From positions 83,131 through 147,130 of the forward strand of contig JAPKYS010000043.1 of NCBI GenBank assembly GCA_026394195.1: a stretch of 64,000 nt of DNA. The letters are read 5' to 3'. Numbering within the stretch: position 1 is the first letter of the stretch; each line of letters begins with the position of its first letter. The DNA is from a bacterium. GTDB taxonomy: Bacteria > Electryoneota > B3-LCP. The translations under genes were made by a program, and so were the position numbers. Positions 1 through 64,000 of this stretch are shown in pieces. The notes under the pieces were generated by a model. It was not told where the DNA came from. It worked only from the letters and a program-made list of their open reading frames with translations, and ran no database searches.

Positions 1-554
1 GAATCGGCTGGGGGTTGGTGACGGACATTCAACCACCCGATTATGAAACCCGTTTGGCTATTCTGCAGAAACGCTCTGACATGGAAGGAATCTACCTTCC
101 AGAAGAAGTGGCTGATTTTCTGGCTCGATACTTCGTTGATAACATTCGAGAACTGGAGAGCGCTTTGATCAGACTGGTGGCGCACAGTTCTATTACCGGG
201 ACCGACCTGACTCTTCAGCTTACCCAGGAGATCTTCAAAAACCAGATCCGTACGACCTCGGTCAGTATCAGCGTCGAGATGATTCTGCAGAAGGTGGCTG
301 AGTTCTACAAGATACCTCTTGACTCGCTGCTTGCACATAACCGCAAGAAGGAAATTGTTTGGGCCAGGCAGGTTGCCATGTACCTCTGCACAATACTGAC
401 CAACGCTTCACTGGAAAGCATCGGTGTGCACATTGGTAACCGCGATCATTCTACCGTGATTCATGCCCGTAATCTGGTGGCGAAGAAAACCGCATCAAAT
501 CAGGATATATTCGGTGAGATAGAGAGTATTAAAGCAAACATATCAACTCACTGA
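1..554 (+). CDS. dnaA: Chromosomal replication initiator DnaA, C-terminal part (domains III-IV); the 5' end is truncated by the window edge
   Basis: The reading frame is open from base 1. The DnaA-box-binding domain IV is present (LAHNRKKEIVWARQVAMYLCTILTN...GNRDHSTVIHA). dnaN lies immediately downstream. Confidence 0.9.
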   Translation, partial: IGWGLVTDIQPPDYETRLAILQKRSDMEGIYLPEEVADFLARYFVDNIRELESALIRLVAHSSITGTDLTLQLTQEIFKNQIRTTSVSISVEMILQKVAEFYKIPLDSLLAHNRKKEIVWARQVAMYLCTILTNASLESIGVHIGNRDHSTVIHARNLVAKKTASNQDIFGEIESIKANISTH

Positions 555-844
555 ACTTTTACGGTGTGGGTAACCTGGAATAACTTGTGGATAAGTCACA
601 CTTATCCACAGCTAAAATTCAAATTAGCCTGTGTTTCTGAGTTATGAGTTACTTATTAACAAAATGCAAGTACTGCTTCAACAATTTTTCAACGACGTTC
701 ATAAGGATGACGCATTGAGTTTAAACTACCTATTAACATAAAATGAAGACTTACTACTACTGTTTTTCTCTCTTTCTCTTTAAGAAGAAAAGCTAATAAT
801 AGTCACTTCACAAACGTAAAATAGGAAAACAGAGGGAGCACAAG
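555..844. promoter_or_regulatory. Candidate oriC and DnaA-regulatory region. Perfect DnaA boxes lie at 586-594 (TGTGGATAA, minus orientation) and 602-610 (TTATCCACA), and a one-mismatch box at 565-573. An AT-rich DUE-like stretch follows at 610-830.
   Basis: The consensus TTATCCACA was read directly from the sequence. The spacer between dnaA and dnaN is AT-rich relative to the flanks. Confidence 0.6.
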
Positions 845-1966
845 ATGAAGTTCAAAGTATCACAGGAACCCTTTCTGCAGGGAGTTTCCAGAGTTTCGGG
901 TGTAATCCCCACCAGAACACCGCTGACCTTTTTATATAATATCCACGCGACTCTTTCTGAAAATAGCCTTACCCTGACGGCATCAGATGGTGACGTTTTT
1001 CTGATCACCACCGTGCAGGTCGAAGGGTTGGAACCAGGGTCGATTTTAGTTCCGGCGCGCCCCTTGCTCGACCTGCTCCGAGAAATGCCAGGGGTTGAAA
1101 TTGAGTTTACCACATCTCCAGAGCAACACCTCATAGTAAACACATCCAAGGGTAAGTTTACTATCCCCGGCGAGGATCCATCCCGCTTTCCTACCGCTCC
1201 TAAGGATTGGCCGCCTCACAAACTGGCATTCAGTTCTCAAGAATTGAAGAATATACTGGATCAAACCACCTTTGCGGTGTCGCATGATGAACTCAGACCG
1301 GCACTAACAGGATTGCTGCTTCAGTTTATGGAAAATGAAATGCGCGCCGTTTCGACGGATGGTCACCGTATGGTAAAATTGGTGCGGACCAGCGCCGAAC
1401 CGGTCGTAGCAGCCGAAGGAGAGGTTGAAGTCATCGTCCCATTACGCACGCTGAATTTGTTGCAGCGCAACCTCGATGAGGTCGAAAAGGTGGATATTTA
1501 CCTGGCGAACAACCGGGTAGTTTTCGACACCGGAAATTTGATAATTACCAGCAAAGTGGTGGAAGGTAAATTCCCTGCCTATGATGCGGTGATTCCCAAA
1601 GACAACCCGCAACATTTACAAATGGATCTCGAACCCTTCACGGCTGCCGTGAAGCGCGTTTCCATCTTTGCGAATCCGATCAATCGGCTGGTTGTACTGA
1701 CATTGGAACAGACCTCCGTAAAATTCTTTGCCGAAGACCCAGACAGCGGACGGCAAGGTGAAGAAGAAGTCGAAGCACTCTACACCGGGCAGAGCTTCCA
1801 GATCGGTTACAACGCCAACTACCTGTTGGAAGCCCTGCGGCACATGCCGGGCAGCGCTATTGACTTATATCTGGGATCACCGACCTCTGCGGGTATCCTT
1901 AAACCGCGTGAAAACGCCACAGGTCAGGACCTGATGATGCTGTTGATGCCAATCAGGTTACAATAA
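845..1966 (+). CDS. dnaN: DNA polymerase III beta subunit (sliding clamp)
   Basis: 373 aa with three-domain beta-clamp architecture. Position directly after dnaA. RBS-like GGGAG lies upstream. Confidence 0.92.
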   Translation: MKFKVSQEPFLQGVSRVSGVIPTRTPLTFLYNIHATLSENSLTLTASDGDVFLITTVQVEGLEPGSILVPARPLLDLLREMPGVEIEFTTSPEQHLIVNTSKGKFTIPGEDPSRFPTAPKDWPPHKLAFSSQELKNILDQTTFAVSHDELRPALTGLLLQFMENEMRAVSTDGHRMVKLVRTSAEPVVAAEGEVEVIVPLRTLNLLQRNLDEVEKVDIYLANNRVVFDTGNLIITSKVVEGKFPAYDAVIPKDNPQHLQMDLEPFTAAVKRVSIFANPINRLVVLTLEQTSVKFFAEDPDSGRQGEEEVEALYTGQSFQIGYNANYLLEALRHMPGSAIDLYLGSPTSAGILKPRENATGQDLMMLLMPIRLQ

Positions 1967-2001
1967 AGCAGATATCAGTACCCGGACGAAGATAGTCATA
2001 T

Positions 2002-2328
2002 TTGCAGGCGATGCGAAAACGAAGCGAACCTAACTCGACCAGACCGGTTGCATTTATTCCGCTTGCCGCGGCGATAGACAGCGCGCTTTCCGCCCCGAAG
2101 ATCAGGCAGCAGATCCTCGCATCAGTTCTCGCATCGGAATGGGAAGAGATCGTAGGAACGACGATCTTCAACCATGTTAAGCCCACGGCATTGTCGGGAA
2201 GCGTCCTTACCTTGCAGGCAGATTCTTCGGTGTGGAGGCAGCAGGTCAGCTTTCTAAAAAATGATCTGAAGGATCGAATCAACTCAAAATTAGGTTACAT
2301 CAAGATTCGAGATATCAAGGTCAGGTAA
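2002..2328 (+). CDS. DUF721 (DciA-like) protein, occupying the usual recF/gyrB neighbourhood
   Basis: 108 aa. Pattern W..IVG...HV.P..L..G.L.L.ADSSVW.Q is typical of the DUF721 proteins that sit between dnaN/recF and gyrB. Confidence 0.55.
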   Translation: MQAMRKRSEPNSTRPVAFIPLAAAIDSALSAPKIRQQILASVLASEWEEIVGTTIFNHVKPTALSGSVLTLQADSSVWRQQVSFLKNDLKDRINSKLGYIKIRDIKVR

Positions 2329-2349
2329 TCCGAATAAAAAGGAGAGCCG

Positions 2350-2970
2350 ATGCAAAAGAAAAACGTGGATCTATGGGGCATTTCTTTCGCTCTGGTCATC
2401 GTCACTCTTTTTCTACTTCCCACCCTCACATCTTCCAAGGAGGCTGATATGGATGAAATAACCACGAAAGATTTGGTCCGCATGGGCGATATTCCGTTGA
2501 CCCTGGTCGGACCACAGCTCAAGATAGGACAAAAACTTCCTGACGCCACCCTTGTCGACGGCGACATGCAGGAAGTTCTACTCTCGACTTACTTCGGTAA
2601 GATTCTGATCATCAGCACCGTTCCTTCACTGGATACACCGGTCTGCAATGCGCAGACGAGACACTTCAATCTCGAAGCATCATCCCTGGGACCACAGGTT
2701 CAGATCATCACCATCTCCAACGATCTGCCCTTTGCGCAGAAAAGGTTCTGCGCCGCCGAAGGGATCACTCAGGTCAAGGTGCTTTCAGATTATCGGGGTC
2801 AGCAGTTCGCTCGCGCCGCCGGACTATTTATCAAGGAAAACTGGTTGCTGGCGCGCACGGTCGAAGTTGTTGATCAGCGAGGCATCGTGCGGTACATTCA
2901 GATTGTTCCCGTGCTGGGTCAGGAACCGGACTATGAACCGGTCATTGAAGCCGTGAAAAAGCTGCAATAA
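2350..2970 (+). CDS. tpx: Thiol peroxidase (Tpx, atypical 2-Cys peroxiredoxin). An N-terminal hydrophobic extension is present, and the true start may be the internal Met near 2449.
   Basis: LTLVGPQLKIGQKLPDATLVD...PSLDTPVC...NDLPFAQKRFC matches the Tpx family, with both peroxidatic and resolving Cys present. Confidence 0.8.
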   Translation: MQKKNVDLWGISFALVIVTLFLLPTLTSSKEADMDEITTKDLVRMGDIPLTLVGPQLKIGQKLPDATLVDGDMQEVLLSTYFGKILIISTVPSLDTPVCNAQTRHFNLEASSLGPQVQIITISNDLPFAQKRFCAAEGITQVKVLSDYRGQQFARAAGLFIKENWLLARTVEVVDQRGIVRYIQIVPVLGQEPDYEPVIEAVKKLQ

Positions 2971-3108
2971 CCTCCTGCGCAGAAAATCTATCATCTTGTA
3001 CGCCCGCAATGGAATCCAGGGTTGAATGGAAGGGCGCTTACGGCATTGCTTCAGCAGGACAAGATAAAAAAGCGGCAAACCTTTTTTTAACTGGGGAGGG
3101 TTCGCGCG

Positions 3109-3876
3109 ATGGGAACCGTTAATCAGGAACTGCTGGGGAATTTACAGCAAAAGCTGGGCGTGGGGAAAACACAGGTTTACTGGCATATTGCCAGAAGGCG
3201 GGAAGAGACCCGTCTCTCCCGGGACCTTTCTGCGATCGCCCTGGCGCTGGAAACCGGTCTCGACGTTTCCAGGTACGCTACCGAACACGACCTGGAAATT
3301 ATATTGCATTCATCTCCGATTCTGGCGCCCCAGATCGAAAAAATTCTACCTCAGAAACGAGAGGTTTCACGAGCAATCCAGGAATTGAATCAGCAGGAAA
3401 GCAGTTCCAGCCCATTTGTCGATAGCAAGACGATTCATGCCGCCTACCGTAATGCCGAACTCTACGCCAAATTCTACCTCTTCGAAAATTCCCTGCGCAT
3501 GTTGGTTCATGCGATCATGGAGAAGAAATACGGCGCAGAGTGGTGGTATGAGACGGCCCCTCGAGATATCATGAATGCCACCTTCGAGCGCCGGTCCGGA
3601 GAAAAAGAGCCGCGCTGGCGGGGTCAATGGGGCGCGGAACCGATCTATTACACCGACATCAAGGATTTATCGGTGATCATGGAAACGCACCAAGACCTGT
3701 TTTCCCGGTATCTGGGGGAAAACATTAAGATCGACGGCATAATTGATTTGATCGAGCGGATACGCACGTCCTTCGCCTTCACCAATCCGGTTGCACAGAA
3801 AGACCGGGAGCAATTCACCGCGTTTTTGGATCAATGGAACACCCTGCTTGATCAGGCTCATCATAGGATGTCCTGA
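3109..3876 (+). CDS. Hypothetical protein with an N-terminal HTH-like segment and an uncharacterised C-terminal alpha-helical domain
   Basis: 255 aa with a good RBS (GGGGAGGG). LQQKLGVGKTQVYWHIARR resembles a helix-turn-helix. No confident family assignment. Confidence 0.4.
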   Translation: MGTVNQELLGNLQQKLGVGKTQVYWHIARRREETRLSRDLSAIALALETGLDVSRYATEHDLEIILHSSPILAPQIEKILPQKREVSRAIQELNQQESSSSPFVDSKTIHAAYRNAELYAKFYLFENSLRMLVHAIMEKKYGAEWWYETAPRDIMNATFERRSGEKEPRWRGQWGAEPIYYTDIKDLSVIMETHQDLFSRYLGENIKIDGIIDLIERIRTSFAFTNPVAQKDREQFTAFLDQWNTLLDQAHHRMS

Positions 3877-4005
3877 ACTACGGAAAGCGCAGTAAAAGTT
3901 AAAGCAGCGCCCGTGTTGGCCCAAGTGTGTAAGTATTAATTTCAGGTAAAGATACGGACCGCCAGAGTACCAAGCCCTGCCTCTTCGACCAAGCACGAGC
4001 CCTAC

Positions 4006-4884
4006 TTGTCAAAAACCAGGAAAGGTTACGCCTTTGTCATAGCCAGCTCCTTTTTTACCGGGATAATGTACTCCCTCGGAAAGGTGGTGCTCGAAGAAAT
4101 CACGCCGGTCCACATGATCGGTTTGATTTTCTCTGTTTCGGTGCTGCCGCTGGCGGGTTGGTCGATTGCCAATGGCGAATGGAGACAGTTCAGAAATTGT
4201 ACGCGCCGTGATTGGCTCTATATTATTGCCTTCAGTCTGACCTCCATTGCGGCGTTACTTGCCATGTGGACGGGTATCGAGCATCTTGACCCGACGGTCG
4301 CCAGTTTCATCGGGCGGTTGCAAACGTTGGTGGCGGTCTTTTTGGGTATCCTCTTTTTACGCGAACGCTTTCATCTGTCCGAATTCGTTGGCGGGCTGAT
4401 CGTTATCGTCGGTATCGTGATCATCCGCATCTCCTTCGACGTCAGCCTGAGCCTATGGTTCTGGGTGATGGTCGTCAGTGCCTTCTTTTTCGGCGTCACA
4501 GAAGTTTATGCCAAGTTATCGGTTCGCAGCCTGGCTCCCGTGCCGCTCAACCTGGTGCGGAATGGAATTATTGCCATCTTCTTTTTGGTCTGGACCTGGT
4601 TCAGCGAAGCGTCTATATTCAATCTGGGTCGGCTCTGGCCGTATATTATCGCTCTTTCGCTGGGTGGTCCGGTGGGATCGCGCCTCTGCTTTCTGTTTGC
4701 TTTGAAATACATCGACGTTTCCAAAGCCGTGCTGGTCAACCAAATGCAGCCTCTTTTCGTTTCGGCGATAGCATTTACCTTTATCGGAACCATCCCCACC
4801 CTGCAGGAATGGATCGGAGGCGTTCTGGTTTTGGGCGGGTGTGTGGTGTTGATGGGGTGGAGGGGGAAGGTAATCTCGAGGTGA
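4006..4884 (+). CDS. EamA/DMT-family membrane transporter
   Basis: About 10 hydrophobic spans arranged as a duplicated EamA-like repeat. TTG start. Confidence 0.75.
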   Translation: MSKTRKGYAFVIASSFFTGIMYSLGKVVLEEITPVHMIGLIFSVSVLPLAGWSIANGEWRQFRNCTRRDWLYIIAFSLTSIAALLAMWTGIEHLDPTVASFIGRLQTLVAVFLGILFLRERFHLSEFVGGLIVIVGIVIIRISFDVSLSLWFWVMVVSAFFFGVTEVYAKLSVRSLAPVPLNLVRNGIIAIFFLVWTWFSEASIFNLGRLWPYIIALSLGGPVGSRLCFLFALKYIDVSKAVLVNQMQPLFVSAIAFTFIGTIPTLQEWIGGVLVLGGCVVLMGWRGKVISR

Positions 4885-4892
4885 GTAGTACG

Positions 4893-5600
4893 ATGAGTAA
4901 AAAGACGAGCGCCGATCCGAGGAAAGAATTTGAGGAGATGAGGGAAGCGATAACACTTCATTTTCGAGAGTGCTTTAATTATTTGGAAAATTATGATACT
5001 GTTGTAAACATACAGGACAAAGAACGTGAATTGTACCAATTCGCATCTTTCTTTTTTAAAGATCTTCGGAAAGCATTTTGGTGTACTCTTGTTCTTTGGA
5101 TTTATAAATTGACCAAAGATAAATACGTTGGCATGATTCACTTATTGAATTTTGCTGAAGAACACACCGATTTGTTCACTCGAAATGGGACAATTTCACC
5201 TGAATCCATTAAGACTGACAGAAAAACTATTGAAAAAAATCCAGAATTCATTTCGATTATGAATCGGAGACATCATTATTATGGACACTTTAATCCAGAA
5301 TTTGTGAGGCATCCAGAGCTGATGGAAAAAAAGTACCCAATCACCTGGAAGAATCTTACAGCAGCCATAGATGAAGCATGGGAAATTCTTCAAAAATATT
5401 CTTGCTCGTATGATGGTGGATGTTCTGCGAAATATTGGTTAAGAGATGGTTCCGGTGGTATAGGTAAGGTTATCGACTTGATCAGGAATCAGAGTTTGAA
5501 GATTGAGCGCGAGCAACAGGAAGAGTACAATCGTTTGTTTGGTGAAACAGGAATTAATCCAAAGGGCAACCATGGCAGCCGTCAAAGAGATTCTGATTGA
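4893..5600 (+). CDS. Hypothetical protein in a low-GC islet, with a HEPN-like R-x6-H motif (NRRHHYYGH). Candidate abortive-infection or defence effector.
   Basis: The ATG at 4893 lies in frame within the long ORF that starts at 4455. GC is about 33%, against roughly 55-60% in the flanks. It sits immediately upstream of a toxin-antitoxin pair. Confidence 0.5.
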   Translation: MSKKTSADPRKEFEEMREAITLHFRECFNYLENYDTVVNIQDKERELYQFASFFFKDLRKAFWCTLVLWIYKLTKDKYVGMIHLLNFAEEHTDLFTRNGTISPESIKTDRKTIEKNPEFISIMNRRHHYYGHFNPEFVRHPELMEKKYPITWKNLTAAIDEAWEILQKYSCSYDGGCSAKYWLRDGSGGIGKVIDLIRNQSLKIEREQQEEYNRLFGETGINPKGNHGSRQRDSD

Positions 5601-5670
5601 AAAACAAGGTTTGAAGCCAGGATGAGAACAACAGGAAGAGTACAAATGATTTTAAACAGGATAAGAAATC

Positions 5671-5895
5671 ATGCAAAAAACCGTGACGATAGAACAAATT
5701 GAAAAATCACTAGAGAGCCTTCCAGCGAATGAGCAGTTGCGATTGATTGAAAAACTTGCTCGTCTCATTCGAAAGCAGGAAAAGAAAAGAAACCAAACCC
5801 TTATCTGGTCTGATCTTTATGGAAGCGGTAAAGGTATCTGGGATGGTGAGGATGCTCAGGAGTATGTCAATCGTATGAGGGAAGACAGATCATGA
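5671..5895 (+). CDS. Type II antitoxin (small, VapB-like partner of the downstream PIN toxin)
   Basis: 74 aa. There is a 4-nt ATGA overlap with the downstream PIN gene. Low GC. Confidence 0.55.
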   Translation: MQKTVTIEQIEKSLESLPANEQLRLIEKLARLIRKQEKKRNQTLIWSDLYGSGKGIWDGEDAQEYVNRMREDRS

Positions 5896-6344
5896 CCATC
5901 AAAAGCGAGATACGCCGGATCGATACGCTCTTTATTGATACCGCGCCCATCATCTACTTTATCGAATCACACCCCCAATATGGACCGATTGTTGATGAAG
6001 TCATGCAGTCGATGCAACGGGGAAATCTTTTCGGCCTTTCATCCGTCATCACGTTGACTGAAGTCTTACCAAAACCCACAGAATTAAAAAAAGAAGATCT
6101 CGTAAAAAAATTCATAACTTTCTTAAAAAACGGTCAGAATTTTGAGTTACTTGATGTTAATCTAAACATAGCCGAGTTAGCCGGTCGGATGCGAGGAATG
6201 TATCCCTCGCTGAAGACAATCGATGCAATTCAGCTTGCTACTGCAATTGAGGTGAAAGCAGACGCCTTTTTAACCAATGACCTTAGACTAAAACAAATCA
6301 GGGAAATCCGGGTAATTTGTTTGAAGGATTTCCTAAAACAATAA
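5892..6344 (+). CDS. vapC: PIN-domain toxin (VapC-like ribonuclease)
   Basis: Acidic PIN residues are present (FIDTAPIIY..E...T..E......DAIQLATAIE....LTND). Confidence 0.8.
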   Translation: MTIKSEIRRIDTLFIDTAPIIYFIESHPQYGPIVDEVMQSMQRGNLFGLSSVITLTEVLPKPTELKKEDLVKKFITFLKNGQNFELLDVNLNIAELAGRMRGMYPSLKTIDAIQLATAIEVKADAFLTNDLRLKQIREIRVICLKDFLKQ

Positions 6345-6366
6345 GCGTGAAGAATAAGTTACCCCC

Positions 6367-8352
6367 ATGCCTGACATAGAAAAAATCGAACCGATCGAAA
6401 CCTACGACGCGCAAAAGATCACCGTCTTAAAAGGTCTGGAAGCGGTGCGCAAACGCCCGGCCATGTACATCGGCGACGTTTCGGCGCGCGGGTTGCACCA
6501 CCTGGTCTACGAAGTGGTGGATAACGCCGTGGATGAAGCCATGGCGGGATTCTGCACGGAGATCGAGGTGAACCTCCACCCGGACGATTCCGCAGAAGTC
6601 TGGGATAACGGCCGCGGCATCCCCATCGACAAACATAAGACCGAAAAAGTGTCAGCCCTGCAGGTGGTCATGACCATGCTGCACGCCGGCGGCAAATTCG
6701 ACAAGCAGTCGTACAAGGTTTCCGGAGGACTGCACGGTGTCGGCGTCTCGGTGGTGAACGCGCTTTCGCTCTGGTGCTGGGCGGAAGTTTGCCGCGAAGA
6801 AAAACTCTACCGTCAGAGCTATCAGTGCGGTCACGCTGACGGACCGGTTCAGGAGACCGGCAAATGCCGCCAGCGCGGCACCCGGGTGCGCTTTTTCCCC
6901 GATCCGGAAATCTTTAAGGAGACTCGATTCAGCTTCGATACGGTCTCCAACCGACTTCGGGAATTAGCCTTCTTGAACAGCGGACTCAAGATTACCGCCC
7001 GCGACCTGCGAGCCGAAGAAGCAAGGGAAAGGGAGTTCCAATACAAGGGTGGACTATCCGAGTTCGTGGCTTATCTCGATGAAACCCGCATTGCGCTGCA
7101 TCAGAGTCCGATCATCATCACCGGCGAGAAAGAGGGTGTCGTCGTTGATATCGCCATGGAGTACAACGATTCCTACCAGGAAAACATCTTCACCTACGTC
7201 AATAATATCTACACGTTAGAAGGCGGTACGCACCTTTCTGGCTTCAAAGCAGCGCTGACCCGGACTTTAAACTATTGGGCGCTGAAAAACAATATCTTCA
7301 AGACTGATAAGTTCACACTATCAGGTGAAGACACGCGCGAAGGGCTTACGGCAGTCCTTTCCATCAAAGTGCCGGAACCGCAGTTTGAAGGGCAGACCAA
7401 GACCCGTCTGGGCAATTCCGAAGTCAAAGGCATCGTCGAATCTATCGTCAATGATGGTTTGACCGAATACCTGGAAGAACACCCAGGTTACGCCCGCCGC
7501 ATCCTTGATAAGTGCACGTCATCTGCGCGAGCCCGTGAAGCTGCTCGCAAAGCCAAGGACCTGGTGCGTCGCAAAGGCGCCTTGGAATCAGGTTCCCTGC
7601 CCGGCAAGCTGGCGGATTGTTCCATCAACGACCCGGAACACTGCGAACTATTCATCGTGGAAGGCGATTCCGCAGGAGGATCCGCCAAGCAAGGGCGCGA
7701 CCGCCGCTTCCAGGCAATTCTGCCGCTGCGAGGTAAAATCCTCAACGTCGAAAAGGCTCGCCCCGATAAAATCCTGTCCAACGAAGAAATCCGCACCCTC
7801 ATTCAGGCGATCGGCACGGGTATCGGCGGGGACGAACCGCTTGAGGGCAGCGACGGTGAAGCAGACCCGACCGCCGGAGAAAACGGCAATTTCAACCTGA
7901 CCAAACTGCGCTATGGCAAGATCATCATCATGACCGATGCCGACGTCGACGGGGCTCACATCCGCACGCTGCTGCTGACCTTCTTCTTCCGGCACATGAA
8001 GCAGTTGGTGGAAACCGGCCACATCTTCATTGCGCAGCCGCCCCTGTACCGCATCACCAAGAGCAAGAGCGATCATTACGCCTACGATGAAAAAGAGATG
8101 AACGAGGTACTCAAGCGGATCGGCGGCATGCAGGGCGCTCACATGCAGCGTTATAAGGGCTTGGGCGAGATGAACCCCGATCAGCTCTGGACTACCACCA
8201 TGGACCCTGAACGCCGCACTGTGCTCAGGGTTGAATTGGAAGACGCCGCCACCGCCGACAAGATGTTCGAAACCCTGATGGGAGATCACGTGGACAAAAG
8301 ACGCGCCTTCATCGAAGAAAATGCTCGTTACGTCCGCAATCTGGACATTTAA
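6367..8352 (+). CDS. gyrB: DNA gyrase subunit B
   Basis: GHKL ATPase N-terminus (LEAVRKRPAMYIGD..GLHHLVYEVVDNAVDE), a TOPRIM region (EGDSAGGSAKQGRD) and the C-terminal GyrB tail. Confidence 0.95.
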   Translation: MPDIEKIEPIETYDAQKITVLKGLEAVRKRPAMYIGDVSARGLHHLVYEVVDNAVDEAMAGFCTEIEVNLHPDDSAEVWDNGRGIPIDKHKTEKVSALQVVMTMLHAGGKFDKQSYKVSGGLHGVGVSVVNALSLWCWAEVCREEKLYRQSYQCGHADGPVQETGKCRQRGTRVRFFPDPEIFKETRFSFDTVSNRLRELAFLNSGLKITARDLRAEEAREREFQYKGGLSEFVAYLDETRIALHQSPIIITGEKEGVVVDIAMEYNDSYQENIFTYVNNIYTLEGGTHLSGFKAALTRTLNYWALKNNIFKTDKFTLSGEDTREGLTAVLSIKVPEPQFEGQTKTRLGNSEVKGIVESIVNDGLTEYLEEHPGYARRILDKCTSSARAREAARKAKDLVRRKGALESGSLPGKLADCSINDPEHCELFIVEGDSAGGSAKQGRDRRFQAILPLRGKILNVEKARPDKILSNEEIRTLIQAIGTGIGGDEPLEGSDGEADPTAGENGNFNLTKLRYGKIIIMTDADVDGAHIRTLLLTFFFRHMKQLVETGHIFIAQPPLYRITKSKSDHYAYDEKEMNEVLKRIGGMQGAHMQRYKGLGEMNPDQLWTTTMDPERRTVLRVELEDAATADKMFETLMGDHVDKRRAFIEENARYVRNLDI

Positions 8353-8366
8353 ATTTATTTTCCCGG

Positions 8367-8396
8367 GAACAAACCGGAAAAAGTTTCGGTTTGTGA
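8367..8396 (+). terminator. Rho-independent terminator hairpin after gyrB
   Basis: ACAAACCG-GAAAAAGTTT-CGGTTTGT inverted repeat followed by T-rich sequence. Confidence 0.5.
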
Positions 8397-8557
8397 TGTA
8401 GGGCACATTTATGCTCTCTAAAAATGTGCTGTTTATGGGTACCATATGACCGATGTCGGTTCTACTTAAGCGGGGCGAAGGGATCGGCGCGGGGGTACGC
8501 ACAACGATCGGATGCTCGAATGATAGGGGGTGGGATGATGAATAGGGAGAAGACTGC

Positions 8558-9328
8558 ATGTCCATACTGCTATTTGTGGATGAAAGCCGCTGGGAGTCGC
8601 CGGGCAAGCCGGATTATTACGCCACCATGTCCGGCATCGCCGTCGAAGAGCTCTCCTATGTGGATTTCTGCCGGAGGCTGATGAAGCTTAAGGGTCGCTT
8701 CTTCAAGCGTCCCGGTATCGACGAGTACGCTCTGCAGGGCCGCGCCCTGTTGTGCAACCGCGCGCTGACCAGCTACCGCAAAGTCGAATTCGTACAGGAG
8801 CTTTTCAGCCTGTGCCGTTTGCAAAAGGTTGTCGCCTTTTCCACCACCCGCAAGTGTTTGCCTTCCCGGGACGAACGAACACCCAGCGAACTCCCCACCG
8901 CATTCCCTATGGCTGCCATTTCACCCACCGATAAATACAGCGGGGAGGTCTGCTCGATTCTGCTGGCATACCTGGTCGAACGAGTCAACACCTTCATGCT
9001 GGAACGGCATCCCGGCCAAGTTGCCAAGATAATCTTCAAGACCGAAGAAGCCAACCACGATCGCCTCTTGAGCTCCTGCCTGATGAATTTCATCTTCAAG
9101 ACCTCGTTCGGCAGCGGGTTTCACGGTATTTTGGGGACACCCTTCTTCGCTCCGGCGTCGCATTCGCCCGGTTTGCAGTTGGCGGATCTGTTCGCTTACA
9201 TCATCAACCAGCACCACGGCGGGCGCAAGGAGATGCGAGATTTCTTCGAAGAGGTGCTGACCATGCAGTTTATTTCTTCGATTGAGCAGGATGAATTTGA
9301 ACTACGGGGGATGAACTTGATCGAATGA
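8558..9328 (+). CDS. DUF3800-family protein
   Basis: N-terminal LLFVDESRW and C-terminal GLQLADLFAYII motifs characteristic of DUF3800. Confidence 0.65.
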   Translation: MSILLFVDESRWESPGKPDYYATMSGIAVEELSYVDFCRRLMKLKGRFFKRPGIDEYALQGRALLCNRALTSYRKVEFVQELFSLCRLQKVVAFSTTRKCLPSRDERTPSELPTAFPMAAISPTDKYSGEVCSILLAYLVERVNTFMLERHPGQVAKIIFKTEEANHDRLLSSCLMNFIFKTSFGSGFHGILGTPFFAPASHSPGLQLADLFAYIINQHHGGRKEMRDFFEEVLTMQFISSIEQDEFELRGMNLIE

Positions 9329-9360
9329 TGCAGATTTGGTGGCACGAGGCACGAGGCACG
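9329..9360. repeat. Tandem heptamer array (GGCACGA x4) immediately after the stop codon
   Basis: Direct reading: GGCACGAGGCACGAGGCACGAGGCACGAG. Confidence 0.9.
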
Positions 9361-9479
9361 AGGCACGAGAATTCCGTAGTCGGGGTCGTCCCTGACCCTG
9401 ACGTTGCTAATTTTTTTAAAGCAATGAATCAAGCACTCGTTGACATCAAGTCGTTGAAATGACTAAAAAAAGCAGACTT

Positions 9480-9625
9480 TTCACCAGGCGCTAAAGCACC
9501 TGGCTACCGGATTCCAAAGCCCCCTCAAAGGGGGCTGGAGCCCCGTTCACGGGGCTTTGTAATAGCGTAGACCCGTCCTTTAGGGCGGGGCGAGAGAGGC
9601 TGCATTCTCCCCGGGGAGACGGCCT
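9480..9625. other. Cluster of GC-rich hairpins (CCCCC-loop-GGGGG type) ending in a T-tract. Candidate small structured RNA or REP-like element.
   Basis: Several perfect inverted repeats were read directly (AGCCCCCTCAAAGGGGGCT, GCCCCGTTCACGGGGC, TCTCCCCGGGGAGA) followed by TTTTTTT. Confidence 0.25.
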
Positions 9626-9833
9626 TTTTTTCATTTCAGGCCATAAAAAAGCGGGGAAGCAGTCCCAAGTAAACTCAGGAAAAAGCACGATCTATCAGGT
9701 CATGCCCGCCTCCCCGAAGGTAACAGTACAATATATACGTAAAATTTTCATTTGTCAAGTTTTTTTACTGCGATAGCGGCGATAGAATACAGTTTGAGAC
9801 CAAGCGCGCTCTTTTTGCCTGAAAAATAAAAAC

Positions 9834-9862
9834 TTGCAATTCGGGATTTTTTGATTATATTA
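9834..9862 (+). promoter_or_regulatory. Sigma70-like promoter (TTGCAA-N16/17-TATATT) upstream of the 10029 gene
   Basis: Near-consensus -35 and -10 hexamers with canonical spacing. Confidence 0.45.
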
Positions 9863-10028
9863 GAGAGTGTTGAAAAATAATAAAAATAGAGTCATTGCGA
9901 GCGTAGCGAAGCAATCTCGTAGCTTGGTTCTACCGGATTGCTTCGGGACTTCGTCCCTCGCAATGACGCAAAAAGTATTTTTCAACGCTCTCATATTAAG
10001 ATATCTTAATAACCTTCTGGAGCCACCC

Positions 10029-11693
10029 ATGAAACCCCAAACCCTGCTTGCCGCGCTGGCTACCCTACTGCTGGCGCTTGCTTTACCCGCCCAAGCCCAC
10101 TGGCCGACCAACCGGTTTGAGAACGTGGCAGTATCCGGCGATAGCGTAACACCTGCAGCCAACCCCTATGCATTCCGCATTGCCAATGGAAGTACCTTGA
10201 TCACATTTGGGGTAGGACTTATTGGTAATAGCTACCAGATTATCAATCGTTATGGGGATTTAGTTTTCCCAGAACCACAATCCTTGTGGCCTGCAATTTC
10301 ATCTTATTACACTGGATATCCAGTGTCGATTTCTGATCAAAGAGGCGGTGTTATTGCTTGCTGGAGGAGTCTGTCAGGCGGCAGTATTCCCCACGCCTAT
10401 TTTGCCCAGCGGTTGGATTCTCTGGGGAACTTGCTCTGGGGGAAATCCGCAGTCCAACTCTACCTTTTTGATGATAATGAGGAATGGGATATTTGTCCGG
10501 ATGGTAGCGGGGGACTCTTTTTCTCGACGGCTAAAGGAGATCCATCTTCTGGACTCATGGATATACGTCTCCAGCACGTGAATTCCCGGGGGCAACCCTT
10601 GTTGGGCGACAGCGGAATGGTGGCGATATCGGCCCCGCAGAATCAGGATAGACCCAAGCTGGCGCCGGATGGGCAGGGGGGCGTCTACATCGCCTGGCGT
10701 GATTATCGACCACCTTACTGGGGAGCAATTTTTGTAGGTAGGTTCGATGCCATGGGTCAGCAAGTCTGGCCGGTAGGCGGCGGAAACTATGTGGCTCAAT
10801 ACAGCTTTTCTCACAAAGTTTGTGCAGATAGCGCCGGAGGACTGCTTATTTTGAAAAGCATCGGTTCATTGTATACCAATACGATCTACCGCATTCATCC
10901 AAACGGTTCGATTCTTTGGACGCTGCCTAACGTTTCCTACGGTGACGACGCCTGCATATTACCGGGGGAACCGGGCTTTTTTTACATTGGCTTCTTTTAT
11001 GACGATGATCCCCAGGGAGTATATGCACAGAGAATCGATTTGGAGGGACACATCCGTTGGTATCTGTATCAACCGGGCGCCAGACTGGTTGTGGAACCGA
11101 ACTGGAATGGAAGTTGGGCGCGATTTGCCTATTACAACAACAATCTATATTGTGTTTGTAACCTGAACAGCCTTACTGGTAGTATTCGCACCTTTCGTGC
11201 CCAAATTGTAAATTCCTCTGGACAGTGCCGTTTTAGCAATAGTGGAGCAATTTTGAGCATTTCCCCTACCGTTAACGGGTGGCAGCATAAAACCCCCATA
11301 CCCGATGGTCGAGGTGGAATGGTGGGTGTCATGGAGTACTATAATGGTGTTGGACTTCATGAAATTCAGGCCAAGCACATGAATCCCAATGGTACTTTAG
11401 GGGGACCAACACTAGCCGGAGATGATGAATTAACTTTCCAAAAATCTGCGACGCTCGAAATTAAAGGCATTGACAGTAAATCGGCGACCTACGTGCTATC
11501 TCAGTCGACTCAAGTCAAACTGGAGCTCTACAACGTCTTAGGCGCGCGCGTGAAAATCTTGCAGGACGGTTATTTGGCTGCCGGAACCTATACCGTGCAA
11601 ATCGACAACCAACAGTTGCCGTCGGGGGTGTATTTCCTGCGCTTACAGGCAGGAGAAGAGGCGATGGTGAAAAAGATGGTGATGCTGAAGTAG
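10029..11693 (+). CDS. Secreted protein with a T9SS C-terminal sorting domain (Por secretion CTD)
   Basis: Signal peptide MKPQTLLAALATLLLALALPAQA. C-terminal CTD pattern LELYNVLGARV...GVYFLRLQAGEE..VKKMVMLK. The long ORF that starts at 9867 upstream of this ATG covers a 5' leader hairpin and is rejected. Confidence 0.75.
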   Translation: MKPQTLLAALATLLLALALPAQAHWPTNRFENVAVSGDSVTPAANPYAFRIANGSTLITFGVGLIGNSYQIINRYGDLVFPEPQSLWPAISSYYTGYPVSISDQRGGVIACWRSLSGGSIPHAYFAQRLDSLGNLLWGKSAVQLYLFDDNEEWDICPDGSGGLFFSTAKGDPSSGLMDIRLQHVNSRGQPLLGDSGMVAISAPQNQDRPKLAPDGQGGVYIAWRDYRPPYWGAIFVGRFDAMGQQVWPVGGGNYVAQYSFSHKVCADSAGGLLILKSIGSLYTNTIYRIHPNGSILWTLPNVSYGDDACILPGEPGFFYIGFFYDDDPQGVYAQRIDLEGHIRWYLYQPGARLVVEPNWNGSWARFAYYNNNLYCVCNLNSLTGSIRTFRAQIVNSSGQCRFSNSGAILSISPTVNGWQHKTPIPDGRGGMVGVMEYYNGVGLHEIQAKHMNPNGTLGGPTLAGDDELTFQKSATLEIKGIDSKSATYVLSQSTQVKLELYNVLGARVKILQDGYLAAGTYTVQIDNQQLPSGVYFLRLQAGEEAMVKKMVMLK

Positions 11694-11858
11694 ATGATGG
11701 AGGGACACGCTCCGCCGTGTCCTTTAACGGATATAAAACAGGACGGGACGGAGCCCGTCCCTCCAAATATGAAATGCCTAAATCATTCTAACATACCGGC
11801 ACGATCGCCCCGGAAATTAAAGCGCGATCAAAACAATATTATCCAGTGGAGGAAGAGT

Positions 11859-13157
11859 ATGAAACGCTTTGTTCAATTTCTGCTGATGTCAGCGCTGCTG
11901 GCAATGACGTTTATCTCTAACGCAAGAGCCTGGGACTACTTTCGCATTCCCGGCGGAGTAGCTCTGAAAACCATCGTCGTAGATAACGGCGGGGTAAAAG
12001 GGATGTGGATTCCGGAAAAACAAGCCGGAATGTATTGGGTGGATTGGGATGATGCAAACGACCATTTCGAACCCGTATCGAGTCTGGGTGAATTCGATGC
12101 CTACTACTGCTGGTTCATGGGCGGAGACGCCTGCAACTTCGGCACCTCAGAAAACCCGGTTCTTCGCTCTCTGGCTGCCACCTATCAAGGCGTACATCGT
12201 TATAAATATGAAACCTCTGCATGGGAACCCTACAACGCCCCGAACAATATCGTAAAGAATAACAACTGGCGCTGGCATGATGCAGTCTTCTATTCTGACC
12301 CGCGAGAACAGCAGCCCTCTTTCGCTATAGATAACTACATCGTTTCTGCCGTGCAGCCCTGGACTGACGGAAATGATTGGCGAATGGGGCTCTACTTAAT
12401 CCAAAACAATGAATTACCGGATAAAGAAGATGCACCAATCAGTGGCCCCTTGAGCCATAATTACAATTTCATTCACAGATCACTGGATACCCAAGCAACA
12501 GTTTTCTACACCTGGTACAATGACATAGACTTCAGCGCTTCGACTCAATCCGGTGAATTCCAGCGGTTAACCCTTACGGCTACAGGACAGGCGATTACTC
12601 CTACTTTAATCCCTGATGACTCGGGGTTGCCGGACTACTACTATAAGGTCTGCAATTTCTTCCAGGCCATCGAGAGCGGAACCTACTACCAGTGGATTAT
12701 GGTGGATACTCAAGATTATATAGGGACTTCCGATCCTATCCTTTACTATCGCGTTTACAATAACGGCTGGGAGGATTGGGAAGAGATGTTCCACGTGAGG
12801 AGCGTCACTGGATTTAGCCATTATGCCGGTATGGGTATGGCGGTTCATAAGAGGACTGTCGCCACCGTGGACTACTTCTACGTGTATCTTAACGTGGATT
12901 TCGAAGGCTTGGCGCTGATAAAATACGATCTAAACAATCCTCAAAACCCCTATTCCAAAAAGTGGTTGAATAATGATGGCACAAATTACATCCGCAAATG
13001 GAATGGTCGCAGCCTGAACATGGTACCGAATGGGTGGTTAAATAACTCCAGTCATGACATTCTGATCGTCGGCACAGCGCACGCAGACGTGTCTGTGGTG
13101 GAGGTGGATAATGAAACTGAGACGCCCCAGGTCGTGAGTATTGATAAATTGAATTAA
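11859..13157 (+). CDS. Hypothetical secreted protein
   Basis: Signal peptide MKRFVQFLLMSALLAMTFISNARA begins at an ATG preceded by GGAGGAAGAG. No recognisable family. Confidence 0.55.
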   Translation: MKRFVQFLLMSALLAMTFISNARAWDYFRIPGGVALKTIVVDNGGVKGMWIPEKQAGMYWVDWDDANDHFEPVSSLGEFDAYYCWFMGGDACNFGTSENPVLRSLAATYQGVHRYKYETSAWEPYNAPNNIVKNNNWRWHDAVFYSDPREQQPSFAIDNYIVSAVQPWTDGNDWRMGLYLIQNNELPDKEDAPISGPLSHNYNFIHRSLDTQATVFYTWYNDIDFSASTQSGEFQRLTLTATGQAITPTLIPDDSGLPDYYYKVCNFFQAIESGTYYQWIMVDTQDYIGTSDPILYYRVYNNGWEDWEEMFHVRSVTGFSHYAGMGMAVHKRTVATVDYFYVYLNVDFEGLALIKYDLNNPQNPYSKKWLNNDGTNYIRKWNGRSLNMVPNGWLNNSSHDILIVGTAHADVSVVEVDNETETPQVVSIDKLN

Positions 13158-13479
13158 ATATTTCATTCCCTTGTTTATATCTATGTTGGTTATGCGTCAG
13201 GTCTCCGCTGCGCTATAGAACTGCCGCAACGATATTCCCAGCCTTGTCGGATTCCGGACGCAGGCTAAAGCCTTTGCCGGAATGACAAGGTTCTCTTAAC
13301 TGACTGCTGATTGCGCTTATACTTGGTTACTTGTTCACTTGTTCACCTGGTTACTATTTCAAGGGCGTCCCTACCGGTCGCCCTTGGTGTTTTCAGCACC
13401 ATTCATGTGATATTTTTAACTTGTTTTTCCGCTAAATTTTCTTTATATTCTTAGACTTCTAAAAAACCTCGAGGAACAA

Positions 13480-14475
13480 GTGGATATACTGTCACAAATA
13501 CGCGCGAAAGCTCAAAAATTAAATCGTTCCGTCGTCTTCCCGGAAGGAGATGACGATCGCACCTTTCATGCCGTCGCTGATTTGCAGAAGGATAAAGTCG
13601 TCCGTTCCATCGTACTGGGCGACGAAAAAGCCATCGCCAACCGCTGCCGGGAACTCGGCATCGATCTGGGTGGTGCAACCATCATCGATCCGCACCTGGC
13701 GGTCAACAAGGGTGAACTTGCCGAAGTTCTGTACGAGCGGCGCAAACACAAGGGAATGACCCTGGACGAAGCTCGCAGACTGGCGCTGGATCCGCTCTAC
13801 TTCGGCGCTCTGATGGTGAAAACCGGGCTGGCGCAGGGTTCCGTCACCGGAGCTGCTCATTCGACCGGCGACGTCATCCGCGCCGCGCTCTATTGCATCG
13901 GATTGGCGCCGGGCATCAAGGTGGTGTCCAGCTCCTTCATGATGGTCATGCCTTCAGGCAAAGTCTATATGTACTCGGACGGCGCCGTAGTCCCCGATCC
14001 CGATGCGGAACAGTTGGCCTCCATCGCCATCTCTGCATCAGCCGTCCACCATGCGTTGACCGGCGAGGTGCCGATCGTCGCCATGCTGTCATATTCCACC
14101 AAGGGATCTGCCGAAGGTCCATCCATTGATAAAGTGCGCCAGGCGACCGCGCTGGCCAAGCGACTCCGCCCTGACCTGATCATCGACGGCGAACTGCAGG
14201 TGGATGCCGCCATCGTCCCGAAGATCAATGCCAGCAAGGCTCCGGGATCACCAGTCAAAGGTGAAGCCAACGTGTTCATTTTCCCGGATCTGGACGCCGG
14301 CAATATCGCCTATAAAATCACGCAGCGGTTAGCTGGAGCCCAAGCCATCGGTCCCATCGTCCAGGGGTTGGAAAAGCCCGCCTTCGACCTGTCGCGCGGG
14401 TGCAGCGCCTCGGACATCGTCGCCGTGGCAGCCATCAACGCGCTCTATTCAGCAGCTCTGGAAGGAGTAGCATAA
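13480..14475 (+). CDS. pta: Phosphate acetyltransferase (short form)
   Basis: 331 aa with Pta-family motifs (VVFPEGDDDR, SVTGAAHSTGD, DGELQVDAA). Confidence 0.9.
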   Translation: MDILSQIRAKAQKLNRSVVFPEGDDDRTFHAVADLQKDKVVRSIVLGDEKAIANRCRELGIDLGGATIIDPHLAVNKGELAEVLYERRKHKGMTLDEARRLALDPLYFGALMVKTGLAQGSVTGAAHSTGDVIRAALYCIGLAPGIKVVSSSFMMVMPSGKVYMYSDGAVVPDPDAEQLASIAISASAVHHALTGEVPIVAMLSYSTKGSAEGPSIDKVRQATALAKRLRPDLIIDGELQVDAAIVPKINASKAPGSPVKGEANVFIFPDLDAGNIAYKITQRLAGAQAIGPIVQGLEKPAFDLSRGCSASDIVAVAAINALYSAALEGVA

Positions 14476-15245
14476 TCATCGTAAAACCATCCATCATCAT
14501 CCGGGCCGCTGTAACCCTCTGTCTGATCAGCATTTTGGCAGTGCCGGGTTTCGCTCAGGATGAACCCACCCTCGGAGCAGATTTAGGTTTCGCCACGCGC
14601 TACGTCTGGCGAGGACTGATTTTCGACGCCGATCCGGTGCTCCAGCCGGACGTCTGGCTGCAATCGCACGGTCTCAAGATGACCTTCTGGGGCAGTATGG
14701 ATCTGACCGACGAAGACAAGAAATTTCAGGGTCAGTTCAACGAGTGGGACACCTACCTGGATTTCGCCGGGTTATCCTGGAAGAAGCTCTCCTGGGGCGG
14801 CGGCGTCGCCTATGAGAGCTTCCCGGACGCCGCTGGCAACGGAACCAGCACGGCGGAGATTTCCACCTGGCTTTCCGGAGACGTCCCCGGGGAACCGACG
14901 TTATCTGTGTATTGGGATATCTGGCAGCTTCACGGCGTATACGTCAATGGGAGCCTGTCGCATTCGCTGGAGCTGGGTCCGGGCGAACTGGGCGTCAGCA
15001 CGGCTGCCGGTTGGGGCGATGAGAGGCACAACCGCTGGTCCGGGTTGGTCGATGCCGGAGGATGGCTCGATTATTCGGCTGGGGTCAGCTATATGCTGCC
15101 CGTCTACAAGCAGATCTGCCTCTGCCCGGCGGTAAGTTACAGCGCCATCTTGCAGAAGGACATCGCCGACGATTATGATCTGAGAGGGATCGAACCCAAC
15201 GCCGTTTACTTTTCGTTGACGGCGTCGTGGGCTGCCTTACCGTAA
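14400..15245 (+). CDS. Hypothetical secreted protein (W/G/D-rich, possibly outer-membrane associated). The start is uncertain.
   Basis: Signal-peptide-like IIRAAVTLCLISILAVPGFAQDEP. The only in-frame start candidates are a GTG at 14400 (75-nt overlap with pta) and non-canonical ATC/ATT codons right after the pta stop. Confidence 0.45.
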   Translation: MQRLGHRRRGSHQRALFSSSGRSSIIIVKPSIIIRAAVTLCLISILAVPGFAQDEPTLGADLGFATRYVWRGLIFDADPVLQPDVWLQSHGLKMTFWGSMDLTDEDKKFQGQFNEWDTYLDFAGLSWKKLSWGGGVAYESFPDAAGNGTSTAEISTWLSGDVPGEPTLSVYWDIWQLHGVYVNGSLSHSLELGPGELGVSTAAGWGDERHNRWSGLVDAGGWLDYSAGVSYMLPVYKQICLCPAVSYSAILQKDIADDYDLRGIEPNAVYFSLTASWAALP

Positions 15246-15315
15246 CAATGGATTGGAATCGAAGAATTCGAATCGAAATAGAAATGCCTGAACATCCAAG
15301 GAGGCAAACCCATAT

Positions 15316-16533
15316 ATGAGCATCAGTATACTGGCCAGGTCCATCCAGGAATCACCGACGTTAGCCTTAAACGAGCAGGCCAGACTCCTGCGCGAGAAAG
15401 GCGAGGCGGTGGTCCATCTGGGAGCGGGTGAACCGAAAAACAAAGCTCCCATCAACGCGATCTTGACGTCGGTCGCCAAGCTGAATGCCGGCGACATCAA
15501 GTACACTCCCACCGATGGCATCCCCTCTTTGAAGAAAGCCATCATCCGCTACACCGAAGAGAACTACGACCGTCTGCCGGCACCCGAGCAGGTGATGGTG
15601 TCGGGCGGAGCCAAACAATCACTGTGGAACTTGCTCTTCACCATCTTAAATCCTCAGGATGAAGTCGTTATCATCGCACCGTATTGGGTGAGCTACCCGG
15701 AAATGATCAAGATGTGTTACGGCATCCCGGTGGTGGTCACTCCGGAAGACGGCGGCTTCTACCCCCGCATGAAAGAGATCGAGCAGGCAGTTAGTTCGTA
15801 CACCAAAGCGATCATCATCAACAGCCCCAACAACCCGTCCGGAGTGATGTACCCTGAAAGCTTCATCGCAGAAATCGTCGAATACTGCGAGAAAAAGGGC
15901 ATCTACCTGATCATGGACGACATCTACCACAAGCTGATTTTCGACGGAAAAACCGTCATTACGCCCTACAAGTACACCAGCAAGAATATCGAAGAAACCA
16001 AGGTGATCACCATCAACGGGATCTCGAAACTGTACGGCATGACCGGTTTCCGCATCGGCTGGCTCGTCGCTCCCAAGCAATTAGTTGATATCATGATCAA
16101 TGTCCAGGCGCAGACCACTTCCTGCACCTCGCTGGTCTTGCAGGCAGCCGCCGAAGGCGCATTGACCGGCTTGCAGAGCGTCGTCGAAACTCTGCGGCTG
16201 ACTCTGGAAAACAATCGCAACGTCATGCTGGCGGAGTTGAAAACTTTCAATGGGATTCGCGTCACCAAACCGGATGGAACCTATTACTGCCTGCCTGATT
16301 TCAGCGCTTATGGAAAAGACTCGGTAAAGTTGTCCAAAATGTTGCTGCAAAAGGCTCTCGTGGTGACGGTACCCGGCAAGGAATTCGGTATGGAAGGCCA
16401 TCTGCGGCTGAGCTATGCGACCACGGTCAAGGACATCAAGGAGGGCATTGAGCGCATGCGCTGGGCATTGGATCCGAATTCGCCGAACGAAATATACATC
16501 GGTGAAAGAAAACTGGTGAGGGACTGGCTATGA
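15316..16533 (+). CDS. Class I/II pyridoxal-phosphate aminotransferase (aspartate/aromatic type)
   Basis: 405 aa. Fold-type I PLP aminotransferase motifs including the SKLYGMTGFRIGW lysine region. Confidence 0.88.
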   Translation: MSISILARSIQESPTLALNEQARLLREKGEAVVHLGAGEPKNKAPINAILTSVAKLNAGDIKYTPTDGIPSLKKAIIRYTEENYDRLPAPEQVMVSGGAKQSLWNLLFTILNPQDEVVIIAPYWVSYPEMIKMCYGIPVVVTPEDGGFYPRMKEIEQAVSSYTKAIIINSPNNPSGVMYPESFIAEIVEYCEKKGIYLIMDDIYHKLIFDGKTVITPYKYTSKNIEETKVITINGISKLYGMTGFRIGWLVAPKQLVDIMINVQAQTTSCTSLVLQAAAEGALTGLQSVVETLRLTLENNRNVMLAELKTFNGIRVTKPDGTYYCLPDFSAYGKDSVKLSKMLLQKALVVTVPGKEFGMEGHLRLSYATTVKDIKEGIERMRWALDPNSPNEIYIGERKLVRDWL

Positions 16534-18170
16534 ACAATCTCTTAAATATAAAAACTCCCTGCGAAGGTCAAGCTCTGGCGCAAAAAGCCTTCTACGGAAT
16601 CGAAAATCACGGGCTCGCCAACCTGCGCCAGGTCTATTGGAACCTGCCCACCGAAGCGCTCTATGAAGAGATCGCCTTCCGCGGCGAAGCGAAAATCACC
16701 CATATGGGACCGATCCTTGCCTGGACTGGAAAACACACGGCTCGTTCCGCCAACGACAAATTCGTGGTCAAAGAAGGCACCACCGAAGACAAAATCTGGT
16801 GGGGCGAGTACAATCGTCCTTTCAGCGAAGACAAGTTCAACGACCTGTTCAACCGCATGCAGGGCTACCTGCAGGGGCGCGACGTCTTTGTGCAGGACTG
16901 CTATGCCGGAGCTGATCCTAATTACCGGATGCCCATCCGCGTCATCACCGAATTAGCCTGGCACAGTCACTTCGCTCGCAACATGTTCATCCCCACGAAA
17001 ACGCTGAACGAGATGCAGCGACACGTCCCGGATTTCACGATCCTGGCGCTTCCCGGGTTCAAAGGAATTCCGCAGATTGACGGTACGGCTTCCAACACTT
17101 TCATCGTGTTGAATTTCGCCGCAAAGATGTGCATCATCGGGACGACGGCCTACGCCGGTGAAATCAAGAAGTCTGTCTTCTCGATTCTGAATTACCTGCT
17201 GCCGTTGCAGGGCGTTATGCCCATGCACTGCTCGGCCAATATCGGCCCGAAAGGCGACACCGCTCTCTTCTTCGGTCTTTCCGGAACCGGCAAAACGACC
17301 CTGTCGGCTGACCCGGGCCGCGGGCTGATCGGCGACGATGAACACGGCTGGTCCGATGACGGCATCTACAACTTTGAAGCGGGCTGCTACGCCAAGGTGA
17401 TCGCCCTATCCCCCTCTGCAGAACCGCAAATCTACGCCTGCACCCAGAAGTTCGGCACTATCCTGGAAAACGTCCCCTTTGATCCGGTCACCCGCAGAAT
17501 CGATCTGGACGATGAATCCATCACCGAAAATACCCGCTGTTCCTACCCGATGGAATACATCGACAATGCCGTGCCGGAAAAGATGGGCGGACATCCCAAG
17601 AACATCATTCTGCTGACCTGCGACGCCTCGGGCGTCATGCCCCCCATCGCCAAACTGACCCCGGATCAGGCCCTCTACCAATTCATCTCGGGGTATACCT
17701 CCAAGATCGCCGGCACCGAAGTCGGTCTGGGCAAGGAACCGGAAATGACCTTCAGTACCTGCTTCGGAGGTCCCTTCATGGTGCACCATCCTTACTTCTA
17801 TGGCGATCTGCTGAAACGCAAGATCCTGAAGCACGATGCTCACTGCTGGCTGGTCAACACCGGCTGGGTGGGAGGCAAGTACGGCATCGGCAAGCGCATC
17901 AGCATCAAGTACACCCGCGCTCTGCTGAACGCGGCGTTGGACGGCAAGCTGCTCAAGGTGGAATACAAGCAGGACCCGGTCTTCGGTTTCTCCGTGCCCA
18001 TGTCCTGCCCGGACGTGCCGGACAGCGTCCTGAACCCGGCTGAAGCCTGGTCCGACAAGAACGCCTACATGAAGAGCTACAAGGAACTGGCGTCCCGCTA
18101 CATCGAGAACTTCAAGAAGTTCGAAGACGGCTGCCCGCCGGAAGTCAAAGCGGCAGGGCCGAAGAGGTAA
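16530..18170 (+). CDS. pckA: Phosphoenolpyruvate carboxykinase (ATP)
   Basis: Kinase-1a/Walker motif FFGLSGTGKTTLS and PEPCK-ATP signature regions. 4-nt overlap with the upstream aminotransferase. Confidence 0.93.
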   Translation: MNNLLNIKTPCEGQALAQKAFYGIENHGLANLRQVYWNLPTEALYEEIAFRGEAKITHMGPILAWTGKHTARSANDKFVVKEGTTEDKIWWGEYNRPFSEDKFNDLFNRMQGYLQGRDVFVQDCYAGADPNYRMPIRVITELAWHSHFARNMFIPTKTLNEMQRHVPDFTILALPGFKGIPQIDGTASNTFIVLNFAAKMCIIGTTAYAGEIKKSVFSILNYLLPLQGVMPMHCSANIGPKGDTALFFGLSGTGKTTLSADPGRGLIGDDEHGWSDDGIYNFEAGCYAKVIALSPSAEPQIYACTQKFGTILENVPFDPVTRRIDLDDESITENTRCSYPMEYIDNAVPEKMGGHPKNIILLTCDASGVMPPIAKLTPDQALYQFISGYTSKIAGTEVGLGKEPEMTFSTCFGGPFMVHHPYFYGDLLKRKILKHDAHCWLVNTGWVGGKYGIGKRISIKYTRALLNAALDGKLLKVEYKQDPVFGFSVPMSCPDVPDSVLNPAEAWSDKNAYMKSYKELASRYIENFKKFEDGCPPEVKAAGPKR

Positions 18171-18195
18171 GGCAAAAGGAAAAAGGTAAAAGTAA

Positions 18196-18228
18196 AAAGG
18201 GGCGATCCGGGTGGGTCGCCCTTTTTGA
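18196..18228 (+). terminator. Rho-independent terminator (GGGGCGATCCGGGTGGGTCGCCC + T-tract)
   Basis: A GC stem followed by TTTTTG. The same stem sequence recurs after other genes. Confidence 0.6.
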
Positions 18229-18262
18229 TTTAAAAAAAACCGCCCACCACCTAAAAATCTCT

Positions 18263-18291
18263 TGACAATACCCGATTGATTCGCTATATTG
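18263..18291 (+). promoter_or_regulatory. Sigma70 consensus promoter TTGACA-N16/17-TATATT
   Basis: Read directly: cTTGACAatacccgattgattcgcTATATTg. Confidence 0.55.
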
Positions 18292-18364
18292 AATATAGGG
18301 AGGCACAAACTTCAAACAAAACCTGATTTGAGTAAACATCTATAATCAAATGTGGAGACCCGCC

Positions 18365-20410
18365 ATGAAGAAGAGCTGGATACTCGCAACGGCAGCCGTG
18401 ATCATAATCGCTGGCGTTTTTACCCCTTACACCAAGGTTCACGCCATTGTCGATCTGGGTTGGGCGATCCACCAACCGGGCCCAGCCCATGGTGATGATT
18501 CCCCTGTTGGCGTCGAAGTGGATGCTTCAGGAAATGTCTACGTAGTAGGACATAGTTACCACGATGAAATCACCGGATATGACTATCTGACTATCAAATA
18601 CACACCTGATGGGGCAGTATTGTGGAGATCGTATTATGATAGCCCATCGGAAAATTCTTGGGATGTTCCTATGGATTTTATCCTCAATGATCAAGGGAAT
18701 GTTTACATCACGGGAGAGTGCATCGGGGACGAAAATAATCTTGATTTTGCTACCGTCTGCTTCAATTCGCAGGGACGGCAGTTGTGGGAAGCCATCTACG
18801 CCGGTCCAAACCAATTCAATGATGAGGCGCAAGCTCTCGCGCTGGACGCGGCCGGTAACCTTTACGTTACGGGTCGCTCGTACACTTCCGTAGATAATGC
18901 GGATTTCGCCACTATCAAGTACAATTCGCTGGGCGAACAACAGTGGGTGGCGCTCTACAACGGTCCGGGTAACCGCACGGACTATCCTGTAGATATTGCG
19001 GTCGATGGAACCGGAAATGTATATGTCACAGGAAATAGCGATTCTGATCCATCGCCGCGTTTCAATTACGATTTCGCCACGATTAAATATAATTCAATGG
19101 GCGTACAGCAATGGGTAGTATACCACAACGGTCCCTACAATGGGAATGATTACCCGGTGGCGTTAGCCCTGGATGGTGACGCCAACGTTTATGTGACCGG
19201 CCAGAGCCAGAATGCATCGAACTCAGACTGCATAACCGTGAAATACAACTCGAATGGGGTTCAACAGTGGGTACACGGGTACACCGAGACTCAGGTTGGT
19301 TATCCCATACCCTTTTCGATGAAGTTGGATCGTCAGAATAACGTCGTCATTGCCGGTTGCTACTCGGGAGAAACGGGAAGCAAATACTTCACTCTGAAGC
19401 TGAATAGCGCCGGGGTGCAGCAGTGGGCCAGACTATACCAGAGTAGTGGCACCTGGGGGGAACGAGCCAACGCAGTCGCGGTTGACCGCGACCTGAACGT
19501 TTATGTAACGGGTGAGAGTCACACTTCTTCGTGGTTTCCCACTTGCACTACATTAAAATATGACCAGGCAGGTACTTTGAAATGGACTGCTTACTATGAC
19601 TCGGATCTTGACGCTCTGAAGAGTGGGGTGGATTTAGCCATCGATCGACACGGAAACGTCCTCGTCGCTGCCCAATTTATGTTCATGGAGCAGGCAGATT
19701 ACGATTTTCTCACGCTTAAGTACCACCAAGTTCAGGGTGACGTGGCTGTAGGAATGATTCCGACAGTTTCTCCAATTCAGATCCCCCCAACTGGAGGCAG
19801 TTTTAGCTATCATCTCACCACGGTCAACGGCGTTCGCGACAGTTTGCCGGTTGATCTGTGGTGGCAGATCAACTTTCCAGGCTTATATCCGCGAGTAGTT
19901 AACATAGGATTACAATCACGGGATCTCCCCTTGGACACTTGCGTCATCGTTCGTACCCAGAACGTCTCCGCCAACGTTCCGGCAGGGACATACCAGTATG
20001 CTGCCTATATTGGTGATTTCCCCGAAATAGTTTGGGCGTCCGATACTCTGACCTTTGAGAAACAATCAGACAGTTCCGACCCGTGGGTAACAACTCAAGA
20101 TGAGAGTTTTTCAGGTCCATTTGAAGAGACAGAGCCTGCCACTCCTACGCAGTTCGAACTTTTATGCGTTTTCCCCAACCCCTTCAACCCCAGCACCACC
20201 ATCAGCTACGCGTTGCCGACAGCGGGTCTGGTGAATCTATCCGTCTACGACATTTCGGGGAAGAAGGTGGTGGAGCTGGTGAATGGAACCAGAGACGCAG
20301 GAAAGCAGGAGGTCACTTTCGACGGTTCAAATCTCCCATCGGGAATTTATTTCTGCCGCCTGCAGGCGGGGGTGTGCACCGCGGTGGAGAAGATGGTGCT
20401 GCTGAAATAG
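18365..20410 (+). CDS. SBBP beta-propeller repeat protein with a T9SS C-terminal sorting domain
   Basis: Repeated NVYVTG.S....D..TIKYN..G...W...Y.G units. C-terminus ends ...GIYFCRLQAG..TAVEKMVLLK. Confidence 0.8.
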   Translation: MKKSWILATAAVIIIAGVFTPYTKVHAIVDLGWAIHQPGPAHGDDSPVGVEVDASGNVYVVGHSYHDEITGYDYLTIKYTPDGAVLWRSYYDSPSENSWDVPMDFILNDQGNVYITGECIGDENNLDFATVCFNSQGRQLWEAIYAGPNQFNDEAQALALDAAGNLYVTGRSYTSVDNADFATIKYNSLGEQQWVALYNGPGNRTDYPVDIAVDGTGNVYVTGNSDSDPSPRFNYDFATIKYNSMGVQQWVVYHNGPYNGNDYPVALALDGDANVYVTGQSQNASNSDCITVKYNSNGVQQWVHGYTETQVGYPIPFSMKLDRQNNVVIAGCYSGETGSKYFTLKLNSAGVQQWARLYQSSGTWGERANAVAVDRDLNVYVTGESHTSSWFPTCTTLKYDQAGTLKWTAYYDSDLDALKSGVDLAIDRHGNVLVAAQFMFMEQADYDFLTLKYHQVQGDVAVGMIPTVSPIQIPPTGGSFSYHLTTVNGVRDSLPVDLWWQINFPGLYPRVVNIGLQSRDLPLDTCVIVRTQNVSANVPAGTYQYAAYIGDFPEIVWASDTLTFEKQSDSSDPWVTTQDESFSGPFEETEPATPTQFELLCVFPNPFNPSTTISYALPTAGLVNLSVYDISGKKVVELVNGTRDAGKQEVTFDGSNLPSGIYFCRLQAGVCTAVEKMVLLK

Positions 20411-20478
20411 TCTTCAACTTTGAACTTTTAACTTTCAACTTGTAACTTCAAAAGGGGCGCAGAGTTTGCACCCTTTTT
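20411..20478 (+). repeat. Conserved post-stop element (AACTT-type heptamer array CAACTTTG-AACTTTT-AACTTTC-AACTTGT-AACTTCA) plus terminator hairpin; copy 1
   Basis: Near-identical copies at 22269-22340 and 22630-22700. Confidence 0.8.
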
Positions 20479-20497
20479 CACTATTTGCAGAAAAGAC

Positions 20498-20526
20498 TTG
20501 ACTTTTAGGCGCTTTTTGCTTATATT
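20498..20526 (+). promoter_or_regulatory. Sigma70 consensus promoter TTGACT-N17-TATATT
   Basis: Read directly. Confidence 0.55.
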
Positions 20527-20591
20527 ACGCTTGCCGAAAGGTTGAAATCCAAGTTTTTTAAAACAACAACATAATTGTGGAGGGACGTCTG

Positions 20592-22268
20592 ATGAGCATC
20601 TCAATAATACGCACCGGGGCAGCTGTAATCGTTGTTACCTTGCTGACTGTGCTTCCCGCCTTCAGTCAGGTTACCCAGGAATGGGTCCGGTACTATGATG
20701 GATCCGGAAACCAGAACGATCAAGCTTCCGCGATGGTTGTGGACCCGATGGGGAACGTCATCGTGACCGGTCAGTCCCAGGGCGAGTGGCTGACGATAAA
20801 GTACGATTCGGATGGTAATACACTGTGGTCGATACGTGAAGACGAAGGAGAATGGCCGACCGCGCTGGCGGTCGACGAAATCGGCGACATCTACCTTACC
20901 GGTTATAAATATACCGGATCGGCGATAGAATTATTCAACATTATTACCATAAAGTACAATGCTGACGGAGATCTGCTTTGGGGCGCCTCATACAATGGAC
21001 CCAGCAATCTGGACGATTTGGCCACCGCGATCTGTCTGGATGATTCGGGCTACATTTACGTCACAGGCTCAACAGTCTATTCCTTCGGTACCCAGGACCT
21101 GATTGTAATAAAGTACGACTCAACAGGAGGTTATTCCTCCACCTGGCCAAATACTGGCTTGGGAATTGGAGTTAGAATCTATAATGGGGGCGGCAGCAAC
21201 GGTTACGATTGCGGGCAGTCAATAGCCGTGGATCACGCCGGAAACGTGTATGTAACCGGAGAATCAGCGTCGGGAGGGTCAGGATCGAATATGGACTATG
21301 CGACCCTAAAGTACAGCGCCAGCGGAAACCAGCTCTGGGCAGCGCGTTATGATGGTCCGGTCAACGGAACTGATACGCCGGTTGGCTTGGTTCTGGACGA
21401 TCTGGGTAACGTTTACGTAGCCGGTACCTCCCTGGGCTTCATGAACCAGGGTAATTATCGTAATGACTACGCAACCGTCAAGTATGACGGCGACGGCAAT
21501 CAGATGTGGGCAGCGCGCTACGATGGTCCGATACAATATGAAGATTACTGCCACGACATTGCCATTGATGCTGCCGCCAATATTTATGTGACCGGATGCG
21601 CAGCCAATTCAAGTTATGATATAGCTACAGTAAAGTATAATTCCAATGGAACAGAATTATGGGTTGCCATCTACGACGGTTCTAACCATAATGTAGATCA
21701 AGGCAACACTTTAATGGTTGATCAGGCTGAGAACGTCTACGTGGCAGGTCAAGTTTCAGCCGGCTCATGCGGCTGGGATATTGCGACGGTCAAATATGAT
21801 GCGGCTGGGACTCAAATTTGGGCCATCGAATTCAATGCCGCTGATAGCCTGGGTGACAGACCCGTAGCGATAGCCCTGGATTCAGAAGATAACGTATATG
21901 TGCATGGGACTTCCGGAACAGACGGTGCCTGGGATAACTATGTTACGATCAAATATAACCAGGTTAATGGGATTGAACCAGGGTGGTCTTCGGGTAATCG
22001 ACCTATCAGCTATAAGCTGAATTCCAATTTCCCCAACCCCTTCAACCCCACCACCACGATTAGCTATTCTCTACCGACAACGAGTTTGGTGAATCTGTCA
22101 ATTTATGATGTGTCAGGGAAAAAGGTGGCTGAGTTGGTAAATGGAATGAGAGCAGCAGGAGCCAAGAAGATCACCTTCGACGGCTCTAACCTCACCTCCG
22201 GCATCTATTTCTGCCGATTGCAGGCAGGGGAGTACTCAGCAGTGCAGAAGATGATTCTCCTGAAATAG
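20592..22268 (+). CDS. SBBP beta-propeller repeat protein with a T9SS C-terminal sorting domain
   Basis: Same repeat architecture as the previous gene. C-terminus ends ...GIYFCRLQAGEYSAVQKMILLK. The ATG at 20592 is preceded by GGAGGGA. Confidence 0.8.
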   Translation: MSISIIRTGAAVIVVTLLTVLPAFSQVTQEWVRYYDGSGNQNDQASAMVVDPMGNVIVTGQSQGEWLTIKYDSDGNTLWSIREDEGEWPTALAVDEIGDIYLTGYKYTGSAIELFNIITIKYNADGDLLWGASYNGPSNLDDLATAICLDDSGYIYVTGSTVYSFGTQDLIVIKYDSTGGYSSTWPNTGLGIGVRIYNGGGSNGYDCGQSIAVDHAGNVYVTGESASGGSGSNMDYATLKYSASGNQLWAARYDGPVNGTDTPVGLVLDDLGNVYVAGTSLGFMNQGNYRNDYATVKYDGDGNQMWAARYDGPIQYEDYCHDIAIDAAANIYVTGCAANSSYDIATVKYNSNGTELWVAIYDGSNHNVDQGNTLMVDQAENVYVAGQVSAGSCGWDIATVKYDAAGTQIWAIEFNAADSLGDRPVAIALDSEDNVYVHGTSGTDGAWDNYVTIKYNQVNGIEPGWSSGNRPISYKLNSNFPNPFNPTTTISYSLPTTSLVNLSIYDVSGKKVAELVNGMRAAGAKKITFDGSNLTSGIYFCRLQAGEYSAVQKMILLK

Positions 22269-22340
22269 TCTTCAACTTTGAACTTTTAACATTCAACCTG
22301 TAACTTCAAAAGGGGCGATCCGGGTGGGTTGCCCTTTTTG
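22269..22340 (+). repeat. Conserved post-stop AACTT-heptamer element plus terminator; copy 2
   Basis: TCAACTTTGAACTTTTAACATTCAACCTGTAACTTCAAAAGGGGCGATCCGGGTGGGTTGCCC. Confidence 0.8.
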
Positions 22341-22493
22341 TATGCAATTTTCTGCACGAAGCTGAAACCCGCGGCATTGAGGTTGTTACAGGAGCAACTG
22401 TTTCGATATGGAGCCTGTCCAATAATACGGGAGGGAAGCAATCAACCCTTATCTGTATCATTTGGATGCAGGCAATTCAAAGGAAAGTGAACC

Positions 22494-22649
22494 ATGAAAT
22501 CGTACCGAACTTTCGCAGTAGCAATCGTTACAGTTTTGATAACCTTCACGATTGCGCAGGCTCAGTGGACCCAGGCCTGGTGCCCCACAGCTCTGCTATG
22601 GGTTCGCTTAATCCCCCTTGCCTCCCCCTCCCCAACTTTCAACTTTTAA
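22494..22649 (+). pseudogene. Remnant of a secreted-protein gene: a signal peptide plus about 25 codons, running straight into copy 3 of the post-stop element
   Basis: MKSYRTFAVAIVTVLITFTIAQAQ... then the frame ends inside CAACTTTCAACTTTTAACATTCAACTTATAAC. This is consistent with an internal deletion. Confidence 0.55.
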
Positions 22650-22700
22650 CATTCAACTTATAACTTTAAATTACAACGGGCGGTCAGATGACCGCCCGTC
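22630..22700 (+). repeat. Post-stop AACTT-heptamer element, copy 3 (diverged), plus a terminator hairpin (GGGCGGTCagatGACCGCCC)
   Basis: Direct reading. Confidence 0.7.
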
Positions 22701-22830
22701 TGCGTTGGTGCGTTTGATCGCAGACCGTACCTACAGCCCCAAAGGAAACCATTTCGGCAGTCCTATTCCAAGGCTGAAATAATACGGGTGCGGTGGGTCT
22801 GCCGAAGGTTCTTTGACATAGGAGGTTAAA

Positions 22831-23859
22831 TTGGCGACGCTTTACAAGCGACGAAGTAGGGACGGTACGAACACTTGGTATGTCCTCTATCAGGAGGGCA
22901 ACAAGTCCCGCATGCGATCAACCGGTACGAGCGATAAAACTCTCGCTCATGAGGTGATGAAAAAGATCAAGGAGGATGCGGTGAGAAGGAGTCGCGGATT
23001 GGAACCGATAGAAACCGTGGAGTCGATTCTTCTATCTGAGTTTATTGCTGTGTATTTGACCGAACGGAAGAAGGATGGCAAAATGCCCCGGACTATCGAA
23101 ACCGATTCTTACGCCTTGGGTAGGTTACTCAACCGCATTGGTGACTGTTCTCTAATTTCAATCACCAAGGAATCAGCCCGAAAGTACAAAGGCTACAAGC
23201 TCGAAAACGTTAAACCAGTTTCAGCAAGTATTGAGCTACGGTCAATCCGGGCAGCCTTCAACTGGGCTTTAGAAAAGCCTGGGACTAAATACCTATATAG
23301 CAACCCCTTCAAGCAGAAGGGATTAATCCCAACCGTACCAGGTAGAACAATCCCACCGATTTTCTCACCCGAGGAAAAGGCGAGGTTTCTCGAGTCAATT
23401 GAAGATGAGAATCACAAACGGCTCTTCAAGTTCTTCTTGCTTACGGGTTGCCGGAGAGCTGAAGCGGTGAATTTGAAATGGGCTGACATCGATTTTGAGC
23501 AGAAGCAACTCACCTTTCGCCGAACAAAAACGAAAAGAGATCGGGCTATTCCGATCAACCTCGAACTAATGCAGATACTGATCGCACTTGATCGTACTCA
23601 GGCGAAACCTTTCAGTTTTGGCTCAGATTGGATTTCGCACTTGTTCGAAAGGTATCTGCGCCGGGCAAAGATTGATAGACCGATGTCCCTACATGGTCTA
23701 AGACACACTTGTGCTTCCGACATGGTTCGAGCCGGGGTCCATCTAACCAAGATCCAGAAGTTCCTCGGACACACTTCAGTTAAAACGACAGAGATTTACA
23801 CTCACGTTTTACCTGAAGATTTGCGGGAAGCTGCGGAGGTACTTTCCTGTGTCGGTTAG
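22831..23859 (+). CDS. Tyrosine-type site-specific recombinase/integrase
   Basis: C-terminal catalytic region HGLRHTCASDMVRAGVHL...LGHTSVKTTEIYTHV. Adjacent to tRNA genes. Confidence 0.85.
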   Translation: MATLYKRRSRDGTNTWYVLYQEGNKSRMRSTGTSDKTLAHEVMKKIKEDAVRRSRGLEPIETVESILLSEFIAVYLTERKKDGKMPRTIETDSYALGRLLNRIGDCSLISITKESARKYKGYKLENVKPVSASIELRSIRAAFNWALEKPGTKYLYSNPFKQKGLIPTVPGRTIPPIFSPEEKARFLESIEDENHKRLFKFFLLTGCRRAEAVNLKWADIDFEQKQLTFRRTKTKRDRAIPINLELMQILIALDRTQAKPFSFGSDWISHLFERYLRRAKIDRPMSLHGLRHTCASDMVRAGVHLTKIQKFLGHTSVKTTEIYTHVLPEDLREAAEVLSCVG

Positions 23860-23968
23860 TCGCGTGCAAGGATTTTGCAAGGTTAATCCACAGAAATACC
23901 CTAAAAACACCTCAAAAACCGTAAGATGAGTTCAGGGTAAGTTCTTGTTTATTTGCGTTTTAAGCTTG

Positions 23969-24041
23969 TACGCCCGCTGGGGCTCGAACCCAGAACCTAC
24001 GGCTTAGAAGGCCGTTGCTCTATCCATTGAGCTACAGGCGC
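23969..24041 (-). tRNA. tRNA-Arg (anticodon TCT)
   Basis: Minus-strand read GCGCCTGTAGCTCAATGGATAGAGCAACGGCCTTCTAAGCCGTAGGTTCTGGGTTCGAGCCCCAGCGGGCGTA. Cloverleaf deduced by eye. Confidence 0.8.
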
Positions 24042-24085
24042 AATCGAGCAATCAGGCGATGGATGATGCTGATAAAGCACATTTG

Positions 24086-24160
24086 TCGGGGCGACTGGAT
24101 TTGAACCAGCGACACCCTGGTCCCAAACCAGGTGCGCTACCAGGCTGCGCTACGCCCCGA
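24086..24160 (-). tRNA. tRNA-Pro (anticodon TGG)
   Basis: Minus-strand read CGGGGCGTAGCGCAGCCTGGTAGCGCACCTGGTTTGGGACCAGGGTGTCGCTGGTTCAAATCCAGTCGCCCCGA. Confidence 0.8.
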
Positions 24161-24354
24161 AAGTAATTACGAATGATGAATGATGAGTTATGAGTAGAAA
24201 ACGTCGGAGTGATCCGAACTTATCAAGACGACACCCTGGTCCAAATCCGTTAGAGGGTGAGCCGAAGCAAACGGCGACGCTTGATCTATCCAAAGTTAGC
24301 TTAATAATATACAACTTAAACAACCCTTTGTCAAGTACTTGCCGCAGAATCCTC

Positions 24355-25443
24355 CTACTTGGGCACACGCCAATAGAGCAGCATCCCCACCACGGTGAAG
24401 GTCAGGTTTGCAGTCCAGGCCGCAATGAAGGGTTCCAAAGATCCGCTGTAACCCATAATGCGTCCGGTCTGCTGCATGGCGAAGAACAGGAAGCTGATCA
24501 ATAATCCGATGCCGAACGCCAGCGAAACGCCGCTGCGCCGATACCGGGCGGCGATGGGAACGCCCAACAGAATGACGATGGCGCAGGTCCAGGGCATGGC
24601 TTGCTTGAAAGCCAGCTCGACTTCCCATTTGTGTGGATCACCGCCCATGTCGCGAACTTTCTGCACGAAGTCCAGCAGCTGCCAGTACCCCATATCCTTG
24701 GGATCGGTTTGCACCTTGGCCAGGTCAGAAGGTTTAAAGCCCAGATTCGCGAAGGGTTCACGGACAAAACGCACTTGTCGGATGCTATCGGGCGAGTAGA
24801 AATATTTCCTGCCGCTTTCGAGAACCCAGGTCGAATCCAGCCATAATGCCTTGGGCGCGGTGACGCGCCGTACCATGACTTCCTGATTGAACTGCTGCCA
24901 ATCCAGATCATATATCTGCCCGCGCGTTTGATCAAAATGCTTGATGCGCACCAGTTCTCCCGGTCGGTTGCGCAAGTAAGTCACTCCGCTGCTGCTGACC
25001 TGTTCGGGAGATTCCCCCTTCACATAGTAGCGGTAGATTTGCTGATCGATCTTGTTGCTGTAAGGAACAATTGTTTCGCCGAAGAAAAAATTGCCCGTTG
25101 ATAGCAGCAAACCCAGCACCAGCAGGTGCAACTGGATCCGATGCAGCCCTATCCCCGAGGCTTTCATAGCCGTGATTTCGTTGGTGCGGCTCAAACCGCC
25201 GACGGTAAAAAGCGCTGATAACAGAGCTGCTACCGGCAACACCAGATAGATGATGTTGGGCAGAAAATAGGCGTAATACTCGAAGACAATAATGAACGGG
25301 ACCTTGCGGTCGATGAACTTGTCCAGGTGCTCAACCAGATCGACAACAATAAAAATAACGGTGGCAGCAAGCAGGGCAAACAGGAGCTGCCTGATAAAAA
25401 GATTCAAGACGTAGCGGTCGAATAGTTTAAGTGGAAGTTTCAT
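24355..25443 (-). CDS. LptF/LptG-family LPS export permease (YjgP/YjgQ)
   Basis: 362 aa with an N-terminal three-TM bundle, a periplasmic beta-jellyroll region and C-terminal TMs. Confidence 0.75.
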   Translation of the reverse strand: MKLPLKLFDRYVLNLFIRQLLFALLAATVIFIVVDLVEHLDKFIDRKVPFIIVFEYYAYFLPNIIYLVLPVAALLSALFTVGGLSRTNEITAMKASGIGLHRIQLHLLVLGLLLSTGNFFFGETIVPYSNKIDQQIYRYYVKGESPEQVSSSGVTYLRNRPGELVRIKHFDQTRGQIYDLDWQQFNQEVMVRRVTAPKALWLDSTWVLESGRKYFYSPDSIRQVRFVREPFANLGFKPSDLAKVQTDPKDMGYWQLLDFVQKVRDMGGDPHKWEVELAFKQAMPWTCAIVILLGVPIAARYRRSGVSLAFGIGLLISFLFFAMQQTGRIMGYSGSLEPFIAAWTANLTFTVVGMLLYWRVPK

Positions 25444-25680
25444 GGCTGTCTGACTGAGTTCAACTCGCGAGAACCAATTTCAGATGCAGTGATGAATCAT
25501 ATTTTCTCTTTAGATCAAATATAGGATATTTGCGACTTGCAGTCAAGAGAAAGCTCACTTTGTACGGGTTCGCACCTGAGGTGCTCGACTAAAATTCCTG
25601 CTGAAAGTACTTGAATGCGCTTGAAATCTTTTGCATAATAGTACGGGTAACAACCTGCTCTATCCTCTTAGAACGACACC

Positions 25681-28566
25681 ATGTTCCAAAGTAAGAGAAA
25701 ATCCAGCACAAAGGAAGATCTTCGGACCGAGCTGAAGGCATGTGGTAAGCGCATTTCAGAGCTTGAAATGCTGGTCAGGGATACCGCCTCGCGAAGAAGT
25801 GAATCAGCTGATGTTGCTGAATATCAGCGTCTTTCGGCTGAAAACGCGGCAGACGTCATCTGGGTGGCGGACCTCGATCTGAGATTACTCTATGTCAGTC
25901 CCTCGATTGAGAAGATGACGGGTTATTCAGTCGAAGAGACCCTCTCGGGATTAGTTCATGCTCATCTCACTCCCAATTCACTTCAGGAAGTCAGGGAGTT
26001 AAACCAAAAAATCGTCGCCCTTGAAAAAGGGGGAGACTTAAAAGCCGATCAAAGCTGGACAATGGAGGTCGAATACGTTCGTAAGGACGGATCGAAAACC
26101 TGGATTGAGATAAAATCCAGGCTGCTCAGAACCCCTGATGGAAAACTGAAAGGGTTTTTAGGTATCAACCGCGACATTTCAGACCGCAAGCGTGTAGAAG
26201 ATCTATTAAGGCTGCATTTGGAAAATTACACCCGCCTTTTAGAAAACATCCACAGCGGCATAGCGCTGGTCAATTATCAAGGAATTTTTCTATATCTAAA
26301 TACGCCAGCCGCAAAAGCTCTGGGCAAACGAGTCGATGAGATTGTCGGAAAGACACAATGGGATATCTTCCCAAAGGAAATCGCCGATGCGCAGATGGTA
26401 ACAATCCGAAAAGTGATCGAAGCAAGAAAGGAATATAGAGGCGACGCCAAAACCTGGGTGAACAATGAGTGGAGATGGTATAATACGATTTTGCAGCCTT
26501 TTAAAAATGCTGAAGATCAAGAATACGTTGCGCTGGTCATCATTCATGATATTACAGAACGCAAACGGGCTGAGCAAGAATGGGCGCAATCTCACGACGT
26601 TCTACAACAACACATCACTGACAAAAGCCTGGAATTGAACCGTGAGTTGGAAGAGCGCAAGCGGGTCGAAGCTCAATTAGAATTGCTGAACATGGCTGTT
26701 GAACAGAGCACTGAAGGGATTATGGTCAGCAACATGGATGGCTATATTGTCTATGTAAATAATCATCTCGCCATGCTGCACGGATATACAAAAGAAGAAC
26801 TGATCGGCAAACACCTGTCCATTTTCCACACTGCGGAACAGATGGAAAGTGTTCGAATAGCCGCAGAACGAACTTTAAAGTCCGATCAATTCAGTGGAGA
26901 ATTGTGGCAGGTACGCAAGGATGGTTCTGTCTTCCCCGGATATGTGCACGGCACCATTTTCCGCGATGAAAAGGGTGCTCCTCTTGGCGTTCTGGGCACT
27001 TTGAGCGACATTACCAACCGAAAATTGGCAGAGTTGGCTCTGAAATCCAGCGAGGAACGCTACCGTCTGCTGGTGGAAACCTCTCCTGACGCCATACTTA
27101 CCACCAATCTTGATGGCAAAATTTTGTCCATCAACGTCCAGATGGCAACCATGTTCGGTTTCAATGGCACCAACGATCCCGCGATTATCGGTCAATCGGC
27201 ATTAAATATAATAAATCCTGAGGACCGCCCCGAAGTTCGTAAACGTAAACCGGAGGTGATGCAGCTTCTTCAGGTGAAAAACCTCCAATTTCGTGCCCAA
27301 AGGAAGGATGGAAGTAATTTCTATGTTGAAATCAACGCTGCTCTTTTCGAGGATGCAAATGAAAAGCCTCTGGGTTTTATCGGGATCCTCCGCGATATAA
27401 CTGAGCGGAAGGGCGCTGAAGAGGCGCTGAAATCCAGCGAAGAGCAATACCGCAAACTGGTGGAAACGATGCGGGAAGGACTACTCCTGAACGATGAAAA
27501 CGCCCATATGACTTTTGTAAATCAAAGATTCTGTGAGATGGTAGGCTACCCGCGGGAAGAATTGATCGGCGCCAGTTTTGGCATCCTGGTTAGTCAAGAG
27601 GACATTCCGGAAGGTCGCTCACAGATCGAGAAACGGCGCCTTGGCATTGAAACACCCTATGAAATCACTCTCCGACATAAAAATGGTGAAAAAATAATCG
27701 TCTCCATTTCCCCCAAGGCGCTTTTCGATAACGATGGGAATTACCGGGGCAGCTTCGGCGTCGTCACCGACATTACTGAACGCAAGCGTGTGGAAGATGA
27801 ATTGAATTTATACCGGGAGAAATTGGAGCATCTGGTCAGTGAGCGTACGACCAGAATTCTGCAACTGGAAAGAGAGAAAATTGAGACTGAAAAACTTGCT
27901 GCCGCCGGACGTATGGCTGCTCAGGTGGCTCACGAAATCAATAACCCGTTGGCGGGAATAAAGAGCGCATTCGGTCTGGTAGCCGGTGGCGTCCCTGCCG
28001 ATTACCCATATTATCACTATATTTCCAATATCAACAAAGAGATCGATCGGATTGGAAAAATTGTAGAACGGATGTATCGCCTCTATCGAGTGGATGAAGA
28101 GGCGGCAACCGAATTTGTTCTGGACAGCGTCATCGCCGAGATCCTCGATCTGATCAAACAGGAGCCCCGTTGCATAGAGAGAAAAATTCGGTTAAAAGCG
28201 CTCTCCAAAGCGGCTGGATTGAAGATAAAAGTCCCGGAAAACCTACTGCGGCAGATTTTGTTTAATCTTTTAAAAAATGCCGTCGAAGCATCCCCACAGC
28301 AGGGTATCGTGGAACTCTGCACTAGGGCTCAGCATGGTCGAATCGTTATAACCTGCCGCGATCAAGGCAGCGGCATTCCGGAAGAGATACGCGGAAAAAT
28401 ATTTGAACCGTTCTTCACCACCAAGAGTTCTCTGCCCAGCCCGGGATTGGGAATGGGGCTGTCGATCACCAAAAGCCTGGTGGAAGTAATGCGAGGAACC
28501 ATCGCCTTCAGCAGCGAAGTAAATCAGGGTACGACATTCAGGATAGAAATACCTCTACCAAATTAA
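25681..28566 (+). CDS. Multi-PAS sensor histidine kinase
   Basis: Several PAS/PAC repeats (DITERKRAE linkers), H-box HEINNPLAGI and the G2 box GLGMGLSITKSLVE. Confidence 0.85.
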   Translation: MFQSKRKSSTKEDLRTELKACGKRISELEMLVRDTASRRSESADVAEYQRLSAENAADVIWVADLDLRLLYVSPSIEKMTGYSVEETLSGLVHAHLTPNSLQEVRELNQKIVALEKGGDLKADQSWTMEVEYVRKDGSKTWIEIKSRLLRTPDGKLKGFLGINRDISDRKRVEDLLRLHLENYTRLLENIHSGIALVNYQGIFLYLNTPAAKALGKRVDEIVGKTQWDIFPKEIADAQMVTIRKVIEARKEYRGDAKTWVNNEWRWYNTILQPFKNAEDQEYVALVIIHDITERKRAEQEWAQSHDVLQQHITDKSLELNRELEERKRVEAQLELLNMAVEQSTEGIMVSNMDGYIVYVNNHLAMLHGYTKEELIGKHLSIFHTAEQMESVRIAAERTLKSDQFSGELWQVRKDGSVFPGYVHGTIFRDEKGAPLGVLGTLSDITNRKLAELALKSSEERYRLLVETSPDAILTTNLDGKILSINVQMATMFGFNGTNDPAIIGQSALNIINPEDRPEVRKRKPEVMQLLQVKNLQFRAQRKDGSNFYVEINAALFEDANEKPLGFIGILRDITERKGAEEALKSSEEQYRKLVETMREGLLLNDENAHMTFVNQRFCEMVGYPREELIGASFGILVSQEDIPEGRSQIEKRRLGIETPYEITLRHKNGEKIIVSISPKALFDNDGNYRGSFGVVTDITERKRVEDELNLYREKLEHLVSERTTRILQLEREKIETEKLAAAGRMAAQVAHEINNPLAGIKSAFGLVAGGVPADYPYYHYISNINKEIDRIGKIVERMYRLYRVDEEAATEFVLDSVIAEILDLIKQEPRCIERKIRLKALSKAAGLKIKVPENLLRQILFNLLKNAVEASPQQGIVELCTRAQHGRIVITCRDQGSGIPEEIRGKIFEPFFTTKSSLPSPGLGMGLSITKSLVEVMRGTIAFSSEVNQGTTFRIEIPLPN

Positions 28567-28581
28567 GCACGGGAGTATTCG

Positions 28582-29325
28582 ATGGAAAGGCAGGGGCGAA
28601 TTTTATTCGCCGACAACGAAGACACATTTTGTGAGGCTCAGGCAGACCACCTCAGAAAGGAAGGGTATGTCTGTGATTGCGCCGGGGACAGCAAGTCGGC
28701 AGCAAAGTTGATTGGGATGAACGAATATGATCTCTTGATCGCCGACATCAGGATGCCCGGCAATGAGAACCTGGAGTTTCTCTATTCGCTCAGCAAGAAG
28801 AAACCCACACTACCCGTTATTATCGTAACGGCTTACGCAACCGTTGAAACGGCTGTGGATTCGATACAATTACCGGTTGTAGGTTATTTTCGAAAACCCT
28901 ACGATCAGAAGGCGTTTAATACTCAAGTACGCCTGGTCATGGGGCGCTCGCAGATACGTAAAATCATCAGCCAGTCCAAATCCAACCTGCAAAGTTGGAA
29001 AGAAGAACTTGAAAAGGTCGAGTCGTCAGTCATCAAGAATACGGAAGGTGATACCTATCTCTCCGTGGATGCATACCTGTCCCTCACCCTCAACAACATT
29101 CTCAACAATCTGGCTGACATCCGCGGTCTGACCGAAGCGTTTGCCGGAATGACGGGTGAGAAATACGCCTGCCAGATGCTCAACTGTCCTCGCGCCATTC
29201 GCTTGACCGCAGGAATCAAAGAAACCCTGCGAGTTCTTGAAAAGACGAAAAAATCTTTCAAATCGAAGGAGTTGGCTGAGTTACGCCAGAAGTTGGAAAC
29301 GCTGCTTAGAAGCGAGGGGATTTGA
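28582..29325 (+). CDS. Response regulator (receiver domain with an uncharacterised C-terminal helical domain)
   Basis: Receiver motifs ILFADNED...LLIADIRMPG...IIVTAY. Confidence 0.75.
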   Translation: MERQGRILFADNEDTFCEAQADHLRKEGYVCDCAGDSKSAAKLIGMNEYDLLIADIRMPGNENLEFLYSLSKKKPTLPVIIVTAYATVETAVDSIQLPVVGYFRKPYDQKAFNTQVRLVMGRSQIRKIISQSKSNLQSWKEELEKVESSVIKNTEGDTYLSVDAYLSLTLNNILNNLADIRGLTEAFAGMTGEKYACQMLNCPRAIRLTAGIKETLRVLEKTKKSFKSKELAELRQKLETLLRSEGI

Positions 29326-29497
29326 TCCGATGGAACCCACGAGGAAGCAGGATTCGTTTTTTTACTTTCGCTGAAATAAAATAAAATGGTGTTCGGCAAC
29401 TTTTCCGCTTTTTCCACCGTCAAATTAATAAGGACGGCAATAAAACCCATTAAACCAAAATGATTGCAGGAACAATCGAAGAAAAAGGAAGAATCTC

Positions 29498-32400
29498 ATG
29501 AAGAAGTTGATCATTTGGTCTGCAATACTAACCTTAATTCTGATGATTACCAGCGTTTCTGCCGCCGAAGAACAGGGGTTTCTTCGCTATCCGGACGCTT
29601 TCAGGGGACAGGTCGCTTTTACTTCAGAAGGCGATCTCTGGATAGTCTCACTGGATGGCGGCATTGCCCGCAGGCTCACGACTCACGATGGGGATGAAAC
29701 CTATCCGAAGTTTTCACCGGACGGCAAGTGGATCGCCTTCAGTGGACAATATGAAGGCAATCAGGACGTCTACGTCATTCCCGTGGAAGGGGGGGAACCC
29801 AGACGCTTGACTTTTCATTCCGGCGGCGAGGGTGTGGTCGGCTGGACCAATGATGGAAAAATCATGTTCCGCACCCTGGCATTTTCCGGCGACGAGACAC
29901 AGAGCATCTACACCGTCTCTCCGGAAGGAGGTTATCCGGTCAACATGGGTTTGGATGAAGCTGCTTTAGCCTCTTGGGAACCGAACGGCACGCGTGTGGC
30001 TTACACCCGCTTTTTCCGTAATAATGCCACCTGGAAACGATATAAGGGTGGGCTGTCCGATCAGATCTGGGTCGCTGATCCGATTAAAAAACAGTACGGG
30101 AAAAAGGCGATCAGCACTTATGTCGGTCATAATTCCTACCCCATGTGGGTCGGTGACCGCATCTACTTCCTTTCCGATTCTACCGGCAGGAAAAATATCT
30201 GGTCGATGAAGCCGGATGGCTCCGATCAGAAGCAGCATACCTTACACAAAGATTATGATGCTCGCTGGCCCAGCGACGGCGACGGCTGCATCGTCTATCA
30301 GTTGGCGATGGACGTCTGGAAATATGACGTCAAGTCAGGAAAAACGTCGAAAATAGAGATTCAACTCCCTTCGGATCGCATCTACACCCGTACCCGGATC
30401 ATCGATCCTTCAGGATATGTCACCGGTTTTGATCTCAACAAAGACGGCGGCTGGATGGTCATTGCCGCTCGTGGGCAACTCTTCAGTGTCCCCACCAAGA
30501 GTCGCGAGAGCCTGGTTCGCAGGTTGACGCCCGACTTCAAGAGCCGAGCCAAGTCGCCGTTTTTCTTGGGGAATCAGGTCGTGGCGCTGACGGATATCAC
30601 CGGCGAGGACGAATTTTTCCAATTCGACCCCTTCCTGAAGAAAGAGTGCAAACAGCTTTCACGTGATAACCACATGTGGCGTTATGACGGTCAACCTTCG
30701 CCTGATGAGAAATGGATCGCCTTTGACGATGGCAATATGACGCTTTCCACGTTGAACGTTGCAACCGGCGAGATAAAAAAGATCGCCACGGGAAAAGCCT
30801 GGGAAATCCGCGACTATAGCTGGTCGCCGGACAGCCGCTATATCGCCTACACCAACCCCGAAAACGAGGTCATCCAGACCATCCATGTCTACGATACCAA
30901 GGAGGGACAGGACCATGCCGTCACCGACCTCATGTATAATTGCTACTTCCCGACCTGGGACCCCAAAGGTCAGCGGCTGTACTTCCTCGAAGAAGCGAAC
31001 TTCAACCCAATGACGGACATGTACTACGCTCAGTTCACCGTCTATACCCCCGACAAACTGTACATGTACCTGCTGTCGAAAGATGCAAAAAATCCCTTCG
31101 CTCCTGACAGCAGTCTCCTGGCCATGAAAGAGGAAGAGAAAGACAAAGACAAGGACAAAGATAAGGCGAAAGAAGAAAAAGACGACAAGAAGGATAAGGG
31201 TAAAGATAAGGACAAGAAGAAGAAGGACGACGACGAGAAGAAAGACGAGGAGAAAGTCGTAGTCAAGATCGACTGGGATGGATTGCAGGATCGAATGGTG
31301 GAGATCCCTGTATCTCCCGGCTATTATGCGGGGCTGCGCGCCGCCGAGGATATGCTCTATTATCTATCCGGTGAAAACCGCGGTCAGCGCACGGAAGAAG
31401 AACAAAAATTAGCCCTCAACTTGTATAAATTCGAGGAGCGTAAAAACCATACGGTGATGGAAGATGTGAAAAGCTACGACATATCCGATGACGGTAAAGT
31501 CGTGGTGGCTTATGACGGATCGACCTTTACACGGATGGACGCTGGCGTCACCTCCAAACCCGAAGGTGAAGGCGACGAGGATCCAACCGTAAAGCTGGAT
31601 AATTGGAGCATACGAATGGAGCCGCGCCAGGAATGGCAGCAGATGTTTCAGGAAGCCTGGCGTATTCAGCGGGATTTCTTCTACGATCCCCAAATGTACG
31701 GCATGGATTGGTCGAAAGTGCTCAAAACCTACGAGAGCTTGATCAATCGAATCTCAACACGGAGCGAGTTGAACGATCTGATCGGCGAAATGATCGGTGA
31801 ACTCTGTTCCGGACACGCCTACGTTTTCGGAGGAGATCTGCATCAGCCGGATATTGTCCAGGTGGGGCTTCTGGGAGCGGATATCAGCCGTGACGCTGGT
31901 TCGGGTTTCTTCAAGATCGATAAGATCTATTCCCCCGATCGCGCTTTCGAAGAATACTGCTCGCCGCTAAGCGCTCCGCAGGTGAAAGCCCAGGTCGGCG
32001 ATTACATCGTGGCGATCGACGGAATTGCCACCAATACCGTAGACAGTTACCTCGAACTGCTGCAGGATAAAGCCAACTGCGCCGTCGTCCTGACCTTGAA
32101 TGGCAAACCATCGGTCACGGGCGGGCGCGAGGTCATCATCACCACGATTGGGAACGAAGATGAGATGCGCTACCAGGATTGGGTCAAGAGCCGCCGGGAT
32201 TACGTCTATAAAGCTTCCGGAGGCAAGATTGGCTACCTGCACCTTTCCGACATGCAGACGAATGGACTCTGGCAGTTTGGACACCAGTACTACCCGCAGT
32301 TCAATAAAGAAGGCATGATTCTGGACGTGCGTCATAATGGCGGCGGCAGCGTGGCGCAGATACTGCTGGCGCAACTCAACCGCAAGGTCTGGTCTGCAGG

Positions 32401-32845
32401 CAGAGCGCGGCGCGGCGGTGTGTATCGGACGCCATCGGTGGCGTTTTACGGCTATTACGCTATATGCTGCGATGAAAAGACCGGTTCCGACGGTGAAACG
32501 TTCACCTTGGGATCCAAGCTGCTGGAACTGGGTCCCGTCTACGGCAAGCGCACCTGGGGTGGCTGGGTCGGCATCCGTGGCGACAAGCCATTAAACGACA
32601 AAGTCTGGTTCACCACGCCGGAATTCGGCGGTTGGGGCGTCTTTGGCAGCGATAAAGGGAAATGGTTAATCGAAGGACACGGCGTAGATCCCGACGTGGT
32701 GGTCGAAAATGATCCGGGTTCGGTGCTGGCGGGCAAAGATCCTCAACTGGACGCCGCCATCGAATATCTGCTGAAGAAGATGAAGGATCAACCCAAGGTG
32801 CTGCCGGAAGAACCACCCATCCCCAAGAGGGACGTGAACTACTAA
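29498..32845 (+). CDS. Tricorn-protease homologue (TolB-like beta-propellers, PDZ, S41 peptidase) carrying a K/D/E low-complexity insert
   Basis: 1115 aa with a signal peptide, the N-terminal RYPDAFRGQVAFTSEGDLW repeat and the S41 core near the C-terminus. Confidence 0.85.
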   Translation: MKKLIIWSAILTLILMITSVSAAEEQGFLRYPDAFRGQVAFTSEGDLWIVSLDGGIARRLTTHDGDETYPKFSPDGKWIAFSGQYEGNQDVYVIPVEGGEPRRLTFHSGGEGVVGWTNDGKIMFRTLAFSGDETQSIYTVSPEGGYPVNMGLDEAALASWEPNGTRVAYTRFFRNNATWKRYKGGLSDQIWVADPIKKQYGKKAISTYVGHNSYPMWVGDRIYFLSDSTGRKNIWSMKPDGSDQKQHTLHKDYDARWPSDGDGCIVYQLAMDVWKYDVKSGKTSKIEIQLPSDRIYTRTRIIDPSGYVTGFDLNKDGGWMVIAARGQLFSVPTKSRESLVRRLTPDFKSRAKSPFFLGNQVVALTDITGEDEFFQFDPFLKKECKQLSRDNHMWRYDGQPSPDEKWIAFDDGNMTLSTLNVATGEIKKIATGKAWEIRDYSWSPDSRYIAYTNPENEVIQTIHVYDTKEGQDHAVTDLMYNCYFPTWDPKGQRLYFLEEANFNPMTDMYYAQFTVYTPDKLYMYLLSKDAKNPFAPDSSLLAMKEEEKDKDKDKDKAKEEKDDKKDKGKDKDKKKKDDDEKKDEEKVVVKIDWDGLQDRMVEIPVSPGYYAGLRAAEDMLYYLSGENRGQRTEEEQKLALNLYKFEERKNHTVMEDVKSYDISDDGKVVVAYDGSTFTRMDAGVTSKPEGEGDEDPTVKLDNWSIRMEPRQEWQQMFQEAWRIQRDFFYDPQMYGMDWSKVLKTYESLINRISTRSELNDLIGEMIGELCSGHAYVFGGDLHQPDIVQVGLLGADISRDAGSGFFKIDKIYSPDRAFEEYCSPLSAPQVKAQVGDYIVAIDGIATNTVDSYLELLQDKANCAVVLTLNGKPSVTGGREVIITTIGNEDEMRYQDWVKSRRDYVYKASGGKIGYLHLSDMQTNGLWQFGHQYYPQFNKEGMILDVRHNGGGSVAQILLAQLNRKVWSAGRARRGGVYRTPSVAFYGYYAICCDEKTGSDGETFTLGSKLLELGPVYGKRTWGGWVGIRGDKPLNDKVWFTTPEFGGWGVFGSDKGKWLIEGHGVDPDVVVENDPGSVLAGKDPQLDAAIEYLLKKMKDQPKVLPEEPPIPKRDVNY

Positions 32846-32961
32846 AATAAAATCCGCCTGTCATAGGTGAGGTTTACGACAGTTAGGAATAAATAACACA
32901 ATAAGGGCGCACATCCATCGTGGTGTGCGCCCTTGTACATTTTTACAGTAAATCTAACCTT

Positions 32962-34623
32962 CTATGGTTCACACACTTTGCTGCCTCGCGCCGGCGAAGT
33001 ATCGGCTGATTTTGCCTCGCCCTTGATCGGATTCCACTCCCCGATAGATTCGACGTAAATCTTGCACTTCCCTTTCGCGGTCCACTTGGTCTCATAATTG
33101 TAATTCCATCCCAGGTATTGGGAATTACCGCCCCCCATGGTGGTGATCAGGTAGCGGTTGGCGATGTGCCCGATAAAATCCGCCTGTGCTTCCGGAGAGG
33201 CCTGATCGCCTCCGGAGGGATCAACCGGAATCCAGCCGTAGTTGGGCAGGTAGACTTCTGCCCAGCGATGGAATACGTCGTCGATGCTGGCGTCATCGCC
33301 GCGCACCGTGATGGCTCCGGCATAGCGCGCCGGCAACCCCGCCGCCCGGCACATCGACAGGAAGACGAAGGTATACTCGGAACAGGAACCGTTACCACGG
33401 TCCAGTACCGTTGGAGCCGTATTCCAGCCTCCCGACAGTTGATATTCCATGCGTTCGTTGATATAGCGGAAGATCTTGCGCATGATCCAGTAAGGGTTCT
33501 TCTCATCGCCGACAGCCTGTTTGACCGCTTTCTGGATGATGGGATTTTTCAGATCGAACTTCTCGTCGTCGATGAGGTAACGGGAACGAAGATCTGCTGG
33601 GATTTCGTCAAATCCGCCAACCTTTTCCGGAAAGAGAAAATAGCGAGTATCCCATAACCGCGCCGGAACCTTCATCACGACCTTCTGCTGACTGCCTGCC
33701 GGGCAGGAGCTGAACCTGAAGTGAGCCACCTTCTGACCCCACTGATCCGTCAGTATATCCGCAGGCGGCGGCGAAAATACCGGTTCTGTCAACATTTCCT
33801 GGCTGGGGAGGTTCTGCGGTATCGCCAGATAGAAATCCAGTGTTTCCACCGTACCGGGACCGTAGTTGCGCAGTTCGCTGGTAAATTCCATAGTTTCCAG
33901 TTTCGCATCTTTATGCGAGTATAGATTGCCGTCGCCGATAGTCAGGCAGTACAGCGAATCGGACTGGAAATCGGCGTTCCAGAGGTTCTTGCCGTCCCAG
34001 GCGAGACCGTCGGCGTAGGGCGCCGGAGCCGAAAACATCAGCACCACATCGCCGGTTTCGGGGCTCATCATGTAGATGCGATTGGTCGTCCGATCGGACA
34101 CCCAGAGGTAACGGCCATCGAAGGCCAGACCCTGCGGGGATTTAGACGGGGCGGGAACGGAACGGATGGTGGTGCCGTCTTCGGGACTGATCTGGTGGAT
34201 CTTGCCGTCACCCTTCGACGCCAGCCAGAGGTATTTGCCGTCCCAGGCTAAACCGGCGGGCTGGGTTGCCGGTGAGTCCAGAGTGCGCGTTATGATGCCG
34301 GTCTTAGGGTTGAAGCGAAAAATCTTCTCTTCTTCGCCGCAGGTGACCCAGAGCTGCTCGCCATCCCAAGTCAATCCCACCGCTCGGAAGGTCGGAGCGG
34401 GCAGTTGCTGCGTCACCTTTCCATTCTCAGGATTGATGGCATAGAGCGAGTCGGTTTTCAGATCCGCCAGCCAGAACTGCCTGCCGTCCCAGGCCAGACC
34501 GGTGGAACAGGTCCCGGGTGTGGGGAAGCCGCGCTGTACGTCGCCGGTGGCAGCAATTAACAGGGAGGCTGAAGCAACGACGCTCATTAACGTGAAGAAA
34601 CAGAGGAGGAAGTATCTCTTCAT
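32962..34623 (-). CDS. Secreted protein with N-terminal WD-like/glutamine-cyclotransferase-like beta-propeller repeats and a C-terminal transglutaminase-like cysteine-peptidase domain
   Basis: Five repeats of GLAWDG..LW..D.....LY.I.P..G. TGase core GNGSCSEYTFVFLSMCRAAGLPARY with downstream His/Asp. Start chosen at MKRYFLL, preceded by AGGAG. Confidence 0.6.
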   Translation of the reverse strand: MKRYFLLCFFTLMSVVASASLLIAATGDVQRGFPTPGTCSTGLAWDGRQFWLADLKTDSLYAINPENGKVTQQLPAPTFRAVGLTWDGEQLWVTCGEEEKIFRFNPKTGIITRTLDSPATQPAGLAWDGKYLWLASKGDGKIHQISPEDGTTIRSVPAPSKSPQGLAFDGRYLWVSDRTTNRIYMMSPETGDVVLMFSAPAPYADGLAWDGKNLWNADFQSDSLYCLTIGDGNLYSHKDAKLETMEFTSELRNYGPGTVETLDFYLAIPQNLPSQEMLTEPVFSPPPADILTDQWGQKVAHFRFSSCPAGSQQKVVMKVPARLWDTRYFLFPEKVGGFDEIPADLRSRYLIDDEKFDLKNPIIQKAVKQAVGDEKNPYWIMRKIFRYINERMEYQLSGGWNTAPTVLDRGNGSCSEYTFVFLSMCRAAGLPARYAGAITVRGDDASIDDVFHRWAEVYLPNYGWIPVDPSGGDQASPEAQADFIGHIANRYLITTMGGGNSQYLGWNYNYETKWTAKGKCKIYVESIGEWNPIKGEAKSADTSPARGSKVCEP

Positions 34624-34886
34624 GGTAAGATCTCCTATAGGCAAGGATGTGACATTAGAGCAGGCATGGTGCCTGGTGTGTTCATCTCCAAAATTTAACC
34701 ATTTCCTGCAGCAAAGGCAATCATTTTTTAAGATGGATTATATGGGCCGTAGTCAACGATAAAAATATACTGAAAAATTGATTGACAAAACCATTTGGGA
34801 TACCTATCTTGAGATGGATTTCTGGGGAAGCAAACTGAATCGGACCGTCTGGTCTTCAACAAACCGCAATTAAAAAGGAGATTCAA

Positions 34887-35576
34887 ATGATTCCGTTCGC
34901 CAGAGTTCTCACCGCACTCCTCTTGGGAGCTGCAATCGCCATTCTCACCATCAGAGCTCCATTCTGGCTGGGTACTGCGCAGGGAACCGCTCTTCCGAAT
35001 TCTTTGGTTACTCACACTCTGATGCTCACCATCTCTCTGCTGAGCATCGCCTACCTCTCCAATGGGAAATTCAAGACCTATGGATTCAGCCTCGGATCGT
35101 ATCGATTCAAACCCACGATTCTGCTCTGGCTGATCCCCACGGGAATTTTATCCCTCCTGCAATTTGTGGCGTCCCGCATGGGCGTACCGCATCAGAACCC
35201 CTTTGACTATACAGTTCTGCAAACCATCCTGCTGATCTGGATTTATGCCAGTATCTGCGAAGAGGTTTTCGTACGTGGATTGTTACAGGGGTATCTATCG
35301 CCGCTGCAGAAGTATAAGGTTACTCTCTTCAAGAAATGGCCGTTAAGTCTCCCGGTCATTCTGGGAGCACTTTTCTTCGGGAGCATGCACATTGTGCTTT
35401 GGACGAAGATAGGGCGCCGCGCCCTCGTGCCCATGGTTTTAGCCACGTTATTGGGCGTGGTAGTCGGTTACTATCGGGAAAAGACCGGCAGTCTGGTTCC
35501 GGCAGTGATGATTCATGCCATGTTCAACATCGGCGGGTCTCTGCCGTTCTGGATACTTTCAGCGCTGATCCATTAG
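34887..35576 (+). CDS. CPBP-family (CAAX/Abi) intramembrane metalloprotease
   Basis: EExxxR motif (CEEVFVRG), FxxxH (FGSMH) and a distal His (MIHAMFN) in a multi-TM protein. Confidence 0.75.
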   Translation: MIPFARVLTALLLGAAIAILTIRAPFWLGTAQGTALPNSLVTHTLMLTISLLSIAYLSNGKFKTYGFSLGSYRFKPTILLWLIPTGILSLLQFVASRMGVPHQNPFDYTVLQTILLIWIYASICEEVFVRGLLQGYLSPLQKYKVTLFKKWPLSLPVILGALFFGSMHIVLWTKIGRRALVPMVLATLLGVVVGYYREKTGSLVPAVMIHAMFNIGGSLPFWILSALIH

Positions 35577-35580
35577 ATCG

Positions 35581-36024
35581 ATGATGGACGCAACTTTTAA
35601 GACTCGACCGGCGCTCGCTGCTGACGCCGCCGCCATCGGCGAATTGTCGGCTCAGCTGGGTTATCCCAGCACCCCGCAACAGGTTCAGACTCGATTGGAG
35701 CGCTTCAATCCCGATGACGAAGCAGCCTTCGTGGCGGAAGACCAGCCCGGCAAAGTCATCGGATGGATTCACGTTTTCACGGCCCGCCATCTGCAATCGG
35801 AGCCCTTTGCCGAACTGGGAGGATTAGTGGTCGATCAGGACTACCGGGGGAAGGGAGTGGGGACCGCTCTGATGAACGCGGCGGAAGATTGGGCGAAACG
35901 GCGCGGTTTCACCATGCTGCGGCTGCGCAGCCGTTCCACCCGGACCGATGCGCATCGACTCTATGACCGCCAAGGATATAGCAGAGTCAAATCACAGATC
36001 GTATTTGATAAGAAGATAGGCTAA
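35581..36024 (+). CDS. GNAT-family N-acetyltransferase
   Basis: Acetyl-CoA-binding motif QDYRGKGVGTALM. Confidence 0.8.
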   Translation: MMDATFKTRPALAADAAAIGELSAQLGYPSTPQQVQTRLERFNPDDEAAFVAEDQPGKVIGWIHVFTARHLQSEPFAELGGLVVDQDYRGKGVGTALMNAAEDWAKRRGFTMLRLRSRSTRTDAHRLYDRQGYSRVKSQIVFDKKIG

Positions 36025-36030
36025 GAAGAA

Positions 36031-36597
36031 ATGAGCGAATTCCAACCGATGACCTCCCGCCGCCTGACGCTGCGGCGCCTGCTGCCTTCCGACGGCAGGG
36101 CGGTGTACGCTTACCGTTCCCGCCCCGAAGAGGCGCAGTTCCAAAGCTGGGTTCCCAAGTCCGCTCACGAAGCCGAGGACTTCATCCACAGGATTATTTC
36201 GCTGGAACCCGGCATCCCCGGCACCTGGTTTCAGTTAGCGATAACTCTGAAAGATTCCGGCGAACTGATCGGCGACTGCGGGCTCTATTTCCCCGATTAC
36301 ATGCCCAAACAGGCGGAATTGGGCATCACGGTGTCGTCGCAGTACTGGAAGAAGGGGTACGCCATCGAAACGCTGACGGCGGCGCTGGATTACCTCTTTG
36401 GCGAGATGAAGCTGCACCGGGTCTACGCTTCCACCGACCCCAACAACCACCCCGCCATCCGGCTGCTGGAATACCTGGGCTTGCGCAAGGAAGCTCACTT
36501 CCGCCAGAGCCTCTGGTTTAAGAACGCCTGGGCCGACGACCTGGTCTACGCCACCCTGAGCGGCGAATGGGAGAAGAGACGGAGGAGGTTGGGGTAG
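36031..36597 (+). CDS. GNAT-family N-acetyltransferase (RimJ/RimL-like)
   Basis: 188 aa with the GNAT fold pattern ...WKKGYAIETL.... Confidence 0.8.
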   Translation: MSEFQPMTSRRLTLRRLLPSDGRAVYAYRSRPEEAQFQSWVPKSAHEAEDFIHRIISLEPGIPGTWFQLAITLKDSGELIGDCGLYFPDYMPKQAELGITVSSQYWKKGYAIETLTAALDYLFGEMKLHRVYASTDPNNHPAIRLLEYLGLRKEAHFRQSLWFKNAWADDLVYATLSGEWEKRRRRLG

Positions 36598-36599
36598 GG

Positions 36600-36650
36600 G
36601 GAAATAATTGGAGATTGGAGATTGAAGATTGAAGATTGAAGAATTAAGAG
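36600..36650. repeat. Tandem heptamer array (GATTGGA x2, GATTGAA x3, GAATTAA) directly after the stop codon
   Basis: Direct reading. Confidence 0.9.
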
Positions 36651-36654
36651 GGGG

Positions 36655-36900
36655 AGTTTCCGGCGAAATAGCCTTGTCATTCCGGCGAGGCCCGCCCCAT
36701 TGGGGTCCGGAATCAGACAAGGCGGGGGAAGAGTAGCTCACTGTCGTGCTGTCGACTCTCCGCAAGAGGTAGGGTGGACTAGCGAAGCGTAGTCCACCAC
36801 CCCATCTAATTTATTTAATGGTGGACTACACCCTGCGGGTTAGTCCACCCTACTTCTACCAGCCACCAGCAACTATAGGGGTTGCGTCAGGTCTTGCGGA
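36655..36900. repeat. Block of dispersed small palindromic elements (CCTTGTCATTCCGGC; GCTGTCGACTCTCCGCA; GGTGGACTA...TAGTCCACC hairpins)
   Basis: Motifs recur at 13255-13290, in inverted orientation at 45795-45835, and as AATCAGACAA at 45757. Confidence 0.6.
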
Positions 36901-37076
36901 AACGCAGTTGACGTGTGACCTGACGCTGGAAAAACTGACCAACCCACAGCAAGCTGGGAGGAAGCGAGGGATTTCCTGGAACCCCTCTTGAAATTTTGAA
37001 GAAAGGGGTTGATTTTGGGAGGGAAGAGGAGTATAATTACTTTGCAGAATGCAGATAAAATAAAATGAGGTGTTAA

Positions 37077-38888
37077 ATGAGCTATCTCGATCAAGCTATT
37101 GAAAAAGGATATGCCATAATAACAGGTGAAGAAAACAAAAAACGCATCACCTACATGGCTGTTAATCACTCTGAAAGATATTCAGATCCGGAGGAACAAG
37201 TCCGCGCAGAGTATTGGGCTGAATTAATTTTTCGATACGGCTATGAACCTTCCCGCATCGGCGTTGATGTTACTGTTCCAGATAGAACTCCCAAGGATGC
37301 GGCAGATTTAGTTGTATTCTCAAATGATACTCGCACACGACCTTTCGCGGTAATCGAATGCAAACGAGATGGCGTAACCGATGCTGAATTCGCTCAAGCC
37401 GTCGAACAAGCTTGCGGCAACGGCACCTGGGCGAAATTCCGCGCCCAATACATCGGTGTTATCGCCGGGCAGACCCGCCGTTTCCTCGATTTCTCCGAAA
37501 AATATGGCGTTCTGGAACGTGAGGCTAACATTATCGCTGATTTGCCTCGCCAGTACGGAAAACCAGAGGAATGGCGTTTTCTAAAAGGCACCGCAGACGA
37601 TATCCAGCCTGTCAGTAAAGAAACCCTCATAGCCACCATAAAAAAATGCCACCAAACCCTATGGGGTGGCGGGCGCTTATCTCCCCCCATGGCTTTCGGT
37701 GAATTATGCAAACTCCTCTTTGTAAAAATCCAAGACGAAAAAGTACCACGGAAAAATGGTCAACCCTATGAATTTCAGATAAAAACTCACGAGCCAAGCC
37801 GTAAGCTCGCTGAACGAATCAAAGCTATTTATGAAATTGCTAAGAAAAAAGATCCGCAAGTATTCACCGACACAATTCGTATAGATGATGCAACATTGCG
37901 CATCCTTGTTTCACATATGGAAGCAGTAAGTTTCAGCAAGACCGATTTAGATACGAAAGGTGTCGCCTTCGAGCAGTTCATGGATGGATTTTTCAAAGGA
38001 GATTTTGGGCAATACTTTACACCACGGGAAATTATTGCATTCGCAGTTGAAATGATGCAACCTAAATCGGATGATTTAGTTATCGATCCAGCTTGCGGCT
38101 CTGGCGGTTTCCTTCTTTATGCTCTTGATTCAGTTCGTCGCGAGGCTGCAAGTTATCATGCTTTGGATAGCGTGGATCATTACAAACATTGGCACGATTT
38201 CGCAGAAAAACGCCTCTTTGGTATCGAAATCAATGACGAGATCGCCCGAGTTGCCAAGATGAATATGATCTTACATGACGATGGCCATAGTAACGTCGTT
38301 GGTGAAGACGCTTTAGATCGTTTCGAGCGCATTCGTGAACGCACCAGTAATAATGGGTTTAAAGAAAATAATTTCGATCTAATTTTGACTAACCCTCCAT
38401 TTGGCTCGCAGGTCAATTTGACGGAACGACCTTACTTATCCGATTATGAACTTGGTAATAAGGAGGATAAGAAAGGAAAACGTTCCCCACGTACGAACCA
38501 AAAAACGGAGATACTCTTTATCGAGCGTGTCTTCCAATTTCTAAAGGCTGGAACCGGTCGCGCGGCCATGGTTTTGCCGGATGGAATTCTTACAAATTCA
38601 TCTCTTCAAGATGTCCGAGATTTTATACTTAAAAACTTCCAACTTCTTGCTGTAGTAAGTTTACCACAGACTTCTTTCGCTCATTTCGGTGCAGGAGTTA
38701 AAGCAAGTCTAGTTTTTCTCCGTAAACGGGCAGATAATGAAAAGTCCAGCGATAATGAAGCAATCTTCATGGCCACGCCTGAGAAAATCGGGTATGACGC
38801 AACGGGCCGTAAGTGCGATAATCAGTTGCCGGAAGTTATCAAGCAATACGTTGAATTCAAGAAGAACCCGGCACGTTTTTTCGTCTAA
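37077..38888 (+). CDS. Type IIB (BcgI-like) restriction-modification catalytic subunit: an N-terminal PD-(D/E)xK endonuclease domain fused to a gamma-class N6-adenine DNA methyltransferase
   Basis: Nuclease motif D..LVVF ... VIECKRD. Methylase motif I VIDPACGSGGFL and motif IV LILTNPPFG. The length (603 aa) and domain order match the BcgI A subunit. Confidence 0.7.
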   Translation: MSYLDQAIEKGYAIITGEENKKRITYMAVNHSERYSDPEEQVRAEYWAELIFRYGYEPSRIGVDVTVPDRTPKDAADLVVFSNDTRTRPFAVIECKRDGVTDAEFAQAVEQACGNGTWAKFRAQYIGVIAGQTRRFLDFSEKYGVLEREANIIADLPRQYGKPEEWRFLKGTADDIQPVSKETLIATIKKCHQTLWGGGRLSPPMAFGELCKLLFVKIQDEKVPRKNGQPYEFQIKTHEPSRKLAERIKAIYEIAKKKDPQVFTDTIRIDDATLRILVSHMEAVSFSKTDLDTKGVAFEQFMDGFFKGDFGQYFTPREIIAFAVEMMQPKSDDLVIDPACGSGGFLLYALDSVRREAASYHALDSVDHYKHWHDFAEKRLFGIEINDEIARVAKMNMILHDDGHSNVVGEDALDRFERIRERTSNNGFKENNFDLILTNPPFGSQVNLTERPYLSDYELGNKEDKKGKRSPRTNQKTEILFIERVFQFLKAGTGRAAMVLPDGILTNSSLQDVRDFILKNFQLLAVVSLPQTSFAHFGAGVKASLVFLRKRADNEKSSDNEAIFMATPEKIGYDATGRKCDNQLPEVIKQYVEFKKNPARFFV

Positions 38889-38989
38889 GCCCCGCCGAAC
38901 CGGGCAAGGCGAACTGCTTTGCCGTCAAGCGGGGCGTAACGAAAGAGCGGTTTGATCCCAAATTTATTATTCATGGTGGCAATCAAACT

Positions 38990-40270
38990 TTGAAGGGAAT
39001 AACTTCTTACTTACTAGGTGATTTAGTCGTGCGAGAACCGGAATATGGTTCGGGCGAAAGAGCCGTACCAGTTAGAGATCCAAATGATATAAAATATATT
39101 CGTATCACTGACTTCAATGACGACGGAATTGTACCTGCCAACGAATTTGCCACTGCTGAGAATATCGAAGACCGATTTCTGCTGGCTGATGGTGATATTC
39201 TATTTGCAAGGAGCGGAGCAACAGCGGGCAAGACATTTATCTTTTCGTCAGAAATAGGGAAATCAATATTTGCGGGCTACTGTATTCGATTCAGGTTCGA
39301 TATCAAAAAGGTCATTCCTAAGTTCGTTTACTATTATACGAAATCAAATCGTTATCGGGCATGGGTTCGATCGATTCAACGTCCTTCCGGTCAACCGAAC
39401 ATCAATAAGGAGGAGTTTAAATCATTTACTATTCCCCTTCCTCCCACGTCCGTTCAGCTTAAGCTTGTTCGAGAGATGGAGCAAGAGCAAGAATCAAGGC
39501 GTCGCAATTTGGAACAGGCTGAAGTTCTACTTGATGGATTAGATGCATTTCTTCTTGATTGTATTGGGCTAGCTATACCTATGCTAGATAATCGCTTGGC
39601 TTATGCTTTGAAGCAATCAGTGCTTCATAGGTCGAAACAGATCGGGGCGGATTATTTTCATCCAGAACGAATTAATGCAATTAGGGCTATCCAGACAGCG
39701 AAAAAAGTAAAGCACGCCGTGCGACTGGAAGATATCGCCTGTTTCTTGCGTGATTATACAACCGAATATAAACCGGAGCAATACCTAGGACTAGCAGGGG
39801 TTCAAAGCCATACTGGTGAACTAACCGAAACAACAGAAGAACCAGGCTCAGGGCAAGCTTCGATCTTCGAGGAAAACGATGTATTGTTCGCTCGCTTGCG
39901 CCCCTACTTGAATAAGGTTTGGCGAGCAGAACAGGACGGCGTATGCTCGACAGAATTTCACGTTATCCGTATTAGGAATGATGTGAATTACCTGCTGCCT
40001 GATTATCTCGCGGCTGTCCTGCGTTCGTCTGTCGTTGTTGCTCAGACCAAACATATGATGACTGGCAACACCCACCCACGACTCGCCAACGAGGATGTTG
40101 TGGACTTGCTCATTCCTATACCCAGCATTAATATGCAGCATGAGGTCGTGGAAGAATTACAAAACCGTCGCATGCAGGCCCGCCGCCTGCGCGAAGAAGC
40201 GGCTAAAGAGTGGAAGGCGGCTAAGGCTCGTTTTGAGGAAAAGTTGTTAGGCGAGGAGAAAATAAAATGA
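38990..40270 (+). CDS. Restriction-modification specificity (S) subunit with two target-recognition domains
   Basis: Duplicated TRD architecture with a central conserved region and a C-terminal coiled region (EELQNRRMQARRLREEAAKEW). TTG start. The reading frame is open for about 45 more codons upstream with no canonical start codon. Confidence 0.72.
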   Translation: MKGITSYLLGDLVVREPEYGSGERAVPVRDPNDIKYIRITDFNDDGIVPANEFATAENIEDRFLLADGDILFARSGATAGKTFIFSSEIGKSIFAGYCIRFRFDIKKVIPKFVYYYTKSNRYRAWVRSIQRPSGQPNINKEEFKSFTIPLPPTSVQLKLVREMEQEQESRRRNLEQAEVLLDGLDAFLLDCIGLAIPMLDNRLAYALKQSVLHRSKQIGADYFHPERINAIRAIQTAKKVKHAVRLEDIACFLRDYTTEYKPEQYLGLAGVQSHTGELTETTEEPGSGQASIFEENDVLFARLRPYLNKVWRAEQDGVCSTEFHVIRIRNDVNYLLPDYLAAVLRSSVVVAQTKHMMTGNTHPRLANEDVVDLLIPIPSINMQHEVVEELQNRRMQARRLREEAAKEWKAAKARFEEKLLGEEKIK

Positions 40271-40938
40271 ATCAATCACTAATCTATCTGATGGATGAAA
40301 TTTGCGCAGGTGTAGAAATCTACTTTACGGGTCGCTTAGGGAGTCAGTATTTAAAAACTGCCTTTCTTCTATGTGATGATTATTCAGAGCTTATCTCAAA
40401 ACTTTTCCTACTTATCGACAATCCGAAATGGACCGAGATGAAAGCCAATTCTAATTTTAAAAGTTACCCAGATATAATGGCTGAGGTAGAAACAACTACT
40501 TCAAAAAATAATCCTAATAAATTGGAAAAAGTAAGAGAATTGATTAGCGCAATGAAAAAACGTAGAAAGCGCCGTAATGACTTTTTTCATTCTACGAGTC
40601 TACTTGATTTGAGCGTAACGAATAGAAATTGTGTCGAAGCCTTTTGTGATCTTCTAGAATATGGGGATATTTTGTTTGGGGTAAATTGGCGCACGACGTT
40701 AGAAGGTTCTAGAAATCTATCGACCTTTGATGTATTGCTCCGGTTAGAAAGGCATTCATTTTCTGATCCATCAATCACTCAAAAAATGAATCGTGTTCTG
40801 CAGAATTGGCCTAGAAATATTAAAAATGCGAAGCGGGCAGGTGTCCATTTGGCAGAATATCCAGAAGACCTTCATCTAAGACTGTGTGTAACCTGGGGAG
40901 GAAACGAACTTAGAGATAAATTAAAAACTTTACTCTGA
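40267..40938 (+). CDS. Small low-GC protein with a HEPN-like R-x4-H motif (RRNDFFHS), translationally coupled to the S gene
   Basis: ATGA overlap with the S-gene stop. GC is far below the neighbouring genes. No family assigned. Confidence 0.45.
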   Translation: MNQSLIYLMDEICAGVEIYFTGRLGSQYLKTAFLLCDDYSELISKLFLLIDNPKWTEMKANSNFKSYPDIMAEVETTTSKNNPNKLEKVRELISAMKKRRKRRNDFFHSTSLLDLSVTNRNCVEAFCDLLEYGDILFGVNWRTTLEGSRNLSTFDVLLRLERHSFSDPSITQKMNRVLQNWPRNIKNAKRAGVHLAEYPEDLHLRLCVTWGGNELRDKLKTLL

Positions 40939-41024
40939 CCAAATCCCCGAGCCAACCCACCCCTCTACTGTAGATTCACCCGTCGGGGTCAGGGGCGACC
41001 CCGACTATGTTTATCGCTCTCAAA

Positions 41025-41065
41025 GTGGAGAATGGAGAATGAAGAGTGACGAATGACGAATTGAA
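41025..41065. repeat. Tandem heptamer array (GAGAATG x2, AAGAGTG, ACGAATG, ACGAATT)
   Basis: Direct reading. Confidence 0.85.
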
Positions 41066-41094
41066 GAAAAAAAACGACCCTTACGCGGTTTTTT

Positions 41095-41150
41095 CATCAG
41101 CGTAATCAGTGTCATCAGCGGTTTCAGCGGTTCAGACTATTTTCTGGATT
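41095..41150. repeat. Dispersed intergenic repeat (GCGTAATCAG ... TTCAGACWATTTTC), with a second copy at 45728-45770
   Basis: Shared blocks read in both locations. Confidence 0.55.
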
Positions 41151-41313
41151 CCGGCCCGTTCCTCATCTATCCCCCCGTCCTGCGGACACCCCCCTTTTTA
41201 AGGGGGGCTTCGAACTCTCTCGCGCCAGCGTATCTCTTACCCCCTTTAATAAGGGGGGGCAGGGGGGGATCAATTCGTCCTCCCCCTAAAACCCCGCAAA
41301 TGTGATCCACGTC

Positions 41314-41342
41314 TTGTTTTTTCGGAAATTATTCCGTATATT
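41314..41342 (+). promoter_or_regulatory. Sigma70-like promoter TTGTTT-N17-TATATT
   Basis: Read directly. Confidence 0.4.
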
Positions 41343-41379
41343 ATGGGAATCACTCAAACCCGATCAAACCGAGGAGCTC

Positions 41380-43446
41380 ATGAACCTGCACCAATGCTTT
41401 ATCTGCGTCATACTCGCGCTGTTGTCGCTGGCGATTGTCGCCGGCAGTGTGCCTCTTGCCCCTGAAACCGAAGCCCGGCTGAGGGCTTCCGGTCAGTGGG
41501 ACCAGATCAAGGACGCCGTCCGCCAGGCGCGCTCCCTTGGAGTCGACGCTCCCACCACCCGCCCCATCAACGTGCGCCAATTTGTCAACACGGATATCGA
41601 TCTGCACGTCCTGACCATTCTGGTCGATTTTTCCGACAAACCCGCCAACTACAGCTTGTATCCCACGTCGCACTACGAGGAGATGCTCTATTCGCAGGGG
41701 GTCTGGTCGACCGGCAGTATGCGGGATTACTACCGGGAAAATTCCTACAACCAGATCGACATCGTCGGGGAAGCCGCCGGATGGTATCGCATGCCGCAGC
41801 CCTATTCCTATTACGTCGGCACGAATTACGGCATGGGGAGTTATCCCAACAATTCGCAGAAATTGACCGAAGACGCCGTGGCGGCCGCCGATCCCTTCGT
41901 CGACTTCTCACAATATGACGACGATCAGGACGGCTATGTGGACGGGCTCTTCATCGTGCACGCCGGAGTTGGCGCTGAACAGAGCGGCAGTCACAACGAC
42001 ATCTGGTCGCACGCCTGGGTGACTCACGCACCCATCTACGTGGATGGCGTGACGGTGCACAACTATTCCACCGAACCCGAAAACGGCAACATCGGCGTGT
42101 TTTCCCACGAACTGGGTCACGCTCTTTTCGGACTCCCCGATCTGTACGATTACGACTACGATTCGAACGGCACAGGTAATTGGTCTCTGATGTCCGGAGG
42201 CAGCTGGGGTGGCGGTGGAACCCGCCCGGTGCATCTGGATGCGTATTCCAAGACATTGTGCGGTCTGGCAACCGGGACTAACGTCACGGCGAACCTGACC
42301 CACGTCGCCTTCCCGCAGGTCGAAACCAATAACGTGGTCTATCGGCTCTGGTCCGATGGAGCTTACGGACCCCAGTATTTCCTGGTGGAAAACCGCCAGC
42401 GGGTCGGGTTCGATTTATCCCTGCCAGCATCGGGTCTGCTGATCTATCACATCGAAGAAGAGGATGGCAGCAACAACCATCAGTGGTATCCCGGTTACAC
42501 CAGCAACGGGCATTACCTGGTGGCGGTCGAACAGGCGGATGGTCTCTGGCAGTTGGAACATAACACCAACGGCGGCGATGGCGGCGATCCCTGGCCCGGG
42601 ACCACTAACAAGCACGAATTTGACGTCAGCAGCACGCCAGACACCAAAAATTACGCCTTCCAACCGACCATGGTGGCGATCGGCAATATATCGAATTCGG
42701 CTGATACCATGTACGCCGATCTTTCGGTGACCATTTACGTGCCTAACGTCAATATCACCACCTCGCCGGTGGCTCCTCCGGTGGTCATCCCGGTTAACGG
42801 TGGGAGTTTCCAATATAACGCCCAGCTCAGCAATCCGGGGACGATTCCGGAATCGGTCCAGGTCTGGAATCGCCTGCGGACGGGAAATACCTTCTTCCAG
42901 ATCTTCGGTCCGAGACCGCTGACCGTCCCGGGCGGAGCCAACCTGAACCGCACCGTGACGCAGTACGTTTCCGGTAATATTCCGGCTGGGTCCTACAGCT
43001 TCGTATCGTATGTGGGGACTTACCCCGGCATCATCTCCGACAGCAGTTTCTTCAACGTCACCAAGAATGCGCTCGCGGACGGCGGTCCCTGGATCGGCGC
43101 ATCCTACGCCGAGGGTGATTTGTTCGATGAATATCCGACGTCAGACGTAAGGGCACAGCATGCTGCGCCCCTACAACCGGCGCAATTTGCCCTGCAGGGC
43201 GCGTTTCCGAATCCCTTCAATCCGACAACGGCTATCCGCTTCGATTTACCGGACGTCAGCCCGGTAACGCTGACGGTTTACGACATTAATGGGCGTATCG
43301 TCAGGGCGATGCATGCATCGCCCCTACAATCGGGATCGCAGGAGATAACGTTCGACGGATCGAATCTGGCTTCGGGGATTTACCTGTACCGGCTGGAAGC
43401 GGGCAGCTATACGGCGGCGGGCGGGAAGATGGTGCTTTTAAAATAG
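41380..43446 (+). CDS. M6-family (immune inhibitor A-like) zinc metalloprotease with a T9SS C-terminal sorting domain
   Basis: HExxH in FSHELGHALFGLPDLYD. C-terminus ends ...GIYLYRLEAGSYTAAGGKMVLLK. The ATG at 41380 is preceded by GAGGAG and followed by a signal peptide. Confidence 0.8.
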   Translation: MNLHQCFICVILALLSLAIVAGSVPLAPETEARLRASGQWDQIKDAVRQARSLGVDAPTTRPINVRQFVNTDIDLHVLTILVDFSDKPANYSLYPTSHYEEMLYSQGVWSTGSMRDYYRENSYNQIDIVGEAAGWYRMPQPYSYYVGTNYGMGSYPNNSQKLTEDAVAAADPFVDFSQYDDDQDGYVDGLFIVHAGVGAEQSGSHNDIWSHAWVTHAPIYVDGVTVHNYSTEPENGNIGVFSHELGHALFGLPDLYDYDYDSNGTGNWSLMSGGSWGGGGTRPVHLDAYSKTLCGLATGTNVTANLTHVAFPQVETNNVVYRLWSDGAYGPQYFLVENRQRVGFDLSLPASGLLIYHIEEEDGSNNHQWYPGYTSNGHYLVAVEQADGLWQLEHNTNGGDGGDPWPGTTNKHEFDVSSTPDTKNYAFQPTMVAIGNISNSADTMYADLSVTIYVPNVNITTSPVAPPVVIPVNGGSFQYNAQLSNPGTIPESVQVWNRLRTGNTFFQIFGPRPLTVPGGANLNRTVTQYVSGNIPAGSYSFVSYVGTYPGIISDSSFFNVTKNALADGGPWIGASYAEGDLFDEYPTSDVRAQHAAPLQPAQFALQGAFPNPFNPTTAIRFDLPDVSPVTLTVYDINGRIVRAMHASPLQSGSQEITFDGSNLASGIYLYRLEAGSYTAAGGKMVLLK

Positions 43447-43547
43447 TCACGGGGCACGAGATGCGAGTCACGAGATAAAACAACAAAAGGGCGGCCCGGC
43501 GGGTCGCCCTTTTTTGATGAAAATCTTTCCCCAGCCGAATTATTTAC

Positions 43548-43576
43548 TTGACTTTTGGGAAATAGTTGTGTATATT
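43548..43576 (+). promoter_or_regulatory. Sigma70 consensus promoter TTGACT-N17-TATATT
   Basis: Read directly. Confidence 0.55.
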
Positions 43577-43667
43577 ATTAAAGTAAGGTCGGTGTCCCCC
43601 CCAACCTTATTACACCGACTTACGCAACCCTATCGAAGTTAATCATCCATTCTTCAAGGAGACTGCC

Positions 43668-45629
43668 ATGCGCAGTTCACCTTTCTTTATTCTTGCGGTT
43701 CTGCTTCTGACCGCCACCACTGCCTTCGCTCAGAACCTAACTGTCGAAGTCACACCGCAAATCAACACCGTTGAGATCCCACCTGAAGGCGGATCGTTCA
43801 GCTTTTATGTTACGGTCGCCAACCACGAACCATTACCCCAGCAAGTCACCGCATGGTGCCTCCTTACCACCCCGATGGGAGACCAACGAAACATCCTCCT
43901 TCCCGTGACATTTGACCTTGCGGCCGTGCAAATCCAAGAGCGATACTATACACGATTCGTTCCAGCAGCTTCGCCTGTTGGAAATTATGTATTGACGGCG
44001 AACATCGGCATCTACCCCAATACCATTTGGGATAGCGATCAATGTACCATTAGTAAGCTGAACCCGCCGGTGTGGGTAGCGCGCTATAGTAGCCCCGGGA
44101 ATTTTGGAGATGGAGCTAATTCCATCGCATTGGACAGCAGCGGCAATGTCTATGTGACGGGTCATTACCAAGGGGGTGGGACTGATTACGACTATGCCAC
44201 CATCAAGTACAACTATGCCGGGCAGCAACAGTGGGTAGTGCGCTACAACGGACCGGATAACGGCTGGGATTACCCTACCAGCCTGGCGGTGGACGGCAGC
44301 GGCAACGTCTACGTAACGGGTGGAAGTGATGGAAGCTGGACTTATGCCGACTACGCCACCATCAAGTACAATTCCACCGGAGTTCAGGAGTGGGTGGCGC
44401 GCTACAACGGGCCGGGAAATAGCTCTGATGGGGCTACCAGCCTGGCGGTGGACGGCAGCGGCAACGTCTACGTGACAGGTGAAAGCTGGGGAAACGGGAC
44501 CGCTGCCGATTACGCCACTGTCAAATACAACTCCGCCGGGCAGCAGCAGTGGGTGGCGCGCTACGATGGTACTGGAAATGATGATGATTGCGCTAATTCC
44601 ATCGGATTAGACGGCTTTGGCAACGTCTGCGTTACGGGCAGCAGTCATGGTAGTGGGTCTGGCAGGAACTACGTCACCATTAAATACAACGCCAACGGCA
44701 ATATGCTCTGGGTGGATCGTTATATTGGATCGTGGGATGATGAAGCTAAATCTCTCACAGTGGAAAGTGGTGGTAACGTCTACGTGACCGGTAAAAGCGA
44801 TGGAGACTATGGAACTATCAAATACGACGCTAACGGTAATCGGCTTTGGATGGCTCGCTACAATGGACCGGCGAACATAAACGATGAAGCAAATTCCATC
44901 GCTCTGGACAGTTTCGGTAACGTCTACGTGACGGGCCACAGTTATAGTAGTTGGACTGGTGGGGACTACGCCACGATTAAATATGACGTCGATGGCAATC
45001 AACTCTGGGTCGCGCGCTACAATGGATCTGGAAATTATGAAGATGCAGCTAGATCTCTCACAGTAGACTCCTACGGTAATGTCTATGTGACAGGCTATAG
45101 CCAGGGAATTTGGAATAATATGGACTATACCACTATCAAATACGATTCTAACGGCAATCAGCTTTGGGTGGCGCGCTACAATGGGCCGGGGAATAATTTT
45201 GACGCGGCTTCTTCACTCGCTTTGGATACTTTTGGCAACGTTTATGTGACGGGCAGGAGCGTAGGAAGCAGGACTGATAAAGACTTTTGCACCATCAAAT
45301 ATTCCGCTACTGATCTGCCCAACTGGCAGCAGCCAGTGGCTACGGTTTTCGGCGCGCCGCTGCCAGCGGAATACCGTTTGGAGCAGAACTACCCCAATCC
45401 CTTCAACCCCACCACTACCATCAGTTATCAGCTTCCATCCAGAAGCCAGGTGAAGTTGGAGGTGTTCGACGTTTCCGGGCGGTTGGTTACCACTTTAATC
45501 AACGGCTGGAGGGAGGCGGGGTCGCATGAGGTGACCTTCGACGGGTCGGGGTTAGCGGCGGGGGTGTATGTTTACCGACTGCAGGTGGGGGAGTATACCG
45601 GGGTGCAGAAAATGGTGCTTTTAAAATAG
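43668..45629 (+). CDS. SBBP beta-propeller repeat protein with a T9SS C-terminal sorting domain
   Basis: About 10 repeats of GNVYVTG.S...DYATIKYN..G...WVARYNGPGN. C-terminus ends ...GVYVYRLQVGEYTGVQKMVLLK. Confidence 0.8.
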   Translation: MRSSPFFILAVLLLTATTAFAQNLTVEVTPQINTVEIPPEGGSFSFYVTVANHEPLPQQVTAWCLLTTPMGDQRNILLPVTFDLAAVQIQERYYTRFVPAASPVGNYVLTANIGIYPNTIWDSDQCTISKLNPPVWVARYSSPGNFGDGANSIALDSSGNVYVTGHYQGGGTDYDYATIKYNYAGQQQWVVRYNGPDNGWDYPTSLAVDGSGNVYVTGGSDGSWTYADYATIKYNSTGVQEWVARYNGPGNSSDGATSLAVDGSGNVYVTGESWGNGTAADYATVKYNSAGQQQWVARYDGTGNDDDCANSIGLDGFGNVCVTGSSHGSGSGRNYVTIKYNANGNMLWVDRYIGSWDDEAKSLTVESGGNVYVTGKSDGDYGTIKYDANGNRLWMARYNGPANINDEANSIALDSFGNVYVTGHSYSSWTGGDYATIKYDVDGNQLWVARYNGSGNYEDAARSLTVDSYGNVYVTGYSQGIWNNMDYTTIKYDSNGNQLWVARYNGPGNNFDAASSLALDTFGNVYVTGRSVGSRTDKDFCTIKYSATDLPNWQQPVATVFGAPLPAEYRLEQNYPNPFNPTTTISYQLPSRSQVKLEVFDVSGRLVTTLINGWREAGSHEVTFDGSGLAAGVYVYRLQVGEYTGVQKMVLLK

Positions 45630-45724
45630 CCGCTGGTTGCTTGTTGTTGGTGGCTGGTAGGGGCGTTTAATTAAACGCCCTGTCGAGGAACACAAAGGTG
45701 AGGGCGATCCACCTGAGGCGGGTC

Positions 45725-45835
45725 GCCCTTTTTTTATCGGCGTAATCAGGGAAATCTGTGATTCAGACAATTTTCCCAGCGTCAGGGTTTCTATATCCCG
45801 GCTGTCGACTGCGGAGAGTCGACAGCACAGCAACG
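45725..45835. repeat. Dispersed repeat copy, comprising the GCGTAATCAG...TTCAGACAATTTTC block and the perfect palindrome GCTGTCGACTGCGGAGAGTCGACAGC
   Basis: Matches motifs at 41095-41150 and 36700-36770. Confidence 0.55.
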
Positions 45836-45920
45836 GACATGCTTCGTACGACTACGTCGTCCAGAAGCATGCCACCCACGGCCTTTTCCTGATGGCTGAA
45901 TGCTGATTGCTGACTGCTTC

Positions 45921-48281
45921 TCACTCCAGCTCCACAATGGTCACGCCGAAATCGCCTTCTTCTGGCCTGCCGTAGCGGAAGGATTTGATACCGAGGCTTC
46001 GTTCCAACAACTCCCGCACTCGGGTACGTAACGCACCGGTCCCCTTGCCGTGAATGATGCGCACCGATTTCCAGCCCGCTAACGACGCCTCACTGAGGTA
46101 CTTTTCGACGGTGAACTCGGCTTCGTCGCCGGTCATGCCGCGCAGGTCGATTTCGTAACCCGGCCGTGTCGAATCGCTTTCCGCCAGATTCAGGTTGACG
46201 CTCGCTTTGATTTTATCTTCGGCAGGAATATCCACCTTCGTCAACCGATCCACGTCCATCCAGATGTGGATCCCCCCCATTTCCAGCTTGGCTTCCTGAC
46301 CATCCCTACGCAGCGCCATTACCCGCACCGTCCCCTTCAGATCTTCGACCTTGACCCGGTCACCCGCCTGCAAGCCGGGTTCAGGCGGCGGAGTTTCCTC
46401 TTCCTTCGGGGCGCTTAGTATCTGTTCAACCTTCTGCTTCTGGTATTTAATCACGGTATGCGCCTGTTTGATCGCTTCCTTTGAAGCCTGTGTCTCGCGG
46501 ATGGATTTGACGGCGGCTTCGATGCTGCGATTGGCGTCGGCTAAAAGCTCCTTCGCCTTGACGGCGGCTTCGTGCAGGCGCTGCTTTTCGGTGTCTTTGA
46601 TCTCTCTGATACGGTCGGCGTAGAGTTTCCTCAACGCTTCCTGTTCGGTGCGCTTGATTTCAGCCTGGCGGCGAGTCTCTTCGGATATCCGGAGCGATTC
46701 ATTCAGCCGGGTCAGCAGATCTTCGAGACGGCTGGTCTGTTCCCCCAGGAAGCGCTGAGCGACCCGCAGAACCTCTGCGGGGAAACCCACCCGGGCGCCG
46801 ATCTGCAGGGCATAAGAACTTCCCGGTATTCCCGAATGGAAGCGAAATGTCGGCTGCAAGGTTTCGCCATCGAATTCCATGCTGCCGTTGAAGATACCTT
46901 CGGCTTCATGAGCGAAGGCTTTCAAGATCCCCTGGTGGGTGGTGGCGACCGTCAGAGCTCCCTGGGCTTGCAGTTCCAGCAGAGCGGCTCTGGCTATGGC
47001 GGTCCCTTCAGCCGGATCGGTGCCGGAACCGACTTCGTCCAGCAGCACTAACTTGGGTTGGCGTGGGTCCTGCAGCGCCGCTTTCAGGCGTATCAGGTGC
47101 GACGTGAAAGTCGAAAGATCCTGTTCCAGCGATTGCGGATCGCCGATGTCGCAGTGCAGGGCCGCCAGCACGGGAATCTGCGTGCCTTCGCCGGCGGGAA
47201 CCAGCAGACCGCAGGCGGCCATCAGGCAGAGCATCCCGACGGTCTTCAGTGTAACCGTCTTGCCTCCGGCGTTGGGACCGGTGATGATTAAGACCTCGCC
47301 GTCTGCTCCGCCCAAAGTTAAATTCAGCGGCACCACGCTTTTGCCCAGCTTTAGACCCAGCAGAGGGTGCCGGGCATTGACCAGCTTGATAAAAGGCGCT
47401 TCGGTCATTTCCGGAGGCACACAGTCCAAGCGGATCGCCAGGCGCGCTCGGGCGTAAATGCTGTCCAGTTCGGAAAGAATCGCCAACGAAGCATATATTT
47501 CCGGCAGCCGGGAACGGAATTTATCGCAGAGCTCCAACAGAATCCTGAAGATTTCCCGCCTCTCTTCGTTGTCCAGCCTGCGCATAACGTTGCTGACGGC
47601 AATGGCTTCCAGCGGTTCGACGAAAACAGTAGCTCCGGAAGCGGATTCGTCCTGGATGGCTCCGGAAACCCGCCCTCGATGTTCAGCCTTTACCGGAATC
47701 AACAGCTTGCCGTCGCGATATGCCAGAGCTTCATCCTGAGCGTAATTCAAGCGCTTCCATTCCCTTAGTACCTGCTCCAGGATCTTGTGCAAGTTGCGCG
47801 CTTCGGATTCTTTCTGCCGGCGAATTCGCTTCAATTCCGGGCTGGCGTCATCGCGTACGTCTCCGGCAGGATCGAAGATTTTATCCACCAGAGCGGTCAA
47901 TTCCCCGAAATCGCCCAATTGCTTTGCCAGGCTGACCAGTCCGGGATAGTCTTCCTTCTGTTCAGCGAAAAATGCAGCCAACTTCCCCGAAGCCGCGACC
48001 AGGTCTCTTAAAGGGGGGTATTCGTGACGATCCAAAACCGACCCGGCGGGCGATAGTTTCTTCAAGGTGGCAGATACGTCACTGAGTCCCTGTATCGGCA
48101 GCGATTTACGCCCTAACAGGCGCGCCATTTCATCGACCAGCGCCAATTCCCGGCGGATGGCGGTAATGTCTGCCAGCGGTTCCAATTCCAGAATGCGCCG
48201 CCGGCCCAGTTCGGAAGAAGCTTCTCCCGCACAGGTTTCCAGCAGTTTATCCAATTCCAGCAGTTCAAATGAGGCTTGCAT
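45921..48281 (-). CDS. mutS2: Endonuclease MutS2 (MutS domain III/ATPase plus a C-terminal Smr domain)
   Basis: Walker A GPNAGGKTV, the MutS signature and a C-terminal Smr domain (IDLRGMTGDEA...IIHGKGTGALR). Confidence 0.9.
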   Translation of the reverse strand: MQASFELLELDKLLETCAGEASSELGRRRILELEPLADITAIRRELALVDEMARLLGRKSLPIQGLSDVSATLKKLSPAGSVLDRHEYPPLRDLVAASGKLAAFFAEQKEDYPGLVSLAKQLGDFGELTALVDKIFDPAGDVRDDASPELKRIRRQKESEARNLHKILEQVLREWKRLNYAQDEALAYRDGKLLIPVKAEHRGRVSGAIQDESASGATVFVEPLEAIAVSNVMRRLDNEERREIFRILLELCDKFRSRLPEIYASLAILSELDSIYARARLAIRLDCVPPEMTEAPFIKLVNARHPLLGLKLGKSVVPLNLTLGGADGEVLIITGPNAGGKTVTLKTVGMLCLMAACGLLVPAGEGTQIPVLAALHCDIGDPQSLEQDLSTFTSHLIRLKAALQDPRQPKLVLLDEVGSGTDPAEGTAIARAALLELQAQGALTVATTHQGILKAFAHEAEGIFNGSMEFDGETLQPTFRFHSGIPGSSYALQIGARVGFPAEVLRVAQRFLGEQTSRLEDLLTRLNESLRISEETRRQAEIKRTEQEALRKLYADRIREIKDTEKQRLHEAAVKAKELLADANRSIEAAVKSIRETQASKEAIKQAHTVIKYQKQKVEQILSAPKEEETPPPEPGLQAGDRVKVEDLKGTVRVMALRRDGQEAKLEMGGIHIWMDVDRLTKVDIPAEDKIKASVNLNLAESDSTRPGYEIDLRGMTGDEAEFTVEKYLSEASLAGWKSVRIIHGKGTGALRTRVRELLERSLGIKSFRYGRPEEGDFGVTIVELE

Positions 48282-48360
48282 GGGTCATCATGTGTTACTG
48301 GTATACTGAGATGATAAATCCGCCGTGCGGCGGATTGTAATAAATCTGGAGTGATGATCG

Positions 48361-48858
48361 TCAGATGACATTTCTGGAATGATCCCTTTCGCCGACCAAC
48401 GTTTTCATCACTGGGTGGACGGTATTTAGAATCAAGGGCATGAAGCGGGTTTTAGGCGCTTCCAGATTGATCACTCGGCCCAGCGGAGTCAGTTGCAGCG
48501 CCATAACGATCAGCAGAACCGTAATGACGCCTCGAAGCACTCCGAAGACAACTCCGGCGACATGATCCAGCCAGCCGAGGAAGATTTTGCTGAAGGTCGT
48601 GCGCAGAGCCTTGCCCAGAAGTGTAAACAGGATGCTGACGATCGAGAGAATCAGTATGAAAGAGATCAGGTTCAAGATCCAGCCGGCGACGGGGATAAAA
48701 TCGAGGTAGACCGCGACGTCGGCGAAGAATTTGATCGCCAGGAAGATCCCCAGGATCAGACCTGCCAGCGAACAGATTTCGAAGACGAATCCCCGAACGC
48801 CTCCTTCAATGGCAGAACCAACGATAATCAGCAATACGACGATATCCAGCCAGTGCAT
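48361..48858 (-). CDS. cvpA: CvpA-family membrane protein
   Basis: N-terminus MHWLDIVVLLIIV with four TM segments. Start taken at the Met preceded by AGAGGA. Confidence 0.7.
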   Translation of the reverse strand: MHWLDIVVLLIIVGSAIEGGVRGFVFEICSLAGLILGIFLAIKFFADVAVYLDFIPVAGWILNLISFILILSIVSILFTLLGKALRTTFSKIFLGWLDHVAGVVFGVLRGVITVLLIVMALQLTPLGRVINLEAPKTRFMPLILNTVHPVMKTLVGERDHSRNVI

Positions 48859-48865
48859 ATATCCT

Positions 48866-49714
48866 CTAGCGAATGATAGCCAACAGCAGTTCCCGCACGA
48901 CTTCTGCGGCAAAGATCGACGACCTGCCCGTGGTGTCCCAAATCGGAGACAGCTCGACTACGTCGGCGCCAACCACGTCTAACCGAGTTAACTGGGCGGC
49001 AATTTTCAGGAAATCAAAGAACTTGAGTCCTCCGGGTTCGGGATTGCCGACGCCCGGCAGCTCAGCCGGATCGAAGACGTCGAGATCCAACGTGAAATAG
49101 ATCGGTTTGCCGCGCAGCCGGTCGATGGCACTCAACAGACTATCCAGATCGCAACCGATGTAGCTGCCCTGTGTTTCCGCCAACTCGAATTCCGACCGTT
49201 CGCCCGAGCGGATACCCCATTGGATGACATTCTCAGCTCCAACCAGCTCAGCCAACCTGCGAATCACGCTGGCGTGGGAGTAGATGCCGCCGGTGTATTC
49301 CTGCCGCAAGTCGAAGTGAGCATCCAGATGCAGGACGCTGGGCTTGACGCCCGCCTGCACCAGTCCCTGCACCGCTCCGATGGTCACGGTATGTTCACCA
49401 CCGATGCCCAGAATTCGCTTCCCTGCTTTGGTCTGTTCGAGGTAATAATCGGATATTTCCTGTACGGCTTGTTGCGGAGGATGCTGAGCGATGGGGAGAT
49501 CCCCGGCGTCGAAAAAGCGCAGATCCTCCAGATCCTTGCGGCAGTAGGGGCTAAAGGATTCGATGGAATCGGACGCCAGTCGCAGTTGTTCCGGACCAAA
49601 TTGCGCACCGCGCCGGTAGGAGCTGGTCTGGTCGTAAGGGAGACCGACCAGCTGCCAGATGCAAGCAGCGGAATCAGCTTTGGAGGCGAGGAATGGGAAA
49701 GTCGGTTTTAACAT
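48866..49714 (-). CDS. speB: Agmatinase (arginase-family ureohydrolase)
   Basis: Mn-binding motifs GGEHTVT, LHLDAHFDLR and LDLDVFDP. Confidence 0.85.
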   Translation of the reverse strand: MLKPTFPFLASKADSAACIWQLVGLPYDQTSSYRRGAQFGPEQLRLASDSIESFSPYCRKDLEDLRFFDAGDLPIAQHPPQQAVQEISDYYLEQTKAGKRILGIGGEHTVTIGAVQGLVQAGVKPSVLHLDAHFDLRQEYTGGIYSHASVIRRLAELVGAENVIQWGIRSGERSEFELAETQGSYIGCDLDSLLSAIDRLRGKPIYFTLDLDVFDPAELPGVGNPEPGGLKFFDFLKIAAQLTRLDVVGADVVELSPIWDTTGRSSIFAAEVVRELLLAIIR

Positions 49715-49728
49715 CTGCTGGGTGTTCC

Positions 49729-50583
49729 CTAAAACTGTTTCATGAAATTCGGCAGTACGAAAGCTGCCTGATGCATCTGCCGGTTGTAGTATTTGGCTGT
49801 GAGTTCGATGGTGGCTGCCGCTTGCGGACGCCGGATGATGGGCTCTTCACCACTTTTTGAACAATAGGTAAAGCTCCAGGTTCCATGCGGGTAGCAGGGG
49901 ATGGGACCCCAGTACAATTTTACCAAGGGAAAGATGGCGCGCATTTTCTTCTGGATGGCTGCTACTTCTCCCTTAATGCCGAAGGGTGATTCGCTCTGCA
50001 CCACCACGATACCGCCCGGGTTTAAAGAGCGCAGTACGTCCTGGTAGAAGGCGCTGCTGAAAAGTCCTTCACCGGGGCCGATAGGATCGGTGGAATCGAC
50101 CAGGACAACGTCGTACACCTCTCTCAAACCCTTAACGAATTCCACGGCATCCTGGATGATCAGCTTCACCTTGGGATTGTCTAACTTGCAGCTCAACCCC
50201 GGCAGGAATTGGCGCGAAACCTTGACCACTTCCTCGTCGATTTCGACCATGTCCACCTGTTGGACGGTGTTGTGCAGCAGGACCTCTCGGGCAGTTCCTC
50301 CATCGCCGCCGCCGATAATCAGAATCCGCTGCGGATTCGGATGCGAGAGCATGGGAATGTGCACCAGCATTTCGTGGTAGAGGAATTCGTGAGCTTCGGT
50401 CAGCATGATGCAGCCGTCCAGCGCCAGCATGTTGCCGAAATCCGAGGTGCCGTAGACGTCGACGGTCTGAAAGGGGCTGACCGAATGGTGCAGATGTTCG
50501 ATGATTCTATAGCCAATACTCGAAGCATCCTGAAAACGCTCGTCGTACCAGTGGTTTATAATTTTATTCATGTGGAATCTCAA
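49729..50583 (-). CDS. speE: Spermidine synthase (polyamine aminopropyltransferase)
   Basis: IIGGGDGGTAREV and VDSTDP motifs. Confidence 0.88.
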   Translation of the reverse strand: MRFHMNKIINHWYDERFQDASSIGYRIIEHLHHSVSPFQTVDVYGTSDFGNMLALDGCIMLTEAHEFLYHEMLVHIPMLSHPNPQRILIIGGGDGGTAREVLLHNTVQQVDMVEIDEEVVKVSRQFLPGLSCKLDNPKVKLIIQDAVEFVKGLREVYDVVLVDSTDPIGPGEGLFSSAFYQDVLRSLNPGGIVVVQSESPFGIKGEVAAIQKKMRAIFPLVKLYWGPIPCYPHGTWSFTYCSKSGEEPIIRRPQAAATIELTAKYYNRQMHQAAFVLPNFMKQF

Positions 50584-50668
50584 TTTTGTTGATGGCGGGG
50601 AGGAGGTTCTTTTCAGGGGGTAACGAGGGAACGACCGGAACCGTTGGCAAACGGATGCTGACTTAAAA

Positions 50669-51136
50669 TCAAGGAATCAGCGCCACGCCGGCGAATGCCG
50701 CCGCGACGTCCTTCACTTTGATCTCGACCGCCCGGCTTTCGATGCTTTTAATTGAAAGCCCCCGCATTTCAAGCGCTGTTCGAGCCATGTCGGTTGCTAT
50801 TTTTTCGACTTCGGCCTGATGCCCTACGGCGGAATGTTCCATGATGACGCCGACCTGATCGATTTCTTCCGGAATGCCGACAGCGATGGCGGCGGCGATC
50901 ACCTCGCCGGGTTTATCGCTGCTGATAGAGGCATAGGCGATAGGGATCAGGGCGCCTTTGGGCAGAGCGATCGGGTCTATCCTGCGGCAGGCGGGCGGCA
51001 CGATGCTGGAGACTTTCAGCAGATTTACGTCCCCGACGCCGGCCTGACGAAGAGCACCATCGAACGCGTTGAGTTCCGTTGGAGCTTCGCTGCAACCCGA
51101 TACCAGAAAATATCTGCGCGGAACGCTGAAACTCAT
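50669..51136 (-). CDS. pdaD: Pyruvoyl-dependent arginine decarboxylase
   Basis: About 155 aa PdaD pattern with the LKVSS self-cleavage region. Confidence 0.75.
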
Positions 51137-51546
51137 GCCGAAATCCCCAGTGTAGCTTTCATCATGGGCGGTTTATGCGTGAGGGGCCGGCCATGTACTT
51201 CCAGGACGCCGCGCTTTAGTTCCATCACGGAAACTGACCTGGCGTGGAGCAATTTCTTCAGGTGTTCAAAGGCCTTCTCCGGCTGGATTTCGTCCCCGCA
51301 GGTGAAGAGGTCGACTGCGGCGTAGCCGTATTCCGGCCAGGTGTGGATAGACAGGTGCGACTCGGCGATCACTACGACGCCGCTAATGCCGTGAGGGTTG
51401 AAGAGATGAAAGACCTCTTCCACGACCGTCGCCCCCGAGAGGCGAGCAGCTTCCAACATGGCAGAAGCAACCAGATTGCAATCATTCAGAGCCTTGGCAT
51501 CGCAATCGTAGTATTCCACCAGTATCTGTCGTCCCAATGCGTTCAA
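51133..51546 (-). CDS. speH: S-adenosylmethionine decarboxylase proenzyme (small bacterial/archaeal form)
   Basis: [14 protein letters not shown] and [11 protein letters not shown] motifs. TTG start chosen 9 nt after AGGAGG, and the longer upstream extension is rejected. Confidence 0.78.
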
Positions 51547-51601
51547 TTTATGGTACCTCCTCGTTCCGGGCTGCACCCCTGCAGCCACCCGGTTTGTTGG
51601 T

Positions 51602-52138
51602 TTAGAAGTAAGGTGGACAGGTCACCCAGAGCACCACGGCATCGCTGCTGCCGACGTTCTGCAGCCAATGTTGCCGGTCGGCCGTGAAATAGAAACTGTC
51701 ACCTTTTTTAGCTTTGAAGGTCTGTTTGCCTAATTTCAGGGCGACTCGCCCCTGCAGGATGTATCCGAATTCTTCTCCGGTGAAGGGTTCACTTTCCTCG
51801 GTCGATTCACCCGGAGCCAGGATCAGCAGAGCCGGTTCCATCTGACGGTTTGTGGCTCCCGGCACCAGAAGCTCAAAGCCCTGGACGCCCTCTTTTTCGA
51901 TGGTCCGCCGGGATTCCTGAGGATAGATGACCTTTTCGCCCGAAGGTTCGCTGAAGAAGGACGAAAGCGAGATGTTCATCGCCGTCAGGATCTGTTCCAG
52001 GCTGTCCAGCGAGATCGACGTCAGATCCCGTTCGATCTGAGAGATAAATCCCTTGGTCAGTCCGGCGCGATCCGCCAGCTCTTCCTGGGTCAGTTCCGAA
52101 GCCGATCGCAAATTGTGGATTTTTTCGCCGATGTTCAT
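51602..52138 (-). CDS. XRE-family HTH transcriptional regulator with a C-terminal cupin domain
   Basis: HTH_3 motif ([28 protein letters not shown]) plus a cupin fold. Confidence 0.75.
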
Positions 52139-52145
52139 TTTATTT

Positions 52146-52180
52146 CAAGCGTAGTTTACTAAATCCGATGTTTAGTAAAG
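52146..52180. promoter_or_regulatory. Perfect inverted repeat GTTTACTAAA-N7-TTTAGTAAA, 10-40 nt upstream of the XRE-cupin regulator gene. Candidate operator.
   Basis: Read directly. A related TTTAGTA/TACTAA pair lies at 52425-52445. Confidence 0.45.
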
Positions 52181-53129
52181 TAGACCAAGAAATATAGTAA
52201 AAATAAATGCCTGAGTCAAGAAAAATTCTCTAATTATTTTCACGATTTTTTACACCCTTTTTGCTGCGGGCAGAAGGTAGGAAATACGCAGTTGCACTAT
52301 CGCCGGATTTGTGAGGTTTATCGCGGGGCTTTTCACGCGATTGCCGGAGGAGAGATCGGCGGATGAAGTTTAGTTTTCTCTGAATATTCTGTAAAATATT
52401 TGGATCAACAAGCGAAGTATACTAAGCCGGTTGTTTAGTATAATGGGTCGGGAATTGGGTAGAAATGTGAGCGACAGACAGGATTATTCTCGGTTCCCGC
52501 ACCAATTCACGAATGGATATCACGACGGAGAATAGGAACACCCATCAGCAGAAGACCCAAACAGAGAAAACGCCGAATATTTCGGCGTTTTCTCAAAGCA
52601 ATAGCATAAAAGCTGTTTGGCACCAACGATTGTGAGAACTGAATACATGTCTGAATACGCATTACACATGGAATGTGTTGGTCAGCAATTCATGCTGACT
52701 AACGTACTCATCCTACTTGCAGCCCGATTGACTGCCCGTTCAGGAGGCATGAACTCCACCACCAACCTGACAGATGAAAAATGCTGCGGCTCCCCTGTCC
52801 CCAGGCGTGCGCTGATACTCCTGGGCTATTTCGGCAGTATCCACGAAAAAGCAATAGTGTGAACAATGGCATTGGATACCGGTGTTTCTCCCACCGTCCG
52901 CAAGGCTGATCCATAGAATCAGAATTTGTCTGCGGAGGGTCACGCATGAGCCGCAGCGTTTAATTCCATAAAAAAAGGCCTAATCCACAAGCGCGTCAAA
53001 CGCGCCGCTGATTATGCCTTCATCTTGTGGCTCTAAAAAGCCACCCGATAAGACGGCTTGCATCCGAAATGCAAGTCGATTTGATTGTCGTTATCTATCT
53101 ATCGGCAGAACAACGCCGATACTTTAGTG

Positions 53130-53204
53130 TGGGCGATATTGGATTCGAACCAACGACTTCCTGCTTGTAAGGCAGGCGCTCTGAACCAGCTGAGCTAATC
53201 GCCC
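53130..53204 (-). tRNA. tRNA-Val (anticodon TAC)
   Basis: Minus-strand read GGGCGATTAGCTCAGCTGGTTCAGAGCGCCTGCCTTACAAGCAGGAAGTCGTTGGTTCGAATCCAATATCGCCCA. Confidence 0.8.
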
Positions 53205-53440
53205 TTTTGGTTACGGGAACGCCGGATGATGGCCCAGGGTACCAGAACACAATAACCTAACACCAGGAGCATGGGCGCCAGGCGCAGAGACCAGAATGAA
53301 TTCCAGGGGCCCTGCATCATGGCGATATAGCCGAGGAAGATAACGCCAATTGCTCCGAGAAAGAAAATGTAATTCTCTTTTCCGAAGATATTGACGGCCG
53401 CTTCCTTATGGGTGCGTTTTTTAACGGTTTTTTCTTTCAT
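53195..53440 (-). CDS. Small two-TM membrane protein (start at MKEKTVKKR). The stop codon overlaps the predicted tRNA-Val 5' end by a few nt.
   Basis: ORF with hydrophobic segments and low GC. The call is weak. Confidence 0.3.
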   Translation of the reverse strand: MKEKTVKKRTHKEAAVNIFGKENYIFFLGAIGVIFLGYIAMMQGPWNSFWSLRLAPMLLVLGYCVLVPWAIIRRSRNQKGD

Positions 53441-53540
53441 GCCAGGGTTTCGCTGAAATGTCGGTGGTTTCTGTACAAGTATCGAGCAATATACGAAACA
53501 ATTCTGTGTTTTGCAAGAAAAATTATGGTTGAATTTATTT

Positions 53541-54488
53541 TTAGGAAAACAGCTCAATTTTTCTCATCAGGAAGGTCCATTCCCGGTCGACACGCTGCTG
53601 CATGAGCTGCAAGTCCTGTTCTTTCAAGTGCTTAAAGCGTCCCTGCAGGCGGACGTATTCCTGCACCGGCACCCCTTTGGACGCGTGGTTGATGGTGTAT
53701 CTGGTTCCGTTTTCGACCTCGTAGAGCGGAAATACCTTGGTTTCAACCGCCAGTCGGCTGATTTTAATGGAGTCGCTTTCCAGCGACTTGTGCCCGGGCG
53801 GGCAGGGGCTGAAGATGTGGATCAGCCTCATCCCCTTGGTGGCTTTGGCTTTTTCCAGCTTTCTCCTGAGATCATCCGGAAACGCGACCGTCGCCGTGGC
53901 AGCATAGGGAATACGGTGCGCTGCCAGAATTTCGACCAGGTTCTTTTTGGGTTCTTCCTTGGGATGTTCGCGTGGTGTGGTGGTCGTCCAGGCGCCAATG
54001 GGAGTCGATGAAGAGCGCTGAACGCCGGTGTTCATGTAGGCTTCGTTGTCGTAGCAGACGTACAGGATATTTTCGTTCCTTTCTGCAGCTGCCGATAGAG
54101 CGCCAAAGCCAATATCCATGGTGCCGCCGTCACCTGCCCAGGCGACGACGTTCACGTCTTGAACGCCTTGAACGTCGAGACCATGGCGCACCCCGGTTGC
54201 AGTGATGGCGGCGGTCTCGAAGGCGCAGTGCACCACGGGCACTCCTGCCGCTGAATAGGGGAAGGGTCCGTCAATCACCGCCCAGCAGCAGGCGGGGATG
54301 CAGAGGACGGTGCGGGGTCCGAACACCTTCAGCGCGATGCGCATCGCCAGGGAAGCTCCGCACCCCGGACAAGCCAGGTGACCGGACGACATCAGTTCGC
54401 ATTCCGGTAGATCGTAAGTGATTTGACCAGGTACATGAGGGGACATCTTTATCTCCGTAGAGTCATTGATTCCTGTAGTAAGCTGCAC
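53541..54488 (-). CDS. porB: Pyruvate/2-oxoacid:ferredoxin oxidoreductase beta subunit (TPP-binding)
   Basis: TPP motif GDGG...N near CPGC and the typical PorB length. Confidence 0.85.
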   Translation of the reverse strand: MQLTTGINDSTEIKMSPHVPGQITYDLPECELMSSGHLACPGCGASLAMRIALKVFGPRTVLCIPACCWAVIDGPFPYSAAGVPVVHCAFETAAITATGVRHGLDVQGVQDVNVVAWAGDGGTMDIGFGALSAAAERNENILYVCYDNEAYMNTGVQRSSSTPIGAWTTTTPREHPKEEPKKNLVEILAAHRIPYAATATVAFPDDLRRKLEKAKATKGMRLIHIFSPCPPGHKSLESDSIKISRLAVETKVFPLYEVENGTRYTINHASKGVPVQEYVRLQGRFKHLKEQDLQLMQQRVDREWTFLMRKIELFS

Positions 54489-54528
54489 AAACTGCGCACC
54501 GATAATGCCATCGGTGCTGACGATGCAG

Positions 54529-56016
54529 CTATTTCGTGGTATCTATTAGAGTGAACCTGCCTTCGGGCAATAGTTCACTGAAAAACAGCAGTTTATCACA
54601 TTGCATAGACAGATGCCGTCCTGCCAATTTATCGCTGATATCGCCTTCTTGCTGGGCGTCCAGCAGTAGGATCGGCCGGTCGGTGCGTACCTGCATCTTC
54701 CTAAAATCGCTGAGGCTTACCCAGGTTGCTTCCCTTTCAGAATAGGCGATGATCTGAAAAATGGGTTCCCAGGGCCATTTGCCTCCCCCTACCAGCAGCA
54801 ACGTATCTGTCGGCGCGACGTATTTCTCGATATATGGGAACAGCTCCTGAAACGGCTGCTTCGGCGAGGATTGCAGCTTCAGCGGAAATATGATTAAAAC
54901 GGCGACGTAAATAACCAGAAAAACAGCCACGACATTGCCGATGTATCGCCGAACTCGCTCGGAGGTGACGTAGTTAATACCGATCCCCGTCAAGAACGCC
55001 AGTGAAGGATAGATCGGAAAAAGGTAATGATGCGATTTTCCCTTGGATATACTCACTCCCAAGATGATAACGACCGCGCTGATTAAAAAAATACTGACTT
55101 GCGGCAACTCCAATTTCTTTCTAAACGAGACCCAGATCCCAATGGCGCAGAAAAGCAGCCAGTGCCAGTACTGCGCGAGTAAAATATTGGGGTAAAAGAA
55201 CGGGCCCGGTTTGATTTTGGTGCTGCCGGTCGTCATGGTTTTATAGACCTGGTCATGCACGTACCCGCTGACCGCGGAAGCGCCTTCTCCGTACAACCAG
55301 ACGGCAAACGGCAGAAAGCTTATCATCAACGCCAGATAGAAGCGCCAGTCTGCCAGAATTTCCCACTTGCGAAATATCAGAATCCAGATGAATAGTACAG
55401 CGATCGGTGCAGCTCCGACTGGACCCTTGGTCATGATGGCGGCTGACGTGGAGAACCCGACCACCAGCCAGGGCCAGAGTTTGCGATTTTGTAGGTTCAG
55501 CAAACCCCAGAGCGCCAGGGTAATAAAGAACACCAAAGGCATATCGAGGCGCGGCTTGGAGGCCATCGCCGTAAAGCGCGGAGACGCCAATAGACAGACC
55601 CCCGCAAAGAAACCGACCCACGCACCTCCGAACCGCCTGCCGATGCGATAGATCAATAACACCAATCCCAATCCCAACAATCCGGGTAATACTTTACTCT
55701 GTGCTAACCCGGATCCGGCGACTTTAAACCAGAGCGCCTGTACCCAGAAGAAAAAGGGTGGATGTTCGTGAAATTCGGGCCACCAGAGCTGTGAATGATG
55801 CAACGGCATCCAGTTCCCGTGTTCTGCCGCGTTTTTCGATACCGTCCAGTAAACCAGAGCGTCGGTGTCGCTGATTGGTTCCCAGATATGCGCAAAAATC
55901 AGTACAGAGGCAACGGCAAAGAGCAAAATAAAGAGCAAGGATTTTCTGATCTGGACGTCCACCCTAAAGGGGATCAGATAATCGCGGAAGAATTCTGAAA
56001 GGGCAGCCAAAGACAA
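54529..56016 (-). CDS. GT-C (family 39/ArnT-like) membrane glycosyltransferase
   Basis: About 12 TM segments with a periplasmic loop and the PMT/ArnT-like N-terminal region. Confidence 0.75.
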   Translation of the reverse strand: MSLAALSEFFRDYLIPFRVDVQIRKSLLFILLFAVASVLIFAHIWEPISDTDALVYWTVSKNAAEHGNWMPLHHSQLWWPEFHEHPPFFFWVQALWFKVAGSGLAQSKVLPGLLGLGLVLLIYRIGRRFGGAWVGFFAGVCLLASPRFTAMASKPRLDMPLVFFITLALWGLLNLQNRKLWPWLVVGFSTSAAIMTKGPVGAAPIAVLFIWILIFRKWEILADWRFYLALMISFLPFAVWLYGEGASAVSGYVHDQVYKTMTTGSTKIKPGPFFYPNILLAQYWHWLLFCAIGIWVSFRKKLELPQVSIFLISAVVIILGVSISKGKSHHYLFPIYPSLAFLTGIGINYVTSERVRRYIGNVVAVFLVIYVAVLIIFPLKLQSSPKQPFQELFPYIEKYVAPTDTLLLVGGGKWPWEPIFQIIAYSEREATWVSLSDFRKMQVRTDRPILLLDAQQEGDISDKLAGRHLSMQCDKLLFFSELLPEGRFTLIDTTK

Positions 56017-56083
56017 TCAATCGCTCCCAGAGGCTGTTGTTGTCAAAGGACGTTGACTTTGTTGGCGAAGGTGCGTGCGTTCA

Positions 56084-57244
56084 TTATGCCTTCAATTCGA
56101 TCCAGTTCAGGTGTCGTTCTGTCTTTTCCGGATGCAGGGTCTTCTCCAGAATTTCGGTGATGGTCTTCGGCGTAATGTCCCGTCCGCCTAAGCCCGCGAT
56201 GAACCCGTAGATCGCGGGGCGAAAGCGCTCTTCCATATCGTACATGGAGGCTTTGATTTCCTGAGCGAAGATGCCGCCGAAACCCGGGCAGATATTGCGG
56301 TCGATGACGCCGACCTTGGGGATGCCGCGCAGCGCATCCCGCACCAGCGCAATGGGGAAGGGGCGGAAAGTGCGAATTTTTAGCAACCCCACCGCTTCGC
56401 CGCGATCGCGCCACTCGTCGATTACGTCTCGGGCGGTGGAAGTCACCGTCCCCGAGGTGACGATGACGGCTTCTGCGTCTTCGCAGCGGTACGGTTCGAT
56501 CAACCCATAAGACCTGCCGAAGTGCTGAGCGAATTCCCGATCCACCTCCGCGGAAACCCTGAGTGCGTCGTTCATGGCTTCCTGCTGCATGTAGCGGAAT
56601 TCCATGTAGACGTCCACTCCGGTCATACCGCCGAAAGCTCTGGGGTTGTCGACGTCAACCTTGATATCCGCCCGGTAGGGAGGCAGGAAGGCGTCGACTT
56701 CCGGAGCTTCGGGGATGTCGATGGCTTCAGCGGTGTGAGAAAGGTAGAAGGCGTCCAACACCAGCATCACCGGCAGCTTGATGGTTTCCGCTATTTTAAA
56801 GGCTTGCAGGGCCGTATCCAGCACTTCCTGGTTGGATTCGCAGTAGAATTGCAGCCAGCCGGTGTCGCGCTGCGACAGGGTATCGTTCTGATCGGTCCAG
56901 ATAGTCCAGCCGGGAGCCATGGCGCGATTGACGTCCGCCAGTACGATGGGCAGGCGCGCTCCCGCCGCCCAGTGGATCAGTTCGTGCATCAACGCCAGAC
57001 CTTGCGCCGACGTGGCGGTAAAGGAGCGAGCTCCGGTGAGGGAAGCTCCGATGCACCCTGCCAGCGCCGAGTGTTCGGATTCCACCTTGATGAAGCTGGC
57101 GTCCAGCTTTCCCTCTGAAACCAGGTCAGCTAACTCTTCGATGATGGAGGTCTGCGGAGTAATGGGGTAGGCGGATACGACCTGCGCGCGGGCTCTCATC
57201 ACGCCCCAGGCCACCGCTTGATTTCCAGTTAAGACTTTTTGCAT
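56084..57244 (-). CDS. porA: Pyruvate:ferredoxin oxidoreductase alpha subunit
   Basis: 386 aa PorA pattern (MQKVLTGNQAVAWGV...). Confidence 0.88.
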   Translation of the reverse strand: MQKVLTGNQAVAWGVMRARAQVVSAYPITPQTSIIEELADLVSEGKLDASFIKVESEHSALAGCIGASLTGARSFTATSAQGLALMHELIHWAAGARLPIVLADVNRAMAPGWTIWTDQNDTLSQRDTGWLQFYCESNQEVLDTALQAFKIAETIKLPVMLVLDAFYLSHTAEAIDIPEAPEVDAFLPPYRADIKVDVDNPRAFGGMTGVDVYMEFRYMQQEAMNDALRVSAEVDREFAQHFGRSYGLIEPYRCEDAEAVIVTSGTVTSTARDVIDEWRDRGEAVGLLKIRTFRPFPIALVRDALRGIPKVGVIDRNICPGFGGIFAQEIKASMYDMEERFRPAIYGFIAGLGGRDITPKTITEILEKTLHPEKTERHLNWIELKA

Positions 57245-57261
57245 GGATGATTCTTTATGGT

Positions 57262-57876
57262 TTATAGGCCAAGTTCGCGGAGGAATTTCGCGAACGAGGG
57301 ACTTCTTTTTTTGATTTGTGGATCCTTCATCTTCAGTGATTTCGCCAAGCTTGGTAAATGTTTTGTTTTGTGATATGAATTATTCTTATAGAAGCCATCG
57401 CGGAGTATTTTTATCGCATCTTGACAATCCGCTCGATTTTTTACCCGATTTGCAACTTCTTTCTTCTCGAACAACTTACAATTGAAAACTTCTTGATCCG
57501 CCAAAACCCAATTTTCCACCATGTGGTCAGCGCAAATGACCGAGAAATTTCTTGCAGTAATTCCGTTCACCTGTTCTTCAATTCTATCCCTAACCATTTC
57601 AGCAAATTCCCCCGGGCATTGGGGATTATCTTCCCGATCAAACACAAGGACTATCTTTTCTGGTTTTCTTTTTAAAGCCGCCTCAACCTGTCGGAAAACT
57701 TTTGGACTTACCCGCAGCTGTTGATTTCTAAAGGTTATTGCTTCAGTTTTTCGTGCCTCGCTGACCAATAAGTTGAATAATCTCAAAATATACGGCAGTA
57801 CTTGATACTCGGATTCACCTGGCACCAATAAGACTATTTTCGGACGATTTAACTTTGGAGGTTTATTCTTCTTCAT
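57262..57876 (-). CDS. Small TOPRIM-like protein (resembles the DUF4276/OLD-family nuclease core), partner of the upstream ABC ATPase
   Basis: Conserved acidic motifs KIVLLVPGESE, KIVLVFDREDN and ICADHMVENW. The start overlaps the ATPase stop by 14 nt (or 47 nt if the GTG at 57909 is used). Low GC. Confidence 0.55.
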   Translation of the reverse strand: MKKNKPPKLNRPKIVLLVPGESEYQVLPYILRLFNLLVSEARKTEAITFRNQQLRVSPKVFRQVEAALKRKPEKIVLVFDREDNPQCPGEFAEMVRDRIEEQVNGITARNFSVICADHMVENWVLADQEVFNCKLFEKKEVANRVKNRADCQDAIKILRDGFYKNNSYHKTKHLPSLAKSLKMKDPQIKKRSPSFAKFLRELGL

Positions 57877-59182
57877 CTTCGTCGAATAATGGTAATTGAA
57901 CAGGAACACCGCCTAATGCGCCCGATTCCCAGTACTCCCCGGGTTTCATGATTTTTTCATCAACGATTTCAATCAACTCAGGATTTTTTTCTAGAGCGGA
58001 TCGGATAATTGTTTCGCCTCTCCGATTCCTTTCAATTATATAAAGCGATTTTGGAGGCACTTCGTTTACAATATCCGTTGAGTGCGTTGCAAGCACAATC
58101 TGTCTTCCTCCTTCACTCTCCTCAACGCAAGTTCTCACAAAATGCTTTTGTATCCACGGGTGCACGCTGTTCTCTGGTTCATCGTAGGCAGCAAATTGAA
58201 CGTCCTCATGTACCAAAGGAGTGAAGAGCGCTAGCGCCTGAATTGAACCATCAGAGATGTCCTTTAGATGCCAAGGACGCTTAATTCCGCTCTCTTTAAA
58301 ATTATAGCTGAGCTGTTTGTTATCAGTATAGTATAAGTTTATAGACTCGAGAGTTGGTACGACTATTTTAAGATGATCAAACAATTCTTCGTAAGAATCA
58401 GGTATCTCTTTTTGGAGATATCTTATAATCGCAGCAAGGTTTGTTCCCTCGGCATTTAATAGTGTTCCTGCGGCAACTATGTCACGCACCGGCTGCCTTG
58501 CCTCATCGGGAATTAGATGATAAGTTCGGCAACCATCAAAATAATCAAGAAAAGAAGTGAGAAGTGGATTTTGATTCCACCCTGCTACGATTAACTCTGA
58601 ACTGCCTTTCCCCTCATGGAAAAAAGGACCATTATCAATGGCTGGTTGAAAGAAATCTAGTAATTCACTTTTTTTTAGCGAATCGGTTACTTTCTTATCT
58701 AGTTCCCATTCGAGTGGTTTGCCCTTCTCGCGCAGTAGATGAAATAAACGACCTCCTGCATTTGCAGCATACACTTCTATCTCGAAATTCTCAAATGGAA
58801 CTTCATAGGGTGAATCAATTGTTGTCTCCGAAGATTGAAAAGCAAAGGAATACTTCCAATTAATTTTACCGATTATTAGAGATTTTTGATTTTCGTCACC
58901 AGGGTAAACCTTTCGAATATTATCCCATTCTAGCTCAAAATCGAACCTAATTGCTTTTTTTGATCTACGAATTCTTCTATAACAGATATTTTCATAACCA
59001 CCAAATTTATCGACTGAGTTTGATAAACCTTCTCTCATGACGCTAAAAAGAAACTCCAACGCCTTCACAAAATTCGATTTCCCTGACGAGTTCGCTCCTA
59101 CCAATACCATAAACGGCGGCATGGGGTCAATGACGACGTCCCGCAGCGATTTGAAATTCTGGATGTGTAATCGGGTGATCAT
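57863..59182 (-). CDS. AAA_21/ABC-type ATPase of the OLD / PARIS-AriA / Septu-PtuA kind
   Basis: Walker A LVGANSSGKSN, ABC signature ISDGSIQALAL, Walker B FAAYDEPENSVHP and H-loop LATHS. Low GC. Confidence 0.8.
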   Translation of the reverse strand: MITRLHIQNFKSLRDVVIDPMPPFMVLVGANSSGKSNFVKALEFLFSVMREGLSNSVDKFGGYENICYRRIRRSKKAIRFDFELEWDNIRKVYPGDENQKSLIIGKINWKYSFAFQSSETTIDSPYEVPFENFEIEVYAANAGGRLFHLLREKGKPLEWELDKKVTDSLKKSELLDFFQPAIDNGPFFHEGKGSSELIVAGWNQNPLLTSFLDYFDGCRTYHLIPDEARQPVRDIVAAGTLLNAEGTNLAAIIRYLQKEIPDSYEELFDHLKIVVPTLESINLYYTDNKQLSYNFKESGIKRPWHLKDISDGSIQALALFTPLVHEDVQFAAYDEPENSVHPWIQKHFVRTCVEESEGGRQIVLATHSTDIVNEVPPKSLYIIERNRRGETIIRSALEKNPELIEIVDEKIMKPGEYWESGALGGVPVQLPLFDEDEEE

Positions 59183-59348
59183 TTCTTCACCTCATGTGCT
59201 TGTTTTTTCACTTCCACACCTCATCTCCAACCAGCCATTCACCGATTTCTTTCGCCACCAGGCGGCTGCCACCGGCTCCGAGTACGCTGCCGCTTTGTGC
59301 TTATTCCGGTTTCCCAGATTTGATTTATTAGAGGGAGACGTTAAGAAG

Positions 59349-59963
59349 CTATAAATATTTGCGCCAAATTCCGCGACCTGATTTTCCGCGCCGCACGGCG
59401 CATTCAAATCCAGCATGTTCGAAAACGGATTCAAGACCAGTCCAGACGAAGACATCCGGCAGTTTTCCGGATTTCAAATGTGCCGGATAGCCTTCGATGA
59501 CCGTCGCGCCATGCTCTTTGGCGAATTTTGTCGCCGCTTTCAACAATTCAAGAGTCAAGCCGCACTTTCGTTCTTTCCTGGCGATGAAAAAGCAGACCAC
59601 CGACCAGGTTGGCAGATCGTCGATGGGAGCCAATACCTTAGAGCGAGACAGCAGATAATAGGCGCTCCTCGGACCGACGGCGACCCAACCCACCGGCTCA
59701 CCGGAACGAATTGCGATCAGTCCAGGAATTTCACCGCTTTCCACGAGGCGCTGCATGGCTGAGTGATTCCCTTCGCCCTTGGTTTTAGCAAAATCCGCAG
59801 AGGATAAGCGCCAGTGCATACACCAGCAGCCTCCGCAAGCGCCGTTGGCTCCGAAGAGTTTTTCCAGATCCTTCCAGCGGTCCGGTGTGACCGGAACTAT
59901 TTCCAGATTATCCAACGTTCTCTCTCCCGATTTTCCAGACCGTCTCGGTGCAGCAGGCGTCAA
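59349..59963 (-). CDS. GNAT-like acetyltransferase family protein
   Basis: Conserved GGCWCMHWR-containing N-acyltransferase-like fold. Moderate confidence. Confidence 0.5.
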   Translation of the reverse strand: MTPAAPRRSGKSGERTLDNLEIVPVTPDRWKDLEKLFGANGACGGCWCMHWRLSSADFAKTKGEGNHSAMQRLVESGEIPGLIAIRSGEPVGWVAVGPRSAYYLLSRSKVLAPIDDLPTWSVVCFFIARKERKCGLTLELLKAATKFAKEHGATVIEGYPAHLKSGKLPDVFVWTGLESVFEHAGFECAVRRGKSGRGIWRKYL

Positions 59964-59989
59964 AGTCGAGTCGGGGCAATTTCATATCA

Positions 59990-60472
59990 TCACCTGAAAC
60001 TCGATATTCGTTCGGTAATCGCCGCGGCCAGAGCATCCGGTTCGTCAGTGCCGATGCGGATGATGCGGTCCTGGTCTTTCAGCGCCAATTGCACGGCATC
60101 CGGTCCCGAAATATTGTAGAGCCAACCTCGGGGAATCTTATGGACGCCATACCCCCAAAACCAGGAATTGCGCACGGTTTTGCATCCAATAATCTCAGAA
60201 AGTTTGAACTTCTTGGATACGACTCCGATACCGAAAGATACGACAATCCATTCCGGGTCGATGCGGACGGTCAAGCTGTGAAAGATGAGGATGGTAAAAA
60301 GGAGGATAATTGTCGCTCCTCCGATTATCCAGAGAATGATTTGTGTCTCCTCGGCAGACTGCCCCACTTTCAGGCTGCCATTCAGCGCCAACCAGACAAT
60401 GGACAGCATCGCCACTGCCGATGCTCCCATGATAATTCGCACCAGAGTCCCCGGCTGGGTGTGCTGATACAA
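59990..60472 (-). CDS. Hypothetical membrane protein (two N-terminal TM segments plus a PH-like soluble domain)
   Basis: ORF with a hydrophobic N-terminus. No family assigned. Confidence 0.4.
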   Translation of the reverse strand: MYQHTQPGTLVRIIMGASAVAMLSIVWLALNGSLKVGQSAEETQIILWIIGGATIILLFTILIFHSLTVRIDPEWIVVSFGIGVVSKKFKLSEIIGCKTVRNSWFWGYGVHKIPRGWLYNISGPDAVQLALKDQDRIIRIGTDEPDALAAAITERISSFR

Positions 60473-60482
60473 GGTGATTCTC

Positions 60483-62189
60483 CTATTTCAGCACTTTAAT
60501 TGAAATTGCGTTGCGCGGGCATTCGGTGACGCAGATGCCGCAGCCTTTGCAGTATTCGTAGTTGATGGCGTATTTTCCTCCGGGCAGCCGTGCGATGGCT
60601 GCGTCCGGACAGAAGATCAGGCAGTTGTCGCATTCCGGACAAGTACCGCAGGAAAAACAGCGCTGCGCCTCTTCCAATGCCTGTTGCTCGGTCAACCCGG
60701 AATAGATTTCCTCGAAGTTTTTGACCCTCTCCGGAAGGGGCATACCTCGCGGTTCCAGGCGTTCCACCAGAGTAAAATAATTGGTGTTGATCTCTTCCCA
60801 GGCGACGACGTGACTGTTGCGCCCTTCAAGTGAACGGGAAATCGTCTCGCATTCCGGCGGCGGCTGATTTTTCAAGAAGGAGTCGATGGCGATGGCAGCC
60901 TGCCGACCATGCCCTACGGCATGAGTCACCGTCCCTTCACCGGTAGCGGTATCGCCGCCGGAGAAGACGTTGGGCAGGTTGGTACGACCGTACCCATCCA
61001 CCAGGATGCCCCAGCTTTCAGATTTAACGTCGGAAGGCAGGTAGCGCAGATCCGGCTGTTCGCCGATGGCGGTGATGACCATGTCCGCGTCGATGACGAA
61101 GTTGGAACCAGCGATGGGGATTGGCTTGCGGCGTCCCGAAGCATCCGGTTCACCCAATTCCATGCGAATAAACTCAACCTTGAGAGCAGACCCATTATTG
61201 CTGAGGTGTACCTTAACCGGCAAAGTCAGGAAATCGATCGGGATGCCCTCAGCGATCAGATCGTCGATCTCTTCTGCAATGGCGGGCATCTCTTCCCGGG
61301 AACGCCGGTAAACCACGCGCGGTTTGGATCCCAGGCGCATAACCGACCTCGCCACGTCCATAGCGGTGTTACCGCCTCCCACGACGATAATTCGGTCTCC
61401 TAATTCGACGTCTTCCTTCAAGGCGATCTTGCGCAGGACTTCGATGCCGGGGATGACCTCTTCGAGGTCCTGGCCTTCAGCGCCCAATTGCCGGGACAGG
61501 TGGTACCCGGTTCCGATGAAGATGGCTTCGTGCCGTTTCTGCAATTCCTCGAAGCTGACGTTCTGCCCCACCTTGCAGTTGAGCTTCAGGTCGACTCCGA
61601 AGGAAAGAATGTAGCCGATTTCACGGTCGAGAACGTCTTTAGGCAGACGATAATCCGGGATGCCGATGCGCATCATGCCGCCGGATGACGGGAGGGCTTC
61701 ATAGACGGTCACCTTATAGCCCCGACGCGCCAACTGATAGGCGCAGGAAAGACCCGCCGGACCAGAACCAATAACCCCGACGCTCTGGCTCTTTTTCGCT
61801 TCCAAAAACTCCGGCGGAGGAATCTTGTCGAAGTTGACGTCGGCGAGAAACCTTTCGACCATATGGACGTTCAACCGTCCCCCCAGGTTGCCGCGGTTGC
61901 AATCCCGTTCGCAGGGGTGCGGGCAGACTCTGCCGCAAGTTGCGGGGAAGGGGTTGGTATTTAAAATCCACTTCCAGCCCTCTTCGTATTTGCCTTCCGC
62001 CACCAGGTGGATGAACTTGACGCAATCGGTACCCGCCGGGCAATTCAGGTTGCAGGGAGGAGCCTTTTCTTCGTAGTAGGGTTCAGCGTTGCGCCAGGAA
62101 GCGGTTTTATTGATGGTCATCCTACCCATCGACGCCGGCATGTACGGCATGTCGCGGTAGGTTTTTATGGTTATTTTTCCGTCGCTCAT
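60483..62189 (-). CDS. GltD-like NAD(P)H-dependent FAD/FeS oxidoreductase fused to a C-terminal 2x[4Fe-4S] ferredoxin (PorD-like) domain
   Basis: N-terminal Cys cluster, two Rossmann GxGxxG regions (GSGPAGLSCAY and VVGGGNTAMD) and C-terminal CxxCxxCxxxCP x2. Confidence 0.8.
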   Translation of the reverse strand: MSDGKITIKTYRDMPYMPASMGRMTINKTASWRNAEPYYEEKAPPCNLNCPAGTDCVKFIHLVAEGKYEEGWKWILNTNPFPATCGRVCPHPCERDCNRGNLGGRLNVHMVERFLADVNFDKIPPPEFLEAKKSQSVGVIGSGPAGLSCAYQLARRGYKVTVYEALPSSGGMMRIGIPDYRLPKDVLDREIGYILSFGVDLKLNCKVGQNVSFEELQKRHEAIFIGTGYHLSRQLGAEGQDLEEVIPGIEVLRKIALKEDVELGDRIIVVGGGNTAMDVARSVMRLGSKPRVVYRRSREEMPAIAEEIDDLIAEGIPIDFLTLPVKVHLSNNGSALKVEFIRMELGEPDASGRRKPIPIAGSNFVIDADMVITAIGEQPDLRYLPSDVKSESWGILVDGYGRTNLPNVFSGGDTATGEGTVTHAVGHGRQAAIAIDSFLKNQPPPECETISRSLEGRNSHVVAWEEINTNYFTLVERLEPRGMPLPERVKNFEEIYSGLTEQQALEEAQRCFSCGTCPECDNCLIFCPDAAIARLPGGKYAINYEYCKGCGICVTECPRNAISIKVLK

Positions 62190-62238
62190 GTTTTTTTAGT
62201 TTGGGTTACATTCAGAGTTATTCCGACTCGTACTCTTC

Positions 62239-62799
62239 TCAGGCCAGAACCAATTCTCTCATGGAATTATACGCGTCCACCGCCGCGGCAGCGTTGGCTT
62301 CTGTCTTGAAGGGGACTTCTTCCTTGACCGCGGCAACCACGGATTCGATCTTCACCAGGCCGGTCACCCTGGCAAGAGCTCCTAAAACTGCTGTATTCAC
62401 GATTGGCTGTGTGATCGAACCTAATTTGTGCTGAATGGCGATGTGAGCCGCGTTGACGCAGACGATGCGATACCGGTCGGGTAGATTGAGTTCGGATGGA
62501 TCTTTGTCCGTATTGACCAGGATGGTGCCGCCATCTTTTAATCCCAGAGTCACGTCGTAAAATTGGATCAGTGACGGGTCGAGAATGACCAGGTGATCCG
62601 GGCTGTAGACCTGTGTCCTAAGCCGAATCGGTCGATCCGAAATACGCACGAAGGTCATTACTGGGGCTCCACGGCGCTCCACCCCGAAGGTGGGGAAGGT
62701 CTGAACGAATTTACCTTCTTTGAAGATCGCTACAGCCAGCAACTTTCCGGCGATTACGCCGCCCTGTCCGCCGCGGCTATGAAATCGTAGTTCTATCAT
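62239..62799 (-). CDS. porG: Pyruvate:ferredoxin oxidoreductase gamma subunit
   Basis: MIELRFHSRGGQGGVIAGKLLA... is typical of PorG. Confidence 0.85.
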   Translation of the reverse strand: MIELRFHSRGGQGGVIAGKLLAVAIFKEGKFVQTFPTFGVERRGAPVMTFVRISDRPIRLRTQVYSPDHLVILDPSLIQFYDVTLGLKDGGTILVNTDKDPSELNLPDRYRIVCVNAAHIAIQHKLGSITQPIVNTAVLGALARVTGLVKIESVVAAVKEEVPFKTEANAAAAVDAYNSMRELVLA

Positions 62800-62845
62800 G
62801 ATGATTTTGTCGTTATGTGATCGATTGCAGAATTATCGTATACTA

Positions 62846-63469
62846 CTATATGGGTACCTCATCCAGAAGGCGATACACCATCGGTGGTTCCAGACGAGTG
62901 CCGCCCCGGTGATGTTCCACTTCATCCCTCCGGCAAATAGCGTATTGCAGATTGCAAACTGGAGTGGTTTCCAGGTGGATATTCCAGAAAAAAGGGGCGA
63001 TGTGACAGAGATCTTTGGCGGTTTTCGGAACCCTTTCAAAGGCAAAACAGGCCGAACAATGGCGCAAGGGAAGACGGTTGGCTCGAAAACTGGCACGCAA
63101 GTCTTCGAACCCCTTTCCCATCCAGATCTCTTCGAGTGAAGCATCGCGAACACTGCCCAAGTTTATCAAGCCGTGGTCAGCGCATACGCAGGTGACTTCA
63201 CCGTTGGAGAACACCAGGGCGTTCTGTCCCTCGAAGATATTCCGGCAGTGAAACTGGATTCCGGGTCGCAGCGGCTTGTAAACGTAATGGTAAAAAGCTC
63301 TGAGGATTTCCTTGGCGAGGTGCCGCAGTGCGATGTTGAATCTATAATTAATGTCCGACTTGGCGGATTTTGTCATCTGCTTCCAGCGGAAGTGGCTTTC
63401 CTTAAGGTAAAAAAAAAATGCCGTAAATCCAAGTAAAAACTGAAAAAAGTAACCTTTTCCACTTCGCAT
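62846..63469 (-). CDS. Cys-rich hypothetical protein (SPASM/twitch-like Cys spacing) upstream of porG
   Basis: ORF only, with Cys motifs CVCADHG, HCSACFAF and CNLQYAIC. Coding status is unverified. Confidence 0.3.
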   Translation of the reverse strand: MRSGKGYFFQFLLGFTAFFFYLKESHFRWKQMTKSAKSDINYRFNIALRHLAKEILRAFYHYVYKPLRPGIQFHCRNIFEGQNALVFSNGEVTCVCADHGLINLGSVRDASLEEIWMGKGFEDLRASFRANRLPLRHCSACFAFERVPKTAKDLCHIAPFFWNIHLETTPVCNLQYAICRRDEVEHHRGGTRLEPPMVYRLLDEVPI

Positions 63470-63567
63470 CCAAAGGAAAATCGAGTGACCATGATGACCA
63501 GATTGAAAATTGCTTGCATTTGCCCGGTGAAATTCTTACTATATTCGCAGAAGGTACAAGGTAAAAC

Positions 63568-64000
63568 ATGAAAAATTACGATCTGCTGGTCATCGGTTCC
63601 GGACCAGCCGGCGAACGAGCTGCGGTCCAGGCTGCCAAGTTGAAGAAACGGGTTGCCATCATCGAAAAAGGCAGGCTGGTTGGGGGCGTATCACTCCACA
63701 CCGGCACGCTTCCTTCGAAAACTCTGCGAGAAACGGTCTTGCACTATTCACAGCTCCGCAGACGTTCGGTTTACGGCATTCAGTGCTATTTACGGCAGGA
63801 CATTTCCGTGCAGGAATTGATGTTCCGCAAGGATCAAGTCATCCAGAGCGAACTGGACGTCATCGAAGGTCACCTCTTTCGCAACAACATCGAGATCGTC
63901 TACGGTACGGCTTCTTTCATCGATTCCAATACTCTCGAAGTCAAGCTGCCGGATGGAAACGAAGCCGTCTACAAGGGAGAAGTGATTCTGATCGCCACCG
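63568..64000 (+). CDS. FAD-dependent pyridine-nucleotide disulfide oxidoreductase (soluble transhydrogenase/dihydrolipoamide-dehydrogenase-like); the 3' end is truncated by the window edge
   Basis: MKNYDLLVIGSGPAGERAAVQAAKLKKRVAIIEK...GGVSLHTGTLPSK. The reading frame is still open at the window end. Confidence 0.75.
   Translation, partial: MKNYDLLVIGSGPAGERAAVQAAKLKKRVAIIEKGRLVGGVSLHTGTLPSKTLRETVLHYSQLRRRSVYGIQCYLRQDISVQELMFRKDQVIQSELDVIEGHLFRNNIEIVYGTASFIDSNTLEVKLPDGNEAVYKGEVILIAT

Follow-up and report, generated by a model that had tools for sequence, protein, structure and literature searches.

A low-GC islet between EamA and gyrB pairs an AbiU2-family HEPN gene with a VapBC-like cassette at a probable exchange hot spot

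The origin neighborhood of a bacterium close to the candidate phylum LCP-89 carries a three-gene, low-GC islet between the genes for an EamA transporter and GyrB, which is probably accessory toxin/defense DNA, composed of two independent modules and lodged in a long-lived exchange hot spot. We favor a long-standing exchange hot spot over a single insertion since an AbiU2 gene occupies the same junction in five other, related genomes, the toxin-antitoxin (TA) cargo around it differs from genome to genome, and the VapBC-like pair is distributed independently of AbiU2. An earlier, sequence-only reading had described one foreign islet wedged into a conserved neighborhood; accessory DNA between core genes is indeed what we found, yet the recurrence of AbiU2 at this junction speaks against a single event.

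The islet was analyzed within a 64-kb stretch of DNA (hereafter, the window), in which the gene order reads dnaA-dnaN-dciA-tpx-(Swt1-like HEPN)-EamA-islet-gyrB-DUF3800. Its flanking genes, together with a DnaA-box cluster at positions 565-610, bear out its placement in the dnaN-gyrB origin neighborhood, and it likely lies ~4.3 kb from oriC. Base composition sets it apart: positions 4893-6344 have a GC fraction of 0.3905 compared to a mean of 0.512 across the window, and only 0.08% of the same-sized windows in the 64 kb are as low in GC, with the minimum located here. Maximum-likelihood two-breakpoint segmentation of positions 3000-9000 returned a segment at 4922-6390, with a GC of 0.389 inside and 0.541 outside. 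At third codon positions, the three genes in order showed a GC of 0.36, 0.39 and 0.44, compared to 0.67 in EamA and 0.69 in gyrB. The sharp drop noted from the sequence thus persisted upon recalculation, although the range given for it (33-38%) fits the first gene (37.6%, with 300-nt windows down to 32%) and not the TA pair (~41%). As predicted, the islet holds three genes, with open reading frames (ORFs) of 235, 74 and 150 aa and no others, all co-oriented and tightly packed (Table 1). A promoter at the left junction is excluded by space, since only 8 nt separate EamA from AbiU2, and the islet may be co-transcribed with EamA and gyrB. An Rfam scan of positions 4700-6500 at E <= 1 yielded no family, and the whole window yielded three tRNAs only.

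Table 1. Positions of the islet genes, their flanks and the repeat-bearing spacer in the window
Feature	Position	Strand	Remarks
EamA transporter gene	4006..4884	+	Pfam EamA 6.2e-39; left flank, conserved anchor of the proposed hot spot
Left junction	4885..4892	.	8 nt, EamA stop to AbiU2 start; GC change-point ~4922
AbiU2-family HEPN gene, 235 aa, predicted RNase-type Abi or toxin effector	4893..5600	+	GC 0.376
HEPN R-x5-H motif, R126-H-H-Y-Y-G-H132	5268..5288	+	codon positions read from the gene
Direct repeat copy 1	5487..5530	+	in AbiU2 3' tail; encodes NQSLKIEREQQEEYN
Decayed 33-codon stretch, antitoxin reading frame	5572..5670	+	MAAVKEILIEKQGLKPG*EQQEEYK*F*TG*EI
Direct repeat copy 2	5602..5645	+	spacer; matching frame reads KQGLKPG*EQQEEYK*
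Antitoxin-like gene, 74 aa, PIN partner	5671..5895	+	in no named family
PIN-domain (VapC-like) toxin gene, 150 aa	5892..6344	+	Pfam PF01850 6.9e-12, 46.5 bits (cut-off 23.6)
Right junction	6345..6366	.	22 nt, PIN stop to gyrB start
gyrB	6367..8352	+	right flank, conserved anchor; 76-80% identical in LCP-89-like relatives

The first gene of the islet encodes an AbiU2-family HEPN protein. Its product matched Pfam PF18734 (HEPN_AbiU2) with 36.3 bits (gathering cut-off 26.8; E 5e-9) over profile positions 8-172 of 193, and its homologues likewise carry AbiU2 as their precomputed Pfam label. R126 and H132 were the sole invariant columns in a family alignment of 26 sequences (A1) and were also invariant in the close subfamily. 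Together with the profile match, this R-x5-H pair upholds the proposal of a HEPN/Abi-type candidate; a HEPN-type motif is present as claimed, only that the conserved pair is spaced by five residues from R126 and not by six from R125. The protein is very divergent: a word-indexed homologue search returned the protein itself only, and an exhaustive search of 1.84 billion (1.84e9) protein representatives found no more than 34% identity to any of them. A profile search with AbiU2 added further family members, on short contigs only. Neither PADLOC, NCBIfam nor PHROGs recognized any of the three islet proteins, searches of PDB sequences returned nothing for them, and Foldseek gave no significant PDB match for AbiU2. 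Pfam scans of the neighborhood (EamA, antitoxin, PIN and gyrB) revealed no AbiU1 partner of the ParB/AIPR/COG1479 type.

As for the second and third genes, their assignment as a VapBC-like pair is supported. In line with the earlier description of an antitoxin and a PIN toxin joined by an ATGA overlap, the PIN domain scored above the PF01850 cut-off and the two genes overlap by 4 nt (ATGA, 5892-5895). The acidic PIN residues D16, E57, D111 and D130 were invariant across 20 homologues, and more than 2000 homologues, 54-62% identical to the islet protein, span bacterial phyla and archaea. In unrelated contexts, homologous PIN genes are preceded by 73-aa genes that likewise overlap them by 4 nt, and the 74-aa protein is 50-56% identical to the products of these. 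Pairs of 73 and 148 aa with this overlap were found in L124-L129, L085 and L084, and such pairs also stand alone, without AbiU2, in unrelated contexts. The islet PIN shares a mean identity of 58% with PINs from other phyla, compared to 45% with its L085 counterpart at the EamA-gyrB junction. The pair is an independent and very widespread cassette. Neither its antitoxin nor the L126 homologue had a significant match in Pfam, NCBIfam, PADLOC, PHROGs or the PDB sequences.

Comparison with related genomes, which the sequence-only reading had proposed, showed that EamA directly adjoins gyrB in L002 (gyrB 80% identical) and L003 (LCP-89, 77%), the closest two of the species-level relatives whose context is intact. 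The islet is absent there, and an AT-rich spacer of 145 nt or ~90 nt takes its place, identifying the islet as accessory DNA. EamA orthologues beside the junction in relatives were 47-61% identical. Among the best six matches of the exhaustive AbiU2 search, five were located at an EamA-gyrB junction, each with a different cargo: a YgiT zinc finger in L083; VapBC, orf138 and orf81 in L085-88/L090; DUF4258/YgiT with relics in L089; HicAB in L131; and ParE in L132. The sixth, on a 1.3-kb contig (L084), comprises an AbiU2-antitoxin-PIN trio whose flanks are not visible. Our sample comprises only eight junctions, mostly from MAG or metagenome contigs. Relics of the flanking genes persist in the islets of two relatives. 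In L085, a relic of the gyrB 5' end occurs twice, each time just upstream of a cassette, and the L089 islet retains a relic of the EamA 3' end. In the window islet, by comparison, matches to the gyrB 5' and EamA 3' ends scored at shuffle level. Alignment A1 proved too diverse for a locus scan; a scan with alignment A2 found one extra copy of the L085 locus and otherwise distant solitary AbiU2 genes only, with mixed neighbors and neither gyrB nor EamA nearby. An exact-sequence look-up of the window EamA for strain variants returned the same contig only.

The AbiU2 genes at this junction do not simply track their hosts. L085 and L132 share 88% DNA identity in EamA and gyrB (95% and 93% for the proteins), yet no DNA similarity was found between them from the EamA stop to the gyrB start, and their AbiU2 proteins are 33% identical despite 95% identical GyrB. 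Among themselves, the junction alleles are 24-36% identical, and AbiU2 identity was uncorrelated with gyrB identity (Mantel r = -0.09, p = 0.65). This test and the L085/L132 contrast led us to reject the idea that AbiU2 has simply diverged along with its host by vertical descent. The alleles may be exchanged via homologous recombination in the flanks; an ancient balanced polymorphism of AbiU2 would produce the same pattern as exchange.

We further examined the islet for signs of mobile elements. None of its three ORFs encodes an integrase or recombinase, no repeats were found at its borders, the tRNAs of the window lie far away (at 23.9 kb and 53.1 kb), and searches of viral contigs, phage genomes and plasmids yielded no relatives of AbiU2. 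The islet is not an integrase-mediated genomic island by these features; the shared core flanks, empty sites and differing cargo are those of a variable hot spot.

The islet also contains a direct repeat, which had been described as a 17-nt sequence that flanks the islet and suggests a duplication or insertion scar. The repeat itself is real, with exact 17-mers at 5514-5530 and 5629-5645 (the second copy starting 1 nt later than reported), and these form the 3' end of a longer direct repeat, whose 44-nt copies (5487-5530 and 5602-5645) are 75% identical (z = 7.3 compared to shuffles). Exact 17-mers this close together have a calculated chance expectation of ~0.001 in 64 kb. It does not flank the islet, since its copies lie 115 nt apart in the AbiU2 3' tail and the pre-antitoxin spacer, nor does it qualify as a scar, since it lies within the islet and is confined to this genome, with no counterpart in relatives. 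Copy 1 is native to AbiU2, as the tail that follows it (YNRLFGE..INP) can be aligned to that of homologue P0005, and copy 2 is non-coding, judging by the stops in its matching frame (Table 1). Copy 2 overlaps a decayed stretch in the antitoxin reading frame, which runs collinear with an N-terminal extension that is still intact in the L084 antitoxin ORF (DNA alignment of window positions 5480-5720 with L084 640-910, z = 4.0; three-frame translations were also compared) and the start of which resembles small 'MSAIKE..' ORFs in L083 and L085. A 115-nt tandem duplication from the AbiU2 tail to the antitoxin start was also considered; similarity downstream of the 44-mer was marginal (p ~0.05). The 44-nt repeat, private to this genome, probably arose locally, by duplication or by gene conversion involving the AbiU2 tail and the decaying spacer.

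Repeats in their own promoters are common binding targets of type II antitoxins, raising the alternative that this 17-44-nt repeat is a regulatory element, i.e., an antitoxin operator or a duplicated promoter piece serving the TA operon. Consistent with such a role, copy 2 lies 26 nt upstream of the antitoxin start, and copy 1 overlaps a sigma-70-like site (TTGAGC-17-TACAAT, 5503-5531), although the consensus used may not be that of the host phylum and promoter-like matches were not above expectation (7, compared to 4.1 +/- 2.3 in shuffles). A spacing of 115 nt would moreover be unusual for operators, and the homologous TA pairs of L084, L085, L124 and L126 have no equivalent repeat upstream, on which grounds a conserved operator was rejected; we regard a regulatory function of any kind as unlikely. 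Similarly improbable is that a three-gene island was acquired horizontally in one fairly recent event, with the 17-nt repeat left as an insertion or duplication scar. The sharp low-GC block, the lack of the islet in L002 and L003, and a repeat far beyond chance would all suit such an event, but the repeat is internal, as described, the borders carry neither repeats nor flank relics and are accompanied by no integrase or tRNA, five further related genomes likewise carry AbiU2 alleles at this junction, the TA pair has a wide distribution of its own, and phages, plasmids and viral contigs yielded no relatives.

The three genes could, alternatively, constitute one integrated system, e.g., an AbiU2 sensor or regulator with a VapBC effector, or a small protein neutralizing both toxins. 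All three point in the same direction with little space between them, the order AbiU2-antitoxin-PIN is shared by the window, L085 and L084, and the L084 AbiU2 gene ends in an ATGA overlap with the start of the ORF that follows it, to which the decayed stretch in the window is collinear. Against this, AbiU2 occurs at the junction without the PIN pair in L083, L089, L131 and L132, the 73/148 pair occurs without AbiU2 elsewhere, in L085 a gene for a 138-aa membrane protein and a relic of the gyrB 5' end lie between the two, and the window PIN resembles PINs of other phyla more than that of L085. A single system is unlikely on this evidence, while the trio in three genomes leaves some room for functional coupling. 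The least probable alternative, in our estimate a very remote one, is that AbiU2 is not a defense gene but a vertically inherited, fast-evolving and lineage-specific gene tied to gyrB/EamA (acting in housekeeping RNA processing or in a gyrase-related role) with an intrinsically low GC. It would account for the position of AbiU2 directly upstream of gyrB in 6 of the 8 junctions (with spacers down to 19-67 nt), for its nearest relatives all residing at this locus, and for its low GC in every genome (15-25 points under the flanks). Yet AbiU2 is absent from L002 and L003, a stop interrupts the L132 copy, the surrounding TA cassettes turn over and, strongly against this explanation, AbiU2 identity falls to 33% where gyrB is 95% identical and is uncorrelated with host divergence.

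The favored reading, an exchange hot spot holding two independent modules, finds parallels in known systems. The islet protein shares with the AbiU2 family (PF18734; Lactococcus lactis AbiU2) its HMM match, small single-domain build, an R-x5-H within the R-x4-6-H HEPN signature, and residence among TA/defense genes, and its fold may be all-helical as well; it differs in that neither an AbiU1 partner nor a Sel1-repeat gene nor an R-M operon adjoins it and in that, within one candidate phylum, its place upstream of gyrB is fixed. Anantharaman et al. (2013, PMC3710099) defined the family, predicting its members to be RNase Abi effectors; the lactococcal AbiU2 showed no toxicity in E. coli (PMC3985639). 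An integron cassette of Vibrio mimicus with a single AbiU2-HEPN gene was reported to protect against T4 and T7 (bioRxiv 10.64898/2026.03.17.712381). Like this cassette and the integron-cassette HEPN structure 3jrt, the islet gene is a solitary small HEPN carried as exchangeable cargo, here with no integron, integrase or attC; its sequence identity to 3jrt is only 14%, and the Foldseek match was not significant. The TA pair resembles VapBC in its four conserved acidic PIN residues, its upstream antitoxin with a 4-nt overlap and its recurrence in bacteria and archaea, yet the antitoxin matches no named VapB class (AbrB, RHH, Phd/YefM or HTH) in Pfam or NCBIfam, and sequence searches detected no related solved structure. 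Hot spots for defense and TA islands between core genes have been described in enterobacterial, Pseudomonas and Vibrio genomes. The EamA-gyrB junction shares with them fixed core flanks, variable toxin/defense cargo, some empty sites, low GC and breakpoints exactly at the ends of the flanking genes. It departs from them in lying inside the dnaA-dnaN-gyrB origin row, with 8 and 22 nt to its flanks, in the persistence of AbiU2 as highly divergent alleles, in having no integrase or mobile-element genes, and in the relic gyrB 5' ends that one relative keeps beside its cassettes.

Within this framework, and by analogy with HEPN toxins, AbiU2 would act as a dimer that cuts RNA via R126 and H132, leading to growth arrest or aborted infection upon a phage trigger. 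The VapBC-like pair would be a self-contained type II cassette, its PIN RNase (D16/E57/D111/D130) kept inactive by the 74-aa antitoxin translated just upstream, and an anti-phage or addiction role may be predicted for the islet proteins. At the level of the lineage, AbiU2 is the recurring occupant of the junction, its alleles replaced rather than simply inherited, while the small TA cassettes around it come and go. A bolder proposal, to which we assign little likelihood, is that the junction in LCP-89-like bacteria is a dedicated, integrase-less cassette-capture site, where small TA/defense cassettes enter at a fixed point ~66 nt into gyrB and supply it with a new 5' end, the hyper-divergent, persistently AT-rich AbiU2 is permanent, and the array is read through into gyrB. 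The capture point is suggested by the two truncated gyrB starts upstream of the L085 cassettes. Were this so, toxin/defense expression would be tied to the supercoiling-sensitive gyrase operon, and the array would be hard to delete.

Taken singly, the islet genes are ordinary, i.e., a very divergent AbiU2-HEPN member and a VapBC-like pair with an unnamed antitoxin family. The comparative pattern is the more useful result, as it points to an exchange hot spot in the origin-proximal gene row of an uncultured candidate phylum. The junction offers a tractable natural case for the exchange of defense/TA cargo without integrases, and also permits testing whether cargo placed in front of an essential gene is stabilized.

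The islet lies in a co-oriented, tightly packed row of genes running from dnaA to a DUF3800 gene, as given by the ORF listing and a direct reading of positions 3600-7000, with domains assigned by Pfam. The first islet gene begins just 8 nt past the EamA stop, and the last one ends just 22 nt short of the gyrB start. The sharp fall in GC over three genes described by the sequence-only reading is a real compositional break: islet GC is 0.39 compared with 0.512 for the window, lower than in any other stretch that long in the 64 kb; GC3 is 0.36-0.44 for the islet genes versus 0.67 and 0.69 for EamA and gyrB; and likelihood segmentation put the low-GC block at 4922-6390, its edges no more than about 30-45 nt from the limits first read (4893-6344). 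In the AT-rich dnaA-dnaN spacer (GC about 0.35), two perfect DnaA boxes (TTATCCACA, the window's only ones) and one with a single mismatch cluster at 565-610; this cluster is probably oriC, placing the islet ~4.3 kb from the probable origin.

Features of the gene row around the islet (window coordinates)
Feature	Position	Strand	Remark
dnaA, partial	15-554		
dnaN	845-1966		
dciA	2002-2328		
redoxin/tpx gene	2350-2970	+	between dciA and the Swt1-like HEPN gene
Swt1-like HEPN protein, 255 aa	3109-3876	+	between tpx and EamA
EamA transporter	4006-4884		
AbiU2, 235 aa	4893-5600		islet ORF 1
antitoxin-like protein, 74 aa	5671-5895		islet ORF 2
PIN protein, 150 aa	5892-6344		islet ORF 3
gyrB	6367-8352		
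DUF3800 protein	8558-9328	+	directly downstream of gyrB

The first islet gene encodes a genuine, though highly divergent, HEPN protein of the AbiU2 family. Its product matched Pfam HEPN_AbiU2 at 36.3 bits (curated cut-off, 26.8), and R126 and H132 are the sole invariant residues of a 26-sequence alignment, so the motif is R-x5-H (RHHYYGH in the window; family consensus RRxKYYAHFDK). The HEPN/Abi-type candidate and its motif, as proposed earlier, were thus recovered with a corrected spacing, R-x6-H having been counted from R125. An AlphaFold2 model on the same alignment was confident (pLDDT 89.6) and entirely helical, which is consistent with the predicted HEPN fold and not discriminating; the call rests mainly on HMM and motif. 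A word-indexed search of 5.8 billion proteins returned only the protein itself, and when 1.84 billion cluster representatives were scanned exhaustively with HMMER, 40 relatives emerged at E <= 1e-3, of which the best was only 34% identical. HEPN proteins are predicted to be metal-independent RNases working as dimers via R-x4-6-H, as has been shown in several families, and the AbiU2 family has been assigned to abortive infection (PMC3710099, PMC3632139). A lone AbiU2-HEPN integron cassette was reported to protect E. coli from T4 and T7 (preprint, bioRxiv 10.64898/2026.03.17.712381); against this, lactococcal AbiU2 was not toxic in E. coli (PMC3985639). Unlike the lactococcal two-gene AbiU system, the window locus has no AbiU1 partner and so is not of that type. 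Distant metagenomic AbiU2 genes were solitary, with heterogeneous neighbours that included some PIN or Phd-type TA genes, and gyrB was not found beside any of those examined.

We compared the locus with relatives from a gyrB-anchored scan of GTDB species genomes. The closest by gyrB were the MAG L002 (80%), L004 (78%) and L003, a 'candidate division LCP-89' MAG (77%), with all others at or below 67%; LCP-89 is a phylum-rank lineage of the FCB group. L002 and L003 share the order dnaA-dnaN-dciA-Swt1HEPN-EamA-gyrB-DUF3800. The adjacency of EamA and gyrB in relatives, which the sequence-only reading had suggested checking, holds in both: an AT-rich spacer of 145 nt or roughly 90 nt is all that separates them, and AbiU2, antitoxin, PIN and tpx are all absent from the row. 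The islet is therefore accessory. All six best AbiU2 matches of the exhaustive search could be located, five at the EamA-gyrB junction of LCP-89-like genomes and the sixth, L084, on a contig without visible flanks. An AbiU2 gene occupies 6 of the 8 junctions visible, and is AT-rich every time (GC 0.32-0.43 vs 0.52-0.60 in the flanks).

Gene orders at the loci of the best AbiU2 matches
Locus (homologue)	Gene order	Remark
L083 (P0002)	EamA - YgiT zinc finger - AbiU2 - orf41 - gyrB	
L084 (P0003)	AbiU2 - antitoxin - PIN	1.3-kb contig, flanks not visible
L085-88/L090 (P0004)	EamA - AbiU2 - orf138 - antitoxin73 - PIN148 - orf81 - gyrB - DUF3800	
L089 (P0005)	zinc-finger end - EamA 3' relic - AbiU2 - 67 nt - gyrB	
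L131 (P0006)	EamA - DUF4258 - YgiT zinc finger - VapB-like + HicB-like relics - AbiU2 - 19 nt - gyrB	
L132 (P0007)	ParE - EamA - AbiU2 - HicA - HicB - 23 nt - gyrB	AbiU2 interrupted by stop

In L132 (5001-5750), the called product (177 aa) and an ORF of 46 aa jointly span the AbiU2 family length, the gene being either a pseudogene or an assembly error. Elsewhere in the row, tpx is variable (missing in L002, L003 and L083, found in L085, L131 and L132), so the whole dciA-gyrB interval differs between relatives; in outgroups such as L008, dciA directly adjoins gyrB. The Swt1-like HEPN gene, of native GC, scored exactly at the Pfam PF18731 cut-off and matched the PADLOC candidate system PDC-M34B (2.7e-26); it occupies the same position in L002 and L003 (52-57% identity) and is absent from L083, L085, L131 and L132. 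DUF3800 follows gyrB in every LCP-89-like relative seen (53-70% identity).

The small antitoxin and PIN toxin with an ATGA overlap, also noticed from the sequence alone, stand as described: the 150-aa protein has a Pfam PIN domain with D16, E57, D111 and D130 invariant, the overlap can be read directly, and the pair recurs as 73 + 148 aa. It resembles VapBC in its toxin and organisation, whereas its antitoxin falls outside every named VapB class, the 74-aa protein matching no named family in Pfam, NCBIfam, PADLOC, PHROGs or PDB sequence searches. More than 2000 PIN homologues were found at E <= 1e-5, of which the best 120 were 54-62% identical and included Nitrospirae, Deltaproteobacteria and archaeal MAGs. 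Functional coupling of AbiU2 and this pair would account for the AbiU2-antitoxin-PIN trio recurring in three genomes. However, among the loci examined, a 73-aa gene and a 148-aa PIN gene with a 4-nt overlap also occur without AbiU2 in unrelated contexts, with antitoxins 50-56% identical to that of the window, and the window PIN is closer to the PINs found there (mean 58% identity) than to the L085 junction PIN (45%). As the pair occurs alone elsewhere and its PIN is nearer to those relatives, AbiU2 and the VapBC-like pair are independent cargo sharing a hot spot, coupling being a minority possibility. At L124/L125 (1-3825), a homologous 73-aa + PIN148 pair and an MNT/HEPN pair lie between two LPG_synthase_TM-matching gene fragments, as if TA genes had split one such gene.

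Junction AbiU2 proteins share 24-36% pairwise identity, compared with 75-95% for the N-terminal 300 residues of gyrB, and the two sets of identities are uncorrelated (Mantel r = -0.09, p = 0.65). Between L085 and L132, gyrB is 95% and EamA 93% identical as protein, yet AbiU2 is 33% identical and the TA cargo differs; their DNA is 88% identical through EamA, with similarity resuming at the first base of gyrB, and the segments between (2.36 kb in L085, 1.25 kb in L132) show no detectable DNA similarity. This contrast, together with the lack of correlation, excludes simple vertical descent with fast divergence. Either whole inter-gene segments were replaced, for which homologous recombination in the conserved flanks is the simplest route, or a polymorphism has preserved very old alleles. 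The L085/L132 flanks are themselves mosaic in DNA identity (dnaA-dnaN-dciA 76%, tpx 84%, EamA and gyrB-DUF3800 88%), which suggests that recombination may also have reshuffled them.

Some junctions carry relics of the flanking genes, traces of rearrangement at the borders. In L085, 69 nt copied from the locus's gyrB start (6877-6945, 59/69 nt identical) lie just before orf81 and read MPHIETPSTEKYDAEQIAVPKG*, with a stop at codon 23, and a weaker, truncated gyrB 5' copy (6112-6168) immediately precedes the antitoxin-PIN pair; in L083, a marginal gyrB relic (4943-4961) stands ahead of orf41. These suggest that the gyrB start offered a fixed point of entry for cassettes. That the junction is an integrase-less capture site at the gyrB 5' end, a proposal built on relics in a single relative, we regard as improbable. 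A relic of the EamA C-terminus in L089 (108-191; 25 aa, 56% identical to L002 or L131 EamA), between the YgiT zinc-finger gene and AbiU2, testifies to rearrangement at the hot spot's left border. No gyrB or EamA relics were found in the window islet.

The 17-nt direct repeat taken by the sequence-only reading for a flanking scar does exist, exact at 5514-5530 and 5629-5645 and far beyond chance, but both copies lie inside the islet. Other exact 17-mers recurring within 300 nt in the window are confined to two sites of short tandem repeats, near 9341 and near 36619, and to direct repeats at 44196-44916; the first is a tandem heptamer, GGCACGA (9341-9360), just past the DUF3800 gene, and the last a run with periods of 144-159 nt that may be a repeated part of a coding region. 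The 17-mer belongs to a longer direct repeat, 44 nt at 75% identity (5487-5530 and 5602-5645), and makes up its 3' end. Copy 1 codes for part of AbiU2's charged C-terminal tail and is native to that gene, since the sequence following it aligns with the tail of the homologue P0005. Copy 2 lies in the 70-nt spacer, with in-frame stops: in the antitoxin's frame, 5572-5670 reads MAAVKEILIEKQGLKPG*EQQEEYK*F*TG*EI, collinear with 32 codons by which the L084 antitoxin ORF is extended and which are intact there (MSAVKEVSLKQ...; DNA alignment z = 4.0). The L084 AbiU2 stop falls within CCATGA, where the window has CCATGG and an ORF nine codons longer. With both copies internal and no comparable repeat in relatives or ahead of their homologous TA pairs, we reject an insertion scar and conclude that the repeat arose in decaying DNA by local duplication or gene conversion and is private to this genome. 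It may be part of a tandem duplication covering the full 115 nt (p about 0.05 for what lies beyond the 44-mer).

By analogy, AbiU2 would act as a dimeric RNase through R-x5-H in abortive infection, and the PIN pair as a type II TA system whose labile antitoxin neutralises an RNase toxin, which would also stabilise the DNA carrying it; these activities are all predicted. Because the 8-nt and 22-nt junctions leave no room for promoters and empty sites have an AT-rich spacer before gyrB, we infer that EamA and the islet are co-transcribed and that the promoter now serving gyrB lies within the islet or upstream of it. A consensus promoter scan gave 7 sites versus 4.1 +/- 2.3 expected, with a consensus that may not be that of the host phylum.

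Two other loci in the window have low GC. At 57262-59182 (-), a second islet (about 0.40) encoding an AAA_15/AAA_21 ATPase (439 aa) and a DUF4276 protein (215 aa) resembles a defence-type module of two genes that has inserted beside a 2-oxoacid:ferredoxin oxidoreductase-like gene. A moderately low-GC restriction-modification cluster at 37077-40938 (+) comprises an N6_Mtase with an HSDR_N_2 N-terminus (603 aa), a type I specificity subunit (426 aa) and an overlapping 223-aa ORF, which had no Pfam match and carries an R-x4-H-like string, RNDFFH; it may be another HEPN-type partner.

With no mobility gene in it, the islet does not qualify as a genomic island of the integrase type; a defence/TA hot spot between core genes, a concept already known, describes it well. 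Its components, i.e., an AbiU2 HEPN protein, a VapBC-like pair and the hot spot itself, are of known kinds. What is less usual is that a hot spot free of any mobility gene sits inside the origin gene row, directly before gyrB, and that one gene family persists there as deeply divergent, AT-rich alleles.

Follow-up and report, generated by a model that had tools for sequence, protein, structure and literature searches.

The oldest example of heptanucleotide repetition in bacterial genomes is said to be the cyanobacterial STRR of Mazel et al. in 1990, which are reportedly tandem heptanucleotides located in non-coding DNA, present in many copies per genome of heterocystous cyanobacteria and built from fixed units (CCCCAGT, TTGGTCA and CAACAGT). 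Why 7-nt repeats accumulate in bacteria, and whether they have any effect, has been a question since the STRR of 1990 and the genome survey of 2007. That survey, by Mrazek, as it is cited in later papers (PMC4679880, PMC4692102), found heptanucleotides to be the most abundant class of long simple-sequence repeats (SSRs) in many prokaryotes, with a scattered phylogenetic distribution, and proposed that they arise when the polymerase slips over a stretch of some 7 nt; the stretch of DNA that the polymerase grips has been suggested as the reason for this length. According to the same citations, the bacteria that carry such long SSRs (LSSRs, units of 5–11 nt) are free-living, have large genomes and are scattered over various phyla. 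Rehm et al. (2015) described intergenic heptamer arrays in Xanthomonas and Nostoc, typically of four units and close to ORF ends, which are under-represented between divergent genes and have different lengths at the same loci in related species; neither a function nor a functional class of associated genes was found (PMC4692102). MacGregor (2015) reported TAACTGA repeats in marine Beggiatoaceae, some Cyanobacteria and Bacteroidetes, together with other heptamer direct repeats in Bacteroidetes (PMC4679880).

The DNA analysed here is a bacterial stretch of 64,000 nt, hereafter called the window, which begins at dnaA-dnaN, beside a likely replication origin. Its arrays are intergenic heptanucleotide SSRs, that is, members of a described class and not a new class of element; an earlier note on this DNA had held that they could not be assigned to a known class, which was wrong, as over-represented intergenic heptanucleotide repeats were already in the literature (PMC4679880, PMC4692102). 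The arrays have the features of the class, of which the change of copy number in whole units was observed in relatives, but do not fall into its named sub-types, being without a fixed unit, G-quadruplex potential or 5' placement. With the LSSRs of Mrazek, as these are presented in the later papers, they share 7 nt as the dominant non-coding period, the intergenic bias and slippage as the proposed origin; unlike them, the window arrays belong to an uncultured Bacteroidota-like lineage and have many units in one genome, and the placement past the stop codon and before the terminator, which is quantified here, is not a defining feature of the LSSR description as cited there. The GGGAATC/GGGGAYT repeats are similar in having about four units, in lying at ORF ends, in being scarce between divergent genes and, as far as relatives of the window show, in changing length between related species, whereas they have one G-rich unit genome-wide and G-quadruplexes; the window units vary and lack four G-runs (PMC4692102). 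The TAACTGA repeats are likewise short intergenic arrays (2–6 copies) that are absent from the same loci of close relatives; however, all of them are built from one unit, and most are in forward orientation a short way 5' of a start codon, whereas the window arrays are varied and located past stop codons (PMC4679880). Contingency-locus SSRs and VNTRs of host-adapted pathogens change their copy number in whole units by slippage, as arrays of relatives of the window appear to do, but their units are of 1–5 nt (some of 7), lie in promoters or 5' coding regions and switch genes on and off; the window arrays are 3' of genes, where a change of units cannot switch a reading frame or a promoter. Compared with strict STRR, neither the units nor the taxon match. 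As a clean case from neither cyanobacteria nor proteobacteria, the window combines many units in one genome with a positional rule: arrays abut stop codons, here filling the gap between stop codon and terminator. We consider it probable (probability of about 0.65) that these arrays are heptanucleotide microsatellites generated by slippage and tolerated as filler in the neutral 3' spacer.

Period-7 arrays in the window

Arrays were detected with Tandem Repeats Finder and with a lag-7 (lag-p for other periods) self-match scan of the window, and the two methods agreed on the main points. Tandem Repeats Finder gives period 7 at nine loci, with head-to-tail 7-nt copies beyond chance. In the lag-7 scan, nine period-7 arrays reach a score of at least 8; all nine are intergenic and none lies in a gene, in a window of which 14% (9.2 kb) is intergenic. 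From 200 dinucleotide shuffles of these 9.2 kb, 0.21 period-7 arrays are expected, with no shuffle exceeding 2; in the unshuffled intergenic DNA of the window, each of the other periods between 4 and 12 is represented by 0–2 arrays. These data indicate that the period-7 pattern of the earlier note, which described tandem heptamers past stop codons with a unit varying by locus, is real and far above chance. The window has about ten arrays that are independent of each other, and at least nine units (among them GGCACGA, AAGGNAA, AACTTNN, GAATGAT, GATTGRA, GGAGAAT, GCTGGTT and ATTCAGC) are represented within 37 kb.

The first array (all features are on the plus strand unless stated) is a perfect repeat of GGCACGA with 4.1 units, located at 9341–9369, 12 nt past the stop codon (9326–9328) of a DUF3800 gene (8558–9328); four GGCACGA copies behind this gene had been correctly recognised before, but had been placed at 9329–9360. 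A REP-like palindrome follows right behind (9377–9403, no strand assigned), which is an inverted copy of 40981–41007. An array of period 8, TACTTGGT in 4.5 copies (13320–13355), begins 163 nt past the stop codon of 11694–13157, with a hairpin next to it (13360–13387). Downstream of the PEPCK gene (16530–18170), 4.6 units of AAGGNAA (18169–18200), unpaired in the predicted fold, begin within the TAA stop codon itself, and both the terminator scan and the predicted fold place an intrinsic terminator hairpin with a U tract behind them (18190–18226). The AACTTNN unit occurs three times: in about five copies at 20413–20448, 5 nt past the stop codon of an SBBP/T9SS gene (18350–20410) and ahead of a predicted terminator hairpin with a U tract (20450–20478); as a paralogous copy at 22273–22310, detected as 22274–22304, behind a second SBBP/T9SS gene (20577–22268) and with a terminator hairpin at 22307–22340; and at 22633–22667, at the end of a truncated signal-peptide ORF (22485–22643), with a hairpin next (22674–22702).

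Further downstream, about six units of GATTGRA (36607–36649) begin 9 nt past the stop codon of the second GNAT gene (36031–36597). About five units of GGAGAAT/GACGAAT (41026–41061) begin 88 nt past the stop codon of 40267–40938, and the REP-like palindrome 40981–41007 sits in between; the claim that an array at 41025–41065 follows immediately on the stop codon was therefore incorrect. Four degenerate units of KCACGAG (43447–43478) lie directly past the stop codon of an M6 peptidase/T9SS gene (41302–43446), with a terminator next (43486–43512); the array previously indicated at 43450–43478 is thus present past the stop codon, but it is not reported by Tandem Repeats Finder and its lag-7 score is only 4. 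Degenerate GCTGGTT (3.9 units, 45632–45658) begins 2 nt past the stop codon of a third SBBP/T9SS gene (43668–45629) and is followed by hairpins at 45660–45680 and 45700–45735 (45660–45735 overall), and an ATTCAGC-type array (3.4 units, minus strand, 45895–45918; GCTGAWT on the plus strand) begins 2 nt past the stop codon of MutS2 (45921–48281, minus strand). The spacer between these last two genes (45630–45920) is convergent, with one array at each end, each adjoining a stop codon; as such a spacer is made of gene 3' ends only, its two arrays belong to 3' ends and not to promoters. The arrays at 18169, 45632 and 45895, as well as the period-8 array, had been missed in the earlier note. In addition, about three units of GAATGAT/GAGTTAT (24171–24195, no strand assigned), which had been taken for a post-stop array, actually lie in the leader between a near-consensus minus-strand promoter (24334–24306) and the 5' end of tRNA-Pro (24159–24085). 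Promoters of the window are sigma-70-like (TTGACA/TATATT).

At eight genes, the array starts between -1 and 12 nt past the stop codon. The genes located 5' of arrays encode, according to Pfam, a DUF3800 protein, PEPCK, three SBBP beta-propeller proteins, an M6 peptidase, a GNAT acetyltransferase and, on the minus strand, MutS2; the three SBBP proteins and the M6 peptidase end in T9SS sorting domains at the C-terminus, which place the organism in the Fibrobacterota-Chlorobiota-Bacteroidota (FCB) group. Most of the window arrays are unpaired in the predicted RNA folds (weak internal pairs are predicted for two). A strong GC hairpin with a U tract is predicted behind the array at five of the eight genes (18190–18226, 20450–20478, 22307–22340, 43486–43512 and 45660–45735) and behind the third AACTTNN copy (22674–22702), which a simple terminator scan confirms in part. 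In the window, the array corresponds to the whole unstructured spacer of ~30–40 nt from stop codon to terminator, and the distance from stop codon to stem with an array is about 20–50 nt. Every scored array except the tRNA-leader array 24171 is located on the gene side of a hairpin, which is a canonical terminator for some only, and no array was found in the window between a terminator and the next promoter.

Such positions would fit a spacer under selection (a 'terminator rheostat'), in which the array would keep the hairpin at least about 30 nt from the stop codon, in unstructured RNA; the terminating ribosome could then not block hairpin folding, and each 7-nt unit gained or lost would tune how much transcription reads through into the next gene. 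Terminators of E. coli have an efficiency near 0 a few bp past the stop codon and reach their maximum beyond about 30 bp; the ribosome represses a terminator close to the stop codon, and the preceding sequence has to be unstructured (PMC4824070). The stop-to-stem distances of the window, the unpaired state of its arrays in the predicted folds and their location on the transcribed side of a hairpin, with the exception of the tRNA-leader array, are in agreement with this proposal. However, window genes without an array have their terminator 0–55 nt past the stop codon with ordinary sequence in between, and selection on the spacer leaves the period of 7 unaccounted for.

The distribution of arrays along the window is regionally clustered and not uniform, as shown by the absence of arrays from the 15 kb that flank the window in the same genome. 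By hand count, about 10 of the 17 3' spacers located between 9 and 46 kb carry an array, compared to about 1 of 20 in the remaining window and the 15 kb of flanking sequence (Fisher P=0.0007, calculated from these hand counts). All four T9SS-cargo genes with a 3' spacer carry an array, versus 7 of 19 other genes (P=0.037).

Arrays at related loci and their turnover

We pooled the window with 160 PEPCK neighbourhoods from genomes and metagenomes (2.16 Mb); the removal of nine duplicate loci left 152 non-redundant sequences, window included. All pooled loci are PEPCK neighbourhoods, in which the gene calls are crude (longest ORFs picked greedily) and to which some lineages contribute several arrays. 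In the full pooled set, 61 intergenic arrays have period 7; of the other periods between 4 and 13, none has more than 11. Arrays are present in 26 of the 152 non-redundant sequences, scattered over Bacteroidota, Ignavibacteria, Chloroflexota and others. In these 152 sequences, array density per kb is 0.31 in tandem, 0.24 in convergent and 0.06 in divergent spacers, and on a per-spacer count only 3 of the 42 array-bearing spacers are divergent, versus 9.0 expected (P=0.012). Where tandem spacers leave 60 nt or more of slack, there are 16 arrays, of which 10 begin no more than 13 nt past the upstream stop codon (1.6 expected, P=8e-6) and only one ends within 13 nt of the next start codon; when the window and the multi-array locus L108 are left out, 5 of 10 arrays are stop-adjacent (1.3 expected, P=0.011). 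These data demonstrate that the adjacency to stop codons reaches beyond the window genome. In the window and in the pooled PEPCK loci, the placement of period-7 repeats relative to gene ends, for which the earlier note had proposed a genome-wide check, is non-random: arrays are stop-adjacent and scarce between divergent genes.

The hairpin is not part of this general pattern. Behind 50 arrays of other lineages no hairpin excess was found: the median fold energy of the 50 nt that follow is -8.0 kcal/mol, not better than the -10.1 kcal/mol of ordinary 3' flanks. Many arrays, as in Chloroflexota, just occupy the space within an operon that separates a stop codon from the start codon of the next gene. 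'Array then hairpin' was therefore rejected as a general architecture: it holds in the window and fails across these 50 arrays. The placement before terminators reflects how the window genome ends its transcription units, and is not a property of the arrays. Both results weigh against a selected spacer, as does the fact that PEPCK orthologs are mostly without arrays, and we regard this explanation as rather unlikely. If spacer tuning were true, the arrays would be a cheap and evolvable way to set terminator read-through; if false, they would be neutral VNTR markers for strain typing in metagenomes and a cause of contig breaks in short-read assemblies.

Close pairs among the relatives differ inside arrays by indels of whole units. 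Loci L037 and L136 are 99.93% identical over 21.6 kb, and 14 of their 20 differences fall within one compound array, in which one GTGACCA unit is lost and one CTGATGA unit is gained. Between L063 and L096, which are 90% identical, two of the three indels of at least 4 nt in an 11.7-kb aligned block fall in arrays and measure 7 and 14 nt; just beyond this block, GGAATGA and TCATTCC arrays form an inverted pair past the PEPCK stop codon, and here the length difference is 112 nt (16 x 7). Behind PEPCK, the window, L063 and L009 have arrays unrelated to each other, and most relatives have none; 21 kb from a species whose PEPCK is 81% identical, represented in seven metagenomes, contained no array. 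Taken together, these results show that the arrays are fast-evolving, VNTR-like sequences that are gained and lost independently in different lineages. They also support the slippage-prone 3' motif that the earlier note had listed among its possible explanations, since near-identical relatives differ inside arrays by exact multiples of 7 nt.

For the window PEPCK, the closest sequences (79–83% identity) belong to MAGs with the labels Bacteroidota, Ignavibacteriae or Kryptoniota. A second strain of the window organism was not found: PEPCK, the aminotransferase and one SBBP protein have no exact-protein record, and four other window proteins have exact matches only on Logan contigs of a single sample (SRR20698647). 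The sequence P0001 (L162), considered as a relative for strain comparison, was discarded as an unrelated GC-rich sequence. In a base-by-base alignment over 10.6 kb, one Logan contig matched the window at 100% identity. This contig, built from short reads, breaks off within the array at position 36643 and has its opposite end 38 nt away from array 24171, which would fit repeats made or distorted by an assembler. However, it is an independent assembly that remains identical to the window up to and into the array, the arrays are imperfect and unique, and similar arrays occur in many unrelated assemblies; an assembly artefact is thus extremely improbable.

Unit sequences and copied 3' modules

At the RNA or the DNA level, the arrays might be a platform with multimeric sites, to which a TRAP- or CsrA-like protein, or an sRNA that targets the 3' ends of mRNAs, would bind. 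Their regular spacing, with about 4–5 units per array (median 4.4), an apparent constant core with variable positions (AACTTNN, AAGGNAA) and the conservation of the array between SBBP paralogs are in line with such a role, and heptamer repeats of Nostoc affected reporter expression, but these lie upstream of genes (bioRxiv 10.1101/2022.06.06.494920). On the other hand, at least 9 units occur within 37 kb. As the units differ by locus, a single sequence-specific binding factor is excluded, and it is the presence of many units in one genome that argues against it. The core was assessed on 34 arrays, by comparison with simulated perfect arrays that were randomly mutated and passed through the same detection: with this detection bias taken into account, the apparent core did not exceed what the simulation gives (Fisher P=0.66). 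A TRAP/CsrA-like binding array was likewise rejected, as no core is common to the loci and column conservation is not above that of simulated decayed arrays. Moreover, close relatives differ in both the copy number and the sequence of their arrays, and in the pooled loci arrays occur in either orientation and in many phyla. The protein-binding array suggested in the earlier note is therefore without support, and a binding platform appears highly improbable.

Several other functions were considered from the sequence of the arrays. Pooled sense-strand composition is A 381, G 287, T 251 and C 153, and 21 of 30 arrays are purine-rich on the sense strand, a composition that limits pairing with G-rich stems and in this respect favours the selected spacer. 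A rut site, i.e., C-rich, G-poor and unstructured RNA, was rejected, C being the rarest sense-strand base with 14% of array bases. A stop codon within a heptamer would recur in every one of the three frames, but the arrays do not act as such a three-frame trap either: a sense-strand stop codon is present in 22 of 30 arrays, compared to 21.7 expected from permutation of unit columns, and stop codons in all three frames in 11 of the 30, compared to 10.8 expected. G-quadruplexes, for which four G-runs are needed, were dismissed as 11 of 12 window arrays have no GGG run and the twelfth has one. A phase-variation contingency locus does not fit arrays that come after stop codons and ahead of hairpins, which are mostly terminators, and a CRISPR array, made of ~24–48 nt repeats with unique spacers, does not fit contiguous units of 7 nt. 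A search of the whole window against Rfam at the gathering threshold gave only three tRNAs, and nothing was found at 9300–9900 even at E<=1.

In the earlier note, the AACTTNN arrays had been reported at three sites. All three are present, within 2.3 kb, but they are copies of one array and therefore not independent cases: two are located behind paralogous genes, inside a 290-nt duplication, and the third behind the truncated signal-peptide ORF. From stop codon to terminator stem, the two SBBP paralogs are identical at 47 of 49 positions (96%), whereas in the last 240 nt of their coding sequences only 48 of the 80 third codon positions agree. As purely neutral DNA should diverge more, this difference points to constraint or to short-tract gene conversion, and the identity of the array between such old paralogs counts in favour of a selected spacer. 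The terminators behind PEPCK and the second SBBP gene are 97% identical though the genes are unrelated, while the first SBBP gene has the same AACTTNN array with a different hairpin behind it. Short 3' modules thus get copied, which makes gene conversion of the SBBP array plausible, and gene conversion could be the source of its identity, judging from these sequences.

Copying also bears on the proposal that the arrays are by-products of mobility or recombination, either as scars or targets of REP/MITE-like elements or through short-tract copying of 3' modules. The REP-like palindromes at 9377–9403 and 40981–41007 adjoin arrays, and the identical terminators after unrelated genes and the threefold occurrence of AACTTNN within 2.3 kb point in the same direction. 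In cyanobacteria, small dispersed repeats reportedly insert into heptamer arrays, as is said to have been described by Elhai in 2008. Nevertheless, most arrays have no neighbouring palindrome, the units are unrelated to the palindromes, and the indels observed between relatives are whole units inside arrays and not insertions of elements; copying spreads arrays but cannot create a 7-nt tandem structure. Neither flanking target duplications nor ends of mobile elements were seen, so that the recombination scar put forward in the earlier note is not supported. We consider an origin of this kind quite improbable.

Proposed slippage and possible constraint

MutS-type mismatch repair handles loops of up to about 4 nt. 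A chance duplication of 7 nt in non-coding DNA would grow and shrink by replication strand slippage, and its 7-nt loops would evade mismatch repair; escaping repair, the arrays would turn over fast and decay by point mutation, which would leave their units imperfect and locus-specific. Arrays would persist only where an indel of 7 nt is harmless, i.e., not in genes, where it shifts the frame, nor in promoters and 5' regions. The dispensable stretch that is left would run from the stop codon on and, in the window genome, would be closed by the hairpin terminator; bounded in this way, the array would fill the whole spacer. What is observed is that period 7 is in excess, that the arrays are intergenic and adjoin stop codons, that close relatives differ by steps of 7n nt and that no unit is common to the loci; the slippage process in the window organism and the neutrality of the arrays are inferred. 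Selection on spacer length may act as a secondary effect on arrays that arise by slippage.

The slippage model gives no reason for 7 over 5, 6 or 8 nt, and the pre-hairpin position of all scored arrays but 24171 is not predicted by a purely neutral model. This position, the identity of the SBBP arrays, the clustering at 9–46 kb and a bias of the units towards TGA/TCA go beyond pure neutrality. It is conceivable, although unlikely, that the arrays constitute a selected, fast-evolving 3'-UTR module, in which steps of 7 nt would set the distance of the terminator or of the next RBS from the terminating ribosome and so tune read-through gene by gene. This proposal derives from the 96% identity of the paralogous arrays, the strict pre-terminator position and the clustering after secreted (T9SS) and accessory genes, which point to constraint or to targeted copying. 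If it were true, the TGA/TCA bias of units across phyla would reflect a shared mechanistic requirement.

This bias was seen in units pooled over lineages, 38 of 83 of which contain TGA or TCA, compared to 17.5 expected, whereas the general intergenic TGA/TCA bias is only 1.10. The enrichment is weaker with one array per lineage (10.1 of 21 versus 5.4 expected, P about 0.025). The excess of TGA and TCA is the same whichever orientation is considered.

Similarity between 3' ends in the window

In the two old SBBP paralogs (SBBP/T9SS genes at 18350-20410 and 20577-22268), the short period-7 tandem repeats of the 3' UTR, here called heptamer arrays, are identical at 47 of 49 positions (20408-20459 versus 22266-22317), whereas only 48 of 80 third codon positions are identical in the preceding 240 nt of the same genes. 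Because the array is so much better preserved than these third positions, the alignment indicates either constraint on the array or gene conversion limited to it. The terminator hairpins of the PEPCK gene (18195-18227) and of one SBBP paralog (22308-22340) share 97% identity although the genes are unrelated, and a third hairpin at 43483-43515 is 70% identical. The other SBBP paralog carries an almost identical array, but a different hairpin lies behind it. Judged from these sequences, short 3'-end modules seem to have been copied or converted between loci of the window.

A third AACTTNN array is entered by the reading frame of a small ORF (22485-22643) that encodes a signal peptide alone and looks like the leftover of a third SBBP/T9SS paralog; its neighbours are a tyrosine integrase gene (22831-23859) and two tRNA genes. 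The 159-nt tandem coding repeats (44178-45302) of the SBBP/T9SS gene at 43668-45629 correspond to SBBP beta-propeller blades, and the paralogs at 18.9 and 21.3 kb share them. As a protein repeat they are ordinary and have no relation to the heptamers.

Arrays and unit composition in other lineages

In a related lineage, the region after the PEPCK stop codon (L063 11640-11900; L096 11640-11790) holds a GGAATGA array opposed by an inverted array of TCATTCC units. The pair forms a long hairpin, one arm of which is 16 units longer in L063 than in L096. Comparable inverted pairs were found in L098, L099 and L112. Heptamer arrays also occur within an ORF, in the Bacteroidia MAG L075 (AACTTNN/AAGTTTC; 5543-5575 and 7288-7379), where they lie in the parts that encode the signal peptide and a C-terminal segment resembling a coiled coil; there, three 7-nt units encode a 7-residue repeat.

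When the units of the window and of the PEPCK neighbourhoods L001-L160, which span many lineages, were pooled, TGA/TCA was present in 38 of 83 units versus 17.5 expected, and CTGA, GTCA, ACTG and GTGA were likewise over-represented. The enrichment is seen in both orientations and is weaker when limited to one array per lineage (P about 0.025). The published heptamer units TAACTGA, TTGGTCA and CAACAGT share this compositional feature.

Genomic setting and associated repeats

The window adjoins the probable replication origin, as dnaA-dnaN lie at its start (1-2000) and yidC, trmE, gidA and gidB lie upstream (L171, flanking sequence, 1-9156). No heptamer array was found in this housekeeping stretch or at 46-64 kb of the window; the arrays are concentrated at 9-46 kb, amid T9SS-cargo and defence-like genes. 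Two of them adjoin the two mutually inverted copies of a REP-like palindrome, GTCGGGGTCAGGGGCGACCCCGAC (9377-9403 and 40981-41007), the arms of which are 93% complementary. A dispersed repeat, TTTTTTCATCAGCGTAATCAG...TTCAGACWATTTTC, follows a terminator at both 41088-41150 and 45733-45790, with a partial inverted copy at 36919-36949; it possibly represents a small element of mobile or regulatory type.

On the minus strand at 9440-9758, in convergent orientation to the DUF3800 gene with its array, a promoter close to consensus (TTGACA-17-TATATT, 9758-9730) precedes about 260 nt of strongly folding sequence (-116 kcal/mol, z=-4.2 versus shuffles) ending close to a U run at ~9462. Its longest ORF is 65 aa, and an Rfam search of the stretch gave no match at E<=1. 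Possible explanations are a small RNA missing from the annotation or a REP-like hairpin cluster.

Follow-up and report, generated by a model that had tools for sequence, protein, structure and literature searches.

Heptamer arrays at the 3' ends of T9SS cargo genes beside a tyrosine integrase: probable simple-sequence gene ends of local paralogues

Introduction

Do the T9SS cargo genes at this locus belong to a cassette system of the neighbouring recombinase, or do they share an ordinary type of 3' end? In the window, i.e. the whole stretch of 64,000 nucleotides analysed here, about five AACTTNN heptamers with a GC hairpin behind them follow each of two cargo genes with SBBP repeats and also an open reading frame (ORF) of 51 codons. 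Genes for a tyrosine integrase, tRNA-Arg and tRNA-Pro are found further downstream. The initial annotation described all of these features, and we confirmed them (Table 1). It interpreted them as formally cassette-like, with integron or shufflon logic, or alternatively as a shared 3'-UTR or terminator module of a recently duplicated gene family. Our analysis indicates that the AACTT elements are probably simple-sequence repeat 3' ends, with terminators, of local paralogues and that the integrase is probably not linked to them mechanistically.

Table 1. Positions of genes, arrays, hairpins and candidate promoters in the 64-kb window
Feature	Position	Strand	Remarks
GGCACGA x4.1 array	9341-9369	+	12 nt past stop of DUF3800 gene; GC palindrome next
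AAGGAAA-type array with terminator	18169-18227	+	overlaps stop of pckA (unrelated housekeeping gene); terminator 18195-18227
Candidate sigma-70-like promoter, gene 1	18262-18290	+	TTGACA-17-TATATT, 11/12 consensus positions
T9SS cargo gene 1	18365-20410	+	SBBP beta-propeller repeats, Por_Secre_tail C-terminal sorting domain
Array copy 1	20411-20452	+	AACTTTG AACTTTT AACTTTC AACTTGT AACTTCA
Terminator hairpin, gene 1	20450-20478	+	AAAAGGGG-C-GCA...TGC-A-CCCTTTT, then T-run
Candidate sigma-70-like promoter, gene 2	20498-20526	+	TTGACT-17-TATATT
T9SS cargo gene 2	20592-22268	+	Pfam SBBP and Por_Secre_tail
Array copy 2	22269-22310	+	directly after gene 2
Terminator hairpin, gene 2	22307-22340	+	canonical T-run; 32/33 identical to pckA terminator
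51-codon ORF	22494-22649	+	signal-peptide-like N-terminus, 'AQAQWTQAW' motif; 3' end enters array copy 3
Array copy 3	22633-22670	+	homology confined to array
GC hairpin after copy 3	22676-22699	+	GGGCGGTC-AGAT-GACCGCCC, weak U-tract
Tyrosine integrase, phage/ICE-type	22831-23859	+	Phage_integrase domain
tRNA-Arg(TCT)	23968-24041	-	
tRNA-Pro(TGG)	24085-24159	-	
ATTGAAG x5 array	36607-36642	+	9 nt past stop of GNAT acetyltransferase gene
GCTGGTT-type array	45632-45658	+	2 nt past stop of third SBBP/T9SS gene (43668-45629); hairpins next
GCAGTCA-type array	45889-45918	-	2 nt past stop of mutS2 (45921-48281)
Weaker CACGAGA-like array			after M6-peptidase T9SS gene; read by eye

Results

The products of genes 1 and 2 match PF18962 as well as TIGR04183 above the cutoffs and are thus type A cargo of the T9SS; their signal peptides were judged by inspection. 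For gene 1 a start codon at position 18350 is possible, too. The gene 2 product has a match of 100% identity in NCBI, a MAG protein named 'T9SS type A sorting domain-containing protein [bacterium]'. Its best homologue otherwise is about 44% identical, and no orthologous locus was detected, both within the searched collections. Outside the C-terminal sorting domain the two products exhibit about 33% amino-acid identity. Judged from their sequences, genes 1 and 2 are old paralogues and not recent duplicates, so that the shared module of a paralogous family proposed initially was retained, without the word 'recently'.

Residues 1-29 of the 51-codon ORF resemble the signal peptide and the 'AQ.TQ.W' start of SBBP proteins (E about 0.002-0.01, compared with 120 N-termini). 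The 51 residues contain no sorting domain, and comparison with genes 1 and 2 revealed no similarity outside the array, neither in nucleotides nor in protein. This ORF had been regarded as what is left of a third cargo gene. The N-terminal likeness gives this interpretation modest support; the ORF is probably what remains of the 5' part of a third paralogue after deletion of its interior.

Array copy 1 starts 1-6 nt past the TAG stop codon of gene 1, according to the way in which its first unit is counted. Searching for the AACTTNN pattern yielded 11 overlapping matches at three sites compared to 0.3 expected, and TRF reported period 7 with 4.1-5.0 copies at 20413-20448 and 22633-22667. With tandem 7-nt units above chance expectation, the arrays qualify as heptanucleotide simple-sequence repeats of the LSSR/STRR kind. 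All three copies, 1.9 and 0.36 kb apart, are in direct orientation. Copies 1 and 2 are identical at 50 of 53 positions (94%) when compared from the stop codon up to and including the first bases of the hairpin. Copy 3 has only about 38 nt in common with both, a length near the lower limit for RecA-dependent conversion. The variant heptamers occur in the same order in all three copies, indicating that no slippage has taken place since the copies diverged, and the variant positions form a mosaic among them. Independent Logan contigs break exactly within the arrays and for this reason neither support nor exclude alternative adjacencies. The element has no match in Rfam.

The three hairpins, in contrast, are unlike in sequence. 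Of the element initially described as nearly identical over about 45 nt, this description applies to the heptamer part (copies 2 and 3 are 95% and 89% identical to copy 1) but not to the hairpins. Behind copies 1 and 2 a GC stem-loop is followed by a U-run as in intrinsic terminators; the stem behind copy 3 is strong (z = -4.2), but just GUCUGCGUU comes after it. The terminators of this region have the consensus GGGCG...CGCCC in common. In the predicted folds the AACTTNN arrays are essentially unpaired, with the GC stem next to them. Folding at -0.6 kcal/mol or weaker was predicted for 8 of 12 arrays, while the G-rich units GGCACGA and GCTGGTT can pair; base composition explains the weak folding.

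The homology of genes 1 and 2 is restricted to a sharply bounded block (20165-20460). Inside it the sorting domain exhibits 76% nucleotide identity and 60% at third codon positions, significantly less than the 50 of 53 positions in the 3' UTR (P ~2e-8). By this comparison the AACTT array is better conserved than synonymous sites.

The order of stop codon, period-7 array and hairpin is found at about ten other gene ends of the window, each with its own heptamer (examples in Table 1). All seven arrays passing a strict period-7 filter are intergenic, though intergenic DNA makes up only 14% of the window; periods 4-6 and 8-12 gave 0-3 matches each, mostly in coding sequence. The window therefore has the many intergenic period-7 loci typical of heptanucleotide simple-sequence repeats. 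All four T9SS sorting domains can be aligned as DNA up to the stop codon, but the arrays behind them differ (AACTTNN, GCTGGTT, CACGAGA). In 1.19 Mb from 80 unrelated genomes we counted 30 arrays of period 7, one of period 8 and none of periods 9, 10 and 11. At least 120 metagenome contigs, unrelated to each other, contain arrays of AACTTNN itself; gene context and orientation of these are inconsistent. No copy of the specific AACTT element was found in viral contigs or in the examined loci of other organisms. Since the same layout follows many unrelated genes, the element appears to be an ordinary one and not part of a cassette system tied to the neighbouring integrase.

The 3' end of the integrase gene faces that of tRNA-Arg(TCT) at a distance of 108 nt, which is the integrase-beside-tRNA arrangement. 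The protein scored 89 bits against the integron-integrase model TIGR02249 (cutoff 265), 65 against NF011946 (cutoff 435) and 21-23 bits against DNA invertase models (cutoffs about 221). Homologues with 59-71% identity lie in conventional integrative elements. In three of these loci (L203-L205) HTH_17 excisionase-like genes are located upstream, in L204 together with a primase-like gene, and none of the three contains AACTT arrays. In L205, which harbours the closest homologue (71%), the integrase gene adjoins tRNA-Arg(TCT) in the same arrangement as here, suggesting that tRNA-Arg(TCT) is a likely attachment site for this integrase family. Unlike in these loci, no HTH_17 excisionase-like or other element genes are present upstream of the integrase in the window. 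Homology to the L203 element begins at position 22806, only 25 nt upstream of the gene, and the window contains no second copy of the tRNA-Arg 3' end that could be a flanking att direct repeat. Because of these three observations the integrase reads as an orphan remnant of a conventional integrative element and not as part of the repeat feature.

Discussion

Each AACTT element thus probably belongs to an SBBP/T9SS cargo gene that is transcribed independently, and forms its 3' untranslated end: five AACTTNN units of about 40 nt in total, predicted to stay unpaired, would lie between the stop codon and a hairpin of the Rho-independent type. Period-7 arrays most plausibly arise from replication slippage in non-coding DNA that tolerates them (after Mrazek et al. 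2007, summarised in PMC4679880). The three copies would be alike because they belong to local paralogues with a common 3' module of about 295 nt, comprising sorting domain and array. Short-tract gene conversion among the copies most probably keeps the arrays near-identical, and the third copy would mark the paralogue that has lost its interior. The integrase would have no mechanistic link to the arrays.

The same 94% identity could also result if the array were a functional site in the 3' UTR that is kept by purifying selection. It might then act in cis as a regulatory site to which, e.g., an RNA-binding protein or a small RNA binds, and the adjacent SBBP cargo mRNAs would be co-regulated in their stability or termination. 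The excess of identity over third codon positions, the variant heptamer order kept in 3 of 3 copies and the predicted single-stranded, accessible state of the arrays are all in agreement with this. We nevertheless regard it as unlikely: two other T9SS genes of the window bear unrelated heptamers, among them the third SBBP paralogue with its alignable sorting domain, and arrays of the same form stand behind housekeeping genes. Furthermore, an Rfam match is absent, AACTTNN arrays elsewhere are inconsistent in orientation and context, and gene conversion would lead to high identity among copies 0.4-1.9 kb apart. In a wider version of this explanation, stop codon, heptamer array and hairpin together would form a selected 3'-end module of this lineage, an unstructured spacer, or a landing pad for protein, on which efficient termination or the stability of the mRNA would depend, with the AACTT version under purifying selection and co-regulating the neighbouring SBBP cargo genes. 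Such a module, if real, would account for a conservation of AACTT far above that of synonymous sites, yet we consider it improbable.

That the cargo genes are mobile cassettes, with AACTT arrays and hairpins as recombination sites of the adjacent tyrosine recombinase, could be concluded from the presence of a conserved element in three copies, all in direct orientation, at gene 3' ends beside such a recombinase and from the apparent deletion of one gene. We consider this integron- or shufflon-like reading highly improbable. The integrase remains far below the cutoffs for IntI (89 vs 265 bits) and for invertases (about 22 vs about 221), and its homologues, the closest beside tRNA-Arg(TCT), occur in ordinary HTH_17-bearing elements lacking the arrays. 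The heptamers are tandem direct repeats and do not form an imperfect palindrome of the attC type, the hairpins are not conserved among the copies, and genes 1 and 2 each have their own candidate promoter. The remnant retains its 5' end and the 3' array, unlike a product of site-to-site excision, and neither viral contigs nor examined loci of other organisms contained the specific element. The initial annotation had itself stated that the cassette reading would fall if the element stood behind many unrelated genes throughout the genome, unlinked to the recombinase, and the locus were invariant across strains; the observations come close to this, as the class of period-7 arrays with terminators follows many unrelated genes.

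A further possibility is that the 4.1-kb block of genes 1 and 2 was inserted beside pckA by a single crossover in a terminator (Campbell-type), or is leftover cargo of a degraded element near tRNA-Arg, and that the arrays travelled along. The 33-nt pckA terminator recurs at 22308-22340 with one mismatch and in direct orientation, exactly bracketing both genes, where no chance matches are expected. GC content falls from 0.54-0.58 in pckA to 0.47-0.51 across 18-24 kb, and synteny downstream of pckA is kept in no relative. On the other hand, neither the stretch from pckA to gene 1 nor any other relevant place has an att-like tRNA-Arg repeat, there are no mobility genes inside the block, and the common terminator consensus makes conversion between terminators an alternative. 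An insertion of this kind seems quite unlikely to us; it concerns the origin of the block and is compatible with our preferred explanation of the element as a simple-sequence 3' end.

Heptanucleotide repeats were reported to be the most abundant class of long simple-sequence repeats in most genomes surveyed (Mrazek 2007, as cited in PMC4679880). Heptanucleotide repeats beside stop codons are also already described, namely GGGAATC and GGGGA(T/C)T in Xanthomonas and Nostoc (Rehm et al. 2015, PMC4692102), where the lack of detailed studies is remarked on. These Xanthomonas/Nostoc repeats, like the LSSR (Mrazek et al. 2007) and the STRR found in heterocystous cyanobacteria, resemble the arrays of the window in their tandem, often degenerate 7-nt units in few to several copies, their strongly intergenic position, the many loci per genome and the lack of an established function. 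They differ in that the window arrays have their own heptamer per locus instead of one genome-wide consensus and are consistently followed by a terminator hairpin; the AACTT unit, moreover, is G-poor and cannot form G-quadruplexes. TAACTGA repeats of marine Beggiatoaceae, Cyanobacteria and some Bacteroidetes (MacGregor 2015, PMC4679880) are intergenic heptamer direct repeats, too, and in some Bacteroidetes they occur with other heptamer repeats within one intergenic region (PMC4679880). However, they are mostly located just upstream of start codons and were proposed as translation regulators (PMC4679880), while the arrays described here occupy 3' ends upstream of terminators.

The GC-rich stem-loops of copies 1 and 2 and of pckA, with AAAA upstream and TTTTT downstream, correspond to Rho-independent terminators with an upstream A-tract. 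Copy 3 differs in that a good U-tract is missing after its hairpin, and a heptamer spacer between stop codon and hairpin is no defining part of intrinsic terminators. The likeness to integron cassettes with attC is superficial, consisting of co-oriented genes, structured repeat ends and a tyrosine recombinase nearby. An IntI-type integrase and attC imperfect inverted repeats are missing, the genes are not promoterless under a common Pc promoter, and the recombinase is situated at the distal end, co-oriented with the genes and beside a tRNA gene. Shufflons and other invertible segments differ by their inverted flanking sites and their Rci- or invertase-type recombinase.

The locus calls for caution, as tandem genes with conserved repeats at their ends can mimic a cassette system when an integrase lies next to them. 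The window shows cleanly how heptanucleotide repeats can be positioned in a systematic way between stop codon and terminator; the unit differs from locus to locus, and one array is conserved well beyond the neutral rate. If cultured or deeply sequenced, the organism may serve as a test case for the preference for 7-nt units and for roles of arrays in 3' UTRs.

T9SS cargo genes and their 3' arrays

The two genes following pckA (see table) combine SBBP beta-propeller repeats with a Por_Secre_tail sorting domain, both scoring above the Pfam and NCBIfam cutoffs, and each has its own strong promoter of the TTGACA/TATATT type. Directly 3' of both TAG stop codons the sequence reads TCTTC AACTTTG AACTTTT AAC(T/A)TTC AAC(T/C)TGT AACTTCAAAAGGGGCG. 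A third copy (89% identical) overlaps the stop codon of a 51-codon ORF. The pattern AACTTNNAACTTNNAACNT matched 11 times at these three sites (chance expectation 0.3). A twelfth match, with 2 mismatches, is located elsewhere in the window. The arrays are essentially unpaired in the predicted fold and each is followed by a GC hairpin, flanked by AAAA and TTTTT in copies 1 and 2; the hairpin of copy 3 has a strong stem without a good U-run. The arrangement described in the initial annotation, i.e. two cargo genes and a remnant, each with array and hairpin, followed by an integrase and two tRNA genes, is thereby confirmed.

Coordinates of genes and heptamer arrays in the window
Feature	Position	Strand	Heptamer or remark
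DUF3800 gene, downstream array	9341		GGCACGA
Array more distant from genes	13320		
pckA	16530-18170		PEPCK_ATP match; upstream neighbour of gene 1
pckA, downstream array	18169		AAGGAAA
Gene 1	18365-20410		SBBP beta-propeller repeats, Por_Secre_tail
Array copy 1	20411-20452		AACTTNN
Gene 2	20592-22268		Co-oriented with gene 1; SBBP beta-propeller repeats, Por_Secre_tail
Array copy 2	22269-22310		AACTTNN
51-codon ORF	22494-22649		Remnant
Array copy 3	22633-22670		AACTTNN
Tyrosine integrase	22831-23859		Downstream of copy 3; then tRNA-Arg(TCT), tRNA-Pro(TGG)
GNAT acetyltransferase gene, downstream array	36607		ATTGAAG
Array more distant from genes	41026		
M6-peptidase T9SS gene, downstream array	43447		CACGAGA-like, weak; by eye, no TRF call
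Third SBBP/T9SS gene, downstream array	45632		GCTGGTT
mutS2, downstream array	45889-45918	minus	GCAGTCA

Compared with 120 N-termini, the 51-codon ORF resembles SBBP proteins over residues 1-29, which comprise a signal peptide and the typical 'AQ.TQ.W' start (E 0.002-0.01). Thereafter the ORF diverges and enters the array, and blastn and tblastx comparison of this region with genes 1 and 2 revealed no homology beyond the array. The proposed origin from a third paralogue by internal deletion is therefore plausible, but only modestly supported.

The propeller regions of genes 1 and 2 share about 33% amino-acid identity, indicating old paralogues. The alternative offered in the initial annotation, a 3'-UTR/terminator module shared by paralogous genes, is supported, but not the recent duplication suggested for it. 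At DNA level the two genes are homologous only within 20165-20460, a block with sharp limits, in which the sorting domain is 76% identical (60% at third codon positions). Of the 53 nt that begin with the stop codon and reach just into the hairpin, 50 are identical (P about 2e-8 if the third-position rate applied). Past this stretch the two hairpins differ, so that the element is near-identical as regards the array but not the hairpin. Variant positions among the three array copies are few and shared in a mosaic manner. The pattern is probably due to concerted evolution through short gene-conversion tracts between the closely spaced direct repeats; the main rival explanation is purifying selection on the 3' UTR.

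The pckA terminator (18195-18227) recurs 4113 nt downstream as the terminator of gene 2 (22308-22340, 1 mismatch in 33 nt). Direct repeats of a terminator therefore flank the two-gene T9SS block. They may have been left by a single-crossover insertion or by terminator-terminator conversion.

Integrase and cassette interpretation

The initial annotation had considered the locus to be cassette-like, following integron or shufflon logic. The integrase is a generic tyrosine integrase of the phage/ICE type. It reached 89 bits against the integron-integrase model (cutoff 265) and about 22 against invertase models (cutoff about 221), far below both. Phage integrases are about 27% identical to it over the full length. 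The array copies are direct repeats, which makes shufflon-type inversion impossible, and are not attC-like; the hairpins are not conserved and each gene carries its own promoter. Furthermore, a site-to-site excision would not leave the 5' end of a gene joined to its own 3' array, and the specific AACTT element was absent from viral contigs and from all loci fetched from other organisms. The cassette interpretation is therefore not supported.

Homologues of the integrase (59-71% identity) are located in conventional integrative modules, with the order primase-like gene, HTH_17 excisionase-like gene, int in a candidate division LCP-89 bacterium (locus L204), two HTH_17 genes ahead of int in L205 and an excisionase-like ORF 5' of int in L203. 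The L205 integrase adjoins tRNA-Arg(TCT) as it does in the window. None of these three loci contains an AACTT array. Homology of the window to L203 starts just 25 nt upstream of int, no excisionase gene was found beside the window integrase, and a search of the window for island boundaries gave no att-type repeat of the tRNA-Arg 3' end. Together these findings point to an orphan remnant. A 13-nt exact match to the tRNA-Arg 3' end (CTTGTACGCCCGC, 2995-3007 and 23965-23977) lies in intergenic DNA 21 kb upstream; the interval contains housekeeping genes, about 0.2 such matches are expected, and the match is probably due to chance.

A decayed tRNA-Pro 3' half (24203-24248; 20-nt core 90% identical to 24110-24129) precedes the intact tRNA-Pro gene by about 45 nt, with a GAATGAT heptamer array (24165-24196) in between. 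A TTGACA-17-TATATT promoter (24334-24306, minus strand) lies upstream of both. The decayed copy may be what remains of an earlier integration or duplication.

Relatives and further features of the window

Exact-protein look-ups yielded no match for pckA, gene 1 (both possible starts) or the remnant. Gene 2 and the integrase were matched only on short Logan contigs of one sample (SRR20698647), which are 100% and 99.9% identical to the window and end inside arrays (exactly within repeated 30-mers) or tRNA. No homologue of gene 2 exceeded about 44% identity. A pckA-based genome scan detected relatives at up to 79% identity, in none of which synteny downstream of pckA is conserved. The aminotransferase and pckA genes (15316-18170) overlap in an ATGA junction. 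The pair is conserved (63-82% amino-acid identity, loci L002-L081) in MAGs labelled Bacteroidota, Chloroflexota, Acidobacteriota, Zixibacteria, Ignavibacteria and others, never with the downstream gene order kept. This suggests that the pair has spread horizontally or that bins carry wrong labels.

The window starts with the C-terminal end of dnaA (Bac_DnaA_C) and an adjoining intergenic region (together 15-844). Facing DnaA-box-like motifs (TGTGGATAA ... TTATCCACA) in the latter indicate that the replication origin is probably located there. Short GC-rich palindromic or inverted motifs resembling REP-like elements are common to distant intergenic regions (9381-9406/40975-41006, 13276-13290/36672-36686 and 36746-36764/45810-45828; e.g. 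GTCGGGGTC...GACCCCGAC, GCCGGAATGACAAGG, GTGCTGTCGACTCTCCGCA). In the third SBBP gene, propeller blade repetition is still visible in the DNA as a 159-nt tandem repeat (44178-44632, 2.4-2.9 copies, 74-78% matches).

Heptamer arrays in the window and in other genomes

Period-7 arrays were recorded with Tandem Repeats Finder and by custom scanning for repeat periods with a strict filter, and every intergenic region was also read. All seven strict arrays are intergenic (intergenic share of the window 14%), while periods 4-6 and 8-12 gave 0-3 matches each under the same filter, mostly in coding sequence. Period-7 arrays are thus a general feature of intergenic DNA in this window. The succession of stop codon, degenerate heptamer array and hairpin also occurs 3' of unrelated genes, there with other heptamers. 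Folding predictions assign the arrays less structure than random 35-nt windows: the median MFE is -0.55 vs -5.2 kcal/mol (P about 9e-4), a difference due largely to reduced base alphabets; this property is not universal.

The T9SS genes of the window, four in all, have sorting domains that can be aligned at DNA level as far as the stop codon (AAATAG), but the arrays behind them are unrelated in sequence (AACTTNN, GCTGGTT, CACGAGA-like). Turnover is therefore more rapid in the arrays than in the sorting domain. Some heptamer families recur at unrelated loci: CCACCAG (36850-36870) is the reverse complement of the GCTGGTG-type array (45632-45660), and GGCACGA (9341-9369) is similar to the CACGAGA-like array (43447-43475). 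In a distant relative (L010), CACGAAGG repeats lie downstream of pckA. The choice of the heptamer unit may not be random.

A role as stop-codon backstops in all frames would fit AACTT, ATTGAAG and GAATGAC, but was rejected as a general explanation because GGCACGA and GCTGGTT contain no stop codons. A role as Bacteroidetes-type promoters was likewise rejected, since genes here use TTGACA/TATATT promoters.

At the pckA loci of 80 unrelated genomes (1.19 Mb), the same filter detected 30 period-7 arrays, a single period-8 array and no array with a period of 9-11; the period-7 density in the window is about fourfold higher. AACTTNN arrays are present in metagenomes from many habitats (at least 120 contigs), often perfect, often beside other heptamer arrays or as inverted pairs, and with no consistent orientation relative to genes. 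In several unrelated contigs (L093, L100, L113, L116, L119, L141 and L152), AACTTNN and inverted AAGTT arrays stand opposite each other at a distance of a few tens of nt; such pairs would form long hairpins composed wholly of heptamer repeats. A sorting-domain protein is encoded at 2 of 80 metagenome loci, at neither of them adjoining the array. Rfam searches (gathering threshold and E<=1) returned only tRNAs and two sub-threshold sRNA matches.

According to the summary in MacGregor 2015 (PMC4679880), long SSRs with heptanucleotide units formed the most abundant class in most genomes surveyed by Mrazek et al. 2007, who put forward polymerase slippage. MacGregor 2015 also describes arrays of TAACTGA and other heptamers in some Bacteroidetes. 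Heptanucleotide repeats beside stop codons are known from Xanthomonas and Nostoc (GGGAATC and GGGGA(T/C)T units; Rehm et al. 2015, PMC4692102). The array class is thus widespread and already described, and the AACTT feature belongs to the known heptanucleotide SSRs located in 3' UTRs ahead of intrinsic terminators. Only three points are mildly unusual: the heptamers are locus-specific, the AACTT array is conserved above the neutral rate, and a 33-nt terminator is duplicated on both sides of the two-gene block.
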